Below are positions 1 through 64,000 of a stretch of DNA of 64,000 bases, in pieces. The notes under the pieces were generated by a model. The model did no database searches, was not told the DNA's origin, and was given only the letters and a program-made list of their open reading frames with translations. The stretch spans positions 62,001 through 126,000 of IMG/VR virus record IMGVR_UViG_3300029908_000004. The stretch is one strand, 5' to 3'. The position numbers and the translations under genes were made by a program. Within the stretch, counting starts at the first letter, position 1, and each line of letters opens with the position of its first letter.

Positions 1-338
1 ACCGAAACGGAGTATTTCTACTCTTAGACACGTAGTTAAATGATAAGTTATCGTACCATTCTTTAACTCTTCTTTTGTATTCATTATTTCTTTACCACCA
101 ACACTACACTTAATGCATTACTGGATATACGTCTCCATTTAGCTTTGAGTGGGTCTGATGCCTCTTCCCATATTTCGACAGAGCAAAATCCGTTAAATGC
201 TGCTTCTGCAGCTTTTTCTATCACCGCTAGTAACATTTCTTTTGATACTTCTATCTTCAAAGAGCTTTCTTTTCGATATCTTTGTCACTTGGATAATCAT
301 CTTCTATACTTAGACTGAATTTTTTGTCTACCATAGTG

Positions 339-590
339 TCACTTCTTCTTTTTTATTAGTGGTTCCAAGACAAGTCTGACTATTTTTATCCACAGATCTC
401 TGTTGTATGGTGAACACTCTTGCCAATCGTGTTCAGAAAGACCAGTATGGCCCATATACGCTCTACGAGCAGCTTCTTCTATAAAATCCTCTACATTATC
501 TACTACTAAAGATAATAAATCTTTGGCATTAACTACTTCCTTCTTAATAGGATAGTCTCGTTCTATCTCTAAACTGTTTTTATCTGCCAT
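339..590 (-). CDS. hypothetical phage protein
   Basis: 83-aa ORF in the dominant minus-strand gene run; no recognised motif. Confidence 0.55.
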   Translation of the reverse strand: MADKNSLEIERDYPIKKEVVNAKDLLSLVVDNVEDFIEEAARRAYMGHTGLSEHDWQECSPYNRDLWIKIVRLVLEPLIKKKK

Positions 591-909
591 GGATCATTAC
601 ACCTATTCTTAATCCTAAAGCTGTTACCTGTATTATTAAACAAGCAAAGAAAAGTAAAGCAGACCACCACATATCCCTTTGAATACACTTTCTCATACTT
701 ATTAGGGCAAGGACACTGAATGAACCACACCATACTATCCAAAATATGTTCATATCATTCTTTCCACCACTCAGGTTTAACCTTCGCTAAGATTAGCGCA
801 AGTGTACTTGGATACACAACAGCATGGTCTGATAGGATATCGTGGTTAAAGGTTAAATAAGCTACTTCTTTAAAGAAGATTCTTAATAATCTTAACTCTT
901 CTTCTTCTG

Positions 910-1110
910 TCATAACCCTACCTTATTGTGATATTTATTCTTATGGACATTTTCTTTCTGGTTACCTATATGATAATGCCCACAATCACAACCATAGACC
1001 AAGCACTTACAATCTGGGTCTTTCCTTAGCATCCCTCTCAGATGTGCTTTTGCTTGACCTATGGTATCGTGACAATGCTTGTGTAATTGACAACTACAGG
1101 AGGTATTCAT
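910..1110 (-). CDS. small Cys/His metal-binding phage protein
   Basis: KHCHDTIGQAKAHL...VYGCDCGHYHIG pattern (Y-x-C-x-C-x-x-Y-H) typical of small phage zinc-binding proteins; start placed at MNTSC after GAGGG. Confidence 0.55.
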   Translation of the reverse strand: MNTSCSCQLHKHCHDTIGQAKAHLRGMLRKDPDCKCLVYGCDCGHYHIGNQKENVHKNKYHNKVGL

Positions 1111-1334
1111 AAACCCTCTTGATATGATTATTTCAAAGAACTTTGTGAGGCAGGGAATTTCCAACCATGCCCACACTCAACCCACCAAGCTGGTGAAGTA
1201 AGGTATTTGTCTCCATCTTTTGATACTGAATATTTGGAGAGAATGGTTACTTCTTCTCCTATAGATGGATACTTTACCTTATCGCCCACTTTCATTGTGC
1301 GAGTATTTACTTTGTTTTTCATTGAATCTCCAAT

Positions 1335-1590
1335 CGGTAGAGCTTCCCGATTCTCCAACTCTACATGGTTTTCTGTCCTTTCGGACTGGGCCGTAACCCT
1401 CGAAGCTGAAAAACCTCGTGTTCAGGATGGAGTATCATCCTACGATTAGATTAGTGAGGTCGCATCAGAGCCCTAATCTAATCTTCACTTAGCGTCTAAT
1501 TTATTGATCGTATCTTTTCCGCCACGATTGGAGCATCTAAGGTGGAAATGTGAAAGCACATTTTATGGTTGATGAGACCAACCACCTAAG
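1335..1590 (-). ncRNA. putative structured ncRNA (hairpin cluster)
   Basis: Intergenic stretch with several stems: 1444-1454/1473-1483, GTCC-GAAA-GGAC on minus (1375-1386), 1546-1552/1557-1563, 1566-1571/1579-1584. Confidence 0.4.
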
Positions 1591-1595
1591 ACATT

Positions 1596-1826
1596 TTACT
1601 TCTTCTTCTTCTTTTCTTCCAATGCAACTTCCCTGATACGCAACTCATTGGGTTTGGTCCCAACATCAGTGATGTGGTCGCCAAGGTGCTTACGCAAGCC
1701 ACTTCCCCTGCGCTTGGAATGAACCTGACCAGACGGATCAATCTTGCCACGATATTTCTTGTGGATCCCGTCAACTTTTGCTTCGTTTCTTTCCTGCTTC
1801 GGGTTGAACAACGTCAAGTCGGACAT
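1596..1826 (-). CDS. small basic hypothetical protein
   Basis: 76-aa Lys/Arg-rich ORF with purine-rich RBS (AAGGGA). Confidence 0.55.
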   Translation of the reverse strand: MSDLTLFNPKQERNEAKVDGIHKKYRGKIDPSGQVHSKRRGSGLRKHLGDHITDVGTKPNELRIREVALEEKKKKK

Positions 1827-2031
1827 AATTTCCCTTCTGTTGTTTAAAGTTTGTTGTAAAGGTTGTTTAAGGTTGTTATTTCTTCTTGAGCTGTGTGAGG
1901 CATCCCAATAAGATCTCTTAGTTCTCTTTCTTGTTTACATATTGGACAAGGTTGCCCCATAACGTAGCCATTTATACATAGGCTACAATTGTGGTAGGAT
2001 TCGAACTCAGAGCCCATAGACACCTCGTATT

Positions 2032-2108
2032 TGGTAGCTCCTCCTAGGGTCGAACTAGGCTATGCGGCTTATGAGACCGCCACTTTACCTACCATAAGTT
2101 AAAGAGCC
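2032..2108 (-). tRNA. tRNA with CAU anticodon (Met or Ile2)
   Basis: Minus strand GGCTCTT...AGGAGCT-A-CCA acceptor, anticodon arm GCGGT-CTCATAA-GCCGC, T-arm CTAG-TTCGACC-CTAG; encoded CCA. Confidence 0.9.
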
Positions 2109-2344
2109 ACGCTTTCACTTATTTCTGCTACTGGGGTAGTCGTAATAAGTCTAATATCAGTTCCTTCTGTAAGAGGAGGCCCCAAGATTTCTACTGGTTC
2201 GCCTATCTTAACATTCGAATGTGAGGTCATAACCCCGTCAGTAGTTCGTATGTTATATTTAGTATCGCCACCTCTTATCCAAGTTCCGACCTCTTCATTT
2301 AATGTGTATTCCGCTCCAGATTCAGTCTTGAATTTGATAATCAT
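2099..2344 (-). CDS. hypothetical phage protein
   Basis: 81-aa ORF (FKTESGAEY...ITTTPV), a common small phage beta-protein pattern; AAGGA RBS. Confidence 0.6.
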   Translation of the reverse strand: MIIKFKTESGAEYTLNEEVGTWIRGGDTKYNIRTTDGVMTSHSNVKIGEPVEILGPPLTEGTDIRLITTTPVAEISESVAL

Positions 2345-2352
2345 AGTTTCCT

Positions 2353-2841
2353 TTAAGCGCGTAAACTTGCTTCCAAGAAATAGAGGAACTTTTCTAATCC
2401 TCTTACTAACCCAATATATACGTCTTGGGTTATTAGATCCCCATTCTCACTGGAGACTTTCATACCTTTCCTCATTGCATTGGAAATGTCACTGATATAA
2501 TCTGACATCTTTTCTATGTGGGTTCTACAATTGTCATCATAGATACCAGCGTAAGTAAAACCTTGACTATTGTTTGTAACCATCCAAGGTTTACCTTCTG
2601 GTACACCACCTAGAGCTGTTATTCGCTCGGCGATAGTATCGCTAGCATCTGCCATATAATCATAGATTTGATCAAATAGTAGATGTGTAGGATGAAATCC
2701 ATCCCCTTTCACATTCCAGTGTGCAAATTTTATATCCATTTGTGCCAGCATGGTATTAGCAAGATTCACGTTTAGATTGTCGACGATTACCTTGATCTTA
2801 TCTTCTGGCACGTCAATGCGCGTCGTATACAATTCACTCAT
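2353..2841 (-). CDS. dps: Dps family ferritin-like DNA protection protein
   Basis: KFAHWNVKG, HLLFD and DTIAERITALGGVP ferroxidase signature motifs; 162 aa. Confidence 0.93.
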   Translation of the reverse strand: MSELYTTRIDVPEDKIKVIVDNLNVNLANTMLAQMDIKFAHWNVKGDGFHPTHLLFDQIYDYMADASDTIAERITALGGVPEGKPWMVTNNSQGFTYAGIYDDNCRTHIEKMSDYISDISNAMRKGMKVSSENGDLITQDVYIGLVRGLEKFLYFLEASLRA

Positions 2842-2853
2842 CTTACTTTACCT

Positions 2854-3255
2854 TTATTCCTTAAGTGGATATATTTGATGTGCTTCTGTAGTTCCTTTTA
2901 TCAACATTCTTCCTAGATGCTCAGAACAACTCTCTGTAATCTTACGCCCCGTTGAATCAAGAACTTCGTATTCAGCTAACTGGTTACAAGGCAGTTGATC
3001 TGAATCAGTCCAGCGGCATAAGACCTGAGAGGAATTAGGGTAGCATCCACTTCCGTCATTCTGTTTACAGAGTAGTTCGTATAACCCTCTACAATTACGT
3101 AGTATCCCTGTATGAAAGTCTTCTCTTCCACAAGAGCTACATACTAGCTTTGTACGATAAGACGGGACAATAACCTGCTCGATTACCTGTCCTTCTGGCT
3201 CTGTTTCTTTTATCTTCTGTTCTACTTCCTGAGGAAGTACTTCTTCGTTCTCCAT
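2854..3255 (-). CDS. zinc-finger-like hypothetical protein
   Basis: CSSC, additional Cys residues and CSEH motif. Confidence 0.55.
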   Translation of the reverse strand: MENEEVLPQEVEQKIKETEPEGQVIEQVIVPSYRTKLVCSSCGREDFHTGILRNCRGLYELLCKQNDGSGCYPNSSQVLCRWTDSDQLPCNQLAEYEVLDSTGRKITESCSEHLGRMLIKGTTEAHQIYPLKE

Positions 3256-3292
3256 CTTTCTCCACATCTATTGATATTGTTGGAATGTAAAT

Positions 3293-3367
3293 TGGTCGGC
3301 TCGGCTGGTGTCGAACCAGCGACCTAACCATTATGAGCGGTTGGCTCTACCGTTGAGCTACGAGCCG
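3293..3367 (-). tRNA. tRNA with CAU anticodon (Ile2 or Met)
   Basis: Minus strand CGGCTCG-TAGCTCAACGGTAGAGC-C-AACCG-CTCATAA-TGGTT-AGGTC-GCTGG-TTCGACA-CCAGC-CGAGCCG-A-CCA; canonical cloverleaf. Confidence 0.95.
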
Positions 3368-3418
3368 TTTCCTATTTACATTATCACTTTAAATCACTAA
3401 GCTTCACGAGATCAGTAT

Positions 3419-3679
3419 TTACTTGAAATAAATAGCTCTATTTTCAGGTTGAATTTCTTCTTCTGGAATATCTAAACAATATCCTAATTCTTCTAGAGAA
3501 TTACTTATGTCCAGCAGACGCTTTTTGTTATTTCCTACTCTTCCTCCTCCTCCAATTCTTCGGAGAATACCAGCTAAAACTTCAGCTTCTGCTGATGTTA
3601 AAAAAAGAGTAACACCTACTACTCTTTTTTCATATGTAGTTACTGGAACTTGTTCAATCATTCTTTCTGCTTTTGCCAC
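3419..3679 (-). CDS. hypothetical phage protein
   Basis: 86-aa ORF with GAGGAG RBS. Confidence 0.6.
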   Translation of the reverse strand: MAKAERMIEQVPVTTYEKRVVGVTLFLTSAEAEVLAGILRRIGGGGRVGNNKKRLLDISNSLEELGYCLDIPEEEIQPENRAIYFK

Positions 3680-3691
3680 TTCTTATCTCCT

Positions 3692-4360
3692 CTAAATACC
3701 AACCATTTTCTGGACTTCTTCAGGAAGCATAGCAAGCCGCTCCTTGTTGATGGCTTCGTAGTCATACCCATCTTTGGTATCTGCCCAATGCAGAAGCCAG
3801 ATAAAAGGCTGTTCCAACCAAGGATTGAGCAAAGTTCCGTGATTCCGTAGCTCTCGGATGTGGAATCGTAATGCTTCTCGCCCATCGAAATCACCCGAGA
3901 AATTGAGCTTATCAATTGGGTAACTTGAGCACTTAAGATCACATCGAGCTTTGCTCATAGCATCCACATCTTCACAGTACAGATTGAACAACAATGTTGA
4001 GCTATTGATGCCCACGCCATAAGTGTCAAACCGAAGGAGCATGCCATCTGGGTGGTAGTACACAAAAAACTTATCACCATCGTGAATAGAGCCACACTGT
4101 TCTGTTGATGGGATAGCTAGTTCCATCACCTTCTTGAACCCCTCCTCTTCAACAATCCGCTGGTAACGGTCCAGCTTATTGGAGAAAGTAGTATCATCAA
4201 GAGCTGTGAGCTCTTTTTCTAGCAAAGTGCTCTTTTTGCAGTACAAGAGGGAACCTATTGCTCTAGCCTTCCCATCTGTCTTGTAGTCACCGCCGGTAAT
4301 CTTCTCAGCAGCGCCAAGGGCATCGAATTCAAGTAATGCCTTCAAATCTTTGTCTTCCAT
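3692..4360 (-). CDS. conserved hypothetical phage protein
   Basis: 222-aa ORF with good RBS (GAGG) and globular composition. Confidence 0.75.
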   Translation of the reverse strand: MEDKDLKALLEFDALGAAEKITGGDYKTDGKARAIGSLLYCKKSTLLEKELTALDDTTFSNKLDRYQRIVEEEGFKKVMELAIPSTEQCGSIHDGDKFFVYYHPDGMLLRFDTYGVGINSSTLLFNLYCEDVDAMSKARCDLKCSSYPIDKLNFSGDFDGREALRFHIRELRNHGTLLNPWLEQPFIWLLHWADTKDGYDYEAINKERLAMLPEEVQKMVGI

Positions 4361-5036
4361 GATAAGCCTCTTCCTCTAGCGCATAATCAGAATGATTATG
4401 ATCCAAAACATCAGAGAAATTCCTGATGCTATGATTAAACCAGCAATTGAATTGCTAATCCTTGGATAACTCATTTCAGTTTATTCCTAAACTCTTTTTC
4501 AAGCTCCAGAAGGTACGAAGCAGCATGTTCTCCAGTAAAGCCTTGATCCAGTAAGAAGTCCATAGCTGCAAGATAGCTCAACCATTCAACTCCAAACCAG
4601 TATTGAAACCCTGTAGGAGTAGACATTGCTTTGTCCATAAACAAGACCTCCTAGTACCTGATTTTGATTGTGATCACTTCCCCGGGAAGGAGCAAGCGAG
4701 CTCTGAGAGGGCAACTTCCTTCCCACACCTCAGATGGATCTGTAATAGACACTATGTCTCCACCATAGACTTTGGTGACAATATGCTTTCCACCACGGTA
4801 ATTTTCAAGTAGGATCGCATACTGCCCTACTAGGAGAGAAGATGCATAAAAGTCTTCCTTCTTTGGTGCAGGCGTGAGTGTGATTTCATGATACATGATA
4901 TCTCTCCTATGATAAGGATACTTTCTTTTCGAATGTTTGACGTATTTTCAACCGATCTTCTTCTTTCTAGTATAGTTATCCTATACTAAATAGTGATAGG
5001 AAGTAAGAAATAACTTCCCCTAGGAGAATTCAAACT

Positions 5037-5768
5037 ATGGCTATTGCCGCAAAAACTTTCGCTGGTAAGGTGAATCTGGACAGTACTGCAAGTACGCTGA
5101 ACGTCCCGTTCGTTACTGCCTCTGGTGACGCCGTTGTAGTTTACGTCGCCGTTAAATCGGCGAATGTCACAGTTCTAAGTGTTACAGATACCGCTGGAAA
5201 CGTTTACGTTAAGAAAACATCAGGAACCTCTAAAAACGCTGTTCATGATTATAATAGCAATATAGCTGGTGACACCGTTGATGACTTAGTATCTTATGAT
5301 GATGCTATAGACGCAGAAGCATGGGTAACAGTCGCTAGTGCTACAGCAGCTTCCTCGCTAACTGTAACCCTAGTAAGTGGTTCTACATGTGCTGTAGCAG
5401 TTCAGTCGTACACTGGCGCTAATGTCGCTGTCGCTACTGCTTTCCCACAAGCCGCTTTCGTTTCCTTAACAAAGGGGTCTACCCCTACAAATACTCTAAC
5501 TGGAATGACTAGTACCAGTTACCTATCTGCTTGCTACGCATCTTGTGTTGGCTTGAACCAACTAACCCCCAGAGCAGGAACACTACGTCAAGAAGTAACT
5601 GCTTCTAGTGCAGACAAGTCTATCACACTTGTTGTGGTTGATAATATAGTTACTGGTACTTCTAGTACTGTTACACTAGCTCCAGCTTCGGAAATAGATT
5701 CACCTGATGGAATTTCAGAACCAGTTCCAGAGGGAGTTGCTGTTTGCTGTGTTGAAGTTCACGTCTAA
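5037..5768 (+). CDS. beta-rich Thr/Ser/Ala/Val protein, probable virion accessory/decoration protein
   Basis: Only clear plus-strand gene in the first 49 kb; AGGAG RBS; composition typical of Ig-like or virion beta proteins; followed by terminator. Confidence 0.65.
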   Translation: MAIAAKTFAGKVNLDSTASTLNVPFVTASGDAVVVYVAVKSANVTVLSVTDTAGNVYVKKTSGTSKNAVHDYNSNIAGDTVDDLVSYDDAIDAEAWVTVASATAASSLTVTLVSGSTCAVAVQSYTGANVAVATAFPQAAFVSLTKGSTPTNTLTGMTSTSYLSACYASCVGLNQLTPRAGTLRQEVTASSADKSITLVVVDNIVTGTSSTVTLAPASEIDSPDGISEPVPEGVAVCCVEVHV

Positions 5769-5787
5769 TTTTCTTCGTAATTAAGAC

Positions 5788-5822
5788 AAAACATCCTCAG
5801 ACTTAATCTGAGGATGTTTTTT
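5788..5822. terminator. bidirectional rho-independent terminator
   Basis: AAAACATCCTCAGA-CTTAA-TCTGAGGATGTTTT perfect stem with T tracts both ways, between convergent genes. Confidence 0.88.
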
Positions 5823-6094
5823 GTGATAAAGATTATTAGAATCGTGTTGGTATACCGTTTTGTACAGTTGTACTCTCTTCATCTTCTAGCTCAATCCTTT
5901 GACCAGAGTCTAGGTTGATAATAGCTACTAGAATATTAATTTCACGATCGTCTTTACTAACTTCTCTCTCTAGGATAACTTGGACGGTATACCCCTGAGT
6001 AGTCCTATCTCTTATGGAAGTAATGTTAGTCCATCTACCGAGTACTGTATTTCCTAGACTGGTGTCTTTTAAAACAAAAGTGTTATTCATCTAT

Positions 6095-6622
6095 TTACTC
6101 TTCTCTTGGAAGTGGAGAGTAAGCAAGTTCTTGCAACTCGTTCATATCTACCGCTTCGTTCTGTTCGGCGAAGTTTCCTTCGTCTATGATTTCAATATCC
6201 CCTTGTTTATCTTTCAATGTTTTACGCATTGAAGAACTTACATCTAACCACATCTTAACATATGTTTCTTCTCTAGATATCGCTGGTGGGTTCTCTCCAG
6301 CACACCAACGAGAACAAGCTTCCATAGCTACATTACGTTGTATAGAGATGTCTAGTTCTAATCCTCTTAGTTGTTTGAATGTCTCAAAAGAAACCGTTTC
6401 TAGACCCTCTGGAATAATTTTGATGGTCCACTCTTTGGCACGTTCATCTTCTATATACTCTTTACATATATCTTCTGCTGCTTCTTGAGCGTCTTTGCTA
6501 GTGCCGAATGTTAACCTAGAATCTAAATTCTGAGTTCTACGACCATCTGGATGTGAAGCGTCTACTATGAATCTCCAACGCCTCATCTTCCTTTTTGAGG
6601 CTTTACTCTTTGGTGTTGGCAT
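6095..6622 (-). CDS. hypothetical protein
   Basis: 175-aa ORF with AGGAG RBS. Confidence 0.7.
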   Translation of the reverse strand: MPTPKSKASKRKMRRWRFIVDASHPDGRRTQNLDSRLTFGTSKDAQEAAEDICKEYIEDERAKEWTIKIIPEGLETVSFETFKQLRGLELDISIQRNVAMEACSRWCAGENPPAISREETYVKMWLDVSSSMRKTLKDKQGDIEIIDEGNFAEQNEAVDMNELQELAYSPLPREE

Positions 6623-7131
6623 ATACTCCTAAATTTGGCTGGGATTGAAGGCTCCCAGCAAGCCCTTACTATTAGAATTAACTAGGATCAAATAGGTAAT
6701 TGGCCTAATAGTAATAACTACACACATATTCCACGCTCTTGTTGGCGGCCCCGGAAATCTGGACGATGTTCCCTACAGCGTTGCGGTCCCCAAACCGCTG
6801 CCAAATCCCGGTGAAACCAGTGTGTAGCAAAAGGTTAATTAACATCTACCGCTGTTTCTCCTCTCCCTCGATTAGCGGTGTCATCGAGGGGCAGGTTAAT
6901 CTGAACCTTTACACGTTGGCTTACTATCAATGATAACGAGATTGGTCCCTGCAGGGTGTTCGTGCTTTTCGAGTACGTACCCTGTAGGACATTGCCACGT
7001 CCCCCAGCCATAATTGGTGTTGGGAAGAATAGCAGGCATATCATCATGATAGTTAATCCATGTAGGTTCAACTGTTTGCTTGTCAATAATTTCACCATCT
7101 TCCATGCGGCGATTCCGCATACTGAAGACTA

Positions 7132-7788
7132 TTACATATTCTTCAGCAAATCTTCTGCGGCTGCCGTTGTCTCAGGATCTTCAGATGTAGTGACAGCTCC
7201 CATGGCACGGTTCAACTTCTCTGTGGCTATATCATTCTGTGCTCGCATGCGCCCTTCAACATCATCGACAGAGATATCTGCCCCACTGCCTACTAATCTA
7301 CCCGCGTGCTCAAGAGCAGTTGCTGCATGAGTTTGAGCCTTCGAGGACTGATTTAGTGCCTCAAGTTCACGAACTTTGCTCAACATCTCTGCATGCTTAC
7401 TGGTAATATTGGCGACTGAAATGTCCATCTTGTTCGATGTTTCCGTCTCTGAAATCAACAAAGCCTGCTTGTTGGTTACTTCATTCTGTAACCGAACAAT
7501 TTCCTTTGCTTTTTCCAAAGCCTGATCAGGATGCCCGTTGTTTTTCAGCTTCGTTGCTGTAATTCTGGAGGTCTCGATTTTTGCATTGAGATCGTCGATC
7601 TCACGCTTTGTCGTGTGAACTGTAGCTGCTGCTACCGCTGCTTCTCCACGTAGCTGGTCAAGAGCCTCTTCCAGATCCCTTACATACTGCCGAAGAGCAG
7701 ATGGACTGTTAAGATCGATCACTTTGTCAAGTAGATCATGGGTCTCACCAAGTCCAATCGTTCTGAGCTTGCTAAAAATTCCTGTCAT
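7132..7788 (-). CDS. PspA/IM30 family protein
   Basis: MTGIFSKL amphipathic N-terminus, LLDKVID..P..LRQYVRDLEE motif, long coiled coil; about 218 aa from the ATG at 7788. Confidence 0.82.
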   Translation of the reverse strand: MTGIFSKLRTIGLGETHDLLDKVIDLNSPSALRQYVRDLEEALDQLRGEAAVAAATVHTTKREIDDLNAKIETSRITATKLKNNGHPDQALEKAKEIVRLQNEVTNKQALLISETETSNKMDISVANITSKHAEMLSKVRELEALNQSSKAQTHAATALEHAGRLVGSGADISVDDVEGRMRAQNDIATEKLNRAMGAVTTSEDPETTAAAEDLLKNM

Positions 7789-7804
7789 TGCCTTTCCCTT
7801 CTTC

Positions 7805-9145
7805 TTAGAAATCGCTACTACCACCGCCGCCGCTGTCGGAACTGCTGCTACTGTCAAAGCTGCTACTCCCGCCGCTGTCAAAGCTAGAACTGGAATCAGA
7901 ACTACCCCAACTGGATGAGCCACCAGACTCGCTTTCACGATCTGGTTCTGGATCTGGAGCTCTGTACGTTGATTCTTCTCGTCTTGGTTCTTCGCGACGA
8001 ATCTCTTCCACACGTGGTCGATTGTTTATAGATTCGCCGATGAGAACACCAGTCAATAAATCATTGTTGGGAGTTGATGTCGGTGTTGGTTCATAAGTCG
8101 GTCTTTGTTCTATGTTATGGTGCTGGTGATGATGCCTAACTTGGTTGTATCCAGTGGTATCATTTACATCGGCAGTGTCAATGGGGGGTCCTTGTTCAGC
8201 CGGCTGTTCCGTTGCCATTGGGCTCTGTACATATTTGTGTGCTGAACGTAGAGACTCGAACTTATCGATGAGGATTCGATATTCTTTGGTAATGGCTTGA
8301 TAACCATCTTCTGTCATACTTTGTTTGGGGTCCATCGAGTCTGAGTTCTCCATATTGGAAAACTCTTCCATATACGTATCAAACATATCTTGAATGGATT
8401 TCTCTGGTGGATCACTCTGGAACGCTGATTTGAGGGTAAGAACTAGCGCAATACATTGATTCTTTGTAACTTGAGCTAACCTCTTCGCTTTTGCTTTGGC
8501 ATCTCTTATTTCTGCCCAACGGGTGCAAGCGATATACCCTGCGGCAATAATGAAGATTAAGAACCCCAATCCAAGACACCATAGTAGTACAGTCCATAAA
8601 CCTTTATAGTCCGTTGCTTGGACATTGGTTGTGTTCTGGACTGGGTGTAGAGCTTCATCTTTGGAAGCCGCTAATCGAAGTGAGAATTGTTCGATACCAG
8701 TAGACATGCCAAGTGCATAGTTACCGTCTTTGAATCTTGGGATCATATAGGACGTCATGATCCGGTTCCAATTTCCGTCTAGTGCGGAATGCCAAGCGGA
8801 ACCATACATTATTCCTACTTTATGATTCCCGGCTAACATAAAAACAATGAGTGTACTTTTACGTCCACCGCTGCCACTTTCCCAAGAGGCACATTGGTTC
8901 TCCATCTGTTTTTCTGTGATATCGAGGTTGGTGCTATACCCGACTGTCCTTATTCGGACATCAGCGCCTTGTTGAACCAACCTGTTCGCAGCGGTTTCTA
9001 CTGTTGTAATACCTTTTCCAAACAGATTTGCTTGGTCAATGACAATGTTGTCACACAATAGAGATTGAGCCATGACCCAACCTGACGTTGAAAACACCAT
9101 CATCATAACCAACAACGTATACATTGTCAGCTTTGAACTTTTCAT
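7805..9145 (-). CDS. TPM-domain (DUF477-like) membrane protein with Gly/Ser-rich tail
   Basis: Signal peptide, IDQANLF and MIPRFKDGNYALGM TPM motifs, one TM helix, C-terminal SGGGGSSDF. Confidence 0.82.
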   Translation of the reverse strand: MKSSKLTMYTLLVMMMVFSTSGWVMAQSLLCDNIVIDQANLFGKGITTVETAANRLVQQGADVRIRTVGYSTNLDITEKQMENQCASWESGSGGRKSTLIVFMLAGNHKVGIMYGSAWHSALDGNWNRIMTSYMIPRFKDGNYALGMSTGIEQFSLRLAASKDEALHPVQNTTNVQATDYKGLWTVLLWCLGLGFLIFIIAAGYIACTRWAEIRDAKAKAKRLAQVTKNQCIALVLTLKSAFQSDPPEKSIQDMFDTYMEEFSNMENSDSMDPKQSMTEDGYQAITKEYRILIDKFESLRSAHKYVQSPMATEQPAEQGPPIDTADVNDTTGYNQVRHHHQHHNIEQRPTYEPTPTSTPNNDLLTGVLIGESINNRPRVEEIRREEPRREESTYRAPDPEPDRESESGGSSSWGSSDSSSSFDSGGSSSFDSSSSSDSGGGGSSDF

Positions 9146-9197
9146 ACACTCCACCTCCAAGTGGATCGGGAGGGTTGTTACACCCTCCCTTTACTAG

Positions 9198-9497
9198 TTA
9201 GTAGTCGTTGATTACGTCGTCGCCATCAAAGTTACCGATATCGGTGTCGTCGGGTTCGTTGACAGGGGTCTTCTCAGGGATCCCAACTGGTTCCGATGGA
9301 GGAGTAGCAATTGGAGGCTTAACCTCTGGGGCTACTGGCGCTCCTTTCACTTTCTTCTTCTCTAGCTTCTTGACGCTCGGTTCTTTCACATCCGGTTTAA
9401 CGGTCTCGACAACTTTCTTCGTTGTCTTCGGGACATCCTTCTTTACGACTTTCTTGGATGCCTTCTTCTTGGTGACTACTGCTTTCTTTTTGGGCAT
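9198..9497 (-). CDS. Lys-rich histone-H1-like small protein
   Basis: MPKKKAVVTKKKASKK N-terminus, Pro-rich middle, acidic tail. Confidence 0.55.
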   Translation of the reverse strand: MPKKKAVVTKKKASKKVVKKDVPKTTKKVVETVKPDVKEPSVKKLEKKKVKGAPVAPEVKPPIATPPSEPVGIPEKTPVNEPDDTDIGNFDGDDVINDY

Positions 9498-9563
9498 TGC
9501 TTTCTCCGAAAGGACAAGATAAATTCCCTGTCTCTTTTTCAGCGCTTACAACTGAACTTAATA

Positions 9564-9824
9564 TTAGTTTTTTCTTTTATCTTTTGTTAATCTTCTAAAG
9601 TGTTGTGAAATAGTGGTTACAACTTCATCGATCACCACTATAACTAACACGATTAAGGCGAAGGGTATCGTTATAACCCAACTTATATAGAAAGGGAGGA
9701 GTACTAACCACCAAGACCATGTAATTATATGACATAGTTTGAGTACAACAAAAACTATGCCTAATACCCCAAATATTGGGTTTAGATTTACATGAACGGT
9801 TGAAACTCTCGATGCGTTAGGCAT
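9564..9824 (-). CDS. small membrane protein
   Basis: LGIVFVVLKLCHIITWSWWLVLLP, a common phage TM motif. Confidence 0.7.
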   Translation of the reverse strand: MPNASRVSTVHVNLNPIFGVLGIVFVVLKLCHIITWSWWLVLLPFYISWVITIPFALIVLVIVVIDEVVTTISQHFRRLTKDKRKN

Positions 9825-10108
9825 TTCCTCCCCTTATACTACTTAGCTTTAGCAGGGTTCTGTTTAGTAGCGCACCTATTGCTAAGTCCAAGTATTGGAA
9901 CATAGTTAACGACTTGCTAAAGACTGTTCTCGTCTAATTTTCGCCCAAGCAACATATGCCGCCACGGCTTGTGTAGAAATACTAAATGCCTTACCAATAT
10001 TTGTACAAGTATACCCCTTCTTGTGCAAATCTACCATCGTCTTCTTGTCTGTATTACTGATGGTCACTTTCTTGGTAGGCTTTTTGTTACCTAACTTCTT
10101 TGTGCTCA

Positions 10109-10753
10109 TTATTTCCTCGTTACGCACCATCCAAATGTATGCATGGTGTAAATACCACTCTTGTAAGAGAAGTTTATATCTTCTCCGAGATTGGTTAGTT
10201 CATAGCCACCGCATATGGCTAATCCTTTTACAACTAGATTTATCTCATCTCGCGAGAATTTCGGGTTGTAATACCTATCGGAACCCATTGATGCCATAGT
10301 GCGGTCGGCAACTGTCATAAACAGCAGGGCTTCGTCAGATAATCTACGTCTATTAAATAGTAGTGTTAAATCCTCTACTATTTTCATACAAAAGTGACAG
10401 CAAAAGTCTAGATTAGCACCGTTAAACACTGTATCTGTTGTACGTATAAATTCGTTAAAACTTATCGGCTTGTCTGGTAGAACAGCGGAAAGATGATGAA
10501 TATTTCTCTTCTTTTCCTCTAATCCACTCGATCTATTCTCGACGATGTGGACTCGTCCAAACAAGAGGGCGACTTCGTCATAGTCGGACATGTCGTCTGC
10601 TGCGAACCAGATATATTCACCTCTAGCAGACGATCGAAGAGCGGAGATATATCTAAGCCATCCAATTCTCGAACGCCTTTTTCCGTCAGTATCGAGCTGC
10701 TCTCGTTGAGAACGCGTGCGCCGAAGACTACGTTCTCGAATATCGAGATCCAT
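10109..10753 (-). CDS. hypothetical protein, possible SAM-dependent methyltransferase-like fold
   Basis: Alternating beta/alpha pattern with ANLDFC motif; overlaps the upstream ORF. Confidence 0.4.
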   Translation of the reverse strand: MDLDIRERSLRRTRSQREQLDTDGKRRSRIGWLRYISALRSSARGEYIWFAADDMSDYDEVALLFGRVHIVENRSSGLEEKKRNIHHLSAVLPDKPISFNEFIRTTDTVFNGANLDFCCHFCMKIVEDLTLLFNRRRLSDEALLFMTVADRTMASMGSDRYYNPKFSRDEINLVVKGLAICGGYELTNLGEDINFSYKSGIYTMHTFGWCVTRK

Positions 10754-11298
10754 ATCGCTCTTGCCTCCATTAACTTTGGTTTAAGTTCTTTATGTAAAGA
10801 CAAGAGTTTGTCTATTGAAACGTTCAGTTCTTTATCACCCTCTGGATGCTTCACCTTCTCGTTGTATTGATGAACGTTAAGACCTAACAATGAGATTTCC
10901 TCACATAACTGATTATGTATGACATATCTCTTTTCTTTCTTGTCTTTGTTTGTTGTAAGTTTCTTACTCCCCGGGGTAACCAAGCGGAATTTCTTTCCCC
11001 GCTTCTCAATCTTGAACCCAGTTGGTATAGTTGGAATGAACCCTTCGTCAATACATATTCTCACGGCAGAGCGAATGGCACTAACACAAGCTTTGATAGT
11101 AGCCGCGCTCAAATGATTTGGGTCCCCAGTTCCTACTCTACAAGTGTTTGTGAATAAATCACAAGCCTTATCGAGCTCTGCTACGGAGAAATCAAAGCAC
11201 TCTTTAGCATGGTTTTTAACCATATCAAGTTGAGCTTTGCTTTTTGGTTTCTTCCCAACTATATATTTATACACATCAGCTAGTGTCTGCTCAGCCAT
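10519..11298 (-). CDS. hypothetical protein
   Basis: 259-aa ORF with AAGGAAGG RBS. Confidence 0.65.
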   Translation of the reverse strand: MAEQTLADVYKYIVGKKPKSKAQLDMVKNHAKECFDFSVAELDKACDLFTNTCRVGTGDPNHLSAATIKACVSAIRSAVRICIDEGFIPTIPTGFKIEKRGKKFRLVTPGSKKLTTNKDKKEKRYVIHNQLCEEISLLGLNVHQYNEKVKHPEGDKELNVSIDKLLSLHKELKPKLMEARAIWISIFENVVFGARVLNESSSILTEKGVRELDGLDISPLFDRLLEVNISGSQQTTCPTMTKSPSCLDESTSSRIDRVD

Positions 11299-11309
11299 AT
11301 GGACCTTCC

Positions 11310-12836
11310 TTACACGTCTTTTAGGACGGTGAATGAATCCTTTCGTTTCCTTCTATGACAATTTGTACACATTATGAACTCTTTTGTATCATTTTTACAA
11401 TTGTATTCTTCCCTGATAGTGGTTTTTACCATTCCATGAGGATAATTTATCTCATTACTGTTTTTATCCTTCATCCTAACCCCAGTAGTGAACATCATAG
11501 TTCCTTTACATTTGGGGCACTTTGCTGCTATACGGATAACCTTGGATTGGTCGGAGAAGAATCCAGTTTTCAGAAGTCTATTGACATGTTTATACCAAAC
11601 TTCACAGATTGCTTTCTTAATTGAATCTTTACCATAACTAGGGTTCTCTAGTTGATAGTCAAAAGCACGCTCCAACATTCTTTTATATTCATTACTGGGG
11701 GTGAATCCCCACTCGGTGAGATCGTCGCCAGTAACCAATGGTTTGGGGAATCCAAGAGTCTTAGCAGCAGTTATATACCCTATGGTATTCTCCATATTTA
11801 TAGAGATGATCTTAGCATTAACTAGAATCCATAGTAATTCTATAGCTCTGTTTATATTTGGCTTGTTGGCAAGCTTCCTTCTTTCACATAGTGAAGTAAG
11901 CCTATTAGACCTAAGATCAATTACTATTTGCACCATCTCTGAGATTGTATTTCTGTCTTCGTTAGAGAATTTGAGATATTTTAATACATCCCCAATATTC
12001 CAATATATACCAGTTGTATACAAAAGACAACACCATGCTAAGATTGGATCTTTAACTTGTCCAATCTTGTCGAAATTGACAGTTTGATCTACTATATTAA
12101 AAAGGGAATTTGGTTGTTGCTCATAGATTTTGGTGTATAAATTAGTTCTCTGAAGACAGAACAAAGCGTCACCGACGTGTTCCCCCGTTATGAGCTTTGT
12201 CATTTCGTCTCTAACACGTTCTCGCGAAACCCTAATCATCAAATTTGCATTATTACGAATTGCTCGTAATGTCTCAAATTCTATCTGAAACCCAAGTTGT
12301 GACACGAATCTAACAGCTCTTAACATTCGAAGAGGATCCTCTTGGAAACGAATGTTAGGGTCACCAATACAACCAATCCTTCGTATTGATATATCATATT
12401 TACCACCAACATAATCAATAACTTCCATTGACTCTGGGTTCATCAATATCCCATTCATCCTAAAATCTCTACGACCAGCGTCAATACATTCTTGATCAGT
12501 AAATATAACACTATCCGGTCTACGAAGGTCTGAATACTCAGTAGAATCACTTCTCAATGTAGCTACTTCTATGGAGTGATCTACACCATCTATATCAACA
12601 AGGACTTTTACAACTCCGAATTCTACTCCAATTGGAATATTGTGGGGAAATAGATCCATTACTTCATTGGGTTTAGCTGAAGTACATATATCAAAGTCTT
12701 TCGGTTCCTTGTTCATAAGAAGGTTTCTAACACACCTACCTACAAGGAAGACTTTGAAGTTATTTTGCTTTAACGTCTTAGCTACTTTCCTAGCAGCTTC
12801 TAAACTACTTATCTCTGGCATATATTCCTTGTTCAA
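11310..12836 (-). CDS. cca: tRNA nucleotidyltransferase (CCA-adding enzyme, class II) with C-terminal zinc ribbon
   Basis: VGRCVRN...KDFD, EVATLR, RRDF, EDPLRMLRAVRF, VSRERVRDEM motifs; C-terminal CPKC...CTNC. Confidence 0.9.
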   Translation of the reverse strand: MNKEYMPEISSLEAARKVAKTLKQNNFKVFLVGRCVRNLLMNKEPKDFDICTSAKPNEVMDLFPHNIPIGVEFGVVKVLVDIDGVDHSIEVATLRSDSTEYSDLRRPDSVIFTDQECIDAGRRDFRMNGILMNPESMEVIDYVGGKYDISIRRIGCIGDPNIRFQEDPLRMLRAVRFVSQLGFQIEFETLRAIRNNANLMIRVSRERVRDEMTKLITGEHVGDALFCLQRTNLYTKIYEQQPNSLFNIVDQTVNFDKIGQVKDPILAWCCLLYTTGIYWNIGDVLKYLKFSNEDRNTISEMVQIVIDLRSNRLTSLCERRKLANKPNINRAIELLWILVNAKIISINMENTIGYITAAKTLGFPKPLVTGDDLTEWGFTPSNEYKRMLERAFDYQLENPSYGKDSIKKAICEVWYKHVNRLLKTGFFSDQSKVIRIAAKCPKCKGTMMFTTGVRMKDKNSNEINYPHGMVKTTIREEYNCKNDTKEFIMCTNCHRRKRKDSFTVLKDV

Positions 12837-12946
12837 TCTTATCCCAAGTACTCAGGACTAAAAGGGGGTAGTGTAAGTTATAAAGTAGTAAAGTACACTA
12901 CCCTTCGTATTTGTCTACTTCTGACCACCAAACCATCATGGCTTGT

Positions 12947-13864
12947 CTACTTGTTTGGAATTCCAATCAGAAAGTTTCCACCCTTGTCACCACCGGATAG
13001 ATACTCTGGCATACGACCATCCCAACGCCAAATAGCAGCATTCTGGTTATCCAGTGCTCTCATATTTAAGATGTTTGGTGTGATTGAAGCGTTCCTGATT
13101 CTATTGGCTTCCGCTTCACCAGTAGCCTTGGTAATCTGTGCCTTAGCTTCACCCTCAGACTGAGCAACTAGTTTAGCTGCATCAGCTTGCACCTGAATAA
13201 GCTCAATCTGCTTCTTCTGTGCAACTTGATTTGCCTGTGCCTTATTGTTGATAGCATCGATTACTGATTGAGGTGGCCTTGGTGCTCCGATGAACCCGAA
13301 CTGAGTAAGCTCAGCTCCATACTCTAATACTTGGCTTTGAACGCATTTCTTGGTTTCTTCAATGAAAACTGCGTTATCACCCATAACTTGTTCGATGCCA
13401 TACTTGCCGGCATGTTCATTGAAGCAGTCTCTTGCTATGTTTCTAAGGAACCCGTGAGTGAATTTCGTATCAATTTCTTTTTCGTCGTGTGCCAAGAACT
13501 TTACATAGAAGTATGGAACTTTCTCTGCATGTAGGAAATAACTCAATGAGATATCAGCACCAATTACCATTGAATCTTTGTTGGTAAAGGTGATACTCTC
13601 GTCGATTGGCTTGCCCTCGTTGGGGCTTGCAGTCCATTTCGCTGTCTGCATGGAGGTTGGGTATTCATACACACTCTCGGTAATTGGGTTATAAAACACC
13701 CAGCCAGTACGAACAGGGGTATCCGTTACCCCTTTGCTTGAACCTGCCATGTTTACAACAATTCCGACATGTCCCGGTCCAACTGACGTCCAGCCACAAC
13801 CGGTTAGGAGACAAGCGGATAAGATAGTAACAATCAAGCTAAGATTCGCTGTGTTTAGTTTCAT
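12947..13864 (-). CDS. SPFH/Band 7 (prohibitin-like) lipoprotein
   Basis: Lipobox LLTGC, VGPGHVGIVVN, AEA-type coiled repeats, RWDGRMP terminus. Confidence 0.88.
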   Translation of the reverse strand: MKLNTANLSLIVTILSACLLTGCGWTSVGPGHVGIVVNMAGSSKGVTDTPVRTGWVFYNPITESVYEYPTSMQTAKWTASPNEGKPIDESITFTNKDSMVIGADISLSYFLHAEKVPYFYVKFLAHDEKEIDTKFTHGFLRNIARDCFNEHAGKYGIEQVMGDNAVFIEETKKCVQSQVLEYGAELTQFGFIGAPRPPQSVIDAINNKAQANQVAQKKQIELIQVQADAAKLVAQSEGEAKAQITKATGEAEANRIRNASITPNILNMRALDNQNAAIWRWDGRMPEYLSGGDKGGNFLIGIPNK

Positions 13865-14114
13865 TTTCGTTCTCCTTGTGATACTGAAGTTGTAGGTAAT
13901 GATATGTTTCTCCAAACAATTTATAACTCCAAGAACTTGCGTACTTCCAACTGATGAACAAACTAATCAATACAACAAACAGCCCAAAGAAAGCCAATAG
14001 AGTACTGGGAGCGGATAAGGCAACAAACCCCCAATTCATGACATATAACCCAGCGCATGTTACAACTACAATCTTGAGAGATTGTATAAGGAAGTGCCAC
14101 CAGAATCTATTCAT
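13839..14114 (-). CDS. small membrane protein
   Basis: Two TM helices; directly upstream of the SPFH gene. Confidence 0.55.
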   Translation of the reverse strand: MNRFWWHFLIQSLKIVVVTCAGLYVMNWGFVALSAPSTLLAFFGLFVVLISLFISWKYASSWSYKLFGETYHYLQLQYHKENENETKHSES

Positions 14115-14198
14115 ACAATAATCTCCTTAGTTTCATCTAGCATCCCATTCGCTACAATGAATAGGTATTACTTTTATCTTATTTTCCCCGCCACGCTA

Positions 14199-14726
14199 TT
14201 AAAAGTCTTCGTCAACACAACGCACGGGAATGACTCTTACTCCTTCTCTTCTCCACATATCAACAACCCGTTTACGATCCTCAATGGCGAACAGAATTTG
14301 ATCTTTTCCTCTTGGTAATGAGTTAACTAACTCATTCAGAATTTCCTTTTTTACTACGTCGCCTGGTCTCTTATCCCCTTCCCAACAGAAGAATATCCAA
14401 GAGAAAGGAATGTCATATTTTCTTAACCACTCTACGGACAGATCCCCTGTTGTGAAAGAAGGGCGGCCAGATATGATGACGATACTACAATCTTGAGAGA
14501 TTGTCCGTACCCAAGAAGCTATAATGTCCACTGGAAGGTCATTACACGCTTCTATGTGAAATTGTTTGAAGTTTTTAGGATGAGATTTAACGTAGTGTAG
14601 TCTATGACTACAGTCTGACAGTGTTCCGTCTAGATCAACAATCACTACTGGTTTTTCTCCCCATTCTATCTTGTTCTCCAGTAATAACACTCTGGACTTT
14701 TCAACACTGTTACGACATGGTTTCAT
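14199..14726 (-). CDS. HAD-family phosphatase (PNKP 3'-phosphatase-like)
   Basis: VDLDGTL, ISGR, DKRPGDVVK and IEDRKRVVDMWR motifs as in the T4 PseT C-terminal domain. Confidence 0.88.
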   Translation of the reverse strand: MKPCRNSVEKSRVLLLENKIEWGEKPVVIVDLDGTLSDCSHRLHYVKSHPKNFKQFHIEACNDLPVDIIASWVRTISQDCSIVIISGRPSFTTGDLSVEWLRKYDIPFSWIFFCWEGDKRPGDVVKKEILNELVNSLPRGKDQILFAIEDRKRVVDMWRREGVRVIPVRCVDEDF

Positions 14727-15583
14727 CCTTGCTTACAGCTTCCTCTTCATTCTTTCTGAACCAAGGTTATCAGGTTATTTGGTGACATCCTCAAACTCTT
14801 GACTCCCTACTCAAATGCCAGTTATTATAACCTGGCACAAAAGAATTACGCCAATGACAATACATGCCCATTTGACAATCTTTAGGACTCTTCTCATCTC
14901 TCCCTGCTTGGTTTACTAGCTACCGTACGGTCTTAGATCTGTTTTGGGAGGTATTGGTGGCGTTAACTTTCTGCTCCAACTTATTTCGTCTTCTGCGTAG
15001 TTGATCAAATATGCCAGTCCAAACAAGGAAGCTACTAAAGCTAGCTTGTTTAGTTTGAGGATTAACAGCACGATAGCAATTGGAAAGAATCCCCATTGCA
15101 GGGTATAACCCATCCAATTCTTCCGTCTTGGCATGCGAATCTCCTTACCTTCCATTACAATCCCAACCCGTGGGGATATGTGTGGGCGAATTGTTACTAC
15201 AACAGCCTTTGTTTTAACTACTGCCATACCATTTACTCTTTCTGTGTTCGTACGACATTAACAGTGTTAACGTTTAGGGATTGTTGTCATTTAGGGTTGT
15301 TGTTTAGGTCATACCCCGGAGTACTTATCTTTCCAAGGCTTGTAGATTTGATACCAAAGTCTTAGGCCACCGTATCCAAGAGGCAATAGAACTGCTCCAG
15401 TGGCTACGACAGCACTTGTTGATGCTACGAACCCAGCCATTTCTTTCTTCTCAGCAAATGTCATGGGTTCCCTGTGTTCAGGTTCTGGTATTGGTTTTCC
15501 CTTTGTTCTGAGAACTATTACAATACCAGAACCAAGAACAACTAAAAAGAGGATGTACATCAAAATGGATACATCTCCCATGG

Positions 15584-16240
15584 TTATTCCTCGGGTACCC
15601 CTTTTCCAACTTCTGATTCTTTTGGCTCTTCTGCCGTAACTTCTGCTACGTCCCCCTCTTTGGGCACCGGCCCGTCGCAACCTCCTGCCTCCCACGCCCC
15701 TCCAGCGGTCGCGCTGGGAGCGCCCGCAGCGTGCTCTTCCATGGTGGCGTTCAGCTCATCAGCGAAATCAATTGACTTCTGAAGTCTGATGAACAAGCGG
15801 AACAATGGATAAGACAGTTCGTTCTGGTGTTTGTCCAACCAACCTTCCAGAACTGCCCTGTTTATATCAACTTTGCTTTCCGCTTCTTCGAGGGTTGCAG
15901 GTTTTACCATGTCTTCAACTATCTTTTCCTTGAAGTCTTGACTTCTTTCGATGAGCTCTCCTAGCTCCGTTTCAGAGGGGTCTACCCCAAATAACTCGAT
16001 CGAAAGAACCTTAACCAAATGTTCTGCCTCTTCTGGTTCAAGAGCAACCTGCAAAACCATTGGTTCAGTGTACCCAGTGCTGTGATTTGGGACGAGACGC
16101 CAAGCTCTTAGGCAATAACCAATCGTCCCAAGCATCCTCTGGCTGAACTCGATCAGATCAATCTTATGGGTAGGCGTATCGAGTATACCTGCTAACTTCG
16201 TCTCGATCTCTTGTGTTGCACGGCTTCCACCTAAGCTCAC
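15584..16240 (-). CDS. hypothetical protein
   Basis: 218-aa acidic ORF with AAGGAGG RBS. Confidence 0.65.
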   Translation of the reverse strand: MSLGGSRATQEIETKLAGILDTPTHKIDLIEFSQRMLGTIGYCLRAWRLVPNHSTGYTEPMVLQVALEPEEAEHLVKVLSIELFGVDPSETELGELIERSQDFKEKIVEDMVKPATLEEAESKVDINRAVLEGWLDKHQNELSYPLFRLFIRLQKSIDFADELNATMEEHAAGAPSATAGGAWEAGGCDGPVPKEGDVAEVTAEEPKESEVGKGVPEE

Positions 16241-16407
16241 TTGTTCCTCCTTGATTTCCGGTTAAGTTAACTCTGAGAACTTCTCTCTCGATTGTGAGAG
16301 GGGTAGTCCGTTTCTCACATCGTTTACAGCGTCGGCACATTTCATACTAGCTGCAATAACGATTACTATCCAGAAAAATAAGCGGAGGACATTCAACAAT
16401 ACGCTCA

Positions 16408-16839
16408 TTATTCCTCCTGTTCTTCCTCTTCTACTTCGATTGCGTTGGCTACAGCAACGGTTGTTGGTCCAACGTTGTTTTTGGCTATTGTTTCAGTCCG
16501 ATGTACCGTTGCACTATACCCGGACTGACCTTCATAGACGTTCACGTATACCGTTTTTCTAACCCGTTTTGGTGCCATATACAACAATCCTGAGGTGCCA
16601 GAACTAATCCCATCCAAAGAGGAAGTTATTATTTTCCTTGATGCAGAGTGTAATTCCAACATAACTGGTCTAACAGATAACAATACCCGAGTTAAGACAT
16701 ATACTGTAGTTCTGTCTTTCTCTAGGCAGACCGCATCAAGGCTTAGCACTCTCTTCAAATCAAACGGTTTCAGTGGCTTCTTCTCTCGTTCTTCCGCTGG
16801 CTTCTCGTCACCATTCTCCCCATTTGGGGTATCTGACAT
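16408..16839 (-). CDS. hypothetical protein (paralog A)
   Basis: KPLKPFDL...LYMAPKRVRKTVYVNVY...acidic tail; homologous to the adjacent ORF. Confidence 0.75.
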   Translation of the reverse strand: MSDTPNGENGDEKPAEEREKKPLKPFDLKRVLSLDAVCLEKDRTTVYVLTRVLLSVRPVMLELHSASRKIITSSLDGISSGTSGLLYMAPKRVRKTVYVNVYEGQSGYSATVHRTETIAKNNVGPTTVAVANAIEVEEEEQEE

Positions 16840-16845
16840 GGTTCT

Positions 16846-17346
16846 TTACTCCTCTTCTTCTATTTCAATCTCCTGTGCTACTGCTACAGCAAGTTCCCCA
16901 GCGGTGTCGCTGGCCCTATTTGCTGTTAAATGAGAAACGAGCTTGTACCCGTTGTACCCAAAGGGATCTGGATAGACATTCACATAAATCTTCTTCTTGA
17001 TCTTCTTTTGAGCCATGCACAGGGAACCTTCACGCGTCATTCCTTTTGCATCTGAAGCTATGTGTGCACCACCCAAACGTGAGTGGTACTCCAAAACACA
17101 TGAACAACTTCCAAGCAAGATACGAGTGAGGATAAATTCCACTCCTGTACATGGTAGAACCACTGAGTTACCGTTTACCACGTCTTCCAGACTAAACTGT
17201 TTCAGAGGTTTCTGTTCTGGCCGTGGAAACCGACTCCAATCAGCCGGGTGCAACGGGTTTGGCGTAGGCGTCGGTGGTGATTTCTCGAATGTCTTGTTTG
17301 GGGCGTCTGCCACGTCTTTCTCATCCTTTCCAAGGACAAACTCCAT
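16846..17346 (-). CDS. hypothetical protein (paralog B)
   Basis: KPLKQFSL...LCMAQKKIKKKIYVNVY...acidic tail; start at MEFVLG after AGGAG. Confidence 0.72.
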   Translation of the reverse strand: MEFVLGKDEKDVADAPNKTFEKSPPTPTPNPLHPADWSRFPRPEQKPLKQFSLEDVVNGNSVVLPCTGVEFILTRILLGSCSCVLEYHSRLGGAHIASDAKGMTREGSLCMAQKKIKKKIYVNVYPDPFGYNGYKLVSHLTANRASDTAGELAVAVAQEIEIEEEE

Positions 17347-17593
17347 GCTTCTTCTCTCCTGTGCTTCATGTTCCATAGTTTTACATCCGTCCCGGATAGT
17401 TACGTTTACTAGGAAGCTTGTGCAGAGGGGTTTACACGACGGACATAGATAGATATTCGTGTCTGGGTTGTGTAAATGAAGCATAGCACGGTCGAGCTTA
17501 CCTAAGCTCCATTCTTTCCTCTTAGTACTTGCTACGCTTCGGAGGCAACCTGAGCATTTTGATACTTTTCTAGGCATTGCCCTCACTTTCAGA

Positions 17594-17980
17594 TTAGCCT
17601 TTGAATGTTCCCCAAATCTTCTTATCTTGTGGAAGGTACAGTTCCCACTTCTCATCGAAGTAACAATTACTTGGTGCGTTCTCGAACATCTTTGCCATGT
17701 CTTGGTCACGTAGTCTTGCTCGTCCACAACCTATACGAGTTACTTGGAACTCTCTCTTTTGCTGGTTAATAGCAAAAGATATGAAGTTCTCTACGTAGAC
17801 ATTTATCTCTTTGAGTGTCAATGTCCTTAGGGACCCATCCTTCGTGGGAATAGCATAACTATTCCCGTGGAAACCCATATGACCTTCCACTCCTAATATT
17901 GCTCCATATTCTCTTAGCGCTGTTAACGCCGCGCCGGCTCCGTGGCGACCCCCGAGGTTAGAACCGAAGACAAATATCAC
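17594..17980 (-). CDS. A1S_2505-family (macrodomain-like) phage protein
   Basis: IFVFGSNLGGRHGAGAA, SYAIPTKD, FQVTRIGCG signatures. Confidence 0.85.
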   Translation of the reverse strand: MIFVFGSNLGGRHGAGAALTALREYGAILGVEGHMGFHGNSYAIPTKDGSLRTLTLKEINVYVENFISFAINQQKREFQVTRIGCGRARLRDQDMAKMFENAPSNCYFDEKWELYLPQDKKIWGTFKG

Positions 17981-17995
17981 TTTTGTTACTCTCTT

Positions 17996-19237
17996 TCATT
18001 TTAAGATACCTTTGAAGGACTCAACTGACATTCTGTCCTCGAACCTTGGTCCAAACGAGATTGTGTTGATAGTCGGTTCCAACAAATTCTTTAGAACAGA
18101 CAAGTAAGTGCTTAGACTCGGGGGTTGTATAAACAAACCCTTCTCTGAGTCGATTATCTTCAGATAGTCTGTCCACCTGTCCAAATGGGACAAAGCTATT
18201 TCATCTACGCCTTTACAAATCTTAATGGACTTATTGACAAGCCCAATGTCCAAGTGTCCCACCCGAAACTCCCCTTGATACTCGCCTTTCTGGTTATGAT
18301 TTTCTGGCAGTAAACCAGTTAATCTCATATCCTCGGTTGGGAATGGACCCACTCCGTGACGAGTGGCGTAGGTTCTTATACAGCCAATTCTGACTCTGTT
18401 ACCAATGAACCCAGAAATGTTGAGCAAATCATCAGCATTCCTGAAAGTTGTGTTGGTCCATGAGTTATACGGATAGGTCCCATACCACTCATCTAACATT
18501 ACTCCTTGTGCCCCCTCGAACACAGATGCAGTGGATTTTGATAGCAAATCAGAAAGGAACTCTTGTGGCTTTACCTGAGCGTTCCATTTGCTATATATCC
18601 GACTGTGCCATTCAGACCAGTCTTCATTACTATCTACTATGATGTCGTAGTCCTTTTTCCACTGGTCCACTGGTATCTTTTCCAATGTCGGAAGCAGCTC
18701 TTTCAGCTTGGCGAGGTACACCTTGTGAAGGAAGCTCAATTTGCTACGTGTTACCTCTTCTGATTCTATGTCTTTAGCAAATAGGACGTTGTTCCCATAT
18801 TCAATGGAATCACTACGAGTTTGTCCTATTCCTTGTCCACAGCTACCGTGTCTGTTCTTCCCTCTGGCAATTTCTCTCAACCTTCCAAAAGCTATTTGGA
18901 AGGGAGTGACTACCAAGCAATCCCCATCAACAAATGTTCTGTCCCATATATCAGTTATCCCAAGGGACATTAGATGAGCTGCTTCTCTCATCATGTAGAA
19001 TGGATTGACCAATGTAAACTTGGACAAGTAAGTCTTCACATTGGGTTGTAGCATCCCACTACCAAACTGTTGGAAGGTATGGCTTCTCGATAATTCAACA
19101 ACGTTATGTGCAGCTTGTGGCCCACCGTTGTATCGAACTATCAAATCAGCTTTGTGAGTACGGGTTAGATACTCTACGTGGGCTCCTTTTGCGCAATCGC
19201 CCCATAGCATCCCAGCAACGAGATATGCTATACCCAT
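17996..19237 (-). CDS. adenylosuccinate synthetase-like protein (divergent PurA family)
   Basis: WGDCAKG, VRYNGGPQAAHNV, HGSCGQGIG, FEGAQGVMLD, RTYATRHGVGPFPTE, FRVGHLD. Confidence 0.88.
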   Translation of the reverse strand: MGIAYLVAGMLWGDCAKGAHVEYLTRTHKADLIVRYNGGPQAAHNVVELSRSHTFQQFGSGMLQPNVKTYLSKFTLVNPFYMMREAAHLMSLGITDIWDRTFVDGDCLVVTPFQIAFGRLREIARGKNRHGSCGQGIGQTRSDSIEYGNNVLFAKDIESEEVTRSKLSFLHKVYLAKLKELLPTLEKIPVDQWKKDYDIIVDSNEDWSEWHSRIYSKWNAQVKPQEFLSDLLSKSTASVFEGAQGVMLDEWYGTYPYNSWTNTTFRNADDLLNISGFIGNRVRIGCIRTYATRHGVGPFPTEDMRLTGLLPENHNQKGEYQGEFRVGHLDIGLVNKSIKICKGVDEIALSHLDRWTDYLKIIDSEKGLFIQPPSLSTYLSVLKNLLEPTINTISFGPRFEDRMSVESFKGILK

Positions 19238-19555
19238 TAGTACCTCCATCTCTATTTGAGTTTGTGCTGTAATACTTACATGGATGAAGCATTCCTGATT
19301 ACTTAGTTAAGCACAAGAAGTTGACGTTTCACCTCTCGATTTTCTTATCTAACCATTCAGTGAACACCATGAAACTATCTCTTGGTGTTAACATTGACAC
19401 TACAAGGGTGATAGGGCCTAACAGAACAAATATGACCAAACCGACTACGAATAACAAAGTTCGGTTCCTACGATCACACTGTTCTGTATAGGCCCATATC
19501 CAAGGTAGTGCCATAACAAGACCGAACGCTACCCAGATTTCCACCAAATGCATGG

Positions 19556-20479
19556 TTAAGACTCTTCTCTGAAGAACTCTCCACCACTTGCAGTTGCTGT
19601 GGAGGCTTTCTCCTTGTCTGTCGCTTCAGCTTTCTCCATCTCTGAGGCAACGACTTCGATTAGATGCTTTGGACTCTGAACGGTGATAACGTTGTTATCA
19701 CCAACCAGTTTTACATACTGCTCTCTGGCCTCTGTCTGTCCACTGGTAGGCCAAAGGAACATTAGATGATACTTTGCTTGAACTTCTTTGACGATCTCCT
19801 CAATGGGGATGTCAGCTTGGATGTGATCGTCGAAAACATATTCCACATGTTTCGCGCTCACTTTACTGAACACTGGCTCGTCGGCATAGAGGAACATGTA
19901 CCCTTTCTTTCCTCTCTTATCCAGTGAGTCAAGCTTCGTCTTGCGAGCGGCGCAGTACAACAGTAGATCGTAAGACTCTCCCGGGTTAGAGCCGCCCCGT
20001 CCAATTAACCAAGTTGCACATATCGAGTCGTCGATACGATTGTCTGATTCAAAATCGGACACCTGAATACAGGATGGACCTGAAGTCAGGTAATCATCGT
20101 TTGACCAGACAGCAACTTGTGGATTGGGTATCACTTTCAGCAGTCGTGCCATCAGAGTTGGCAGCTCCTTTTGTGCGATGACAGCGTTGCTGTAGTTTGA
20201 TCCAGTTACATCAAACGTGAGAATGACAGGCAAAGATTCAGGGTGTTCTGTACTGTCACAACTCTCCAGAACCCCCATTGCTTTCTTGTTGATCCGAAGA
20301 GGATCAAGCATCTGATTAACCTTTTGTGTCTTTTCTGCCTCCTCGGTGTAAGCGAAATCCTTTACCCCTGATTTGGAACGTAATGCTCTTGCCGTTCCAT
20401 AACTCGCTTCTGAAAATGTTCCTCCTCCGATATAGCTAACCCATCCCTTTCCTAAGATTGAGTTTGGCAAATTCTCCAA
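19556..20479 (-). CDS. von Willebrand factor A domain protein
   Basis: ILTFDVTGSN MIDAS-like motif, GRGGSNPGESY, KKGYMFLYADE. Confidence 0.82.
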   Translation of the reverse strand: MENLPNSILGKGWVSYIGGGTFSEASYGTARALRSKSGVKDFAYTEEAEKTQKVNQMLDPLRINKKAMGVLESCDSTEHPESLPVILTFDVTGSNYSNAVIAQKELPTLMARLLKVIPNPQVAVWSNDDYLTSGPSCIQVSDFESDNRIDDSICATWLIGRGGSNPGESYDLLLYCAARKTKLDSLDKRGKKGYMFLYADEPVFSKVSAKHVEYVFDDHIQADIPIEEIVKEVQAKYHLMFLWPTSGQTEAREQYVKLVGDNNVITVQSPKHLIEVVASEMEKAEATDKEKASTATASGGEFFREES

Positions 20480-20520
20480 ACTCGGCTAAGGCAGCCTTGG
20501 CTGCTCCAATTTGTTACTTG

Positions 20521-20910
20521 TTAAACTTCGTTCCAAACTTTTCCATACCCTCGCTCCCAGTATGGTTCTAGAGACTTCCCAGTGATTTCGTCTTCTAGCA
20601 TAGACATTTGCTGTCGGTGCTGGTCTCTGGACTGTTCTAACCGGAAATGGAATGAACTACCCTCCCGAAGCGTTATCAGAGGGACATAATCAATGTTCCC
20701 AATCTTCCTGAGCTTTAGCTTACAGGCTACATATTCATGTAGATGATATGTATACTGTCTCTCTAGATCGGTAACAGGACTAGCTTGTCTTCGCCTTATG
20801 CGACGTAGCCTGCTTGCTATGACAAGAGCCTGAGCTTTGGACAACACTTCCATTGTGAAGAGCCCAGCTTCCTCGTGAGCGCTTGCTCGAAGCTCTTCCA
20901 AGATGCTCAT
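20521..20910 (-). CDS. hypothetical protein
   Basis: 129-aa ORF in a tightly packed minus-strand run. Confidence 0.6.
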   Translation of the reverse strand: MSILEELRASAHEEAGLFTMEVLSKAQALVIASRLRRIRRRQASPVTDLERQYTYHLHEYVACKLKLRKIGNIDYVPLITLREGSSFHFRLEQSRDQHRQQMSMLEDEITGKSLEPYWERGYGKVWNEV

Positions 20911-20912
20911 AC

Positions 20913-21467
20913 CTATTCCTTCTTCCGCCCCTCGTTCCCCTTGTTACTGTTGGAGACGATCTCACTGATCTGCGTAAAGTCATTCTCCTCCAACCCACGC
21001 TGCAACGCCTTCTGGAGTTTCGTGTGTTCTTTGAGCAGATTCTCCATTAGCGCTGCTTGCTCGGGATCGAACACAGGTTGACCGACTACTTTCTTGTTTC
21101 CATTCTCATCGAACGAGAAACCTGCTGGTTTCGGTTTGATACGCTTCCGCTCATGCTCGTTCTTCTCGATGAGTTCAAGAATGAGAGCAGTGGCATGAAC
21201 GTTCTTCTCGACTTCCTTCGCTGCCAAACCGTCAATGACAGCTTTCCTGACTACATCGCCGGTAGCTATCTTCTTGACTTCTTGGCGAACCGAAATAGAC
21301 GGAAGAACTGATTTGACAGCTTCGGTAATTCTAATGTCAGCCTTGTACGCCTTAACTTCAGACTGAGGTTCAGAAGAGGTAACTTCGTTACCAAGGGTCT
21401 CTGGGACTGGTTCATTCTGAGTCCCTTCTACTTCGGGAGATGGCTGATCCTTATCCTCTCGTCCCAT
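20913..21467 (-). CDS. hypothetical coiled-coil protein
   Basis: 184-aa ORF, translationally coupled (TAATG) to the upstream gene. Confidence 0.7.
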   Translation of the reverse strand: MGREDKDQPSPEVEGTQNEPVPETLGNEVTSSEPQSEVKAYKADIRITEAVKSVLPSISVRQEVKKIATGDVVRKAVIDGLAAKEVEKNVHATALILELIEKNEHERKRIKPKPAGFSFDENGNKKVVGQPVFDPEQAALMENLLKEHTKLQKALQRGLEENDFTQISEIVSNSNKGNEGRKKE

Positions 21468-21909
21468 TAAATTGTTCCTTTCGTGGGTAAAGGTTTAATC
21501 TTCCTTTGTTTGGACTTCTTCCTTTTCGTAGGCTTCCTGACGCACTGCTTGATACTTGCTTTGTCAGTCCCTTTCTCTTTGACTGGCTGTTCTTCAACAC
21601 AAGGCTTCTTACCACGTTGCTTCTCACGATAGAACGCAATAGCTGCCTCCACTACATCAATCTTTGAGTCCCAGTATTGTGCAGCAACTGGTTCATAAGC
21701 TTCTCTCCACAATAAGTACTTCGGTGTAACAAATTCTGGTACTGATGGTCTTTCTATGTGTAACTTTTCGATTTTCCTTAGTAGGTTTATATGATTCCCA
21801 ACTACCTCCAAGAATGACTCTTCAGCCTTATTAGATACTTCTATTTGGCTGTCTTTTCCGCTCTTCATCTACTCTAACCTTCTTTTCTATTACTACCACT
21901 TTGCACCTT

Positions 21910-22443
21910 CTAGAAGATGCTACTACGATTCCAAGTAGTGTTTGGCACATCAAAACGATGCAAAATATCTAGTTCCTCACTGTAACAATTACATATGCGA
22001 ACGAACTTGTCCAAGGCCGTGTTGAACTCCCTCAAAGCTTTGTCACACCGCTTCGAGGGCAGAGTCCATATATCTTTCTCTTGATCTTGGCACGTCTTAC
22101 AGTGATCTCTGTTAGCTTCAATCACTTCTAGATTAGCATCACTGAAAGACTTACCCTTTTCAATCACTTCTACGGGTAAAGCAGAGAAAACTGGACGAAA
22201 GTTATTTATCCTTACCACTATCTCCACTTTGGGTTTGTTAGCAAGGATATACTGAATCCGTTCTTCAGGAGGAGCAGTTAGTGGTTCACACGGGATAGTA
22301 TGGTGAACGTTCCATCCCCAAGTTTCCCCAACTTTCCATTCTACTGTGCTCCATGCCTTTTGCCATTCTTCAATTGCTTCTTTTATCCTTTTTTCCCGTT
22401 CTGCCAGATAAAAGTTGTTTGCTAGACCCACACGCAGATTCAT
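21910..22443 (-). CDS. hypothetical protein
   Basis: 177-aa ORF with GGAGG RBS. Confidence 0.7.
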   Translation of the reverse strand: MNLRVGLANNFYLAEREKRIKEAIEEWQKAWSTVEWKVGETWGWNVHHTIPCEPLTAPPEERIQYILANKPKVEIVVRINNFRPVFSALPVEVIEKGKSFSDANLEVIEANRDHCKTCQDQEKDIWTLPSKRCDKALREFNTALDKFVRICNCYSEELDILHRFDVPNTTWNRSSIF

Positions 22444-22488
22444 ACAAGTCCTCCGGGTTCAATCTCTTTTCTGTATCTCCTTATCCAA

Positions 22489-24111
22489 TTAGCTCGCCCT
22501 GTGCCACCCCTTGGCAGATTTCAGGGCAAAAAGAATGTTCTTAGCTTCTGCTGAGTCTCCTCCAGCCAAACTTTCAGTGTACATTAACATTGCAGCTTCA
22601 GTGTTTCCCTTGTCTGGGTGAAAATCAAGGAATACACCAGCCCTTGGGACTTGTCTATCAGTTAGATTCTGGGCTTTTATCTTTGCCACCGCTCCAATTA
22701 GTTGGTCTCTGTGGTCCCAGATCCACTGTCTCTTCTCATCAGTAATACTGAAGCTACCAATTTCTCCCCTAGCCCCGTTAGCAGGGTTCTCAACAACCAT
22801 CCTGCCAACGGAACCTGAGTACTTACCTGATCCTTCAAGGATCTCCACAACAGGTAGATCAAAAGGATCCGTGTTCTTTACTTTGAACCAATTACCCTCG
22901 CCGACTTTACTATCAACAGACTTGGCGACAATTCCTTCACCATATGGCATTGGTTGAGCAATAACCATATCGTAGAACTCTTCTGGTGACTGGTATCGCC
23001 CTTTCTCAGCACTCACGTACCAGTGCTTGTTGAAAATCCTAACTTCGGCAATGGTATCCTTAAGTAGCGCACGCCGCTCTCCGTATGGCAACTTTGATAC
23101 GTCCCTACCACGGTACTTGAGAATATCCCAAGCAACAAAGGTGGCCTCACCACGGAGCGCCTGAATTTGGCGAGCCTTTTCCGGATAAGCATTTAGGATC
23201 CCTCCTATTCTCCCAGGGCCATCGGGATGGACTAATTCACCTCTTACAAGGGATCCACGTAAATTTGGACCTCTGAACAACTTTCTGGAAGACCACAAAT
23301 TTGATGTGTTACTTATATGCTCCAACTGTGGAAGCCTGTCGTAATATGTCTCCCCTTCTTCTCTATGGCTTCTAAAGGTAGCATAGTTGTCCATGATGAG
23401 TACGTTAGAAAGTGAACCATCATACTTCTGTTCAAATACGTACTCATCTGGGTTGACGGTTTTTAGCCAGTTTCTCAGCTTCGTTCTGTAAGCTGGTTTT
23501 GGTATTACCATGCCTTCGTCTTTCATCGGGACTATAAGCTTTCCCTTCGGAGTGGTCACAAAGGCATAGCGCCCCTTGAATTCGCCAGATGGTATGTTAA
23601 GTTCCCACTGCTCTGTTCCAGGAGGTACCCCCTCAACGACAAGGTCGTAATGCAAGCCAGCTCTGATTGCATTATGAGAGTGGTAATTAATTTTGGCGGG
23701 AAAGGTCCTTTCACCAATCTTAACAATACCGACCTTAGAAAGAAGCAGTGTTTTAATTCCTTTACCGTAACCTTCCTCGATTTCCCCAGAGAAGTCTGTG
23801 ATAAAGTGCGGATCATTCTCGATCGCAAGCGCACGCTTGCCACTGATCGGTAAACCCTTCGGAATCGCGTACTTGGCAAACGCCGGATTAGGCGTGAATT
23901 CATTAAGGGTAGCTCCATCTACTGACCTCGTAGGATACCATCTAGAAGTGTACAATCTAGAACGGGGATACTTAGGTAACAACATAGCATGAAGATTGTT
24001 TTGAACTCTTGGCTGTATAACAGAACCAAAAGTATCAAGTCCGATGTCTAATCCAGTCCTGAGTAGGGCTTTCGATATCGTTTTTACCCATCTCCAAACT
24101 TTGCTTTTCAT
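22489..24111 (-). CDS. ATP-dependent DNA ligase with N-terminal LigD phosphoesterase-like region
   Basis: Motif I EQKYDG, RGELV, AWDIL, EGIVAK, WFKVK and an OB-fold; N-terminal HNAIRAGLHYDL resembles the LigD PE motif. Confidence 0.82.
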   Translation of the reverse strand: MKSKVWRWVKTISKALLRTGLDIGLDTFGSVIQPRVQNNLHAMLLPKYPRSRLYTSRWYPTRSVDGATLNEFTPNPAFAKYAIPKGLPISGKRALAIENDPHFITDFSGEIEEGYGKGIKTLLLSKVGIVKIGERTFPAKINYHSHNAIRAGLHYDLVVEGVPPGTEQWELNIPSGEFKGRYAFVTTPKGKLIVPMKDEGMVIPKPAYRTKLRNWLKTVNPDEYVFEQKYDGSLSNVLIMDNYATFRSHREEGETYYDRLPQLEHISNTSNLWSSRKLFRGPNLRGSLVRGELVHPDGPGRIGGILNAYPEKARQIQALRGEATFVAWDILKYRGRDVSKLPYGERRALLKDTIAEVRIFNKHWYVSAEKGRYQSPEEFYDMVIAQPMPYGEGIVAKSVDSKVGEGNWFKVKNTDPFDLPVVEILEGSGKYSGSVGRMVVENPANGARGEIGSFSITDEKRQWIWDHRDQLIGAVAKIKAQNLTDRQVPRAGVFLDFHPDKGNTEAAMLMYTESLAGGDSAEAKNILFALKSAKGWHRAS

Positions 24112-24329
24112 GTTGTCACTCCCGGTATTTTCCACAAATCTAGGTTACATTTATACTCCGGGTAGCGCTTCATCAGAAGAAGAATACTTGGTAATATAAT
24201 TGCGTAGTTCTCTTTATCTGTACTAATTATAGCTTGAGCCATAGCTGTTAAGAAGTCTTCAGCGTTATAGGGCTCAGCGTAAAGGATACCGTAGGCCCAT
24301 ATCAAAACGTTTCGGTCCTTCTCAGGCAT

Positions 24330-25031
24330 TTACTTACCTCTTTCCATACGCCAAAATTCCTGTGGTAAGTCTTCTTCATTGACTCGGACAAATTGCTTAT
24401 CACGATTTACATACTTTACAATAGGGCAAACACTATCAATGTGAGCTCTTACTACACACAATTGTTCAGCGTCACAAGAGTCTAACTGTCCAACTTCGCT
24501 GGCTTCTTTCATAAATGGTTGATCTTCTATACCCGTGGAGACGAATGGGTGTTCTTTCCACCAAGACTTCAGATACATTTGACTTGTTCCACAAGCATAA
24601 AACTCGCTTGGTGGATGGACAAATAGATCATGGTAGAACTTAAAGCATTCCTCGTTATCTGTGTCAAAGAACAGGATGTTATGCCAACCTGTTACAGCTT
24701 TGCCTGTCTGAGCCAGTCTATCAACTTGAGCCTGAATACGATTGTCTGCGAACCAATCATCACAGTCCCAAGTAACACAGATTTCACCGGTTGCATGTAG
24801 CGTTCCTAAGTTGCGTAAGGCCCCCACAGGCCGCTTTTCACATTGTATATAAACAATCCTTGGGTCATTGATAGGAAGAAGATGTTGAATCTTCTTATCG
24901 TTAGGGTTGTTATCGACTACAATGAGTTCTCGGTTCTCATAGGTCTGGTTTAGGAAACATTGAATTGCTATTTTTGCAATGTCCCCATAGTAAGCAGGCA
25001 TTACACAAGAAACTTTTAACATGATTGACAT
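24330..25031 (-). CDS. glycosyltransferase family 2
   Basis: VSCVMPAY, NQTYENRELIVVDN, GALRNLG, WDCDD, IEDQ motifs. Confidence 0.9.
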   Translation of the reverse strand: MSIMLKVSCVMPAYYGDIAKIAIQCFLNQTYENRELIVVDNNPNDKKIQHLLPINDPRIVYIQCEKRPVGALRNLGTLHATGEICVTWDCDDWFADNRIQAQVDRLAQTGKAVTGWHNILFFDTDNEECFKFYHDLFVHPPSEFYACGTSQMYLKSWWKEHPFVSTGIEDQPFMKEASEVGQLDSCDAEQLCVVRAHIDSVCPIVKYVNRDKQFVRVNEEDLPQEFWRMERGK

Positions 25032-25052
25032 TTATCCTTTGACACTACAAAA

Positions 25053-25649
25053 TCAATAAGTAAAGAGCGTTATCAAGGTAATGATAGCTATTAAAGCTAT
25101 TGCTACCCCGTGGTACTCCCTTGGGCTAATATAGTAGTTACTACCAACGTACTCAGCGATTTTATAGTCCCTTATCTTTTTACCTTTGTCGTTGTAGTGC
25201 TCACCAATAACTACGGACCTAGTCATACACGTTTTCTTATATGACCATAGCCAAATTGATAGGGAAACAACCATGAACAGTAATCCCATTGATATATGTA
25301 CCAATATACCAATAAGACTATCGCCTATCAACTTCCATACTACTACAATAGCAGTTAATTTGCCAACTGGTGTCTGGGCAAAGTTGTTGGCTTGAATGTT
25401 AATAGCAGACATAGAATCATTGATTGCTACCCCAACTTCTTTTCCTACCCCCACCCAACTGTGAACTTCCGTCTTCACATCCGTCTTCTGGACTTGCTGT
25501 AGTTGATATTCTGTCAACAGACTTTTTGGGACTACTACGTGGTCTGTATCCTGACCTTGGCTCATCGTAGGTGTCAGTAGTAGCATTGATACGAACACCA
25601 AGGTTATCATTAGCCTTAGGCTCAATAACCTCTTCCTTAACTGGTTCAT
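25053..25649 (-). CDS. membrane protein
   Basis: Signal/TM segments; GKEVGVA...FAQTPVGKLT pattern common in phage membrane proteins. Confidence 0.7.
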   Translation of the reverse strand: MNQLRKRLLSLRLMITLVFVSMLLLTPTMSQGQDTDHVVVPKSLLTEYQLQQVQKTDVKTEVHSWVGVGKEVGVAINDSMSAINIQANNFAQTPVGKLTAIVVVWKLIGDSLIGILVHISMGLLFMVVSLSIWLWSYKKTCMTRSVVIGEHYNDKGKKIRDYKIAEYVGSNYYISPREYHGVAIALIAIITLITLFTY

Positions 25650-26004
25650 TTTCTCCCCTTATTCTCCACAACTCAGTCGCTTGACAAACATGGCCAAGCT
25701 GGCCAAATATATCACTTAGACCTGAAGCTTGTTTCAACACTAACAAAAGCTCAGGGTTCTCAGCGATGTACTCATCCCATAACTGTGAGTACAATTTGGT
25801 AACAGCTTCCATGTTTACTGCTTGTCTTCCTTTTGCTTGTCTCCAAGACAACCCAGTTGTCCCATCCTCGAAGATCTTGGCTGCTTGGTAAATTTCTTCA
25901 ATGGGCTTGTTACCACGACTTCGGATTCTAGCCCAGAACGCACTGAGCCTTTTGAAACCACGAGTTGAGCATTCTATAAATGGTGGATTACCATGTTTTA
26001 CCAA
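25417..26004 (-). CDS. hypothetical protein, possibly NADAR-like
   Basis: ECSTRG..RLSAFWA, IEEIYQAAK, LSDIFG, CQA..L; C-terminal part overlaps the next gene. Confidence 0.5.
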   Translation of the reverse strand: MVKHGNPPFIECSTRGFKRLSAFWARIRSRGNKPIEEIYQAAKIFEDGTTGLSWRQAKGRQAVNMEAVTKLYSQLWDEYIAENPELLLVLKQASGLSDIFGQLGHVCQATELWRIRGENEPVKEEVIEPKANDNLGVRINATTDTYDEPRSGYRPRSSPKKSVDRISTTASPEDGCEDGSSQLGGGRKRSWGSNQ

Positions 26005-26583
26005 CTCTCTTCCTCCTCAAAGATTCTTGTAAGCACGACGGAGTATAAACCAACCCTCTTCGTCTGAGACACCATCCAGCTCGTCTCCAAGCAACTCCAT
26101 TGAAGCAACTACTTTCTCGTGAGCTTCCTGATAAGTTTCTGAATCTTCTGCATGGAAGTTTTTGGCAAATCTACGGAAGGCAGAGACATCTCTGAGATCT
26201 GCGTCTGGTCTGCTCTTTTTTATTTCACGCAGTAGTTCAGCATCTGACATGTTACTAATCATCTTGACTTTCTCCATTCGGGAGCTTCAACCTTTAGCTA
26301 AAAATGTCCGCCAAAGGTTTCCTCTGTTCCTTGAACCAACTCATGTCTTTTCACACAGCCACCAGTACCAAACCTACATATACCACTAGAGTGACCATAT
26401 ACAACACACTCATCACCCGGTTTTCTTGGCATTGATTTCTTTATGAAGGAGAGTTCAGTCATAAGTGCGTTACACCTGTACTTATGGTCTTCGAGGATCA
26501 CGAAGCTACATACACACATCAAAATGATTAGTGTAATGAAGCCAATAAAGATAAGATTCATTGTAAGTCTCCTTGATCTAAGA

Positions 26584-26719
26584 TGTGCCTAGCAAGTATC
26601 GAACCTTGCATCCCCCCATTAAAAATGGCAAGGACTAATAGACAATGCATATCTATTAGCCGGTATCTTCCCTGTTAGTAAGTATGTCTAGAAAGGCTTA
26701 CTAATTAGACGATAGGCAC
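26584..26719 (-). ncRNA. tRNA-Lys(UUU)-like RNA with two inserted hairpins
   Basis: Acceptor GTGCCTA/TAGGCAC, D-like TCGTCTAATTAGTAAG, anticodon loop CCA-TTTTTAA-TGG, T-like GCAAG-GTTCGATA-CTTGC; about 136 nt; no encoded CCA. Confidence 0.6.
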
Positions 26720-26782
26720 ATCACGCCCAAATAAGTTAAGTAAAAGGTACTCTTACTTAACCATAGTGATTGTAACGATTTC

Positions 26783-27040
26783 CCATTGGAAATCCTCCTT
26801 GGCCAACCAGCGCGCATCGTGCGCAAACAAGATTTACAACCTTGCCAAGTTCGGAGGGTGGGATTAGCCTGAACGCTACCCTCTGTACGTTCCCAGCCCA
26901 TGTTCTATATGTCCGCTGAAGTCCAGAGCATGGTCAACTTCAACGTTAGCCACCGTCCCACGAACTGTCTTGTTCTAAAGGCTTCGTGACCGTGGCTTGC
27001 GGGTTGCTGGCTAGGCTAAGGGCACCTGAGTACAATGGAA
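26783..27040. ncRNA. putative structured ncRNA of about 260 nt
   Basis: GC-rich intergenic region with long-range closing stems and at least four internal hairpins. Confidence 0.55.
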
Positions 27041-27085
27041 CAGGCTTACTGTGGTAGCCACCACGCCCCTTCTCCGCAATCTCTT

Positions 27086-27541
27086 TTATCTTGGTTCCAA
27101 TCCTCTCTCTTTTAGGAGGACTCTCCAGCGAATTGATTCAATTGGATCAACGTAGGTAACGTTACACTCGCTACAAACACCTACTTTGGCGTTTTTCACA
27201 GTGAACAATACCCCGTTCTTAGCTGTTATCTCATATTCAGGAAGCACTCTTTCTATTATGTTTCCTCTGAAACATTCTAGGCAGAAGCCACCCCAAATAT
27301 GTATCTGTGGTTGGTTCGATTCGTTGGTTGGTGTTCCTTCCACTGCTGATGTACATACCTTCAGATCGTCTTCATCGAAGACGTACTCCGAGATAGCATA
27401 GGGAGGGCCATTGTACCAGCTTGGGTTATCACTCCTATCCAGTGGAATACCAATTATTACTCTTGTCCCGATGTCTGTGCATCTGAATGGGTTGTTATCA
27501 CAGTAGAATGTTTCACCAATCTTGAAGTCAGAGAGTATCAA
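27086..27541 (-). CDS. hypothetical protein with C-terminal YgiT/MqsA-type zinc finger
   Basis: CLEC...VKNAKVGVCSEC spacing matches the YgiT-type finger. Confidence 0.6.
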   Translation of the reverse strand: MILSDFKIGETFYCDNNPFRCTDIGTRVIIGIPLDRSDNPSWYNGPPYAISEYVFDEDDLKVCTSAVEGTPTNESNQPQIHIWGGFCLECFRGNIIERVLPEYEITAKNGVLFTVKNAKVGVCSECNVTYVDPIESIRWRVLLKERGLEPR

Positions 27542-27553
27542 TATTACCTCCTG

Positions 27554-28042
27554 CTAATCTTCTCGGGAGGTGAATAGGCTATCAAGCCCATCACCATAGA
27601 TCATCTTTGCTTCTATCTGTTGTAGCTCAGCAGGAGTGAATTTGACGAAGGATTCAGTCTCCACTTTCTTGTCTTGAACCGCTTTGCTATACAAAACAGA
27701 TTTAAGCTTCGTCTTTCCACCTGCTACAGCTTTACCATCTACCATGAAAACATAGGAGTCGGCGCTGTAGTCAGATGTTGGTGAATGAACAATCAGTTTA
27801 ATCTTTCCTGACTTGCCACCGGTTATACTATCGGAGTGGTACTCACGATTGTAACCGTTTGCACATTTCTTTCTGTTATCCCTTTTCCAATCTTCACTAC
27901 GTTTCATCCGTAGTTTCAGATCTCCCTTGAGGACCTTTCCTCCAGTTTTCTGATACTCTGGGTAAATCAAATCCATTAAGCCGTCGTCTACCCACGTTGA
28001 TACATGGTTCCTTACTGATTCACTGATTCCTTTTCCACTCAA
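27554..28042 (-). CDS. hypothetical protein
   Basis: 162-aa ORF with AGGAGAAGG RBS. Confidence 0.65.
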   Translation of the reverse strand: MSGKGISESVRNHVSTWVDDGLMDLIYPEYQKTGGKVLKGDLKLRMKRSEDWKRDNRKKCANGYNREYHSDSITGGKSGKIKLIVHSPTSDYSADSYVFMVDGKAVAGGKTKLKSVLYSKAVQDKKVETESFVKFTPAELQQIEAKMIYGDGLDSLFTSRED

Positions 28043-28772
28043 ATCCTTCTCCTAGTTCTGATTACTTTCATCTGCTGCTTCTGATATCGTTCTCATCATT
28101 GTTGCACCTTCAAACGAAGTTATGAACTCTATGCTTTTCTTCATAACTTCCCAGTAACCAAGGTCAGGGTGAACAGAAGCAACGGACAAGGAAAGGTAAA
28201 AGAATAAGTTGTTGTAAGCTTCACTACCAATCGTTAGCTCTACAACAGATTCGAATAGTGATAACTTCTCACCGCTCAAGTATTCCCTTGCTTTCGCAAT
28301 AACCTGTTCCTTGGCACCCTCGTTATTTTTATCCATTGTTCTCCTCTTCCTTGTTCTCCTTATCTGCGCTCCTGCTCAATAAGACAATGGCGAACCTAAC
28401 ACATTCCCAAAAAGATGTGTTTGGTTCAGTAATCCCAATTGCAAACATAGATAGCAGAAGCTGTCGAGAGATTATAGCAGAAGGAAACGCGTGTTTCCTA
28501 CATATTGCTAACATTTCCAACTGGTCGGTAGACAGAGCTTCAAGGATAAAACCTTCTACCCTTGCTTCTGCTAACTCCTTTTTGACAGTTTCGTCAGCTT
28601 TCTCCACTTTATCTCCTATTACCAAGGAAGGTTGTCAGTTACATCGATCTCAGGTGTTGGTACAACAACTTGGACTTCCTTCTGAATGATCTGTCCATTG
28701 ATAACACTTTCCACTATAACCGTGGAGAGTGTGTCAACATTGACATCATCAGAATTATCAAGTGGTTGGTTT

Positions 28773-29168
28773 TCAGATGATTGGGCCATCGACTGTGGAT
28801 AGTATCTGTTTGTACCACACATTGTCCTTACTCCTCTCTGCCAATTCTATTAACACATCTCCATGGCAACTCAAAGGAAAGCACCAGCATCCAAGAGTCT
28901 TATCTTGTAATTGGGTTAGTTGAGAAAGTATATTTTTCCTCATTACTTCCCAACTATTCTGCCAAAGGGCCGGGAAACGATTGTATACCCAGTCTTCCTT
29001 TAACAACCAAGCTCTGTAACAGTCCACAGACTCTTGTCTACTATCCACTTGGAAAGTAGCAAAAGTCTTGTTAACGTCTAGATGAGTGAACGGATTACCA
29101 AGCTCGGTTGTTCTATCTATCCGAATATCAAATTTACCCCTCTTCAGATGGACAACTCTCCCTGGCAT
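28773..29168 (-). CDS. DUF4326-family protein
   Basis: VVH...DIRIDR...LGNPF and LGCWCFPLSCHGDVL signatures. Confidence 0.88.
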   Translation of the reverse strand: MPGRVVHLKRGKFDIRIDRTTELGNPFTHLDVNKTFATFQVDSRQESVDCYRAWLLKEDWVYNRFPALWQNSWEVMRKNILSQLTQLQDKTLGCWCFPLSCHGDVLIELAERSKDNVWYKQILSTVDGPII

Positions 29169-29345
29169 CTTTTCTCCCTTCATTACGCCGTGCTCTGAAC
29201 ATCATTGACGATATGAATGTATATACTTTTACAAGTATATACTCAACCGTGTTTGCTAGCCAAATTATCGATGCAATTATAAAGACTACAACCAAACCGT
29301 CTAGGTTTACACTTGATGGATGAAACATCTAACCTTTCTCCGAGG

Positions 29346-29879
29346 TTACGAACTAACCGGTTTTTCTATTAACTCTCTTAGACAAGTTACAAGAAATTTG
29401 TCCACAGTCAAAGTTGTACTTGGTAACACAGTTACCACTTTTATACCTAAACCAGTGGCAATCCGAATGCCTTGTCTTGTCCCACCGTTGCCATCTTCTT
29501 GTGGAAATGCACACACAAGACAAGATCCTTCGATAATACCGAAGTTACGAGCATGAAGCTTAAACGCTCCCTGTGTTAGAAAACTTGGATTCGGATGGTA
29601 TTGTATAACTGAATCTCTCCAATCCAGATGAACCAACTCATCATACACAATCTTGTGTGTACAGTCTCTCGGTATAATCCCCGAGTTGTATGAGTACCAA
29701 GGCAAATACACTCGTAGATTCTTGGGTGTAGCGTTTAGCATGGCTGCGTGATCAATTCCCATTGCTGCTCCAGTAGCGATTACATAGTCGAGGAAGGAGA
29801 ATTTTCTCGCTGCAGCTGCAGCTAATACAAGTTGTCGTTGACTGGGGTTACGAGTGCCAATAATGGCAATCTTGCTCAT
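29346..29879 (-). CDS. SLOG-superfamily (DprA/Smf-like) nucleotide-binding protein
   Basis: IAIIGTR, TGAAMGID, VYLPW, HARN, GGT motifs. Confidence 0.82.
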   Translation of the reverse strand: MSKIAIIGTRNPSQRQLVLAAAAARKFSFLDYVIATGAAMGIDHAAMLNATPKNLRVYLPWYSYNSGIIPRDCTHKIVYDELVHLDWRDSVIQYHPNPSFLTQGAFKLHARNFGIIEGSCLVCAFPQEDGNGGTRQGIRIATGLGIKVVTVLPSTTLTVDKFLVTCLRELIEKPVSS

Positions 29880-29896
29880 TACTTATCTCCAATGTA

Positions 29897-30205
29897 TCAC
29901 TTCTTCGGTGTCAAAGTTCCGAGAGAACGTGTGTAGCAGAGAACTTTACCGTCTACTGCTACACCAACATAGTTTCCATTCTCTCGGAACTGGACGACCT
30001 CATGTCCTTCTCTAGCTAACTTCCCCCAGAGGCTTGGCTTGTTTGGATTTTGTTCAATTGCAAGGACAGGTTTTCCACCGGTGTCCCTGAAAAACGCGGT
30101 ACGAAGACCACTAATTGATGTCCTCTTGATAGTTAGTGACTTACCACTCTTCGTTATCCCCGTGAACAATGCTCTTGCTATTGCTTTGAACAGAGTTCCA
30201 TTCAT
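29897..30205 (-). CDS. hypothetical protein
   Basis: IEQNPNKPSLWGKLAREGHEVVQF motif; GGAGG RBS. Confidence 0.65.
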   Translation of the reverse strand: MNGTLFKAIARALFTGITKSGKSLTIKRTSISGLRTAFFRDTGGKPVLAIEQNPNKPSLWGKLAREGHEVVQFRENGNYVGVAVDGKVLCYTRSLGTLTPKK

Positions 30206-30734
30206 ATTCCCTCCGTTGGCTTTGTTCTCTCAACCGTTCGATACACAGAGCCATTAGCTCACCTTTGCTAATAGCAGACTCTGGTTCGATAGGGATCACA
30301 GGAATGTCGTAGTAGGTTGCCATCTTTATTGCTATGGCAGTGGCACCATTCCCACCGGACTGTGGGAATGCAACTAACAGCTCACTACCTACGACGGCAC
30401 CGTAGGTACAAGCATGGATTGCAATTGCCCCTTTACTTAACACTGACGGGTTAGGGTGGAAAGCGAACACAGCATCTCTCCATGCTGGGTCCCTAAACTC
30501 ATCGTACAAATAAATGTTTGCATGAGATGGGAGCATATCTTGGGCATAGCTCAACCATGGAATTACAACATTTAACTTTGGTTCCTTGCAGTTCATCATT
30601 ACTGATTGATCAACGCCTCTAGAGCCTCCAGTGAATATATCAAAACCCTTTCCCGAGAATTCTTTTGCTACAACCGCAGCTAGATACAACTGGGTTGTTA
30701 CTGGCCTACGGGTTCCCAGTACTGCTATCTTCAT
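30141..30734 (-). CDS. SLOG-superfamily protein (paralog of 29346-29879)
   Basis: IAVLGTR, TGGSRGVD, VIPW, HPNP, GAT motifs. Confidence 0.8.
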   Translation of the reverse strand: MKIAVLGTRRPVTTQLYLAAVVAKEFSGKGFDIFTGGSRGVDQSVMMNCKEPKLNVVIPWLSYAQDMLPSHANIYLYDEFRDPAWRDAVFAFHPNPSVLSKGAIAIHACTYGAVVGSELLVAFPQSGGNGATAIAIKMATYYDIPVIPIEPESAISKGELMALCIERLREQSQRREYEWNSVQSNSKSIVHGDNEEW

Positions 30735-31441
30735 ACGTCTTCTCCTTTACATCTCAAGGGGACTATTCGTTCTTCGTTCATTATATTTCTCCTCAGTCCA
30801 CTGCTGTCTGATATACCCGAGAAATCCACAATTCCCTGTGATTATGTCGACACTGAACACACTCACAAGGGCAAGAACTTCCAAAGCACTTATACTTATG
30901 GAATTAAACAGCATACCAACGAAGACAGCCACCGTGATCTTCATGTTGTGTGATGTTATTGGTCTAACCACGAGGTTAACTGCCCATGCTACGAGTAAAA
31001 CAGGAAGTTTCCAAGACAAAAAACTAATGATAGACCAGTCACAGATGCTCTTAAAGAGCTTAAACTTCAGTGATTTACGTCGATAGGCTAGGCAATTTTT
31101 ACAGAGCACCGCTGCAAATAGAGCAGTTAACAACAGAGCAATGTAACGATGGAATGCTTTCACCATAGGTCACTTCCCTATTGGACTGTTTCTGACAGCC
31201 TCGATGAAGGGATTTGTATCGGTTGGGTATAGCATACCGGTATCTTCATGTCTTACTACCCAACCTTTTTCCATTGCTTGGGCTCCGTTTTCATACCCAC
31301 GGGTGAAACAAACGTTACCAACAACAGTTAACAAGCAGAATCCAACCCATGATGCCAAACCTGTCATATTACGTTTGGCGAGTTGAACCATGGTGTAGAT
31401 ACCAACCAACCCTGCACAAGCTACCAGCCAAAACTTCATGA

Positions 31442-31738
31442 CTACCCCCGTGTTGCAGATGGTAAAGTTGTTTCCTTCCGTCCTGCTCCACCAGTTTTAG
31501 ATTCCTTTGCCAAGACAGGAACGTTAACAACTGGTTCAATCGGTGCGTGTATAGCAGACTTCACAGACACTAAGTCCTGTACATCAAAGGACTCAGTTGC
31601 TATCGGTCTACCATCCTTGTCCAATTTCTCAGGGGTAACCTGAACACGTACACAACCATTCAGGTATACTGTCACTGCTGTGACAATACCAGTGAAACCG
31701 GTTACTCGATCCTTAGCTCGGTCGCCCAGCTTAACCAT
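31442..31738 (-). CDS. conserved small phage protein (SH3-like)
   Basis: LGDRAKDRVTGFTGIVTA...YLNGC pattern common in phages. Confidence 0.75.
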   Translation of the reverse strand: MVKLGDRAKDRVTGFTGIVTAVTVYLNGCVRVQVTPEKLDKDGRPIATESFDVQDLVSVKSAIHAPIEPVVNVPVLAKESKTGGAGRKETTLPSATRG

Positions 31739-32231
31739 TTTCTATCTCCTTTTCCTCGGCTGATTGCCTTGTCTTGATGTAGTTATATCTTATCTGAACT
31801 TTTAAAGCATTGGTCTGCAACAGCAGGATCTCTTTCGTATCAGCAGGATAGAACATATCCAGTATAGCCTTTGGTGCTTTCCAATGAATTTCAAGCATCT
31901 CAACAAGGCTACCAGAAGAATCCTTAACCTTTACTTTGTCCATACTGGTACGTTCCCAACCGGAGCTCCTTAGGAACTCTAACCTTTCGTATGGTTTACC
32001 CTTCATACGATTACGGTACTCGTTTGTTACCCAAGCTTCCTGTAGGTCGAGTTCCTGCCTTACCTTGAGAGCTTTATCTACAGCTTCTTTCCTTGCTGCT
32101 TCTAAAACTCTATCATATTCTTGTTGTTGGATACAGCGAGGACAATAATGTCCATCAAAGCCGCACTCACGAACGTTCAGACGCCCGTTTATTGATAACA
32201 CCACTTTGTGGAAAAATTGACAAGGCATCAT
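31731..32231 (-). CDS. hypothetical protein
   Basis: 166-aa ORF with Cys cluster and AGGAG RBS. Confidence 0.65.
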   Translation of the reverse strand: MMPCQFFHKVVLSINGRLNVRECGFDGHYCPRCIQQQEYDRVLEAARKEAVDKALKVRQELDLQEAWVTNEYRNRMKGKPYERLEFLRSSGWERTSMDKVKVKDSSGSLVEMLEIHWKAPKAILDMFYPADTKEILLLQTNALKVQIRYNYIKTRQSAEEKEIENG

Positions 32232-32941
32232 ATCTCCTGTGAAACAAGATCAGGTTTCATCAGGTGCCCATGAGGTACCTTATGTCCTGTACAAATTCAA
32301 TCTTCTACTGAGTTTCTTCTTGGCCATTTAACTCTGTCCAGAAGTACTAGACTTTCGTGAATGGATTGGTACGGTACCATACCTAGGTTTATCGTTAATA
32401 TCATAACGAATGTCGGAAGCTTCCAATAAGGAGTCACACATTAAACATAAAATTGTGTGACCATCTTCTTGCAACCCCCCAAAACTCAGAGATCCAGGGC
32501 AACTCTCTTTCACAGCTTCCATGTGGTTAACCTCCAGAGTTAATACGCTTTGCCCATCTGAACCTTTGGTTCGTCGCGTCGTGGAAAGATTCCTTTATAT
32601 TGTAATACAAATACGCAAGAAAGAAAGTCCCCATTGGAGTTACTCCAATGGCGAAGAACGCCCACATAAACATTCCGAAGTTGCTACATCTGTTCCGTCT
32701 GACATACCAGAGTAGCAGTATCAACATAAGAGATGGGTAAATGTAGTCTATGAAGAACAACCAATTAGGATTGGGCATTATCCACCGTTACTTCTTTGTA
32801 CAGCAGAGCAAGTCTTACTATAACCCGTTCAGTTTCATTCAGTTTATAGTAAGCCTGCTTTAAACCTTTGAGCAGTGTCGCGGCTTCTTCACGCGAACAA
32901 ATGGGATCAGTTGCATTCATTCTATTTTCCTTTTACTGTAC

Positions 32942-32977
32942 AAAAAGGCCCTCTTGATAAACAACTATCAAGAGGGC
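32942..32977 (-). terminator. rho-independent terminator
   Basis: GCCCTCTTGATA/TATCAAGAGGGC 12-bp stem followed by a T tract on minus. Confidence 0.85.
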
Positions 32978-33008
32978 GAATTATCAGGTTAACAGGATAA
33001 TGCATGAG

Positions 33009-33788
33009 CTACGGTTTGTCCGCGTGCGCCCAGACAATCTCTTCGTATTTCTTCTCGTCCCAGACTTCGACGTAGTAAGACTCTGAACCATTGATCACTA
33101 CGAGGAACGGGTCCGGTTCAATAACCTCTAGAGCCTTTTGCCCTTTTGTCTCTACCAAAGCTTCTACGAGCAATTGTGCTGTAGGACAAGCACGACTTAT
33201 CTCCAAGGCTTTTTCCAAGACAAATGGTTCTATGTCCTTGTCAAACGTACTCAGGGTGAACAACTTCCAATGCCGTTCAACTCTTTCACCTCTTCCCCAT
33301 TGAGAGCTATCGCTAGGGATCAGCCAGGTCACAGCAGTTAACAACGCTATTGCGTTCAACGCGGTCAAGACGACCGTTAACACTAATCCACTCTCAGAGA
33401 TTAGTGCAGGCTGAAGAAACTCTTGATATTTCGGTGGTAGCCTGACTACCCAATCGAAACCATCGTACCAATTGATGATGTTCAAAACTAATGGGAAAAT
33501 CAGTACCACTGCTATCGCCAAGTACTTCAACTTTTCTTTTGTTCCTGACCACATTCCAATGTACTCTTGACTTTTCTTGTAAGCTTTGACATCCTCGATA
33601 TCAAAAGGAGTGATATCGATTCCTTTCAAAGCTTTAAGAAGCGGTTTTGCTGGTGGGGTCCTCACAGCAACCAAAAGTCTGGAGTAGCCAAGCTCGTCTT
33701 GAACTTTCTTGGCAAACTCCACACTGGAAGTATCAGCCTCTTGAACAGCTGGTATCTCCATGCTCATTCTTCTCAGGACGTTTCCCAT
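33009..33788 (-). CDS. membrane-associated hypothetical protein
   Basis: 259 aa with two TM helices inside a soluble domain ending DPFLVV...YVEVWDE. Confidence 0.75.
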   Translation of the reverse strand: MGNVLRRMSMEIPAVQEADTSSVEFAKKVQDELGYSRLLVAVRTPPAKPLLKALKGIDITPFDIEDVKAYKKSQEYIGMWSGTKEKLKYLAIAVVLIFPLVLNIINWYDGFDWVVRLPPKYQEFLQPALISESGLVLTVVLTALNAIALLTAVTWLIPSDSSQWGRGERVERHWKLFTLSTFDKDIEPFVLEKALEISRACPTAQLLVEALVETKGQKALEVIEPDPFLVVINGSESYYVEVWDEKKYEEIVWAHADKP

Positions 33789-35804
33789 CTCATCCTTCTC
33801 CTTGTGACAATACTACGTAGTTTCAGGGTGCCGTTCCCATCCAAGAGAACGGCACCAAGAAGTTACTGGATTGGGGTTGTTGGCGTCTGTTCTGTGTGGA
33901 ACAACTTACTCGCATAACCCTTGGTGGCGTCAATGCCGTTCATCAATCCATCAGAAACGGATTGATAATCTGCCAGCCGTTGTTCCCTTGAACGCAGGCT
34001 GAAGTAAGCACCGGTGCCAATGGCACCTATGCTAAGTATTCCGAGGAACCATCTCAACATGATCTCAACTCCTTATTGGCCAAAGCCGGAGGGTTTTGTT
34101 CGTAGTGTTTTTCAACGTCTTAGTGCCTTCTTCAAGGTTTCCCAACAGATGACAATCAAAACGAGAGAACACAGGAATACAGCCACCAAAAAAACTAGAT
34201 GGCATATAGTACCCAAAGTGACAATTAACACAGCGAGCATGTTTTTCATGCCACATCCTTTAGCTGAATGGACTTTCCACGCAGTTTGTTCAATGGCCAT
34301 ATAACACAGAAGATAACGATTGCATTCACAATCGTAGCTCCTCCTGCGAACGTAACTGCGTTAGGATTGTCGATACCGGTATGCCCATAGTTCAGACACT
34401 CGGTAGTCAAAAGGGTGAGCACTTTGTGATTGGCAACCCAGTTGAAAAACTTCCCTTGGTTGACCCAACGACTTAGTTTAAATACTTCGGCTATTGCATC
34501 CAAATGGGATAGCATCAGCCAAGATAGAGCAGACAACCCCATGCCTGCTATGAAACTGGATCTAGCAGTGGGAGTTAACGAACTTATTCCTGCCATACTC
34601 TCTCCTACGTTTCTAAGCTAACGTCACTGTCCAATTCTTCGTCTGCTCGGAACTTGGAGTTGTGGTTCACTACGTTGGCTACCCCTAACTCGAACAGCCT
34701 TGTATTCACCACTGTTCTAGTTAGCTTTACAATCTGTTTAGTAGCAATCTCTTCAACCTTGTTTGGTTCACCAGCTTGTCCAGCTAGCAAACTATCCAGA
34801 ATTGGTATACTGATGGGATCTTGATCAGTCCCATCAAGCAAACGTTTCCTCTTGCGATAGGAAACAAATACCCAGACACCACCAACTTCAGCTAGCTTCA
34901 TTCCGACAGCTGCCAACAGAAGGTTCAGCATGACGCCTCACTTTCTGGCTTCTACAAAGTTTTCTACAAAGTTAGCGTTGCCACTGGAAGGTGAACTGGA
35001 GGACACTGATTGCTTGGTGACTTTCTCACCAAGAGCAAGTGCCATGGAACTTTCCTTCTGTACGCAGGTAGCCCCGCATATAGGACGAGACCCAGAGATG
35101 TGTAGGATAGCCGGATCCCAACTGGATAGTAGGATCCCTTCCTTCGTTGGAACGGATACTAACCAAGTGTTAGTTTCACCCTTGGTGGTGCCACAGACGG
35201 CACACTTATACCCAATGTAAACGTATGGATTCGAAGCGTGGAATTCCATTACCACCCCCAATGTCCGGAAACGATCAAATGATTCAGTCTTACTAATAGC
35301 CCTGAATACATTGACCAGAAGATGGTTATAACGAAGAACGCTGGTACCACAACAAACGCTACGTGTTTGGTGTTCTCCGTATAACGCTCTATCTTCTTGG
35401 CTTCCGGTTCCGGTTCCTTCGAGAGTTTAAGCAGTCCCTGTAAACCGGGGACTTGCATATAAACCTTGTCCTGTTCGCATTCGTAAGTTGCGCAGAACTC
35501 ACAGATTGCAGATTCGCAGTCTAACCAAAGTCTCTGGAAGATAACATCTCCCTGTTTGAGACCTGCTGCTTTGTGCTTCTTCGCTAGCTCAATGTTTCTG
35601 GCTAGCCTTTTGGACAGAGAATGTAAAGCTGTCTTGCGAACGACAGTAAGTTTCTTATCATCGTACCAGCTCCCCATTCTTTCCAGAATATCCAGCATGA
35701 GCCAGCTCCTTTCCTATACTAATGATGAAGACAAATTGTTGGTACGCTAAGTACCAACAATTTAATCTCCATCCGTATTGGATGGTCTAACAGACAACAA
35801 AACA

Positions 35805-35830
35805 TCCCCGTAGGATTGCTCCTACGGGGA
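35805..35830 (-). terminator. rho-independent terminator
   Basis: TCCCCGTAGGA/TCCTACGGGGA stem right after the 35836 stop, followed by TGTTTTG on minus. Confidence 0.75.
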
Positions 35831-35835
35831 GTCTA

Positions 35836-36534
35836 CTACTTGATGCGGGTCGCGTTCGGGATGGTGGAAACGATCTCGGACGTACCGTCCTTGTACTTGA
35901 CTTCCAACATCTCAACGCGGAGGCTGTGCTGCCCTTCCAACTGCTGTTGAACAGCGGCATTGCCTACACGTAGTGCTGCAGCGCGTGCCGCCCTGCTGTA
36001 CATCGGCTGACCGATAACGTTCAGACTCAGAACCTCCTCGTTGTCGGCGATCGATCTGAGCACATCTTCGTCCGGACCGAATCCGTTCAGACGAATCGTT
36101 TCGCCCTTACGGAATCGACCGATCAAAGAGATGTAAGGCTCACCGGTTTCCGTGTAGCCTTTCTCCGTGCGACCGCGATAACGCTGGATACGCCCGCCAA
36201 CGTTCACTTCCTGAGCTGCCCGTGGAGCAGCGGTAACGTCGCGAACGATCTGAATGCCGGTGCAAACATCCAAACGGATCTGCCGTTGGAAAGTCCCGCC
36301 CAATGCTGACTCCGAGATATTGAAGACAGCCTGACCGGGGTAGTACTCACCGGACACTTCGAGGTCAATTGGCCGAGCCGACCTTGCAGGACTCGGTGCG
36401 CCCACTGGGGCCGTACGACTGGAATGAGCAGCTGGTACTGCCGGCGCTGCCGTTGTTGGCTGGTTCTGATTGGCTTGTTCCATTGTATTATTCTCCGCGA
36501 CTGAGTCGCTAAGTTCATCGATCTCTTTTCCCAT
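35836..36534 (-). CDS. hypothetical protein, possibly OB-fold ssDNA-binding
   Basis: AAGGAGG RBS, own terminator, GC-richer codons; disordered N-terminus followed by a beta-rich domain. Confidence 0.6.
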   Translation of the reverse strand: MGKEIDELSDSVAENNTMEQANQNQPTTAAPAVPAAHSSRTAPVGAPSPARSARPIDLEVSGEYYPGQAVFNISESALGGTFQRQIRLDVCTGIQIVRDVTAAPRAAQEVNVGGRIQRYRGRTEKGYTETGEPYISLIGRFRKGETIRLNGFGPDEDVLRSIADNEEVLSLNVIGQPMYSRAARAAALRVGNAAVQQQLEGQHSLRVEMLEVKYKDGTSEIVSTIPNATRIK

Positions 36535-37205
36535 GAACCTCCTTACATAATGGGTGTATACCCATTTACACCTGCTTTAGCAGGGAATGAAGGGGTGATA
36601 GAACCAGTAACTTATACAGTCACCCTAGTCAATCCTACCCACTATTGTGGGCCCCGGAGACTACAGATTCTACCACCACCACTTGTTTAAGCTGTTTGTC
36701 CCGAGCTGCTAAATAGCGCTCACGTAAGGTCAAACTACGCTTGATCTCTTGTTCTGGATCTCTTGTTCTGGTCCAAGCCACACATCTATAACAGTATGGA
36801 TGGAATGGTTCAGGGCTCTCACCACTTTCACAGTACACACATCCCTGTTGACAACTACATGGTGAGTATTCAGAGCACAGCTCTTTCATACGTTCCTTGG
36901 TTTGGTCAGTGTGAATCTCCCATCCGGGCGATTTACTCTCTACCTTATCAACAGACTTGTCAAACCTGTATAGCAAAGTAGTATCTTTGCTAAAACGGTT
37001 TAACTTCCAGCTTAACCTCTCCTTCTCCTCCATCATTGCTCCTTGTAACAAGAACCGGTGCCGTTTCCATGGGACCATATATTCTGGAATAGTAGCCCCT
37101 GCGTATGCCACCCCTTAGAAACGGTAGTGGCCTTAGTACCGTGTCGCCGTCTAGACGTTGACACGGTTCCGGCTTAGGCTGTGCCCGATAACGGCCAAAC
37201 TTGTG

Positions 37206-38345
37206 TCAACCAACGTTGTTGGTTGGTTGTTGTGTCTCCTCTGTTGAGGAGTTTGATGGGAGAATCCTCCCATATACTCCTTTGTCGATGGCCTTGATGT
37301 AACCTCTGTCCTTTAACGATTGGACAGTGGCATATATCGGTTGCTTTCTTGTACCGATGTCCATGCCACGACTGGCGAGTAGTTTGATGAGAGCCAGAAC
37401 ATCGAATGTTTTCTCTGGTTCTTTCTCCCATTCCTCCATAATCGTCCTTACCATATCCGTTGGCTTGTAAGGACTCAGTATGCGGGAATGTGTTTGTTTC
37501 TTTGGCTCGGTAGCCTTCGCTAAAGCTTGTTTCTGGAAGACAGACAAGAATGGTTCTACCTTCTTGCTCTCTTCCATGGCTAGGTCATACCAGTTTAACA
37601 ACTCGTTGACCATTGACATTTGTTGGACTGCCTCAGCCTTAACAGCTTCGGCAGTATCGATTATTCGCCGGGCTTCCGCGAACTGCTCCTCACAGCGAAT
37701 AATCCGCCGCTCTAAATCCTGCTTGAGTTCGCGAGCGCCGGCTATTCTTAAATCCAGAATACTCGGCATCTCTTCACTCCCCTTCGTTGGTTTAACAGTA
37801 TTCACTTCACCCAACTCACGTTGTTCTGCCAAGTAGGCGTTCATTGCTGGCATCCCGTTTTCGTTACGAATGCGGGCTGCTTCAGCAAGAACTTCTTGTT
37901 TATAAGTGAACACTTGACCTTTGGGTTTACTCTCCCGAACCTTCCGTATTGGATGATACACCAATACTTCTGGTTCCGTCTCCACCTTGGGTTTTGGCAC
38001 AAGCTTGGCCAACTCCTCAAGATTACGTAGAGCTTGCTCTTCCACAGCAGACTTGCTAACAACTAGCAACTGCTTGTGTACAGATTTCTTCGCCTTCTTC
38101 TTTACCACTTTGGCGACCAAGGTTACTGCCTTGTAAGGTTTCGCCTTTGGCTTGATGCCAAGCATCCCCTTTAACTCAGCCAAGTGGTTAGCGTATGACC
38201 TATACGCTGAAGGCGTCTTTGACAAAACGAATGTTTCGCCGTTGGATAGCGTGTATACATAGTGCTTCTTCTGCCTTACGCAGGTAGCACCATCCCGCTT
38301 TAAGATAGCTTCGATTTGGTCCTTAGGCGGCTTAACTGTTGACAT
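37206..38345 (-). CDS. multi-domain protein: HicA-like N-terminus, coiled coil, C-terminal winged helix
   Basis: LKRDGATCVRQKKHYVYTLSNG..FVLSKTPS HicA-like pattern; IYATVQSLKDRGYIKAIDKGVY wHTH-like. Confidence 0.6.
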   Translation of the reverse strand: MSTVKPPKDQIEAILKRDGATCVRQKKHYVYTLSNGETFVLSKTPSAYRSYANHLAELKGMLGIKPKAKPYKAVTLVAKVVKKKAKKSVHKQLLVVSKSAVEEQALRNLEELAKLVPKPKVETEPEVLVYHPIRKVRESKPKGQVFTYKQEVLAEAARIRNENGMPAMNAYLAEQRELGEVNTVKPTKGSEEMPSILDLRIAGARELKQDLERRIIRCEEQFAEARRIIDTAEAVKAEAVQQMSMVNELLNWYDLAMEESKKVEPFLSVFQKQALAKATEPKKQTHSRILSPYKPTDMVRTIMEEWEKEPEKTFDVLALIKLLASRGMDIGTRKQPIYATVQSLKDRGYIKAIDKGVYGRILPSNSSTEETQQPTNNVG

Positions 38346-38351
38346 ACCACC

Positions 38352-38654
38352 TCACAGTTGACAGATTGTTTTGTTCTTGTAGCCCGGATCTCTGAGATAA
38401 CTTACGATCCGGCGTAGCAAGCCCTTCCAAACGATGTTCGCAGTTGGGCTGCATGTATCACAGCATCTACGTAGAACATCCCAGTGTCTGTAACAAACGA
38501 GCCGATCACAATGTTCACAAACGTATTCCATGGGTAATTTACAATCACCCATCTTTTGCACTGGCGTAACCAGTCGGAATTCCATTCCTTTTGGCACGTT
38601 ACCAGTGTAAAAACCTGTTGTCTTCCCATCCGTTCCAACTAACAATTGAGCCAT
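38352..38654 (-). CDS. zinc-finger hypothetical protein
   Basis: CEHC, CYRH, CDTC motifs; GAGGTG RBS. Confidence 0.65.
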   Translation of the reverse strand: MAQLLVGTDGKTTGFYTGNVPKGMEFRLVTPVQKMGDCKLPMEYVCEHCDRLVCYRHWDVLRRCCDTCSPTANIVWKGLLRRIVSYLRDPGYKNKTICQL

Positions 38655-38695
38655 TGCTCACCTCCAGCTTTGTCCCTTCCAAATGAAATAGGAGG

Positions 38696-38741
38696 GCTAA
38701 GACAGTATGTACATGGTATAGTTTGGTAGGCTGTCTTAGCC
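38696..38741 (-). terminator. stem-loop downstream of the Cas7-like gene (possible terminator or processing hairpin)
   Basis: GGCTAAGACAG...CTGTCTTAGCC 11-bp inverted repeat about 40 nt after the stop. Confidence 0.5.
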
Positions 38742-38783
38742 AGTTTATGAAGGAGGAGCCCTACCACCAAAATCGCGTGTTTG

Positions 38784-39575
38784 CTAAGCTTTCAGGTTGA
38801 GCACCTCTGCTTGGTCCACTCGGAACTTGCCACATTCGAGGCTTCGTACGCTGCCGAGTCCACAGTTGCTACTCATGGCGAGAATACTGAGGATGTCATC
38901 CTCATTGACCTTGCCCGGAACGAATCGGTACACGAAGTGAATGCGACTTCCTTCTGGAGCCACTTCACTGTCATGGACGATTGATGCCGCGCCTTTGGGT
39001 GTTTGAACACGACCCATGAACGTCTCGAAGTGCGTTTTCACTGGTTCGCCGGCTGGCGTTACCATGTAGACATGGTTCGGATGGTCGCTGTCGATCAACG
39101 ATTGACCGACTGCTCTGACACGCCCACCTTCGGAGAAGTTACCCTTGGTGCCGATTTTGCCCTTGAATAAGCCTGTTCTGCTGGCTGCCTGCTTGAGCAT
39201 GGCCTTCATCATCCAGTCACCAAGCCAGACGCCCTTGTCGCTGTGCCGTAACACGTTGACGCCGTAAGATTCCACTTCGACAATCTCTGGCGCTGCCGCC
39301 GTTACCGAAGCTTCACTGCTTGGGTCAACCTGAATGGTTGGTTTCTTCTCACCAACCTCTTGTTTGAGTATACGCCTAACGGCCTCCTCGAACAAGATTT
39401 TCTGTTCTTCCGTTTCCTGCGGTAGCTTCATCTGAAAGGCGACGAATGCTCGTACACCTTCTTCACCGCCGGGTTGTCCACCGACAACCTTCGTTAAGAA
39501 TGTTGCGTGAATTTCCAATGATGCAGTGAGGCCTATAAAGCGTCCCTCCACATCGTCCGATGTAAATGTAGCCAT
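38784..39575 (-). CDS. stand-alone Cas7/RAMP-like RNA-binding protein (putative effector of the adjacent array)
   Basis: N-terminal strand TFLTKVVGG; VWLGDWMMKAMLKQAA (cf. RAMP IPGSSLKGALR); SEVAPEGSRIHF (cf. E.VP.G..F); C-terminal Gly-rich loop GLGSVRSLECGKF (cf. GLG..RS.GYG.F); no other cas gene in the window. Confidence 0.85.
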   Translation of the reverse strand: MATFTSDDVEGRFIGLTASLEIHATFLTKVVGGQPGGEEGVRAFVAFQMKLPQETEEQKILFEEAVRRILKQEVGEKKPTIQVDPSSEASVTAAAPEIVEVESYGVNVLRHSDKGVWLGDWMMKAMLKQAASRTGLFKGKIGTKGNFSEGGRVRAVGQSLIDSDHPNHVYMVTPAGEPVKTHFETFMGRVQTPKGAASIVHDSEVAPEGSRIHFVYRFVPGKVNEDDILSILAMSSNCGLGSVRSLECGKFRVDQAEVLNLKA

Positions 39576-39592
39576 ATAGGCCCCCTTGATTG

Positions 39593-40008
39593 TAAAACTG
39601 TTGAGATGGAAGCGGTGTCACGATGTTTTGCCGCCTCGAAGTATCAGATCACGAGTCGTCAAGTTTTGCTGCTCAGTTCAGTCTTGTAGCGTCTCATCTT
39701 ACCTTGCCACCACGTCTCGTTGAGCCTTGTCTCAACTTGTCACTATGTGGAATTTTGTAATGTCGAGCTGCAATGTTACATGTAATGGAATGTAACCTTG
39801 CCGCCGCGTCCCATACCGCTTTGCATCGGCAGATGTTATCTTGCCGCCAAGTTATACTCTGTGATGTCTAGCCGCTAAGTTAGAACTTAACTCGACATGT
39901 TCTGCCGCTTCGATATATGACATCTTGGATTGCCACTACATACGGAAGAATCACATAACGGACTGCCGCTGTGTATTGACATGATGTATACAGCTTCGGT
40001 TTGCCTCT
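39593..40008 (-). repeat. non-CRISPR guide-like array: 12 x 8-nt RGYGGCAR repeats with 5n-nt pentamer-phased spacers
   Basis: Repeats start (plus coordinates) at 39628, 39666, 39704, 39737, 39765, 39798, 39841, 39869, 39902, 39930, 39963, 40001; spacers are 30,30,25,20,25,35,20,25,20,25,30 nt; all 57 spacer pentamers are NNYNN on the minus strand. Confidence 0.9.
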
Positions 40009-40093
40009 TAGTTCTGGGGGCACCTAGCCCCTGTACTACGGTAGTACTAACCAACTTTGTGATGATCAAACGAATCTCTGCTTATCCCTCCTC

Positions 40094-40417
40094 CTAAACC
40101 GTGTTTTTAATACGGTCTTCGTCGTCCATGATTTCACACTTGCTACACCTTGCTTGGGAAGCAGTGTAAATACCACAGAATTCACAGGTGAACTCGATAT
40201 CACCAGGGTGATCGTGGGTAAAGCCACATACACAAGGGAACCCGAATTCTGGATTACCACAAGCACAAGGCATTGTCTCCCTTTCTGGGTTCCATGATAA
40301 CTCGACCGCCTCCTTACAAATGGGGCAGCACTCGTGTGTTACCCAATGAACTGGTCCATCTACTTCTTTAACGAATCGTTTGCACCAGCCACATAGAACA
40401 AGCACAAAGATCTCCAA
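40094..40417 (-). CDS. Cys-rich zinc-finger protein
   Basis: Multiple CxxC motifs (CGWC, CPIC, CEFC, CSKC). Confidence 0.55.
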   Translation of the reverse strand: MEIFVLVLCGWCKRFVKEVDGPVHWVTHECCPICKEAVELSWNPERETMPCACGNPEFGFPCVCGFTHDHPGDIEFTCEFCGIYTASQARCSKCEIMDDEDRIKNTV

Positions 40418-41631
40418 AGACTAAATCTTATTCCATTTGGAACCAGTCCAAACGTAAGAACTGTCACTTCCCTGCTTCCAGAAGTCAAGTGCTTTCAAAG
40501 CACCATGACCATAGCCCGCTTGATTCAGGGCATCGTTAACACTCTTACCAATGAGCATCTCACGGGTTCCGTCCAGCCAATAGAAAGTAAACAGTTCCAT
40601 TACTCACCTTCCTTTTGCTTTGTAGCTGTTACCATGTCAATCCACGGCTGCAACCGGGGGCCGGACGCTTTGGCCACTCTCTTAGCAGACAGACGTAGAC
40701 AATATGTTTGTCCAAGCAGAAACCATACAGGGTTGTGAACCATTTAACTTTGAAAACTGACCAATGGTCGCCAGAGAGATTCTTGACAATTTCTAACTTT
40801 GGTACAATCATACCTTATTCCTTTGGCCAGAAGATCTTTATTTCACTGGGCATAAACCATACACCCAGATCTTCGGGGCCGGCAGGATAAAGACCATAAA
40901 CTTCAACAGCATGCTGGTTAGTTGTAGCAGATTGGACATGCTCCAGCTTAGCAAACCCAAACCGATCTTTGAATTGAGATTTTGCTGTGACAATCACAAC
41001 AACTTCACCCGGTTTAATTGATCTTGGCATTATCCCACCTCCTCTACCAGTACTTGATTACAAAGTTGTCACCCTCTTTGAGGGCTTCATCTCGTAGTAA
41101 CTGTCTTGCTAGTTCGTTGGCAGGAATTGTTGACCAATGCTCAGGTAGCTCATCACCAACCGTAAGTCCCATACCTTCTGGAGGGGCCTCAACAAAGTAG
41201 CACTTACCATTTATTTCTCTAACTAGTCCCCCACCCTGAGTACCAAATACTGGAAACTTGTATTCTTCTGGGTTCATGAACCTTCTCCTTTGGGCACATT
41301 CGATTGGGAGCTATACATAAGCGCGCTCAACCAGAATCGTGAGACTAAGATATATCGATAGATCTGTTACAACCGAATTGGAGAGCCATCTTGTTCGATG
41401 ACATATTCCTCATCAGGTAGGTGATCCTGTTCACAATGTTGCACCGTGCAAACAGTCCCACTAGTAAGACTGAGATTCTTTACAAGCTGTTGAATAGTTA
41501 GGAAGTTGCGGTTGTAAACATACGTCTTCCCCTCCACTTTCAGCAAGGTCATTGTCTTTCTCCTTATTGAAACATTAAACAGTCGCTTGGAAGCAGCCAG
41601 ACCGGCGCTCAACCAAGAGCTACTAGTTATA

Positions 41632-41775
41632 TCCTGTTAATACCAATAGATAATACCAATAACACTAGGATAGAGATAACCCTGTTAATCCTGATAACAC
41701 TTTAACAGTGTAACACTTTAACAGTAACAGTGTAACCCTGTTAATACTTAACTCTGATAACCCTGTTAATACTAG
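41632..41775. repeat. AT-rich cluster of short direct repeats (candidate replication origin)
   Basis: CCTGTTAAT x4, TAACACTTTAACAG x2, TAATACCAATA x2 in a non-coding gap. Confidence 0.6.
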
Positions 41776-42226
41776 GTCTCTCCATCCTAATACACCGATA
41801 TCATCTCGTGTGTAAAGACTTTAAGGTTTGTGGTGGTATATTCACACCACTAATCCCAGCTACTCACAGCTGTAAGCTGTTGTAATTGTTGATGTTGCTT
41901 CACAAGTACACTGGTCTTGGGCCCGTAGCATGTACCGGAAGATAGGCCCTCACGGGACGCTACCGACTCTCATCGGGGTGAGCGAGACTCACCTACTATA
42001 CAAGCTTGGACACTTGTATAGTTTCGAATTATCATCTATTCACTAGATATTGGACAATCTAGCTACTGTTTATCCTATACTATATAATAGTAAGGGGACA
42101 AAAGAATCGCCCCTACAGGTAGACAGCAAGGAAGCATCCCTACTGAACACCGACTACGCCTAACAGACGGCTCATACTATTATGGTAGTACCTATGGATC
42201 GGTACAATATGACCTCTTTGTCTCTT

Positions 42227-45200
42227 TTATCCCACCTCATCAGGATTAGGTTCTTCGAATGCCTCATAATTCTTCTGAGGCAACAAAGACTCGTGTGATT
42301 CTCTCAGAATCACCATTCCATCTTCCATTGTGAAGCCACCGAACTCTATCCCCTCGTCCTCTAGCCTTACAGGGATAGTTCCAATAGCTTCCATAGTGCT
42401 TAACCGATACACAATACCAGCCTCCTTGATCACAACATCAACCTTAGCTTCGCCAAGGTCATAAGCAAACTCCTCGTCCAAATCCACTGGTACTACAAGC
42501 CCAGTTATTGGACGCAGCTTACGAGTCTTGATATCCATATACTTGATATCCCGACTCGCCTGAATAATCGCATTACCCATGCGCTTAGTCCACAACATAC
42601 CATCTGGGAAGCTCTTTCGCTTCCCCATCTCCTCTCCCTCAACAACATACTGAGCATCTGCGTAGATGGTGTGATACAGATAGCAGAGCAGCTCTACAGC
42701 CATCTGCTTAACAGTGTCATCATCAAACTGTGCCAGATACTCAGCACAATCATTCTCTACCTTCTTATACGCTTCGTTAAGACCCTCTCTGGTCATTGGA
42801 TTACCAGCGCCAAGGATAGCTTTCCAGCCACCTCTCCACACCTGTATATAACCAGGCGCATCTTCACGCTTCCGACCGGGATTGGAACCGAGATAGACAG
42901 CGATGTCCGGGCTATGCCCACCCATCTCAAACACAAATGCTTCATCGGCAGGAGCTACTGATATCCACTCACGCAGCTTCAGACGATCTATCAACACATC
43001 ACGTTTATGTGTTAAGTCTTTCAGACTCTTACACATAAGCGAGTCATAAATGTGATAATCAGCCTTAGCTACCTTAGTGGTGGGGATTCTAAGGGTATCC
43101 TTCCCACTAATACGCTTACCCATAGTAGCAATATATGGATAGATCAGAGTCCCTTCCAATCCAATGTTCTCAACAGGTTCTCTACCTTCCTGTAAGCCAC
43201 TATGGAACTGACGTACAGCATCGCTAACGTTACCAAGTTGAACCAAGATGTTTGCATCCAGAACAACGCCATCAATGACATGTTCCAGATTAGTTTCAAA
43301 CTTCCTCATCTGATAAAGAGGTCTCATCACAAACCACTCACGGGTTGCTTCGAGGTCAGCAATCTTAGCAAGGTTACCAAACCTCTTAGCTTCAGCGATT
43401 TCAGCATCGAGCTGTTCAAACATATATGCCCGATCCGCTGCATTGGACAACCTATTGTCAATCATATTTGCATTAACAACAGGTCCAATTCCAGCACCGC
43501 TCCTCTGCTTCCTATCAATCTGATAAGCAAAGTGCCGATTGTTATACCATTCCTTCACGCCGCGACCGGGGATTTTATAACCTTCAGCTTCTGCTTCTTC
43601 ATCAAACTGACGACGAAGCACAGCTCCTGACTTCTTGATCTTAGCAGTTTCTGGATACGGGTTATCGTTCAATTCCTTGAACTTGTTAACCCAGAATTCA
43701 TCAAATACTACGATGAAGCGATCATCCAGATCACCACCACCTAATCTGGCTAACACTTTGTTACAGCCAGCGCCGAGAATGATAATACCTTTCCCAGCGA
43801 ACCTAGCATAACGCTGATGGTGGATATTCTTGAGAATCACGAATGCATTCTGATTCTCATTTGGTTGTCTATAACAGGCAACCAAAATACCAGCAGGGAT
43901 GTCCATCATACAGCACTCATCTTTACCAATGAGCTCATCCTCAATTGGTAACAGATTCCCTTCCGTATCATGCATATACGGGTCATGGATACAATATCCA
44001 CTAACAGCTACCTTATCCAATGGGATACGTCCACGCTCCATTTGCATGACACGATACATCATGAAGTTGTTAACCCTACGACCCAATCCCGGGTACTTAA
44101 GAGCAGACCATCCATTGATGACCGCTTCTCTCAGCACCCAAGCATCCCAATCAATCATTGAGATCCCATCATTGTAGTAATGCTCATCATCACGTACACT
44201 GTTGATATACTTAACCAACAGCTTCGTGATTTCCTTGTTATCCATCGTCTTGTTCCAATAATCCAGACGGAACAGCTGAGCTTGATAATCAATCATGCCC
44301 GGACGCTCAAAGCGGAAGTTATCCCAGCTTTGCATATCACTGAACGGCATGATCTTCTTCAGCTTACCAAAACAGCCGAAGTAGAACCGCTCATTCTTAA
44401 TCATAGTCTTGGACCCATACACTACGAAGTCATACTCCAAATCCTCCTTATAGACGAAGTTACCCTTCGGCATACCTACATACCTCTCACCAATAGTGCA
44501 CTGCCATGCATCTCCAATACGTGGATGCTTGCTAAGTCCAACAGACTTTGCACCATGTTCTCCTACCAAGCCGCCACCATCCAACCGAGCAGCGTCATCA
44601 TCTGTCAGTCCATCGATGCTATTAAACTTCACGGTAATGATGGCACCGTTATCCAAACGATACACACCAATACCAGCGACAACATCGAACTTAACCGGTT
44701 TACCTAACGCATGCACCCAAGTTGGTGCCATCTCACGGTTTAAATACTTACCCGCTTTCAGGCATTTCTCCAAATCATTGAGCTCAATCCAGATCCCAAC
44801 ACTTCTCAAATCCACTAAATTTGTCATGGCATCAGGAACGAGATAAGCAGTAGCCCTGTCATCTCTCTGATAACCAAACAAACACTTATAGTGGATTCCC
44901 TCGTATTGATACCCACTGTTCATAACTCGCTCTGCTACCGCAGAGTCATCAGTTACAAACTCTATGTAGGTACAGTCTAATGCGTCTTCCAACAGCCATG
45001 GAACTTCCGCATACGGCCCATAAGCTCTGAAGAACTTAGGATCATCGTCAAGTTTTGACCCAAACTTAACTTTATTACGACGATGAGCCTCTGTATACGG
45101 AGTCCGAGTAACAAGCTTCTTGTTACTCTTCATCCATTCAACAACAGCGATCTTCTTTACTCCTCCATCATCCATCTTTACTACCTCCTTTACAACATCC

Positions 45201-46000
45201 TTCTTAACCGGTTCAGTAGGAACCGGAGGATTCAATTTAGTCCAGAGCTGCTCAGGGCTAATACGCACCATAGGTGCATTAACCCGAAGGCAATAACGCC
45301 ATCTGTTGTTAACAGACTCATACATCACACACCAACCACTCGTTAGATACCAAACAGTATCTAACGCATTAGGTTGGAGTGCTCCCTTAACCTTCTCATT
45401 CAAGAAGGCAAATAGTCTCTCCTTAACAGGTACCTCAATAACCGGTACCTTCTCAACAACAGGTTCAATCCGAGGCTCACCAAGCTTGGTAAATGCCTCA
45501 TCCACCACGGTATCAGAGACATATTGGTCGCCAAGCAGTTTCTTTACAATCACATCCTGAGATACCTCGTTCAATTGCTTATCAGCAATAGAACGCATAC
45601 CCCAGCGATTCGCATCAATGTTATGAGCGACAAACGTTGTGCCAATGTCCCAACTCTGGAACCCCGGCATAGACAAAGAAGGCTTACCCACTTCCTTATT
45701 TAGGTAATCCAACAAATTGATTACCTTAGGAGTTTCAGCCTTCTTCTCCACAACTGGCTCAGCCGGCTGAGATACAGGTACCTTCACCAACGCCTTCTCA
45801 GCTTCCAATAGAAGTGTTACCTTAGTCACATTGGACCGGATCCACTTCTTAGCCTCCTCATTCCTAACCGCCCAGATATCGGTATTTTCATAGAACATCA
45901 CCGACAAACCACCGATGACAAACAAAGTCTTGTTACCATCCTGTTTGTCCGCAGAAGCACCCATAGCAGCAAACAACGCAACCAACGTATTAGAATCCAT
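42227..46000 (-). CDS. single-subunit two-barrel RNA polymerase-like protein (YonO / cellular RdRP-like family)
   Basis: Motifs in the family order: RLDGGGLV, AWQCTIG..GMPKG, YRQP, LGGGDLDD, IGPVVN, HVIDG; about 1257 aa; start at MDSN after GGAG. Confidence 0.75.
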   Translation of the reverse strand: MDSNTLVALFAAMGASADKQDGNKTLFVIGGLSVMFYENTDIWAVRNEEAKKWIRSNVTKVTLLLEAEKALVKVPVSQPAEPVVEKKAETPKVINLLDYLNKEVGKPSLSMPGFQSWDIGTTFVAHNIDANRWGMRSIADKQLNEVSQDVIVKKLLGDQYVSDTVVDEAFTKLGEPRIEPVVEKVPVIEVPVKERLFAFLNEKVKGALQPNALDTVWYLTSGWCVMYESVNNRWRYCLRVNAPMVRISPEQLWTKLNPPVPTEPVKKDVVKEVVKMDDGGVKKIAVVEWMKSNKKLVTRTPYTEAHRRNKVKFGSKLDDDPKFFRAYGPYAEVPWLLEDALDCTYIEFVTDDSAVAERVMNSGYQYEGIHYKCLFGYQRDDRATAYLVPDAMTNLVDLRSVGIWIELNDLEKCLKAGKYLNREMAPTWVHALGKPVKFDVVAGIGVYRLDNGAIITVKFNSIDGLTDDDAARLDGGGLVGEHGAKSVGLSKHPRIGDAWQCTIGERYVGMPKGNFVYKEDLEYDFVVYGSKTMIKNERFYFGCFGKLKKIMPFSDMQSWDNFRFERPGMIDYQAQLFRLDYWNKTMDNKEITKLLVKYINSVRDDEHYYNDGISMIDWDAWVLREAVINGWSALKYPGLGRRVNNFMMYRVMQMERGRIPLDKVAVSGYCIHDPYMHDTEGNLLPIEDELIGKDECCMMDIPAGILVACYRQPNENQNAFVILKNIHHQRYARFAGKGIIILGAGCNKVLARLGGGDLDDRFIVVFDEFWVNKFKELNDNPYPETAKIKKSGAVLRRQFDEEAEAEGYKIPGRGVKEWYNNRHFAYQIDRKQRSGAGIGPVVNANMIDNRLSNAADRAYMFEQLDAEIAEAKRFGNLAKIADLEATREWFVMRPLYQMRKFETNLEHVIDGVVLDANILVQLGNVSDAVRQFHSGLQEGREPVENIGLEGTLIYPYIATMGKRISGKDTLRIPTTKVAKADYHIYDSLMCKSLKDLTHKRDVLIDRLKLREWISVAPADEAFVFEMGGHSPDIAVYLGSNPGRKREDAPGYIQVWRGGWKAILGAGNPMTREGLNEAYKKVENDCAEYLAQFDDDTVKQMAVELLCYLYHTIYADAQYVVEGEEMGKRKSFPDGMLWTKRMGNAIIQASRDIKYMDIKTRKLRPITGLVVPVDLDEEFAYDLGEAKVDVVIKEAGIVYRLSTMEAIGTIPVRLEDEGIEFGGFTMEDGMVILRESHESLLPQKNYEAFEEPNPDEVG

Positions 46001-46387
46001 AACACACTCCATGCCCAGAAGGGCATCTCCGTTAGTGGTATGCTTTTCACATCCACGTTTAAGCGTATCTCGTATAACAATACGAGACAGATGTTTCTAG
46101 AGGTTGTTCATCCAATAACCAATAGCAGTTAATACTTCTTCCTTAGTGCCAACGCATACATTCAAAGGCACCGCTATCTTGCTTCCGCCCTCTTCAATAA
46201 ATAGGGCACGGTATTCACCACTCTGTTTATCACGAGCAATGGTGACACGTTGGGAGAAGAACACCCTTCGTACATCAATATCAGACAACGACATTCTATT
46301 CCTCCTTGTTACAGAGCTACCTCTTATAGCAGGTATGCTCAAAGAGTAATACTAGGGACATAACCTAGTATTAAACTCTCAGCATAT

Positions 46388-46765
46388 CTAGTTCATGTAT
46401 TTAGAAGCTTCAGATACGGAGTTTTCATCCATATCCACACCGCCCCTCAAGTTAAGCATAGAGGATAAATCCACTACTTGGATATCCCCTTGTGGTACGT
46501 TGTACATCTGCTTAAGAGCATACAAAGTGCTCCTAAGTACATGCGCCACTGTCCATTCCCTTCTGGGCAAACGACCCAGATAACGGGCAAGTATCCAAGG
46601 ATACTTGAACTTACCTCCCCAAAAGCCCATCTCACGACGAGCTTTCTTGGTAAGTTCGTTATACTGCAGAGTCGTACCCTCCCCAGAAGAGAGGGTATAC
46701 TCCAAGAAACGACCCAATGCCTGAGCACAAGGCTTAGGGAACGCTGTGTATATCAATATAGGCAT
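46388..46765 (-). CDS. hypothetical protein
   Basis: ORF with GGAGG RBS before MPILIY. Confidence 0.55.
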   Translation of the reverse strand: MPILIYTAFPKPCAQALGRFLEYTLSSGEGTTLQYNELTKKARREMGFWGGKFKYPWILARYLGRLPRREWTVAHVLRSTLYALKQMYNVPQGDIQVVDLSSMLNLRGGVDMDENSVSEASKYMN

Positions 46766-47431
46766 ACTTCCTCCAATAGAACATATCTTCAATAGCAGAT
46801 ATGCCCAAAGGACTAGGTATACTGTCACTATACCTAGAACTCTCGACATAACTACATCTTGATCTTGGACAGCTCCTTTACTGCCCTATACATCCAGTAA
46901 GTCTCTAAAACAAGTGCTCCAACAACCAAAGCAGTCTTAAGACTCTTCGGTCTCACAGGTGCGAGTACTCCAAACATCACCCACTCCCCAAAGCTGCACT
47001 TCTTCTGTTCTTTCATGACTATATTTCCTCCGAGATATGGATGGTATACGTCGTCCATCCAATTGTTAACACAACAACAAACTCGCACATCACAGTTGCA
47101 TACGCACCATAACGTGGGAGCTCAACAGCGGCGAGCATATAATAATACACACTCGCCGCCAAAATGGTTACCACCACACCAAAGAGCGAATGGATAAACC
47201 TATTCATTGGCTACCTTAATTAATTCCAATATCGTCTCCAAAGCCTTGTCTTCCAACCCCTTGAGACGGGCATCTTCCGCCTTGAGGCGGGCTTCATCTA
47301 CCAAATTGTCGATTATCATCTCCAAAGACATATACTTCCTCCTAGAACATCCCCTAAAGCAGTTATGTTCTATCCCAGATACGGAGGGACTAACCCCGTA
47401 TCAAGGGAGAATATAACTACTGTTGAACATA

Positions 47432-47734
47432 TTACCTAACTACAGACGTATCAATAGTCTTGGTATACCCCCTCACAGCAGCAGCCAATGCCTGCTTCTT
47501 GGTCATAATACGTGTGTTACCCATATACGTATTGAAGTAATGACGCACAGTCTGTTCTGGTATGGTACCGAACGACACTGACATCAACTCCGCCTGAAGC
47601 TCTGCAAACAACTGTTTGCGACCTTCTTCCCTAAGTGCCAACACAATGCTCAGAGTAGATGGAACAACCACCTGCTTCTGCTTATTGATGTTAATGGTAC
47701 GAGCGGTGGCGAGCTTAGACCCAAATACGGTCAT
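47432..47734 (-). CDS. hypothetical early protein
   Basis: Start at the ATG after the duplicated CTCACAAGGAGATGTAT RBS element. Confidence 0.6.
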   Translation of the reverse strand: MTVFGSKLATARTININKQKQVVVPSTLSIVLALREEGRKQLFAELQAELMSVSFGTIPEQTVRHYFNTYMGNTRIMTKKQALAAAVRGYTKTIDTSVVR

Positions 47735-47786
47735 ATACATCTCCTTGTGAGCTATACAAGCTCCTTTGATAACAGACATTACATAG

Positions 47787-47857
47787 CCTGCATCCTTCCA
47801 TACACATAATACTTAGGTGTACAGAAGGATACAGGCCCTCCCTAAGGAGGACCTATA
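47787..47857 (-). promoter_or_regulatory. repeated structured leader element (copy 1)
   Basis: Shares ACAGGCCCTCCC..AAGG(G)AGGACCTATA and a covarying long stem with 48132-48208. Confidence 0.6.
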
Positions 47858-47864
47858 TACATAA

Positions 47865-48080
47865 CTACACATGCTGACAATGTCCACCATGTAAACCCTT
47901 TGCAGGATATTCACATGGTGAATACGCCTCTATCCCCTCATTAATACATTTAGGACAGCGATTGTCTGTATAGAGCGCCTTTGGGTAATAGCAATCACAA
48001 GTTACGCATTCATACATGTTTTCACAGCGATTAAGCTCTACCAATGCGTCCCAAACAACAGCTTTATCAAGCTTAGCCAT
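47865..48080 (-). CDS. Cys-rich hypothetical early protein
   Basis: CVTC, CPKC; start after the duplicated AAGGAG element. Confidence 0.6.
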   Translation of the reverse strand: MAKLDKAVVWDALVELNRCENMYECVTCDCYYPKALYTDNRCPKCINEGIEAYSPCEYPAKGLHGGHCQHV

Positions 48081-48131
48081 ATACATCTCCTTGTGAGTCA
48101 TACAGACTCCTTAGTGCAAGGTATTACCTAA

Positions 48132-48208
48132 CCTGCACTCTTAAACGTATGTGTTACACAGGTATACGCTTAAGAGCACAGGCCCTCCCACTTAAGGGAG
48201 GACCTATA
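48132..48208 (-). promoter_or_regulatory. repeated structured leader element (copy 2)
   Basis: Homologous to 47787-47857 with compensatory stem changes. Confidence 0.6.
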
Positions 48209-48928
48209 TCCTATTTCATGTTGTTCGGATCCAGCATACGTTCCTGAGCGAAATCGCAAAACTCCCTGTATTCAATACAGGTAATCTCACCATCTCTCTC
48301 ACCAAGAAGATGTTCAATAGCGTGTTGTAAGAACACATATACACCCGGAGCTAGCACTTGGGTGTATACTATTTCAGCTAATAACTTCGTAGCGGGAATA
48401 GCTGCAATGGCATCCTGTCTAGCTTGCCATACGGCAAGCTCCTTCTTCCAGTGATTGTGAGACATACTGCCTCCTTGTAGCAACCGAAAGCTACACATTA
48501 CGTGGGACCCATCTTGTAAATGGGTCTTGTCGGTTAACTATGTGGTTATCCCACATAGCTACTCCCGATTAATACCGAACTATAACCACGTCACTGGGTT
48601 TTCAGCAAAGACGTGTCTCACGTCTTTACCTTTTAACCAACACGCGTGGTCCAGCTCCGCCGCCTCGTTGGGTGACCTCAACCGAGTACAGAGAATTACT
48701 GGGGTTCCGCTGGAAAGGTCTACTACATTGTATAAATAAGACCGTTCCGACAGATTGGCGAAGAACGACGAGTTATTCATTTACTTCCTCCTTCTAGAAT
48801 AAGGCTCTAGATAACCAACCTCACTACTAATAGAGTCCTCTTAGAAAGGACTCTTGTGGGTTATCACGAGACTATCCTCGTGATCTTCCCCTGTTAAAGG
48901 GGAGTAGTTTCCTACTCCCCCATGTTTA

Positions 48929-49216
48929 CTACCTTGGCGGCAGGACGATCCCCTGTCCTGACTTCTCCGCCAACCTCGCTGCCAAGTTGTCATCCCATTC
49001 CTGGGATGTGGCGACAAGCTTGTTAAGTGTCGCGTCAACGGCGTCCTTCGCCCTTGATGTAAAGGGATCGATAATGATCCCTGCCACGAGCACACTTACA
49101 AGGACGTGACCTGCTCCGTTCTCGATCGATTGCTCGATCGCTTTCGCCCCGTTGTGAAGGGACTTCAGCATTCTGTACTTTGCAACGGCAGCTGCTGCTC
49201 TTTCTCCGTGAGTCAT
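48929..49216 (-). CDS. hypothetical protein (first gene of the leftward unit)
   Basis: AGGAGG RBS before MTHGER. Confidence 0.65.
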   Translation of the reverse strand: MTHGERAAAAVAKYRMLKSLHNGAKAIEQSIENGAGHVLVSVLVAGIIIDPFTSRAKDAVDATLNKLVATSQEWDDNLAARLAEKSGQGIVLPPR

Positions 49217-49294
49217 TGTAATTCCTCCTGGTGATTTATTTAATGAAGGGGTGGGCTCGAATGTATCTGTCGAATCCTTCTCCTTCATAATCAC

Positions 49295-49411
49295 CTATAC
49301 TATCAATCCATTACACTTTCTGGGTGGCTATAAGACTTTATCCAGTACGTCTATACTAAATATATTTATAGATCCTTTGGATATTTCTAGTTCTGATGGT
49401 ATAATAAAGAC
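49295..49411. promoter_or_regulatory. divergent promoter region at the strand switch
   Basis: AT-rich gap between minus and plus gene blocks; TGGTATAAT extended -10 just before 49412; TATACTAAAT at 49352. Confidence 0.55.
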
Positions 49412-49774
49412 ATGAGAACTTCATCAATATCTATGAACGGGGTCCCCGCGATGATGTATAAAGACATCCCCTATATAAACCAGAAGAATTGGTCCTCGTA
49501 TGTAGACTTTAAAAGGATCGGTCGCATGCAGATTTGGTCTGCTCCTTTACCTATACCAGAGTCTATTTCTCCTATAGTTATAGTTTCTCCAGGAGAATTA
49601 TATGATCATGAAGCTAAAAAACTTATCCGGTCTGGGAAGTTATTAGCTCAGGCCCATGCTGCTTATCTTCTCCGATATTGGGGGCTAACCATACATAATT
49701 CTTTAACTACTGCGTTAATAAATTGTGTTTATGAAGAGACTAGAAAGGGTTTCGAAGATGATCAAATTTTCTAG
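49412..49774 (+). CDS. hypothetical protein
   Basis: First ORF of the plus-strand block. Confidence 0.55.
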   Translation: MRTSSISMNGVPAMMYKDIPYINQKNWSSYVDFKRIGRMQIWSAPLPIPESISPIVIVSPGELYDHEAKKLIRSGKLLAQAHAAYLLRYWGLTIHNSLTTALINCVYEETRKGFEDDQIF

Positions 49775-50288
49775 GGTTACAGTGATAGAAGTATTACCAC
49801 ACCACTGTTGGCACGAAGAAGCTGGAAATATTAAATGCTGTTATTGCGGGCTACTAGATACATTCCTCCCCAGCGAGGCTGCTGGAGGACATGGCCGATA
49901 TGCTATAAAGAATTCAATTAGAATTTATGAAAAGACGTTGTGTTCCGCCAGAATGACGGAAGAACAGAAGAAGCAACAACTCTTTGAGGATTGCTTAGTA
50001 CAGTCTATTAACCCACAGCTTATAACTAATCCATTTATTAGTTATACTCAACCTTATCAACAATTTATTTATAGTTCACCACAAGTTACTACTACTGAGG
50101 GTTTACTAACTTATGTACCTTACCTAACCGGCCAAGTGGAGTCTACTTTTACTGGAAACACAGAGAGTTTAGTACAGTACTTTTATACTTCTGGACTAGG
50201 AAACTCAATGTCTGGTGGGACAGCCTCATCAAACTTAGCATATAATCCAATCTATAATTTGGAAGCTAACGTTATAGACAATAAGTAA
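49758..50288 (+). CDS. hypothetical protein
   Basis: Cys/His N-terminus and Thr/Ser/Tyr-rich C-terminus. Confidence 0.55.
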   Translation: MIKFSRVTVIEVLPHHCWHEEAGNIKCCYCGLLDTFLPSEAAGGHGRYAIKNSIRIYEKTLCSARMTEEQKKQQLFEDCLVQSINPQLITNPFISYTQPYQQFIYSSPQVTTTEGLLTYVPYLTGQVESTFTGNTESLVQYFYTSGLGNSMSGGTASSNLAYNPIYNLEANVIDNK

Positions 50289-50337
50289 TAAACGAATAGA
50301 GCACGGAGAATAGATGTTTATCCTAAGTGGAGATAAT

Positions 50338-50667
50338 ATGACTATCAAGTATAGCAGGCGCGGCATATACAATCGGTTATACGGCTATCATTGTCCTATC
50401 TGTAGCGGTACCGGTAAGAAATTGGAATATGCACCGGATGAAGCATTAAATAATAATGGGGACACCTTTACTACTTATATTATGAAGCCATGCCCTTGTT
50501 ACGCTTGTGAGGGAACTGGAACTATAAGAAGTCAGACCCCTCCGAAGTTAACTCTGGAATCACCGAAGTTAACTCCTGAGGACACTCCATTTATAACAGG
50601 GATGCGTGCGCTTCGGATGGTTCGCGCCCAGCATGCCGCTGCTCTTGCCAGCCAGGTGCCTGAATAG
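50338..50667 (+). CDS. DnaJ-type zinc-finger protein
   Basis: CPICSGTGK and CYACEGTG (CxxCxGxG) repeats. Confidence 0.7.
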   Translation: MTIKYSRRGIYNRLYGYHCPICSGTGKKLEYAPDEALNNNGDTFTTYIMKPCPCYACEGTGTIRSQTPPKLTLESPKLTPEDTPFITGMRALRMVRAQHAAALASQVPE

Positions 50668-50953
50668 AATTGCGTAAGAATAGAACAAACATATTTAATA
50701 CTATTCCCTCTAATGTTAAAAGATGGACATATAGGTATGAGAAGAATGGCTATAATCTTGAACGACATTCAGATACTCTTATAGATTTAGTAACTATAGC
50801 TGTGGACGATTTGGAACAGAATAGAGCCATTCCTTTATCTATTCGGGCGGACTCAGTAGAGATAATGAATACACAGGACATAGCACTTGCTTGGTCAGAT
50901 AAATACTTAGAGGGAAGAAAACTCTCCTATTAACGTATACTAATAAGGTTTGT

Positions 50954-51691
50954 ATGGATAACGATTCAAAAACATCAGATAAAATAATCACTACTGATAC
51001 TAAAGCTCTAACTAGTTCAGCTTTTGATCTTCTTCCTATTAAACATATATCGCTTACATTAGAAGAAACAGATCGTGTTCAGAAACTACAAACAGCCTTA
51101 TTAGTATTAGGTCCAGCTGGAGGAAGTTGCCTTGTATGCCCCGGAAACCAGATAAACACACCACAAGATGAAAGATGCCCTTATTATTCTAAGTGTGAAT
51201 TATTAAAGATGAGAAAGGCTCCTCAAGGTGAGCTCTGCCCAATAGAAGCTAATTATATAGCCACTCGTTTTACTGATTGGGCAAAAGAACTTAATAGGAC
51301 TGTCGATCAACTAACAGAAACAGAAAGATGCTTTGTATCTGATCTAACTTGGATAGATACCCAAGCATTACGTTGTAACTCCATTGTGTCTGAAGCTGAA
51401 GCATCTAGATTAACACAATTAGACCCGAAGGAAACCCACCCAGAAACCGGTGAGATATTATCGTGGCAAAGAGTAGTACACGCTAATATGGCAAGATTAG
51501 ATATGTTAGTAACACAAAGAAGGATGCTTCTAAAAGATTGGATGTTGACCCCAGAACAGAAAGCAAAGCAAGCTAAATGGGAAGGGCGTACCGTAGGAAA
51601 TGATATTAGCAAGAAACAATCAGCCACTGCCGATAAGTTACGAGACTTAGGTATGACGATTGTTAATCAAGAAGAAAAAGAAGAAGAATAA
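50954..51691 (+). CDS. Cys-containing helical protein (candidate small terminase or late protein)
   Basis: CLVC..CPYYSKC..CPIE followed by a helical region; lies upstream in the packaging module; function inferred from position only. Confidence 0.45.
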   Translation: MDNDSKTSDKIITTDTKALTSSAFDLLPIKHISLTLEETDRVQKLQTALLVLGPAGGSCLVCPGNQINTPQDERCPYYSKCELLKMRKAPQGELCPIEANYIATRFTDWAKELNRTVDQLTETERCFVSDLTWIDTQALRCNSIVSEAEASRLTQLDPKETHPETGEILSWQRVVHANMARLDMLVTQRRMLLKDWMLTPEQKAKQAKWEGRTVGNDISKKQSATADKLRDLGMTIVNQEEKEEE

Positions 51692-51721
51692 GTTCCCCAC
51701 TAGGTCAGGGTATCCTGACCG

Positions 51722-52960
51722 ATGTACCCAGCCCAGGGTCAAAGCATCGATCCTGGGAATAATTTAAATAATATCATTAGAGGTGATATGGAACGTCAAA
51801 GCATCGAAATGAATATGAATGCTATGTTAGAGGATTCTAAGACTCTAGAAATCTCTGAGCTAGCTACAAAGTATGGTGTTTCTATACCTACAATGTACGC
51901 TTTCCTACAAGAATCTAAACCAGAAGTATTTAATTCTCACGTAATACAAGAGGCATCCCAAGTAATTAACACACCAAATATAACAGCTCCAGTACAATCT
52001 ACTGGGGTATACAAGTTTGGTACACCAGCGGGAACAAGAGGGGATAACCTCAAGAAAAAGAAGCCAATTAACTTATATACAGATAGTGACTTTGACGTTT
52101 ATTATAAACAGTATCGTGACTGGTTAGGTTGGTTCAAAGAACCCTCTCCAAAGGTGGTTCATCCAGTATCAAGTAACCAGTCGGAGTTAACAATTATAAT
52201 TGGTGACTTACACGTTCCATATCATCACGAAGAAGCATTAAAGTGGGCTATCAGTCGTACTAGCAAGAGAGCTAATAGACTTATCATAGGCGGGGATCTA
52301 GCAGATATGTTCTGGTGCTCTAAGTATATGAAGTTCGATCAGCATTTTACTCCAGTAGAAGAAATGAAGAGAGTTCAGGCTGTGCTAGTAGCGTTAAGTG
52401 AAGCTTACGAAGAGGTCATTCTAATGCGGGGCAACCATGATGATAGATTTATTAAATATTTACTAAGACAGGGTATTAAGCCAGAGGCTATGGAAGTATT
52501 CAAATACATCTATGGTGCACACGCTATGCATCCTATTTATGTATTAGCGCACGGCTTACCTAATGTAAAAGTAATTGAACCATTAAATAAAGACTACGCA
52601 GAGTTTAGTTATTTGTACCAGCATGGCGATTGTGTTGTAAGTCACGCTGAGAAGTTTTCACAGCAACCTAACAAAGTGGCAGAAGACATGATTAAGACAT
52701 TAATGAGCTATCATGTTCCTGCTGGTATTATCAAACCATTTAACGTAGTAGTTCAATGTCATACACACATGGCAGGAAAGACTTGGGGAGACTTTGGTAA
52801 GATTGGTATCGAGAACGGTTGTATGGCAATGATACCAGATTACTCAGGTAACGCCAAATTACTTCCTCGCCGTCCACCAGTATTAGGCTATACAGAATTA
52901 TGGCAATACGCCGGCATCTCGGATTTAGAGAGAACCAACTTTGTACCATATCAAAGATAG
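51722..52960 (+). CDS. calcineurin-like metallophosphoesterase with N-terminal HTH
   Basis: GDLH, GGDLAD, GNHDDR, SH and HTH motifs; ISELATKYGVSIPTMY HTH. Confidence 0.88.
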   Translation: MYPAQGQSIDPGNNLNNIIRGDMERQSIEMNMNAMLEDSKTLEISELATKYGVSIPTMYAFLQESKPEVFNSHVIQEASQVINTPNITAPVQSTGVYKFGTPAGTRGDNLKKKKPINLYTDSDFDVYYKQYRDWLGWFKEPSPKVVHPVSSNQSELTIIIGDLHVPYHHEEALKWAISRTSKRANRLIIGGDLADMFWCSKYMKFDQHFTPVEEMKRVQAVLVALSEAYEEVILMRGNHDDRFIKYLLRQGIKPEAMEVFKYIYGAHAMHPIYVLAHGLPNVKVIEPLNKDYAEFSYLYQHGDCVVSHAEKFSQQPNKVAEDMIKTLMSYHVPAGIIKPFNVVVQCHTHMAGKTWGDFGKIGIENGCMAMIPDYSGNAKLLPRRPPVLGYTELWQYAGISDLERTNFVPYQR

Positions 52961-52970
52961 AGGAGAATAA

Positions 52971-53246
52971 GTGTCATCAAATCCAAATTTATCACTTCAG
53001 ACTTTATTGCTAGAACAAATGGCGGCAAAGAATATCTCGTCAGATTCAGCACAAGGTAAAGCTTACCTATCTCAATTAGGTTTACTACAAACACCGTCAG
53101 GTGGTGGTGTACCTATTAACCCAGATGATGGGGAAACTACGATTAGTAGCACCGTTGTTAAGATGACGAGTCTACCAGTAGAAGATCCAAAAGTAGTCGG
53201 ACAATTGTGGAATAACTCAGGTGTCTTAACCGTATCAGCCGGCTAA
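52971..53246 (+). CDS. small virion-associated protein
   Basis: C-terminal LPVEDPKVVGQLWNNSGVLTVSAG motif seen in phage fibre/structural proteins. Confidence 0.55.
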   Translation: MSSNPNLSLQTLLLEQMAAKNISSDSAQGKAYLSQLGLLQTPSGGGVPINPDDGETTISSTVVKMTSLPVEDPKVVGQLWNNSGVLTVSAG

Positions 53247-53260
53247 ATAGGAGGTGGATT

Positions 53261-53620
53261 ATGATAGATCCACCAGTAACAAGATGTAAAGTCTCTAAGA
53301 TACCAAAAGAAATTAAAGTAGGGGCTCACGTATATAAAATTCGCTTAGTAGCAGGGTTAGAAGAAGAAGGGGTCAAAGCTAACGGTATGTTAGATTCTGA
53401 CGCCTGTGAAATTCTGCTACTAAGAAGCCTTACTCATACAAAGATGCAAGAGATACTTTTACACGAAACTCTGCATGCTATATTCTACGCCATTCCAAAC
53501 AAATCAAACATACTTGAAGAAGAGGAGTTTGTCACCCACGCATCTCCTCATCTATTACAGGTATTACAAGAAAATCCTAAGCTAGTAGAATACCTTTCTA
53601 CTAAATCATCCTTTCTATAA
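53261..53620 (+). CDS. HExxH zinc metallopeptidase-like protein
   Basis: ILLHETLHAI plus downstream EEEFV. Confidence 0.8.
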   Translation: MIDPPVTRCKVSKIPKEIKVGAHVYKIRLVAGLEEEGVKANGMLDSDACEILLLRSLTHTKMQEILLHETLHAIFYAIPNKSNILEEEEFVTHASPHLLQVLQENPKLVEYLSTKSSFL

Positions 53621-53629
53621 GGGACTACT

Positions 53630-54562
53630 TTGTTCAAATCAGAAAATAAGCAGCAGTCTACACAGACTAGGTCTCAATACTTCTGGGGTAAGTTTGAAGT
53701 ATTTGAACCTTTTACTGCCGTGGCTGAATTGGCTCACGACTTCTTCTCGCATTTACATGGTGAAGAAAGCACCTTAGGAGGAATGCTTAAAAGTCAAGCT
53801 ATTGCAGCTGGGGTAACTCTTGGTGCGGCTGCTCTTACAACTGCTGTCTTTTATAATAAGGACAAAGTAGTAAACAGCCATAAACAGAAGAATATAGCAA
53901 GAGCTGCTGCTGCAGGTATAGTTGTTGCTGGTGGGGCTGCTACCTATTACTATTTAACACATAAAAAAGATAAATCATCTTCATCTTCGTCTCGTCCATT
54001 TTCTTCTAATAACGGCGTTGTAATACCCCCTCCACCAAAACCATCAGCACCTAGTAGTCCTAATACAACACAAACAATACAAGGTGAATGGAAAGAAGCT
54101 CCATTTGAAAAACCACCTATAAGGTTACTAGAACCTCCAAAACCTACTATAGTAAGCCCTACTATAGGAGGAGGAACTATAGCAGCAGCTCAAGAAGATA
54201 CTAACTTCTTCGGGCAGGCTCAAGCAGAATTCAAAGAAACATATTCTTCTAGAGTAGCTAAGAGGGCACAAGAATTAAAAGAATTACATACACTTCGAAA
54301 ATCAAGAGTATTACATAAGCCTTCAGTATTCACTTCTATTGACGAAGCAGGTTTAATGACTGCTAAGTCTATTGCTAGGGAGGCCCATCTAGCTCCGGGC
54401 CGTGGGCGCACCAAAACTGATATTATTGCTGCATTCAAACAAGCCAAAGATTCAGCAGTTGTTAAAGCTTCAATGAAGAACGGTGAGACTGCTTCAAGAG
54501 TAGGAACGGGTATAAGGAATTTAATAACTAAAGGCTCTCGCGTATTAAAAGGTCTGTTATAA
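53630..54562 (+). CDS. membrane-anchored hypothetical protein
   Basis: Two Ala/Gly TM segments and a Pro/Ser linker. Confidence 0.6.
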   Translation: MFKSENKQQSTQTRSQYFWGKFEVFEPFTAVAELAHDFFSHLHGEESTLGGMLKSQAIAAGVTLGAAALTTAVFYNKDKVVNSHKQKNIARAAAAGIVVAGGAATYYYLTHKKDKSSSSSSRPFSSNNGVVIPPPPKPSAPSSPNTTQTIQGEWKEAPFEKPPIRLLEPPKPTIVSPTIGGGTIAAAQEDTNFFGQAQAEFKETYSSRVAKRAQELKELHTLRKSRVLHKPSVFTSIDEAGLMTAKSIAREAHLAPGRGRTKTDIIAAFKQAKDSAVVKASMKNGETASRVGTGIRNLITKGSRVLKGLL

Positions 54563-54591
54563 CTGTATACTAAACAGAACAAAGGAACATA

Positions 54592-55428
54592 ATGGCAAAT
54601 TGGTTTACAGCACTTCCTGAATTAGTGAAACCTCTGAAAAACCCATATATGTGGGGCGCTTTGGCCGGTACAACGGCTGGGGTATTTATGGGTGCGAGTA
54701 AAACAGATGAAGACGGTAAGCCATTAGGTCTAGTTGGAAAAGCAGCAAATGCAACAGTCACTGGGCTTGCTATGGGTGCTGTAGCAACCGCTGGTGTATT
54801 TGCTTTTAAGCATCGTCCGACATTTGAAGGACAAAGCTCAGCAGCTGTAGCTATGAACCGTCCGTTTCCTATGGTAGATGTTAAAATGCCTAATATGGAG
54901 GGGAAAACCTTCGAAGAATCTATTGATGCGATAAATGGGGCAGCGAAAAGGGCACGAACCGTTGCTAATCGTATGGCATCTAATAGTAAAGTAGGTATTA
55001 CTTATAATCAAGCTTTAAAAGAAGCTACTAGTCCAATAGCATCTAGGTTAGGTAGGTCTTCTTCTATGTTTGCTATGGCAGGAATTGGAGCTGGAATTGG
55101 TGCTTTAGTTGATAAGAAAGATAGAGGTAGAGGGGCGGCAATTGGGGCTGTAGCGGGTGCTGGCTTATCTTTAGCAGCTAGAGGAGCAGCGAATATGAAA
55201 GTTATGCCACGAATCCAAAAGACTGTAGTGAAAGGTGGTTTGCTTGCAACAGCTTTATTATTGGGGGCAGGGGCTATACTTTCACGTTCGATGAGTAATA
55301 GGGCTCCTGTATCACAAGAAGCATCACAAGAGGAATCAGAGGAATACAACTATTCCAGAAGATTACAAACTATAAACGCCACTGGCAGTATAGTAATGGG
55401 TTTACACGGAGGTAGACATGGCAGCTAG
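54592..55428 (+). CDS. glycine-zipper membrane protein (possible internal virion/ejection protein)
   Basis: GxxxG repeats (AGIGAGIGAL, GAAIGAVAGAG). Confidence 0.65.
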   Translation: MANWFTALPELVKPLKNPYMWGALAGTTAGVFMGASKTDEDGKPLGLVGKAANATVTGLAMGAVATAGVFAFKHRPTFEGQSSAAVAMNRPFPMVDVKMPNMEGKTFEESIDAINGAAKRARTVANRMASNSKVGITYNQALKEATSPIASRLGRSSSMFAMAGIGAGIGALVDKKDRGRGAAIGAVAGAGLSLAARGAANMKVMPRIQKTVVKGGLLATALLLGAGAILSRSMSNRAPVSQEASQEESEEYNYSRRLQTINATGSIVMGLHGGRHGS

Positions 55429-56023
55429 TCCTTTTCCAAAACCACCAATTAGACCAGATAGCGCAGCAGAGCGCGAAGCATTAAATATCCCGTATAGTTC
55501 AGCAGAGTTAGAAACACTCAATGTTTGGAAGTACGACCCACGAATAGGTATGAGTGGATTCGGCAAGCTGAAGTATGGTGCAAAGAGGGGTTGGCGTATG
55601 GGAGCTATGGGCGGTGGTTTAATGAACACTGCGATGATTGGCTTACAAATGGCGACTGCTCAGAGGGGAGAGGTTATCCCAACTCTTACTACAGGTGTAG
55701 TAGGTATTGTTACATATGGTGTCATATCTTCAATGATAACTGCTGGATTAATGTTGATCCCCGGGATTAATGTAGGTGTAGCTACTTACTTAGCATTAGG
55801 TTTAGCTATCCCTCCAGAAATGAAGCTAGAAGCTAAGATGATGAATGGTATGAAATTTCTTAGTGGAGCGGGTCAACAGATAAGAGCTTTACACATGGGT
55901 GGTGGGTACAATGACACCGATAACGCAATCGGACGTCGTAGAGAAGCTATTATGGAAATGAGCGGAGCGTCAATGCCCTACAGACGTTATTTAGGACAAG
56001 AAGCTAAATTTCTACACAGATAA
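55418..56023 (+). CDS. membrane protein
   Basis: Hydrophobic Gly-rich segments; overlaps the previous stop. Confidence 0.65.
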   Translation: MAASPFPKPPIRPDSAAEREALNIPYSSAELETLNVWKYDPRIGMSGFGKLKYGAKRGWRMGAMGGGLMNTAMIGLQMATAQRGEVIPTLTTGVVGIVTYGVISSMITAGLMLIPGINVGVATYLALGLAIPPEMKLEAKMMNGMKFLSGAGQQIRALHMGGGYNDTDNAIGRRREAIMEMSGASMPYRRYLGQEAKFLHR

Positions 56024-56038
56024 AACAAAAGGAGCAAC

Positions 56039-56521
56039 ATGCCAAGCAATAGTAATTCAATTAATCCAAAAACTCTTACACACTCCCCGAGTCCGATATA
56101 TGGTATTCCTTATGGATTCAATATATCTGACCTACCTAGTGTTGGTTTGGCTCAACCTATACCAACTCTAGCTGCTGTTAGCACAGCTACAGTATCTGCT
56201 GAATTAAATATACAAGCAAGATCTATTGAAATAGATGTAGCATTTAGTGCACCATTAGCTACCTGTCAGATTGATGTATATTCTGCTGCTGATGGTTATA
56301 CACAATCCCTATTTACTGCGACGGCTTCACAAGTAGAGAAACCAGCTACAGGAACAAATTTGGACCCATTACCCCCAGATAACACAGATAACTTATTGCC
56401 TTCAACTACTATATTTGTAGGCAACTTCGAAAATATAAATCTTAATGGGGCGCCTGTTAAGATAAAGGTATCTAATGTTTCAGCTGGAACAGTAACTGTA
56501 GCCTATCGTCTAACGAGTTAA
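56039..56521 (+). CDS. putative structural protein
   Basis: Beta-rich 160-aa ORF with AAGGAG RBS. Confidence 0.6.
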   Translation: MPSNSNSINPKTLTHSPSPIYGIPYGFNISDLPSVGLAQPIPTLAAVSTATVSAELNIQARSIEIDVAFSAPLATCQIDVYSAADGYTQSLFTATASQVEKPATGTNLDPLPPDNTDNLLPSTTIFVGNFENINLNGAPVKIKVSNVSAGTVTVAYRLTS

Positions 56522-56523
56522 TT

Positions 56524-58551
56524 ATGAGTGAGAAAGTAGATATAACTTTAGATAGTTTCTTATCTGAGGTTAATAAAAGAAATACAAACAAGGATGGAAG
56601 CGAGAGAGACCCTAGATTGCTCGAACGCTTCCAGAACCCTATATGTCAGGATTGTCACGCCCGATATAAAGAGAAGTACCCGGGTATTCCGTTCAAGATT
56701 AAGTGTAATGGTGTTTATGATGATCCCGATTATGTAATTATAAGGGAGAAGTGGAAAGAAACTTATCCAGATGAGGAACCACCAGATTTAGAGACTATTA
56801 AAGAAATTACTGATCCGTCTTACTGGGCGAGAAAACATATCTATAGAAAAGATCATAGAGGTGACTTGGTTCCTTTCGTTCCTCGTTGGTATCAGGAATG
56901 GATTCTTCGTTGTACAGCAATGCAGAAAGTTGATAGATGTGGTAGGGGCACCGGGAAAACTACTGTAGGTGTAATTGAAGAATTACATAAAGCTATCACT
57001 AGAAAGAATTATGATATCCTTGTTGTAAGCCCTGCTGATTCACAGTCAGAAAAATGGTTCACTGAGATTCTAGTGCAAGTAGAAAACTCTCCATCATTGA
57101 GAGAAGCTCTAGCCCAGAAGAAGCAACAGCCTTATAAAATATTTAGATTTAATAATGGGTCTACTATCTCCATCTTCACTGCGGGTTCCGCTTCAGGTCG
57201 TGGTGCTGATTCTATTCGTTCTCAATCGCCTAGACGTGTTCGTTGCGAGGAGCAGGACTATCTAGCAGAAAAAGATTGGGGAGCGATAGAACCTCTTCTA
57301 AATAGATATTCAGATTCTGAGTTCCATGGAGCTTCAACCCCTACTGGTTCACGTAATAAGTTCTGGAACATGTGTACCAAATATCCTAGATATAAAGAAT
57401 TCTATTTCCCAGTTACTGTTCTTCCAGACTGGAGTCCAGAGAAAGAAGAACAGTGTATTTTAGAAGCTAAAACCATGGATAGATATCGCCATGAATATTT
57501 AGCTGAATTTGGTGACCCCACACAAGGTGTATTCAAAGGCATCTTCGTAGATAGAGCAAAAGGGGTATATGAAGACCCACAACATCCACACACTAAAGGA
57601 TATGATACTTGTCAGTATGACCCAAACCTAAGGTACTTTATGGGCGTGGATTGGAATGGTGAAGGTACTGGTACCCGTATACGTGTATTGTCTTATGACA
57701 CAATTAGTAGAATAAGACGTTGTGTAACAGCACATACTGTAGATGAAGCTACTTGGACAGTTAATAAGTCTATTGATGCTATTCAGATATTAAATAAGAA
57801 GTGGCATTGTGAAAAGGTATTTATAGACAGGGGTTATGGTCAGGCACAAGACGAAATGATTCGTATGCGAGGAGTAACAGCTCCCCCAACTGATGCAGAT
57901 ACCCGTAGACTTCGAGATATAATAGCCATAGACTTCGGTGCTAAATTAATAACTAATAAACTTGTTCCATTAAGAGATCCTAACTCTAAGTACTTACCCG
58001 AAGACAAGAATGAACTAGAACGCCCAACTAAGCCGTTTATGGTTGAAGGCGCTGTAATGGCTATAGAAACAGGTCTTGTTACATTCTGGCAAGGGGACTC
58101 TTTATTGGATGAACAATTAAGAGCTTACAGAGTAAAGAACTGGTCAGCACACGGGTATCCGTCTTCTTATGAAGTAGAAGGAGACTGTGGAGACCACGAT
58201 TTAGACGCGTTCATGCTGGCACTCCTAGCAATTGAAATGACGTATGGTATGTTCAAGACTCCAGAAGAATTAAAAAAGTGGACTCAAATTGTATATGTTG
58301 GAAACTTCGGAGCTAATATGGGATTCGGTAAGTCCTCTTCTGATCCAATGAATAAGAAGAGAGAAGACGCAGGCATCCCTAACAGAACACAACCAACAAC
58401 TACTTCTCCGAAAGATGAATATAGATTAATGTATCTAATGAAGAGTGGGTCTTTAATTGCCCCCGCTAGAAGTAGTTCTGGTAGAATGCAAACAGGATCG
58501 AGAACAAGCATATTTAGAAAATCCCCAGGTAATAAAGATAGGAATTATTAA
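56524..58551 (+). CDS. terL: terminase large subunit
   Basis: PRWYQ Q-motif, Walker A GRGTGKT, Walker B-like RVRCEEQD, motif III ASTP, nuclease MGVDWN, FIDRGYG, DHDLDA. Confidence 0.92.
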   Translation: MSEKVDITLDSFLSEVNKRNTNKDGSERDPRLLERFQNPICQDCHARYKEKYPGIPFKIKCNGVYDDPDYVIIREKWKETYPDEEPPDLETIKEITDPSYWARKHIYRKDHRGDLVPFVPRWYQEWILRCTAMQKVDRCGRGTGKTTVGVIEELHKAITRKNYDILVVSPADSQSEKWFTEILVQVENSPSLREALAQKKQQPYKIFRFNNGSTISIFTAGSASGRGADSIRSQSPRRVRCEEQDYLAEKDWGAIEPLLNRYSDSEFHGASTPTGSRNKFWNMCTKYPRYKEFYFPVTVLPDWSPEKEEQCILEAKTMDRYRHEYLAEFGDPTQGVFKGIFVDRAKGVYEDPQHPHTKGYDTCQYDPNLRYFMGVDWNGEGTGTRIRVLSYDTISRIRRCVTAHTVDEATWTVNKSIDAIQILNKKWHCEKVFIDRGYGQAQDEMIRMRGVTAPPTDADTRRLRDIIAIDFGAKLITNKLVPLRDPNSKYLPEDKNELERPTKPFMVEGAVMAIETGLVTFWQGDSLLDEQLRAYRVKNWSAHGYPSSYEVEGDCGDHDLDAFMLALLAIEMTYGMFKTPEELKKWTQIVYVGNFGANMGFGKSSSDPMNKKREDAGIPNRTQPTTTSPKDEYRLMYLMKSGSLIAPARSSSGRMQTGSRTSIFRKSPGNKDRNY

Positions 58552-59381
58552 TGGCAATTAACATTCCAGGTCTTACTGATATTAATGGTATATCTATACC
58601 TATTGTTTCCAAAGCCTCTCAATGGAGAGGTCAACAACAATTACAGTATGCCTCTATAATAAATTATATCAAGAATGATTTCCATGGGTTAAGCGACTTC
58701 CAAACGGAGATGACTATATATTCATCTACGCATCCAATACTCGCTAAAGCGTGGAGTACCATATCTAGTATGGTTCCTGTTAATGCTCAAGTATCTTTAC
58801 AAATGTACTATGATATACTGATGGGACCAGTTGGTAACGCCTTCTTGAATATGATTGGATTTGGGACGGTGTTTGCGGCTTCACCGTTAACACAAATCAC
58901 TAATGAAGCAACTAATACAGTGTCTAGTGTAGTAAGTAGCGCGGCTAGTACAGCTTCTAGTAGTGGTTCAACTGGATCAACACTTGGAGTAGTAGCTAGC
59001 ACAGCAGCTCAATTAGCACCTGCTGCTTCTATTATTGGATCGGCACCTTCTGCGATCAACGCACCAGTTCCAGTAGCAGGTATAACCTCACCAACTGATA
59101 CTGGTACAGGTATGGGCGGAACAACTTCTACCACTTCTCCAATAAATGCTAATCAAGTAGCTGGTGTACCTATCAGTGGGGTACCAACTACAGCTGGGCA
59201 ATATCTAGGTTATACCGGACAACAGCTTTCTTGGACTAATCCGATAACAATATTACCAATAACTACTGGTGCCCCAACAACTCCCGCTCCACAGGTAGGC
59301 AGTATGATGTTAGATACCTCTGGAAATTACATTTGGGTATATGCCAATAGTGCTTGGAAAAAAGTGGAGCTGACTTCTTAG
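58551..59381 (+). CDS. putative virion structural protein
   Basis: Ser/Thr/Ala/Gly-rich; C-terminal DTSGNYIWVYANSAWKKV fibre-like motif. Confidence 0.65.
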   Translation: MAINIPGLTDINGISIPIVSKASQWRGQQQLQYASIINYIKNDFHGLSDFQTEMTIYSSTHPILAKAWSTISSMVPVNAQVSLQMYYDILMGPVGNAFLNMIGFGTVFAASPLTQITNEATNTVSSVVSSAASTASSSGSTGSTLGVVASTAAQLAPAASIIGSAPSAINAPVPVAGITSPTDTGTGMGGTTSTTSPINANQVAGVPISGVPTTAGQYLGYTGQQLSWTNPITILPITTGAPTTPAPQVGSMMLDTSGNYIWVYANSAWKKVELTS

Positions 59382-59388
59382 AGAATCT

Positions 59389-60957
59389 ATGTCATTCGAA
59401 CCAATTAAGTTTATATATAACCCGCCTAGGACTATTGAAGCCCCTTTACCTGAGGCATCGTCTTATGTTCCTAATACGACGACGAATAACCCGAATGTTT
59501 ATCCAGTAAGCACTGCTACTAATGCTGCTACTAGCTTTGCTGTGTCTTTGATATCTAGGTATAATGGACTAGCTGCAACTTCTAGTTATCTACAGCAAGT
59601 TATATTACAGCAGACACAAGATACACCTATAACTATAGATTTTGATGTGGATCCTGATGCTTCTAGAGCTATGATAGGGTTGTTTGGTACCCCAAATCCT
59701 TCGAACACAGTAACGGTAAAAACATATTCACAGATGTTAGATTCACAATTGGGTGCCACAATGGCAGATATGCAATTGGGCAGTAATAGCCCTTTCGTGA
59801 CTAGTCCATATCAGAACGCTAATATACTGACGCTAACTCAGTCTATAGAACAGAATCTACAGAGTCAAGGCACGTATTCTTCTATATTACCAACGATGCT
59901 ACGTAATCTTAAGGGTGACCAAGTTATATTCCAAAGCATAGCACAAACATTACAGAGTTATCCTGTAGTACAATACGATCAATATCAAGCTTCCCAATTG
60001 GCGAATCCAAGTACTAACACCTCTATTATACCTGCATCGAGTTTAGATGTGTCGCCCCCTCTTAATTCATATTTAAATGATTATGCTGATAGATACTCCA
60101 CAGCTTACGCTGGGACATATCAACTTGTATCTGGCATAAATGCTGTAGAGGGCGATATAAACAATGTATTGTCACAGTATTTTAATACTGCCATTTCTGA
60201 ATTAAATATGATAACATCTTTATTAAGTGCTGCTCAAACACTGACGAGTTTGACTAGATTACAGGATATGGCTGATGATTTATTAGGGTTTGCTTTCGTA
60301 AGATTACAATGCGAAGCTTTTACATTTATGAGTTTATTTAATAGACTTATGAATATAACTGTTATTCCATTTCAACAAGCTAATGGCATTCTTCATAAAT
60401 TATCTTCTGCAATATCAGGCATCGCTTCAAAGTTAGGCACACAAACAGTAGGTGGATTAAAGGGGATGATTCAAGGGAGTAGCTGTTCCACCAGATCTAA
60501 TTCTTCTGTTTACGCGCAAGTAAGGGGCTTACAAATCCCGGGGCTACATAACGTCACAGCTGGGTTAGCATCCTTAGGTTCACATTTAGCTTGGGCTGAA
60601 TCAGAGGTAATGAAGGGCGAAGAAGAACTTATGAAACAGTTCCGTAGGTTATGTGAACGTAGAATAAATGCTTCTGGTGATATGTTAGAGCTAATGTGTT
60701 CACTTAAATCTATACAAACATTAGTATCCTTTGGTAAGGCTATCGCCTCTCAACCACAAAGTTTAGCGCCAACCCAACAAACACAACCTAGCACAATAAC
60801 TAATATACTATCTAATATTAGTGTAGGTACCGGAACTACATATAGTGTTAGTAATGGGTCAGTTATAGCTTCTCCACCAAACGTGCCCCCAATACCACCA
60901 ACTGTCGCTTCTGTGTTCGCAACCGGTGGATTAAAACAGCTAAATCTGTCTAGTTAG
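59389..60957 (+). CDS. putative virion structural protein
   Basis: 522-aa ORF between terminase and portal. Confidence 0.65.
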   Translation: MSFEPIKFIYNPPRTIEAPLPEASSYVPNTTTNNPNVYPVSTATNAATSFAVSLISRYNGLAATSSYLQQVILQQTQDTPITIDFDVDPDASRAMIGLFGTPNPSNTVTVKTYSQMLDSQLGATMADMQLGSNSPFVTSPYQNANILTLTQSIEQNLQSQGTYSSILPTMLRNLKGDQVIFQSIAQTLQSYPVVQYDQYQASQLANPSTNTSIIPASSLDVSPPLNSYLNDYADRYSTAYAGTYQLVSGINAVEGDINNVLSQYFNTAISELNMITSLLSAAQTLTSLTRLQDMADDLLGFAFVRLQCEAFTFMSLFNRLMNITVIPFQQANGILHKLSSAISGIASKLGTQTVGGLKGMIQGSSCSTRSNSSVYAQVRGLQIPGLHNVTAGLASLGSHLAWAESEVMKGEEELMKQFRRLCERRINASGDMLELMCSLKSIQTLVSFGKAIASQPQSLAPTQQTQPSTITNILSNISVGTGTTYSVSNGSVIASPPNVPPIPPTVASVFATGGLKQLNLSS

Positions 60958-60964
60958 GAAATCA

Positions 60965-63265
60965 ATGAGTAATAGTAAAACAGCAAATACATTAGATATT
61001 GAAAAAATAGGACGTCAACAGCGTTTAGAAAATTGGTTAGAAAGAGACCAATCTAAATCTATTTCGTCCTTCAAACGCCGTATAAACGGAAAGACATTAG
61101 AGCCCTTTGTGGAAGGTTTAGGAGATAGGTCCAAGATGAAGATGCCTCTTCCTTGGAGACCTATGTCTACCCGTTCTGTAGAAGATGAAAAAGCAGCAGA
61201 TGGTGGAAGGGCTATTGACCCTTCATCAGCTTCTATTAAGCTAGCCAAGGCTAGTGATTATATGGGTACTTATCATGGCCACAATGGAATCTTACGTCCA
61301 GAATATGACATGTTAGAACCATTCGTTATTGCTGATACCGAGGTATACGTCAAGCAAGCAATCGTTCGTAGACAAGCTTTAATGTTCCGGAATGGGTTTG
61401 AATTAGTTAGTGACTTTGACAAGGATACACAACAAGGACAAAAGAATGTAGATTATATACAGGCTCGTTTTGATGTAATGGAGTATGTGACAAATAGGGC
61501 CACAGAGATCTTTCTAAAAGACATTTTGTATAATCTTGAATTATGTTCTAATTGTTTTCTGCGGAAGATTCGTGATGAGAAAGCATCGCCCGGTGTAAAG
61601 CAAGATAATAATAATAAAAGAATTCCTGTTGCTGGGTATCAAATCATTCCAGCACATCAAATAATGCCTTATCTAAAGAGTGGTGTTATTATTAAGTGGC
61701 GCAGATACTTCGATACCGGTATGCCATTCGAAGACATCCCTCTTGAAGATATTATACATTTGAAGTGGGATGTTAAGCCAAGTCACATCTTTGGCACTCC
61801 ACGTACAATTGGGGTTAGAGATGATATATTTGCGCTTCGCCGGTTGGAAGAGAACATAGAGCTCTTATTTATAAACCATCTATTTCCTTTATTCCATGTA
61901 AAAGTTGGTAATGAAAAAGCTCCGTGTACTTATACTTCAGACGGTAACTCAGAAATAGATCTAATCCGATATCAGATCGAAGCCATGCCAAAAGAGGGTA
62001 TCTTCGTTACTGATGAAAGAGTTGAGATAGAAGCCGTTGGTGCTAGCGGGGAATCTCTTGATACTAAGGACATCATTACCCATTTAAAGGGAAGGGTGTT
62101 TACAGGTCTAGGGGTATCCCCTTTAGACATGGGCGAAGGGGACTCGGCTAATAGAGCTACCGCTGATAATATCTCCCAGAATCTGAAAGATGCTATAAAA
62201 GCGGATCAGGAAACATTTGCCCATTTAATTCGTATCTGGATATTTAAAGAGTGGTTTCTAGAAGCTCCTTATTCATTGTCTGTTCAAAGAGCTGTGGCAT
62301 CTACTCATCTAGCGTTCCATGAGATAGATTTGGATAACCTGATTAAAGAACAGAATCATATTATCCAGCTATACACCAACCATCTTATTACCGAAACAGA
62401 AGCTCGTAAGAAGATACATAAGAAGCCTATGGATAACTCCATGCGTAAAGAAACCCATTACAAGCAGCACATCGTTGACTTGGTATGGGAAGAAGCTGAA
62501 GCTAAAGCTGATGCCCAGATTAAGATTACCGAAGCTCAAACTGAACAACAGAAGGCTTTACTTACCCATCAGACTAAAGAAACAGAAAAGGGTGCTTCAA
62601 CTCAAATGTCTCTATTAAAGGCCGAAGCCGAAGCAGAAGGAAAGAAAGCACAGGCCCAAGTAATAAAGGCGGAAGCTCAGCACAAAGTCTTGAAAGCTAA
62701 GACTGCCCATGCTATAGCTACTGGTGGTGGGAAGGCTGTGAAGAAAGCCACACCATCAGCTAAGACAACTAAGAATAAGAATATGCCTACTAACCAACAT
62801 GGTACTAACCCCGGACCAACGAAGGCTAAAAGCTCTCTGGAATTCATGAAACTCCTAAAAGATAGGCTAACAGAGCTTCGATCTAACGTAATTAACCTTG
62901 AACAATGGTCAGTAGTATCAGCAAAAGTGATAGATGATTTAAATTTGGAATTTGAGGACTCCCAAACCATTGATGACACAGAGAATTCCTATACTAATCA
63001 GATACGAACGGGATTAGATAGACTAAAGAATATAGTTGGACTAACCCACGACCCAGAAATCTTAAGTATCTTGTTAGACAGCTGGCTTGAATCAGAGGAA
63101 TTAGAAGATGTCGAACACACAGCGGTGGAATCAGTTACCGGAAGGCTGGAGGACAGTGAAGCACCCAACAACGAGAGTGCCATTGGACCAAGCAATTCAG
63201 AACCCAGCGATAATCCCACGAGAGGGAAGACCAACAACGAAGACTCCCTTACCACAGTCGAATAG
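60965..63265 (+). CDS. portal protein
   Basis: EDIIHLKW...IFGTP, GLGVSPLDMGEGDSANRATA, HLITETEARKKI portal-type motifs; position after terL. Confidence 0.85.
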   Translation: MSNSKTANTLDIEKIGRQQRLENWLERDQSKSISSFKRRINGKTLEPFVEGLGDRSKMKMPLPWRPMSTRSVEDEKAADGGRAIDPSSASIKLAKASDYMGTYHGHNGILRPEYDMLEPFVIADTEVYVKQAIVRRQALMFRNGFELVSDFDKDTQQGQKNVDYIQARFDVMEYVTNRATEIFLKDILYNLELCSNCFLRKIRDEKASPGVKQDNNNKRIPVAGYQIIPAHQIMPYLKSGVIIKWRRYFDTGMPFEDIPLEDIIHLKWDVKPSHIFGTPRTIGVRDDIFALRRLEENIELLFINHLFPLFHVKVGNEKAPCTYTSDGNSEIDLIRYQIEAMPKEGIFVTDERVEIEAVGASGESLDTKDIITHLKGRVFTGLGVSPLDMGEGDSANRATADNISQNLKDAIKADQETFAHLIRIWIFKEWFLEAPYSLSVQRAVASTHLAFHEIDLDNLIKEQNHIIQLYTNHLITETEARKKIHKKPMDNSMRKETHYKQHIVDLVWEEAEAKADAQIKITEAQTEQQKALLTHQTKETEKGASTQMSLLKAEAEAEGKKAQAQVIKAEAQHKVLKAKTAHAIATGGGKAVKKATPSAKTTKNKNMPTNQHGTNPGPTKAKSSLEFMKLLKDRLTELRSNVINLEQWSVVSAKVIDDLNLEFEDSQTIDDTENSYTNQIRTGLDRLKNIVGLTHDPEILSILLDSWLESEELEDVEHTAVESVTGRLEDSEAPNNESAIGPSNSEPSDNPTRGKTNNEDSLTTVE

Positions 63266-63292
63266 AATAGTTAACCCATTTAAGGAAAAGTA

Positions 63293-64000
63293 ATGTCTTG
63301 GATCCGTATGAGGGACTTTGTTAGTGGTCCCACAAAGAAGATAATTAGAGTTGATAACCATAAAGTAATGGATTCAGAGAGTAAATCAGAATCATTACTT
63401 ATCTATGTAGCAGCTACACATGCTGGCATAGTTAATGGTAACTCTCGCTTTTATCGTCCCGACAGGATGCAGGAAAGCACAACATCTTGGTTGCCTAAGA
63501 ATAGATTTCCAAAGCCAGTACTAATAGGACATAACGAAGACGGTCAGGTTCTCGGACGTGTAATGTCAGCAAGATATGTCGACGAAAGTCATAAATATGT
63601 TGTTGATTTTCCTACCGTTCGAGATTCTGTATTTTATAAATCAGCAGCAGATAAAAGAGTTGGTTTATACGAGTCTATAGATTGGATAGTTGATAACCTA
63701 CAAGAGCAGGATGAATACGCAGGCTTAGGTTATATAGAATTAGGATCAAAGATTACTAATCCAGAGGGTATTCAAAGAGTTCTTCGTGATGAGTACCTTA
63801 CAGTCTCAGTAGGTTTCAAAACAGATTCTGCTATTTGTAGCATTTGTCACACTGATTGGGCGCAAGAAGATAAATGCGAACACAAAATGGGCGAATTATA
63901 CGATAAGAAGAAAATGTTTATTATCAGCGGTAGATTTGAATACGACGAGCTATCGTTTGTGAATTTCCCTGCTGATCCATTTGCTGGCGTAGTCTCTAAG
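63293..64000 (+). CDS. prohead (maturation) protease, truncated by the window end
   Basis: Manual translation: ATHAG..NGN.RFY, KPVLIGHN, LGRV, YLTVSVG, CSIC..CEH insert, ELSFVNFPADPFA; directly after the portal. Confidence 0.85.
   Translation, partial: MSWIRMRDFVSGPTKKIIRVDNHKVMDSESKSESLLIYVAATHAGIVNGNSRFYRPDRMQESTTSWLPKNRFPKPVLIGHNEDGQVLGRVMSARYVDESHKYVVDFPTVRDSVFYKSAADKRVGLYESIDWIVDNLQEQDEYAGLGYIELGSKITNPEGIQRVLRDEYLTVSVGFKTDSAICSICHTDWAQEDKCEHKMGELYDKKKMFIISGRFEYDELSFVNFPADPFAGVVSK

What the first reader, a model, noticed from the sequence alone, without database searches (positions are those of the whole stretch)
42227..46000. Single-subunit two-barrel RNA polymerase-like protein with an altered catalytic loop (DLDD instead of DxDGD)
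Seen: motifs in the order expected for the YonO/cellular-RdRP family (DGGGLV, AWQCTIG..PKG, YRQP, LGGGDLDDRF, IGPVVN, VIDG). The metal-binding loop at 43721-43732 reads D-L-D-D, one residue shorter than the established DxDxD, and the usual Q-x-R reads QCT. Inference: either a variant active polymerase for early/middle transcription or a repurposed enzyme. It lies about 2.2 kb upstream of the periodic array on the same strand, so it may transcribe it; that link is unproven.
Basis: partly seen in the sequence, partly recalled or inferred. Interest (0 to 1): 0.65.

Follow-up and report, generated by a model that had tools for sequence, protein, structure and literature searches.

The report
Phage two-barrel RNA polymerase, DxDD loop
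A 215-kb peat phage encodes a single-chain RNA polymerase of the same fold as cellular RNA polymerases, and in it and all 113 other members of its uncultured family that cover the site the "universal" metal-binding motif DxDxD is one residue shorter (DxDD), so an invariant of transcription enzymes has a natural exception whose activity can now be tested.

The parts
42227..46012 (-). Gene for the 1261-aa single-subunit two-barrel RNA polymerase-like protein (P0001)
45158..46012 (-). N-terminal extension (aa 1-285). It is shared only with the three closest relatives and is absent from the roughly 900-1050-aa bulk of the family. It contains a weak internal repeat and P/E/V/K-rich linkers.
   Evidence: Alignment A1, profile match ranges, self-comparison E 0.026. 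It was not modelled.
44408..44581 (-). Beta-like barrel motif block. D478-G479 (DGGG), Q504-C-T506, K516-G517 and K535 are the candidate equivalents of QDE-1 D709, R738 and K743.
   Evidence: Column counts: D478 is D in 96/115, G479 in 110, T506 is T in 95, K516 in 112, K535 in 104. The eight invariants are listed in PMC2919709. The mapping uses spacing and the weak RDR2 alignment.
43862..43870 (-). R715-Q-P717, the R-x-P motif of the beta-prime-like barrel (Rpb1 R446/P448; QDE-1 R962/P964). It lies 46 residues before the first Asp (R715 to D761; 43 residues between P717 and D761).
   Evidence: R is conserved in 111/115 and P in 112/115. hhalign pairs yRQPN with YonO lRSPH. In the family, a regex that counts most of the stretch between RxP and the first Asp (it omits the Gly two residues before it) has a median of 43.
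43721..43732 (-). Metal-binding loop D761-L-D763-D764 (DxDD in place of DxDGD)
   Evidence: DNA. The three Asp are the only invariant columns. 114/114 members have DxDD. hhalign inserts a gap opposite the Gly of YonO DNDGD. HMMER does the same opposite RDR2 DLDGD. Three independent assemblies are identical.
42075..42082 (-). TAGTATAG (context cttactATTATA-TAGTATAG-g), a candidate promoter or cis element in the gap behind the polymerase gene
   Evidence: The same 8-mer lies on the sense strand in the corresponding gap of L006, L007, L010 and L012. 13 of 20 genomic copies are intergenic, although only 8.9% of the genome is intergenic.
41830..42070 (-). Structured non-coding RNA candidate downstream of the 8-mer
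   Evidence: Fold z -4.45 for window 41780-42226, the span that contains this element. The homologous stretches give z -6.54 (L007) and z -5.59 (L006). Compensatory stem changes, swapped GNRA/UUCG loops and a conserved GGGCCCAAG block appear. No Rfam family matches.
41633..41777 (.). Iteron-like direct repeats (about 5 copies of a 16-18-nt unit plus 3 copies of a 15-nt unit)
   Evidence: L006 (4 x 31 nt) and L007 (2 x 35 nt) carry different repeats at the same place.
49295..49358 (-). Two TAGTATAG copies in the divergent intergenic region that heads the leftward block containing the polymerase gene
   Evidence: They lie 8 and 64 nt upstream of the first leftward ORF.

Best explanation
P0001 is the phage's own single-subunit, two-double-psi-beta-barrel RNA polymerase. 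It belongs to a previously unnamed, metagenome-only family on the RdRP/YonO branch. In this family the Mg-binding loop is D-x-D-D: the Gly of DxDGD is deleted and the third Asp sits next to the second.

Proposed mechanism. The three invariant Asp (761, 763, 764), together with R715/P717, K516, K535 and D478, form a working two-metal active site of slightly different loop geometry. The enzyme makes RNA on the phage DNA, as YonO and P23-45 gp64 do. It is expressed from the leftward block that starts at the divergent switch (window about 49.3 kb). It then initiates at phage-specific sites; the best candidate is TAGTATAG. The first such site lies in the gap right behind its own gene, where it would produce a structured leader RNA and read on into the downstream leftward genes.

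Shown: the ORF, the loop and its invariance, the fold, single copy, and the conserved gene-gap-8-mer-structured-RNA-repeats layout.

Inferred: catalytic activity, DNA template, promoter identity, and timing.
For: Fold:
- AF2 pLDDT 91.
- Foldseek: QDE-1 E 4e-14, RDR2 E 2e-12, P74 gp62/P32 gp64 E 1e-6, gp96, crAss gp66.

Sequence bridges:
- PF05183 hits P0005 above the curated cut-off and 5 of 48 relatives, best E 1.5e-10.
- hhalign to YonO gives E 7.8e-5 and aligns RxP and the Asp loop.

Selection on the site:
- D761/D763/D764 are the only invariant columns among 115 sequences that are only about 17-56% identical to the window's protein.
- K516, K535, R715, P717 and D914 are at least 90% conserved.

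Other points:
- Not an artefact.
- No second copy, no Rpb1 barrel and no detected T7-type RNAP in the 215-kb genome.
- Conserved layout in relatives and conserved 8-mer in the gap.
- Precedent: YonO's Asp triad is essential. YonO also starts its operon in a non-coding stretch downstream of yonO that includes an unannotated ncRNA (PMC5467207; SPbeta map).
Against: - No biochemical or transcript data. The one RNA run holds only two 151-nt contigs, which could be DNA carry-over.
- Two of the eight 'invariant' residues of two-barrel RNAPs deviate. The third Asp is shifted. The beta-like-barrel Arg appears as Thr506, and P0001 also lacks the Arg/Lys that about half the family has at position 504.
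- Loop geometry could not be measured, because no coordinates were available.
- TAGTATAG is only modestly enriched overall: 20 observed against about 13-15 expected, and 7 against 2.8 in the window.
- Its copies between the late plus-strand genes are antisense.
- Two copies head the block that contains the polymerase gene itself. If this is the enzyme's own promoter, a first source of enzyme is needed.
- A weak sigma-like hit (E 0.0185, below cut-off) leaves room for redirection of the host RNAP.
- The T7-type search had a silent control.
Confidence: 0.6

Rival explanations
1. The enzyme is a dedicated origin or primer RNA polymerase. Promoter, structured RNA and phage-specific iterons behind the gene would form a transcription-primed replication origin (as at the T7 primary origin, or ColE1 RNA II). 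The polymerase's main job would be to make that RNA, not to carry out general gene expression.
For: - The gene is followed by a 0.6-1.4 kb gap in every locus that extends far enough, and by at least 609 nt with no called gene before the contig end in L010.
- The gap contains a conserved 8-mer.
- The RNA in it is strongly structured, z -4.5 to -6.5.
- Direct repeats differ between phages but occupy the same place.
- The cumulative GC skew minimum lies nearby, at window about 48-50 kb.
Against: - No replication initiator was identified next to it; the neighbours have no family hits.
- The GC-skew turn coincides with the switch in gene strand, so it is confounded.
- The 8-mer also occurs at about a dozen other intergenic places, which fits general promoters better.
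- The iterons could equally be operator sites.
Confidence: 0.15
2. It is an RNA-dependent or dual-template RNA polymerase like QDE-1/RDR2. It would copy or extend the adjacent structured RNA or other transcripts, for example to make dsRNA or antisense RNA.
For: - Pfam RdRP hits occur in relatives.
- A structured RNA is always encoded next to the gene.
- The antisense-oriented 8-mers in the late block are unexplained.
Against: - The phage members of this branch that the papers read here report as characterised are DNA-dependent: YonO strictly so (PMC5467207), and P23-45 gp64 and gp96 transcribe phage genes (PMC10770324). That crAss phi14:2 gp66 is DNA-dependent rests only on its PDB entry title.
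- QDE-1 itself also uses DNA templates (PMC9508822 abstract).
- Fold similarity does not fix template choice.
- No RNA data exist.
Confidence: 0.12
3. It is a catalytically dead or repurposed two-barrel protein, for example a nucleic-acid-binding scaffold. The shortened loop would no longer hold the catalytic metal.
For: - The canonical DxDxD is absent, and the conserved Arg seems replaced by Thr.
- P0001 itself has no Pfam, PHROG or PDB sequence hit.
Against: - The three Asp are the only strictly invariant residues in a family that has diverged to about 20% identity. Inactivated enzymes normally lose such residues.
- R-x-P and the Lys residues are also kept.
- The whole fold is predicted with high confidence.
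Confidence: 0.05

Closest known systems
Eukaryotic-type cellular RdRPs: QDE-1 (2J7N, 7Y7T) and plant RDR2 (7W82, 7EU0); Pfam PF05183
   Same: - Best structural matches over about 590-670 aligned residues that include both barrels.
- Single chain; R-x-P lies about 45 residues before the Asp loop.
- A GG precedes the first Asp.
- Some family members pass the PF05183 cut-off.
   Different: - About 10-12% identity.
- P0001 itself does not hit PF05183.
- The loop is DLDD, not DYDGD/DLDGD.
- Thr sits where FQIR has Arg, with a 5-residue insert before the KG (low-confidence alignment).
- The gene is phage-encoded and probably DNA-templated.
YonO of Bacillus prophage SPbeta (single-subunit DNA-dependent RNAP)
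   Same: - hhalign E 7.8e-5 over the beta-prime-like barrel.
- A phage enzyme of about 840-1000 aa.
- The gene lies near a strand switch and is followed by a long non-coding stretch, from which YonO starts its operon with an ncRNA.
   Different: - YonO has the canonical DNDGD.
- Probability is only 62%, and only 112 columns align.
- No TAGTATAG occurs in the SPbeta gap.
- YonO's late operon holds the structural genes. Here terminase and portal are on the opposite strand.
Non-virion and virion RNAPs of Thermus phage P23-45 and relatives (gp64 homologues 8F72/8F5M; gp96 8H2M)
   Different: - They are smaller (about 600 aa) or fused to the tape measure.
- They carry DxDxD; gp96 has DFDGD.
- There is no detectable sequence similarity.
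crAss-like phage phi14:2 gp66 virion RNAP (6VR4)
   Same: Two-barrel single-chain phage RNAP, detectable by fold (Foldseek E 2.5e-4; BFVD crAss hits).
   Different: The match is much weaker. gp66 is a 2166-residue chain in the PDB entry and virion-packaged by the entry's title. Nothing here indicates packaging.

Membership tests
Two-barrel (double-psi beta-barrel) RNA polymerase superfamily | Two DPBB domains forming one active-site cleft (overall fold) | tested here: met
Two-barrel RNA polymerase superfamily | Metal-binding Asp triad with D-x-D-x-D spacing (NADFDGD / DxDGD) | tested here: not met
   The loop reads D761-L-D763-D764-R. 114/114 relatives have DxDD. Alignments to YonO and RDR2 need a one-residue gap at the Gly. 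Three Asp are present, but the spacing differs.
Two-barrel RNA polymerase superfamily | R-x-P motif upstream of the triad (Rpb1 R446/P448; QDE-1 R962/P964) | tested here: met
   R715-Q-P717; R715 lies 46 residues before D761. R is conserved in 111/115 and P in 112/115. It aligns to YonO RSP. The invariants are listed in PMC2919709.
Two-barrel RNA polymerase superfamily | Beta-like barrel Asp plus two basic residues (QDE-1 D709, R738, K743; Rpb2 D837, K979, K987) | tested here: inconclusive
   D478 (D in 96/115) and K516 (112/115) fit by spacing. The Arg position aligns to Thr506 (T in 95/115), with Arg/Lys at 504 in 54/115 but Gln in P0001. The underlying alignment to RDR2 is not significant on its own. 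No 3-D check was possible.
Pfam PF05183 RdRP (eukaryotic-type RNA-dependent RNA polymerase) | Score at or above the curated gathering cut-off (23.8 bits) | tested here: not met
   P0001 has no hit even at E 1, and the own-genome search found none. Relative P0005 scores 25.0 bits, and 5 of 48 relatives hit. The family sits at the edge of the model.
YonO-like phage DNA-dependent RNAPs | Detectable homology to YonO across the catalytic barrel | tested here: inconclusive
   hhalign profile against YonO gives E 7.8e-5 and probability 62% over 112 columns. This is a distant relative, not a clear member.
YonO-like phage DNA-dependent RNAPs | DNA-templated, Asp-triad-dependent RNA synthesis; transcription of a phage gene class | not testable with these tools
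   This needs biochemistry or infection transcriptomics. The only RNA run gave two 151-nt contigs.

The most novel reading that the evidence does not exclude
The DxDD family would be a distinct catalytic solution within two-barrel polymerases: a different metal-loop geometry, possibly with different metal or substrate preference. Its conserved companion (8-mer, structured RNA, phage-specific iterons right behind the gene) would be a self-contained polymerase-plus-RNA module. That module could be a transcription-primed replication origin or an RNA that the enzyme itself copies, rather than an ordinary promoter and leader.
Probability: 0.15. Interest if true: 0.85.

Novelty: new variant of a known kind. 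Interest (0 to 1): 0.62.

Why it matters
The Asp triad spaced D-x-D-x-D is treated as a universal signature of all two-barrel polymerases: cellular RNAPs, RdRPs, PolD and phage enzymes (PMC2919709, PMC7824862, PMC10770324).

The motif is even used as a search filter. The survey in PMC10770324 kept only proteins matching [RK]xPx{20,100}DxDxD. That filter is built around the DxDxD loop; in the 151 family proteins a DxDxD that passes it turns up in only 23, each at a site other than the catalytic loop, so about 85% would be dropped.

A family of 161 sequence clusters at 50% identity, with DxDD in all 114 proteins that cover the loop, shows that this invariant has a natural, strongly selected exception. 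It gives a direct test of how much the metal-loop geometry can vary.

It also marks a clade of large peat phages that carry their own polymerase, together with a conserved cis element and a structured RNA. That offers a tractable new phage transcription system.

Tried and rejected
Searches with P0001 itself:
- Pfam, PHROGs and PDB sequence searches gave nothing meaningful.
- A 5-sequence profile against PDB gave nothing.
- tblastn against 50,697 phage records gave no match.

Scans of sequence collections:
- IMG/VR (twice) and JGI metagenome contigs returned only the window's own phage.
- A broad alignment was too divergent to build search patterns.
- A scan of 185,579 species genomes found no relative.

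Structure prediction:
- The first AF2 model, built on 5 sequences, was unusable (pLDDT 54.6).
- The 115-sequence alignment was too large to send.
- The 75-sequence alignment worked.
- Model coordinates are not exposed, so I could not measure Asp-metal geometry.

Assembly-error idea:
- Rejected on the independent contigs and the family-wide conservation.

The gap behind the gene:
- Rfam at gathering and at E-value thresholds found no family. The hammerhead-like 'CUGAnGAG' look of one hairpin was not supported.
- MAFFT alignments of the gaps are poor.
- With three sequences, RNAalifold gives only weak covariation support: 11 pairs have double changes, but the covariation term is -0.33.
- I built no covariance model.

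TAGTATAG:
- It is not in the SPbeta yonN-yonK gap.
- It is not strongly over-represented genome-wide.

Other checks:
- No Pfam family, and in PHROGs only one weak hit (E 1.3e-4) to a family of unknown function, for the ten neighbouring ORFs tested around the polymerase gene and just below the array, so 'Cas7-like' could not be confirmed.
- The supplementary alignments of PMC10770324 are not held as text, so I could not check whether a DxDD family is among its 23 families. Searching the held supplements for the loop strings found nothing.
- The literature search for DxDD together with two-barrel, double-psi, YonO or RdRP found no paper holding DxDD.
Full report
**1. The observation**

The window is bases 62001-126000 of a 215,291-bp IMG/VR virus record that CheckV rates as complete.

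On the minus strand, 42227..46012 is a single ATG-started ORF of 1261 aa, stored as P0001.
- DGGGLV (478-483)
- AWQCTIG (502-508)
- PKG (515-517)
- YRQP (714-717)
- LGGGDLDDRF (757-766)
- IGPVVN (842-847)
- VIDG (912-915)

The sequence is not an assembly slip. The stretch occurs in at least 19 peat metagenome runs. Contigs from three runs not flagged as the possible source (X7, X9, X12) cover the loop with no substitution and no indel.

**2. What the protein is**

P0001 itself hits nothing in Pfam, PHROGs, PDB sequences or 50,697 phage genomes.

A word-based search found four relatives at 38-55% identity. One of them (P0005, 910 aa) passes the Pfam RdRP model PF05183 at 25.0 bits against a cut-off of 23.8. 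The match lies over the stretch that aligns with YRQP...GGGDLDD in P0001.

An exhaustive profile search of 1.84 billion representatives found 161 clusters: 123 at E<=1e-10 and 76 at E<=1e-30. Most are 900-1050 aa. All ten looked up are metagenomic, and those with a name are called 'hypothetical protein'. Of 48 diverse members, 5 hit PF05183, best E 1.5e-10.

With a 75-sequence alignment, AlphaFold2 gave a confident model of residues 285-1261 (pLDDT 91.0, pTM 0.90). A 5-sequence attempt had failed.

Foldseek against the PDB ranks the hits as follows:
- QDE-1, E 4e-14
- maize and Arabidopsis RDR2
- the P23-45-type phage non-virion RNAPs (P74 gp62, P32 gp64)
- P23-45 gp96
- crAss-like phi14:2 gp66

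|---|---|---|
| ZmRDR2 | 17.6 | 624 |
| QDE-1 | about 14 | 644-667 |
| P32 gp64 | 13.5 | 432 |
| P23-45 gp96 | 10.4 | 350 |
| Largest subunits of Pol I/II/III (model residues 373-716 only) | about 8 | about 140-216 |

BFVD gives uncultured-phage proteins, some annotated as RdRP. A profile-to-sequence hhalign against YonO of SPbeta gives E 7.8e-5 over 112 columns.

**3. The loop**

In an hmmalign of all 151 retrieved proteins, 114 cover the loop, and all 114 read D-x-D-D. The usual context is GG[GA]D-x-DD.

In a 115-sequence MAFFT alignment whose members are only about 17-56% identical to P0001, the only invariant columns are D761, D763 and D764.

Both independent alignments to canonical enzymes open a one-residue gap at the Gly:
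- hhalign pairs LGGGDLD-DRF with YonO LLQFDNDGDKA.
- HMMER pairs GGgDmD.Ds with maize RDR2 SGGDLDgDL. That match is not significant on its own (E 0.56).

The most economical reading is that D761 is Asp1, D763 is Asp2 and D764 is Asp3, with the Gly deleted.

[quoted passage not shown] Their status here (conservation):
- R715 and P717 match R962 and P964. R is conserved in 111/115 and P in 112/115. R715 lies 46 residues before D761, against 45 (R962 to D1007) in QDE-1.
- D478 (96/115) and K516 (112/115) fit D709 and K743 by spacing.
- The R738 position appears to be Thr506 (Thr in 95/115).
- Two residues earlier there is an Arg or Lys in 54/115 members, but Gln in P0001.

So six positions are kept, one is shifted, and one seems replaced. 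The last point rests on a weak alignment and could not be checked in three dimensions, because model coordinates are not exposed.

Strict conservation of the three Asp, the RxP and the lysines across such divergence is what an active site under purifying selection looks like. I therefore consider a dead or repurposed protein unlikely.

YonO's own triad is essential: the 3D>3N mutant is inactive (PMC5467207).

**4. Is the variant known?**

Reviews and primary papers describe DxDxD as the signature of the whole superfamily.

A full-text search for DxDD combined with two-barrel, double-psi, YonO or RdRP returned no paper containing DxDD.

The survey in Chaban et al. filtered candidates by '[RK]xPx{20,100}DxDxD'. 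That filter targets the DxDxD loop, which this family lacks. Of the 151 family proteins, 121 match the same pattern with DxDD, while a DxDxD that satisfies the filter occurs in only 23, each at a site other than the catalytic loop.

Their family alignments are not held as text, so I cannot exclude that a DxDD family is hidden among their 23 families. The loop strings were not found in the supplements that are held.

I rate this a new variant of a known kind.

**5. Genomic setting**

The genome has three strand blocks:
- a long minus-strand block, 1-110.5 kb;
- a plus-strand block, 111.4-191 kb, which holds the large terminase and the portal (window 56524-58551 and 60965-63265);
- a final minus-strand block.

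The polymerase gene follows about eight small ORFs of the leftward block that starts at the divergent switch at window about 49.3 kb.

No second copy, no Rpb1-type barrel and no T7-type RNAP were detected. The T7-type control was silent, so that negative is weak. There is only a sub-threshold sigma-like hit, E 0.0185.

In five relatives' loci with readable upstream DNA, the gene follows four to six small ORFs on its own strand (L005, L006, L007, L010, L012); genes on the opposite strand just beyond them are visible in four, L007 being too short to show it. In every locus that reaches far enough downstream, a long non-coding gap follows it:

| Locus | Gap after the gene |
|---|---|
| Window | 614 nt |
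| L005 | 845 nt |
| L006 | 822 nt |
| P0002 contig | 753 nt |
| L010 | at least 609 nt |
| L012 | 1364 nt |

Flanking genes are syntenic as well.

**6. What is in the gap**

(a) A conserved 8-mer.
- TAGTATAG lies on the sense strand in the gap of the window (42075-42082), L006, L007, L010 and L012. The polymerases are only 27-55% identical, and GC ranges from 43 to 56%.
- By my rough estimate, the chance of an exact 8-mer falling on one strand of a gap of about 800 nt is about 0.02 per locus.
- In the whole genome there are 20 exact copies, and 13 are intergenic although only 8.9% of the genome is intergenic.
- Overall enrichment is modest: 20 against about 13-15 expected, and 7 against 2.8 in the window.
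- Two copies head the leftward block, and one lies 23 nt upstream of the ORF whose start codon is at window 35698.
- Between late plus-strand genes the copies are on the minus strand, which I cannot explain.

(b) A strongly structured RNA downstream of the 8-mer.
- Fold z-scores are -4.45 (window), -6.54 (L007) and -5.59 (L006).
- Stems change by compensatory substitutions: GGUGAG/CUCACC becomes GCUAGG/CCUAGC.
- A 5-bp stem capped by GAGA is kept in two phages.
- GUGA and UUCG tetraloops swap.
- GGGCCCAAG is conserved in the window and L006 and reads GGCCCAAA in L007.
- No Rfam family matches.

(c) Direct repeats that differ between phages but sit at the same place.
- Window: five copies of 16-18 nt plus three of 15 nt.
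- L006: four copies of 31 nt.
- L007: two copies of 35 nt.

The layout recalls SPbeta. [quoted passage not shown] The SPbeta gap has no TAGTATAG.

**7. Mechanism**

Most likely (0.6): an active DNA-dependent RNA polymerase with a shortened metal loop. It would be made early and would then initiate at phage-specific sites, with TAGTATAG the best candidate. The first such site, behind its own gene, would give a structured leader RNA and the downstream genes.

Rivals:
- A dedicated primer or origin polymerase for a promoter-RNA-iteron origin (0.15).
- An RNA-templated or dual enzyme like QDE-1 (0.12).
- A dead or repurposed protein (0.05).

The fold, the conservation and the layout are shown. Activity, template, promoter and timing are inferred.

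**8.

The GCGGCA-rich array at about 39634-39975 is indeed about 2.25 kb downstream on the same strand. Nothing connects it to the polymerase beyond proximity.

The ORF just beyond it (38784-39575) and nine other nearby ORFs have no Pfam hit, and in PHROGs only the 379-aa ORF at 37206-38345 has one, weak and to a family of unknown function, so the 'Cas7-like' label is unconfirmed.

Noticed in passing
window 42075-42082, 49295-49302, 49351-49358, 35714-35721, 4968-4988, 62989-62996; also L006 7146, L007 5875, L010 9251, L012 9602: The 8-mer TAGTATAG, often preceded by cTATTATA, is concentrated in intergenic DNA (13 of 20 copies). It is conserved in the gap behind the polymerase gene in five divergent phages. 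Copies between the late plus-strand genes are antisense, which is unexplained.
   Followed up: partly
window about 41830-42070 (minus strand); L007 5883-6160; L006 7154-7470: Candidate new structured non-coding RNA directly downstream of the polymerase gene. Fold z-scores are -4.5 to -6.5. It shows compensatory stems, GNRA/UUCG loop swaps and a conserved GGGCCCAAG block. No Rfam family matches. Only three sequences were available, so covariation support is thin.
   Followed up: partly
window 41633-41777; L006 7445-7636; L007 6136-6221: Iteron-like direct repeats at the distal end of the same gap. Their sequence differs in each phage but their position is the same, bracketed by CCTAGTA/CCTAGTG-like words. 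They could be an origin or an operator array.
   Followed up: partly
window 39634-39975 (minus strand): Irregularly spaced G[CT]GGC[AT]-type words (about 8 copies, 22-94 nt apart) in a 311-nt intergenic region plus the adjacent small ORF. I did not test periodicity or conservation.
   Followed up: no
window 17996-19249 (minus strand): A 417-aa adenylosuccinate-synthetase homologue (PF00709, E 4e-55). Its best PHROG is phrog_1211, which I take from memory, not from any tool, to be the PurZ family (E 1e-61). It hints at a 2-aminoadenine (Z) genome, which would give a reason for a phage-own RNAP. No DatZ- or MazZ-like neighbour was found by Pfam.
   Followed up: partly
window 45158-46012 (aa 1-285 of P0001): N-terminal extension found only in the four closest proteins. 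It has a weak internal repeat (EPVVEK...L..[YF]LN.[EK]V, E 0.026) and P/E/V/K-rich linkers. Function unknown; not modelled.
   Followed up: partly
G000 192098-192214 (outside the window): A 399-aa frame with a sub-threshold match to sigma-70 region 2 (E 0.0185, 12.9 bits). It could be a phage sigma-like factor.
   Followed up: no
window 2032-2108 and 3293-3367 (minus strand); 11310-12836; 22489-24135: Two tRNA-Met genes, a tRNA nucleotidyltransferase homologue (E 1.6e-47) and an ATP-dependent DNA ligase homologue (E 7e-30) lie in the leftward block.
   Followed up: no
contig ends of L007, L010, L011 and the P0009 contig: Several relatives' contigs end within 40-660 nt after the polymerase gene. 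The gap may be hard to assemble because of its repeats, or it may lie near a genome end.
   Followed up: no
whole record: The habitat is peat; at least 19 peat metagenome runs hold the stretch. ESM Atlas look-alike clusters are labelled Acidobacteriota or Uroviricota, which is a weak host lead only.
   Followed up: no
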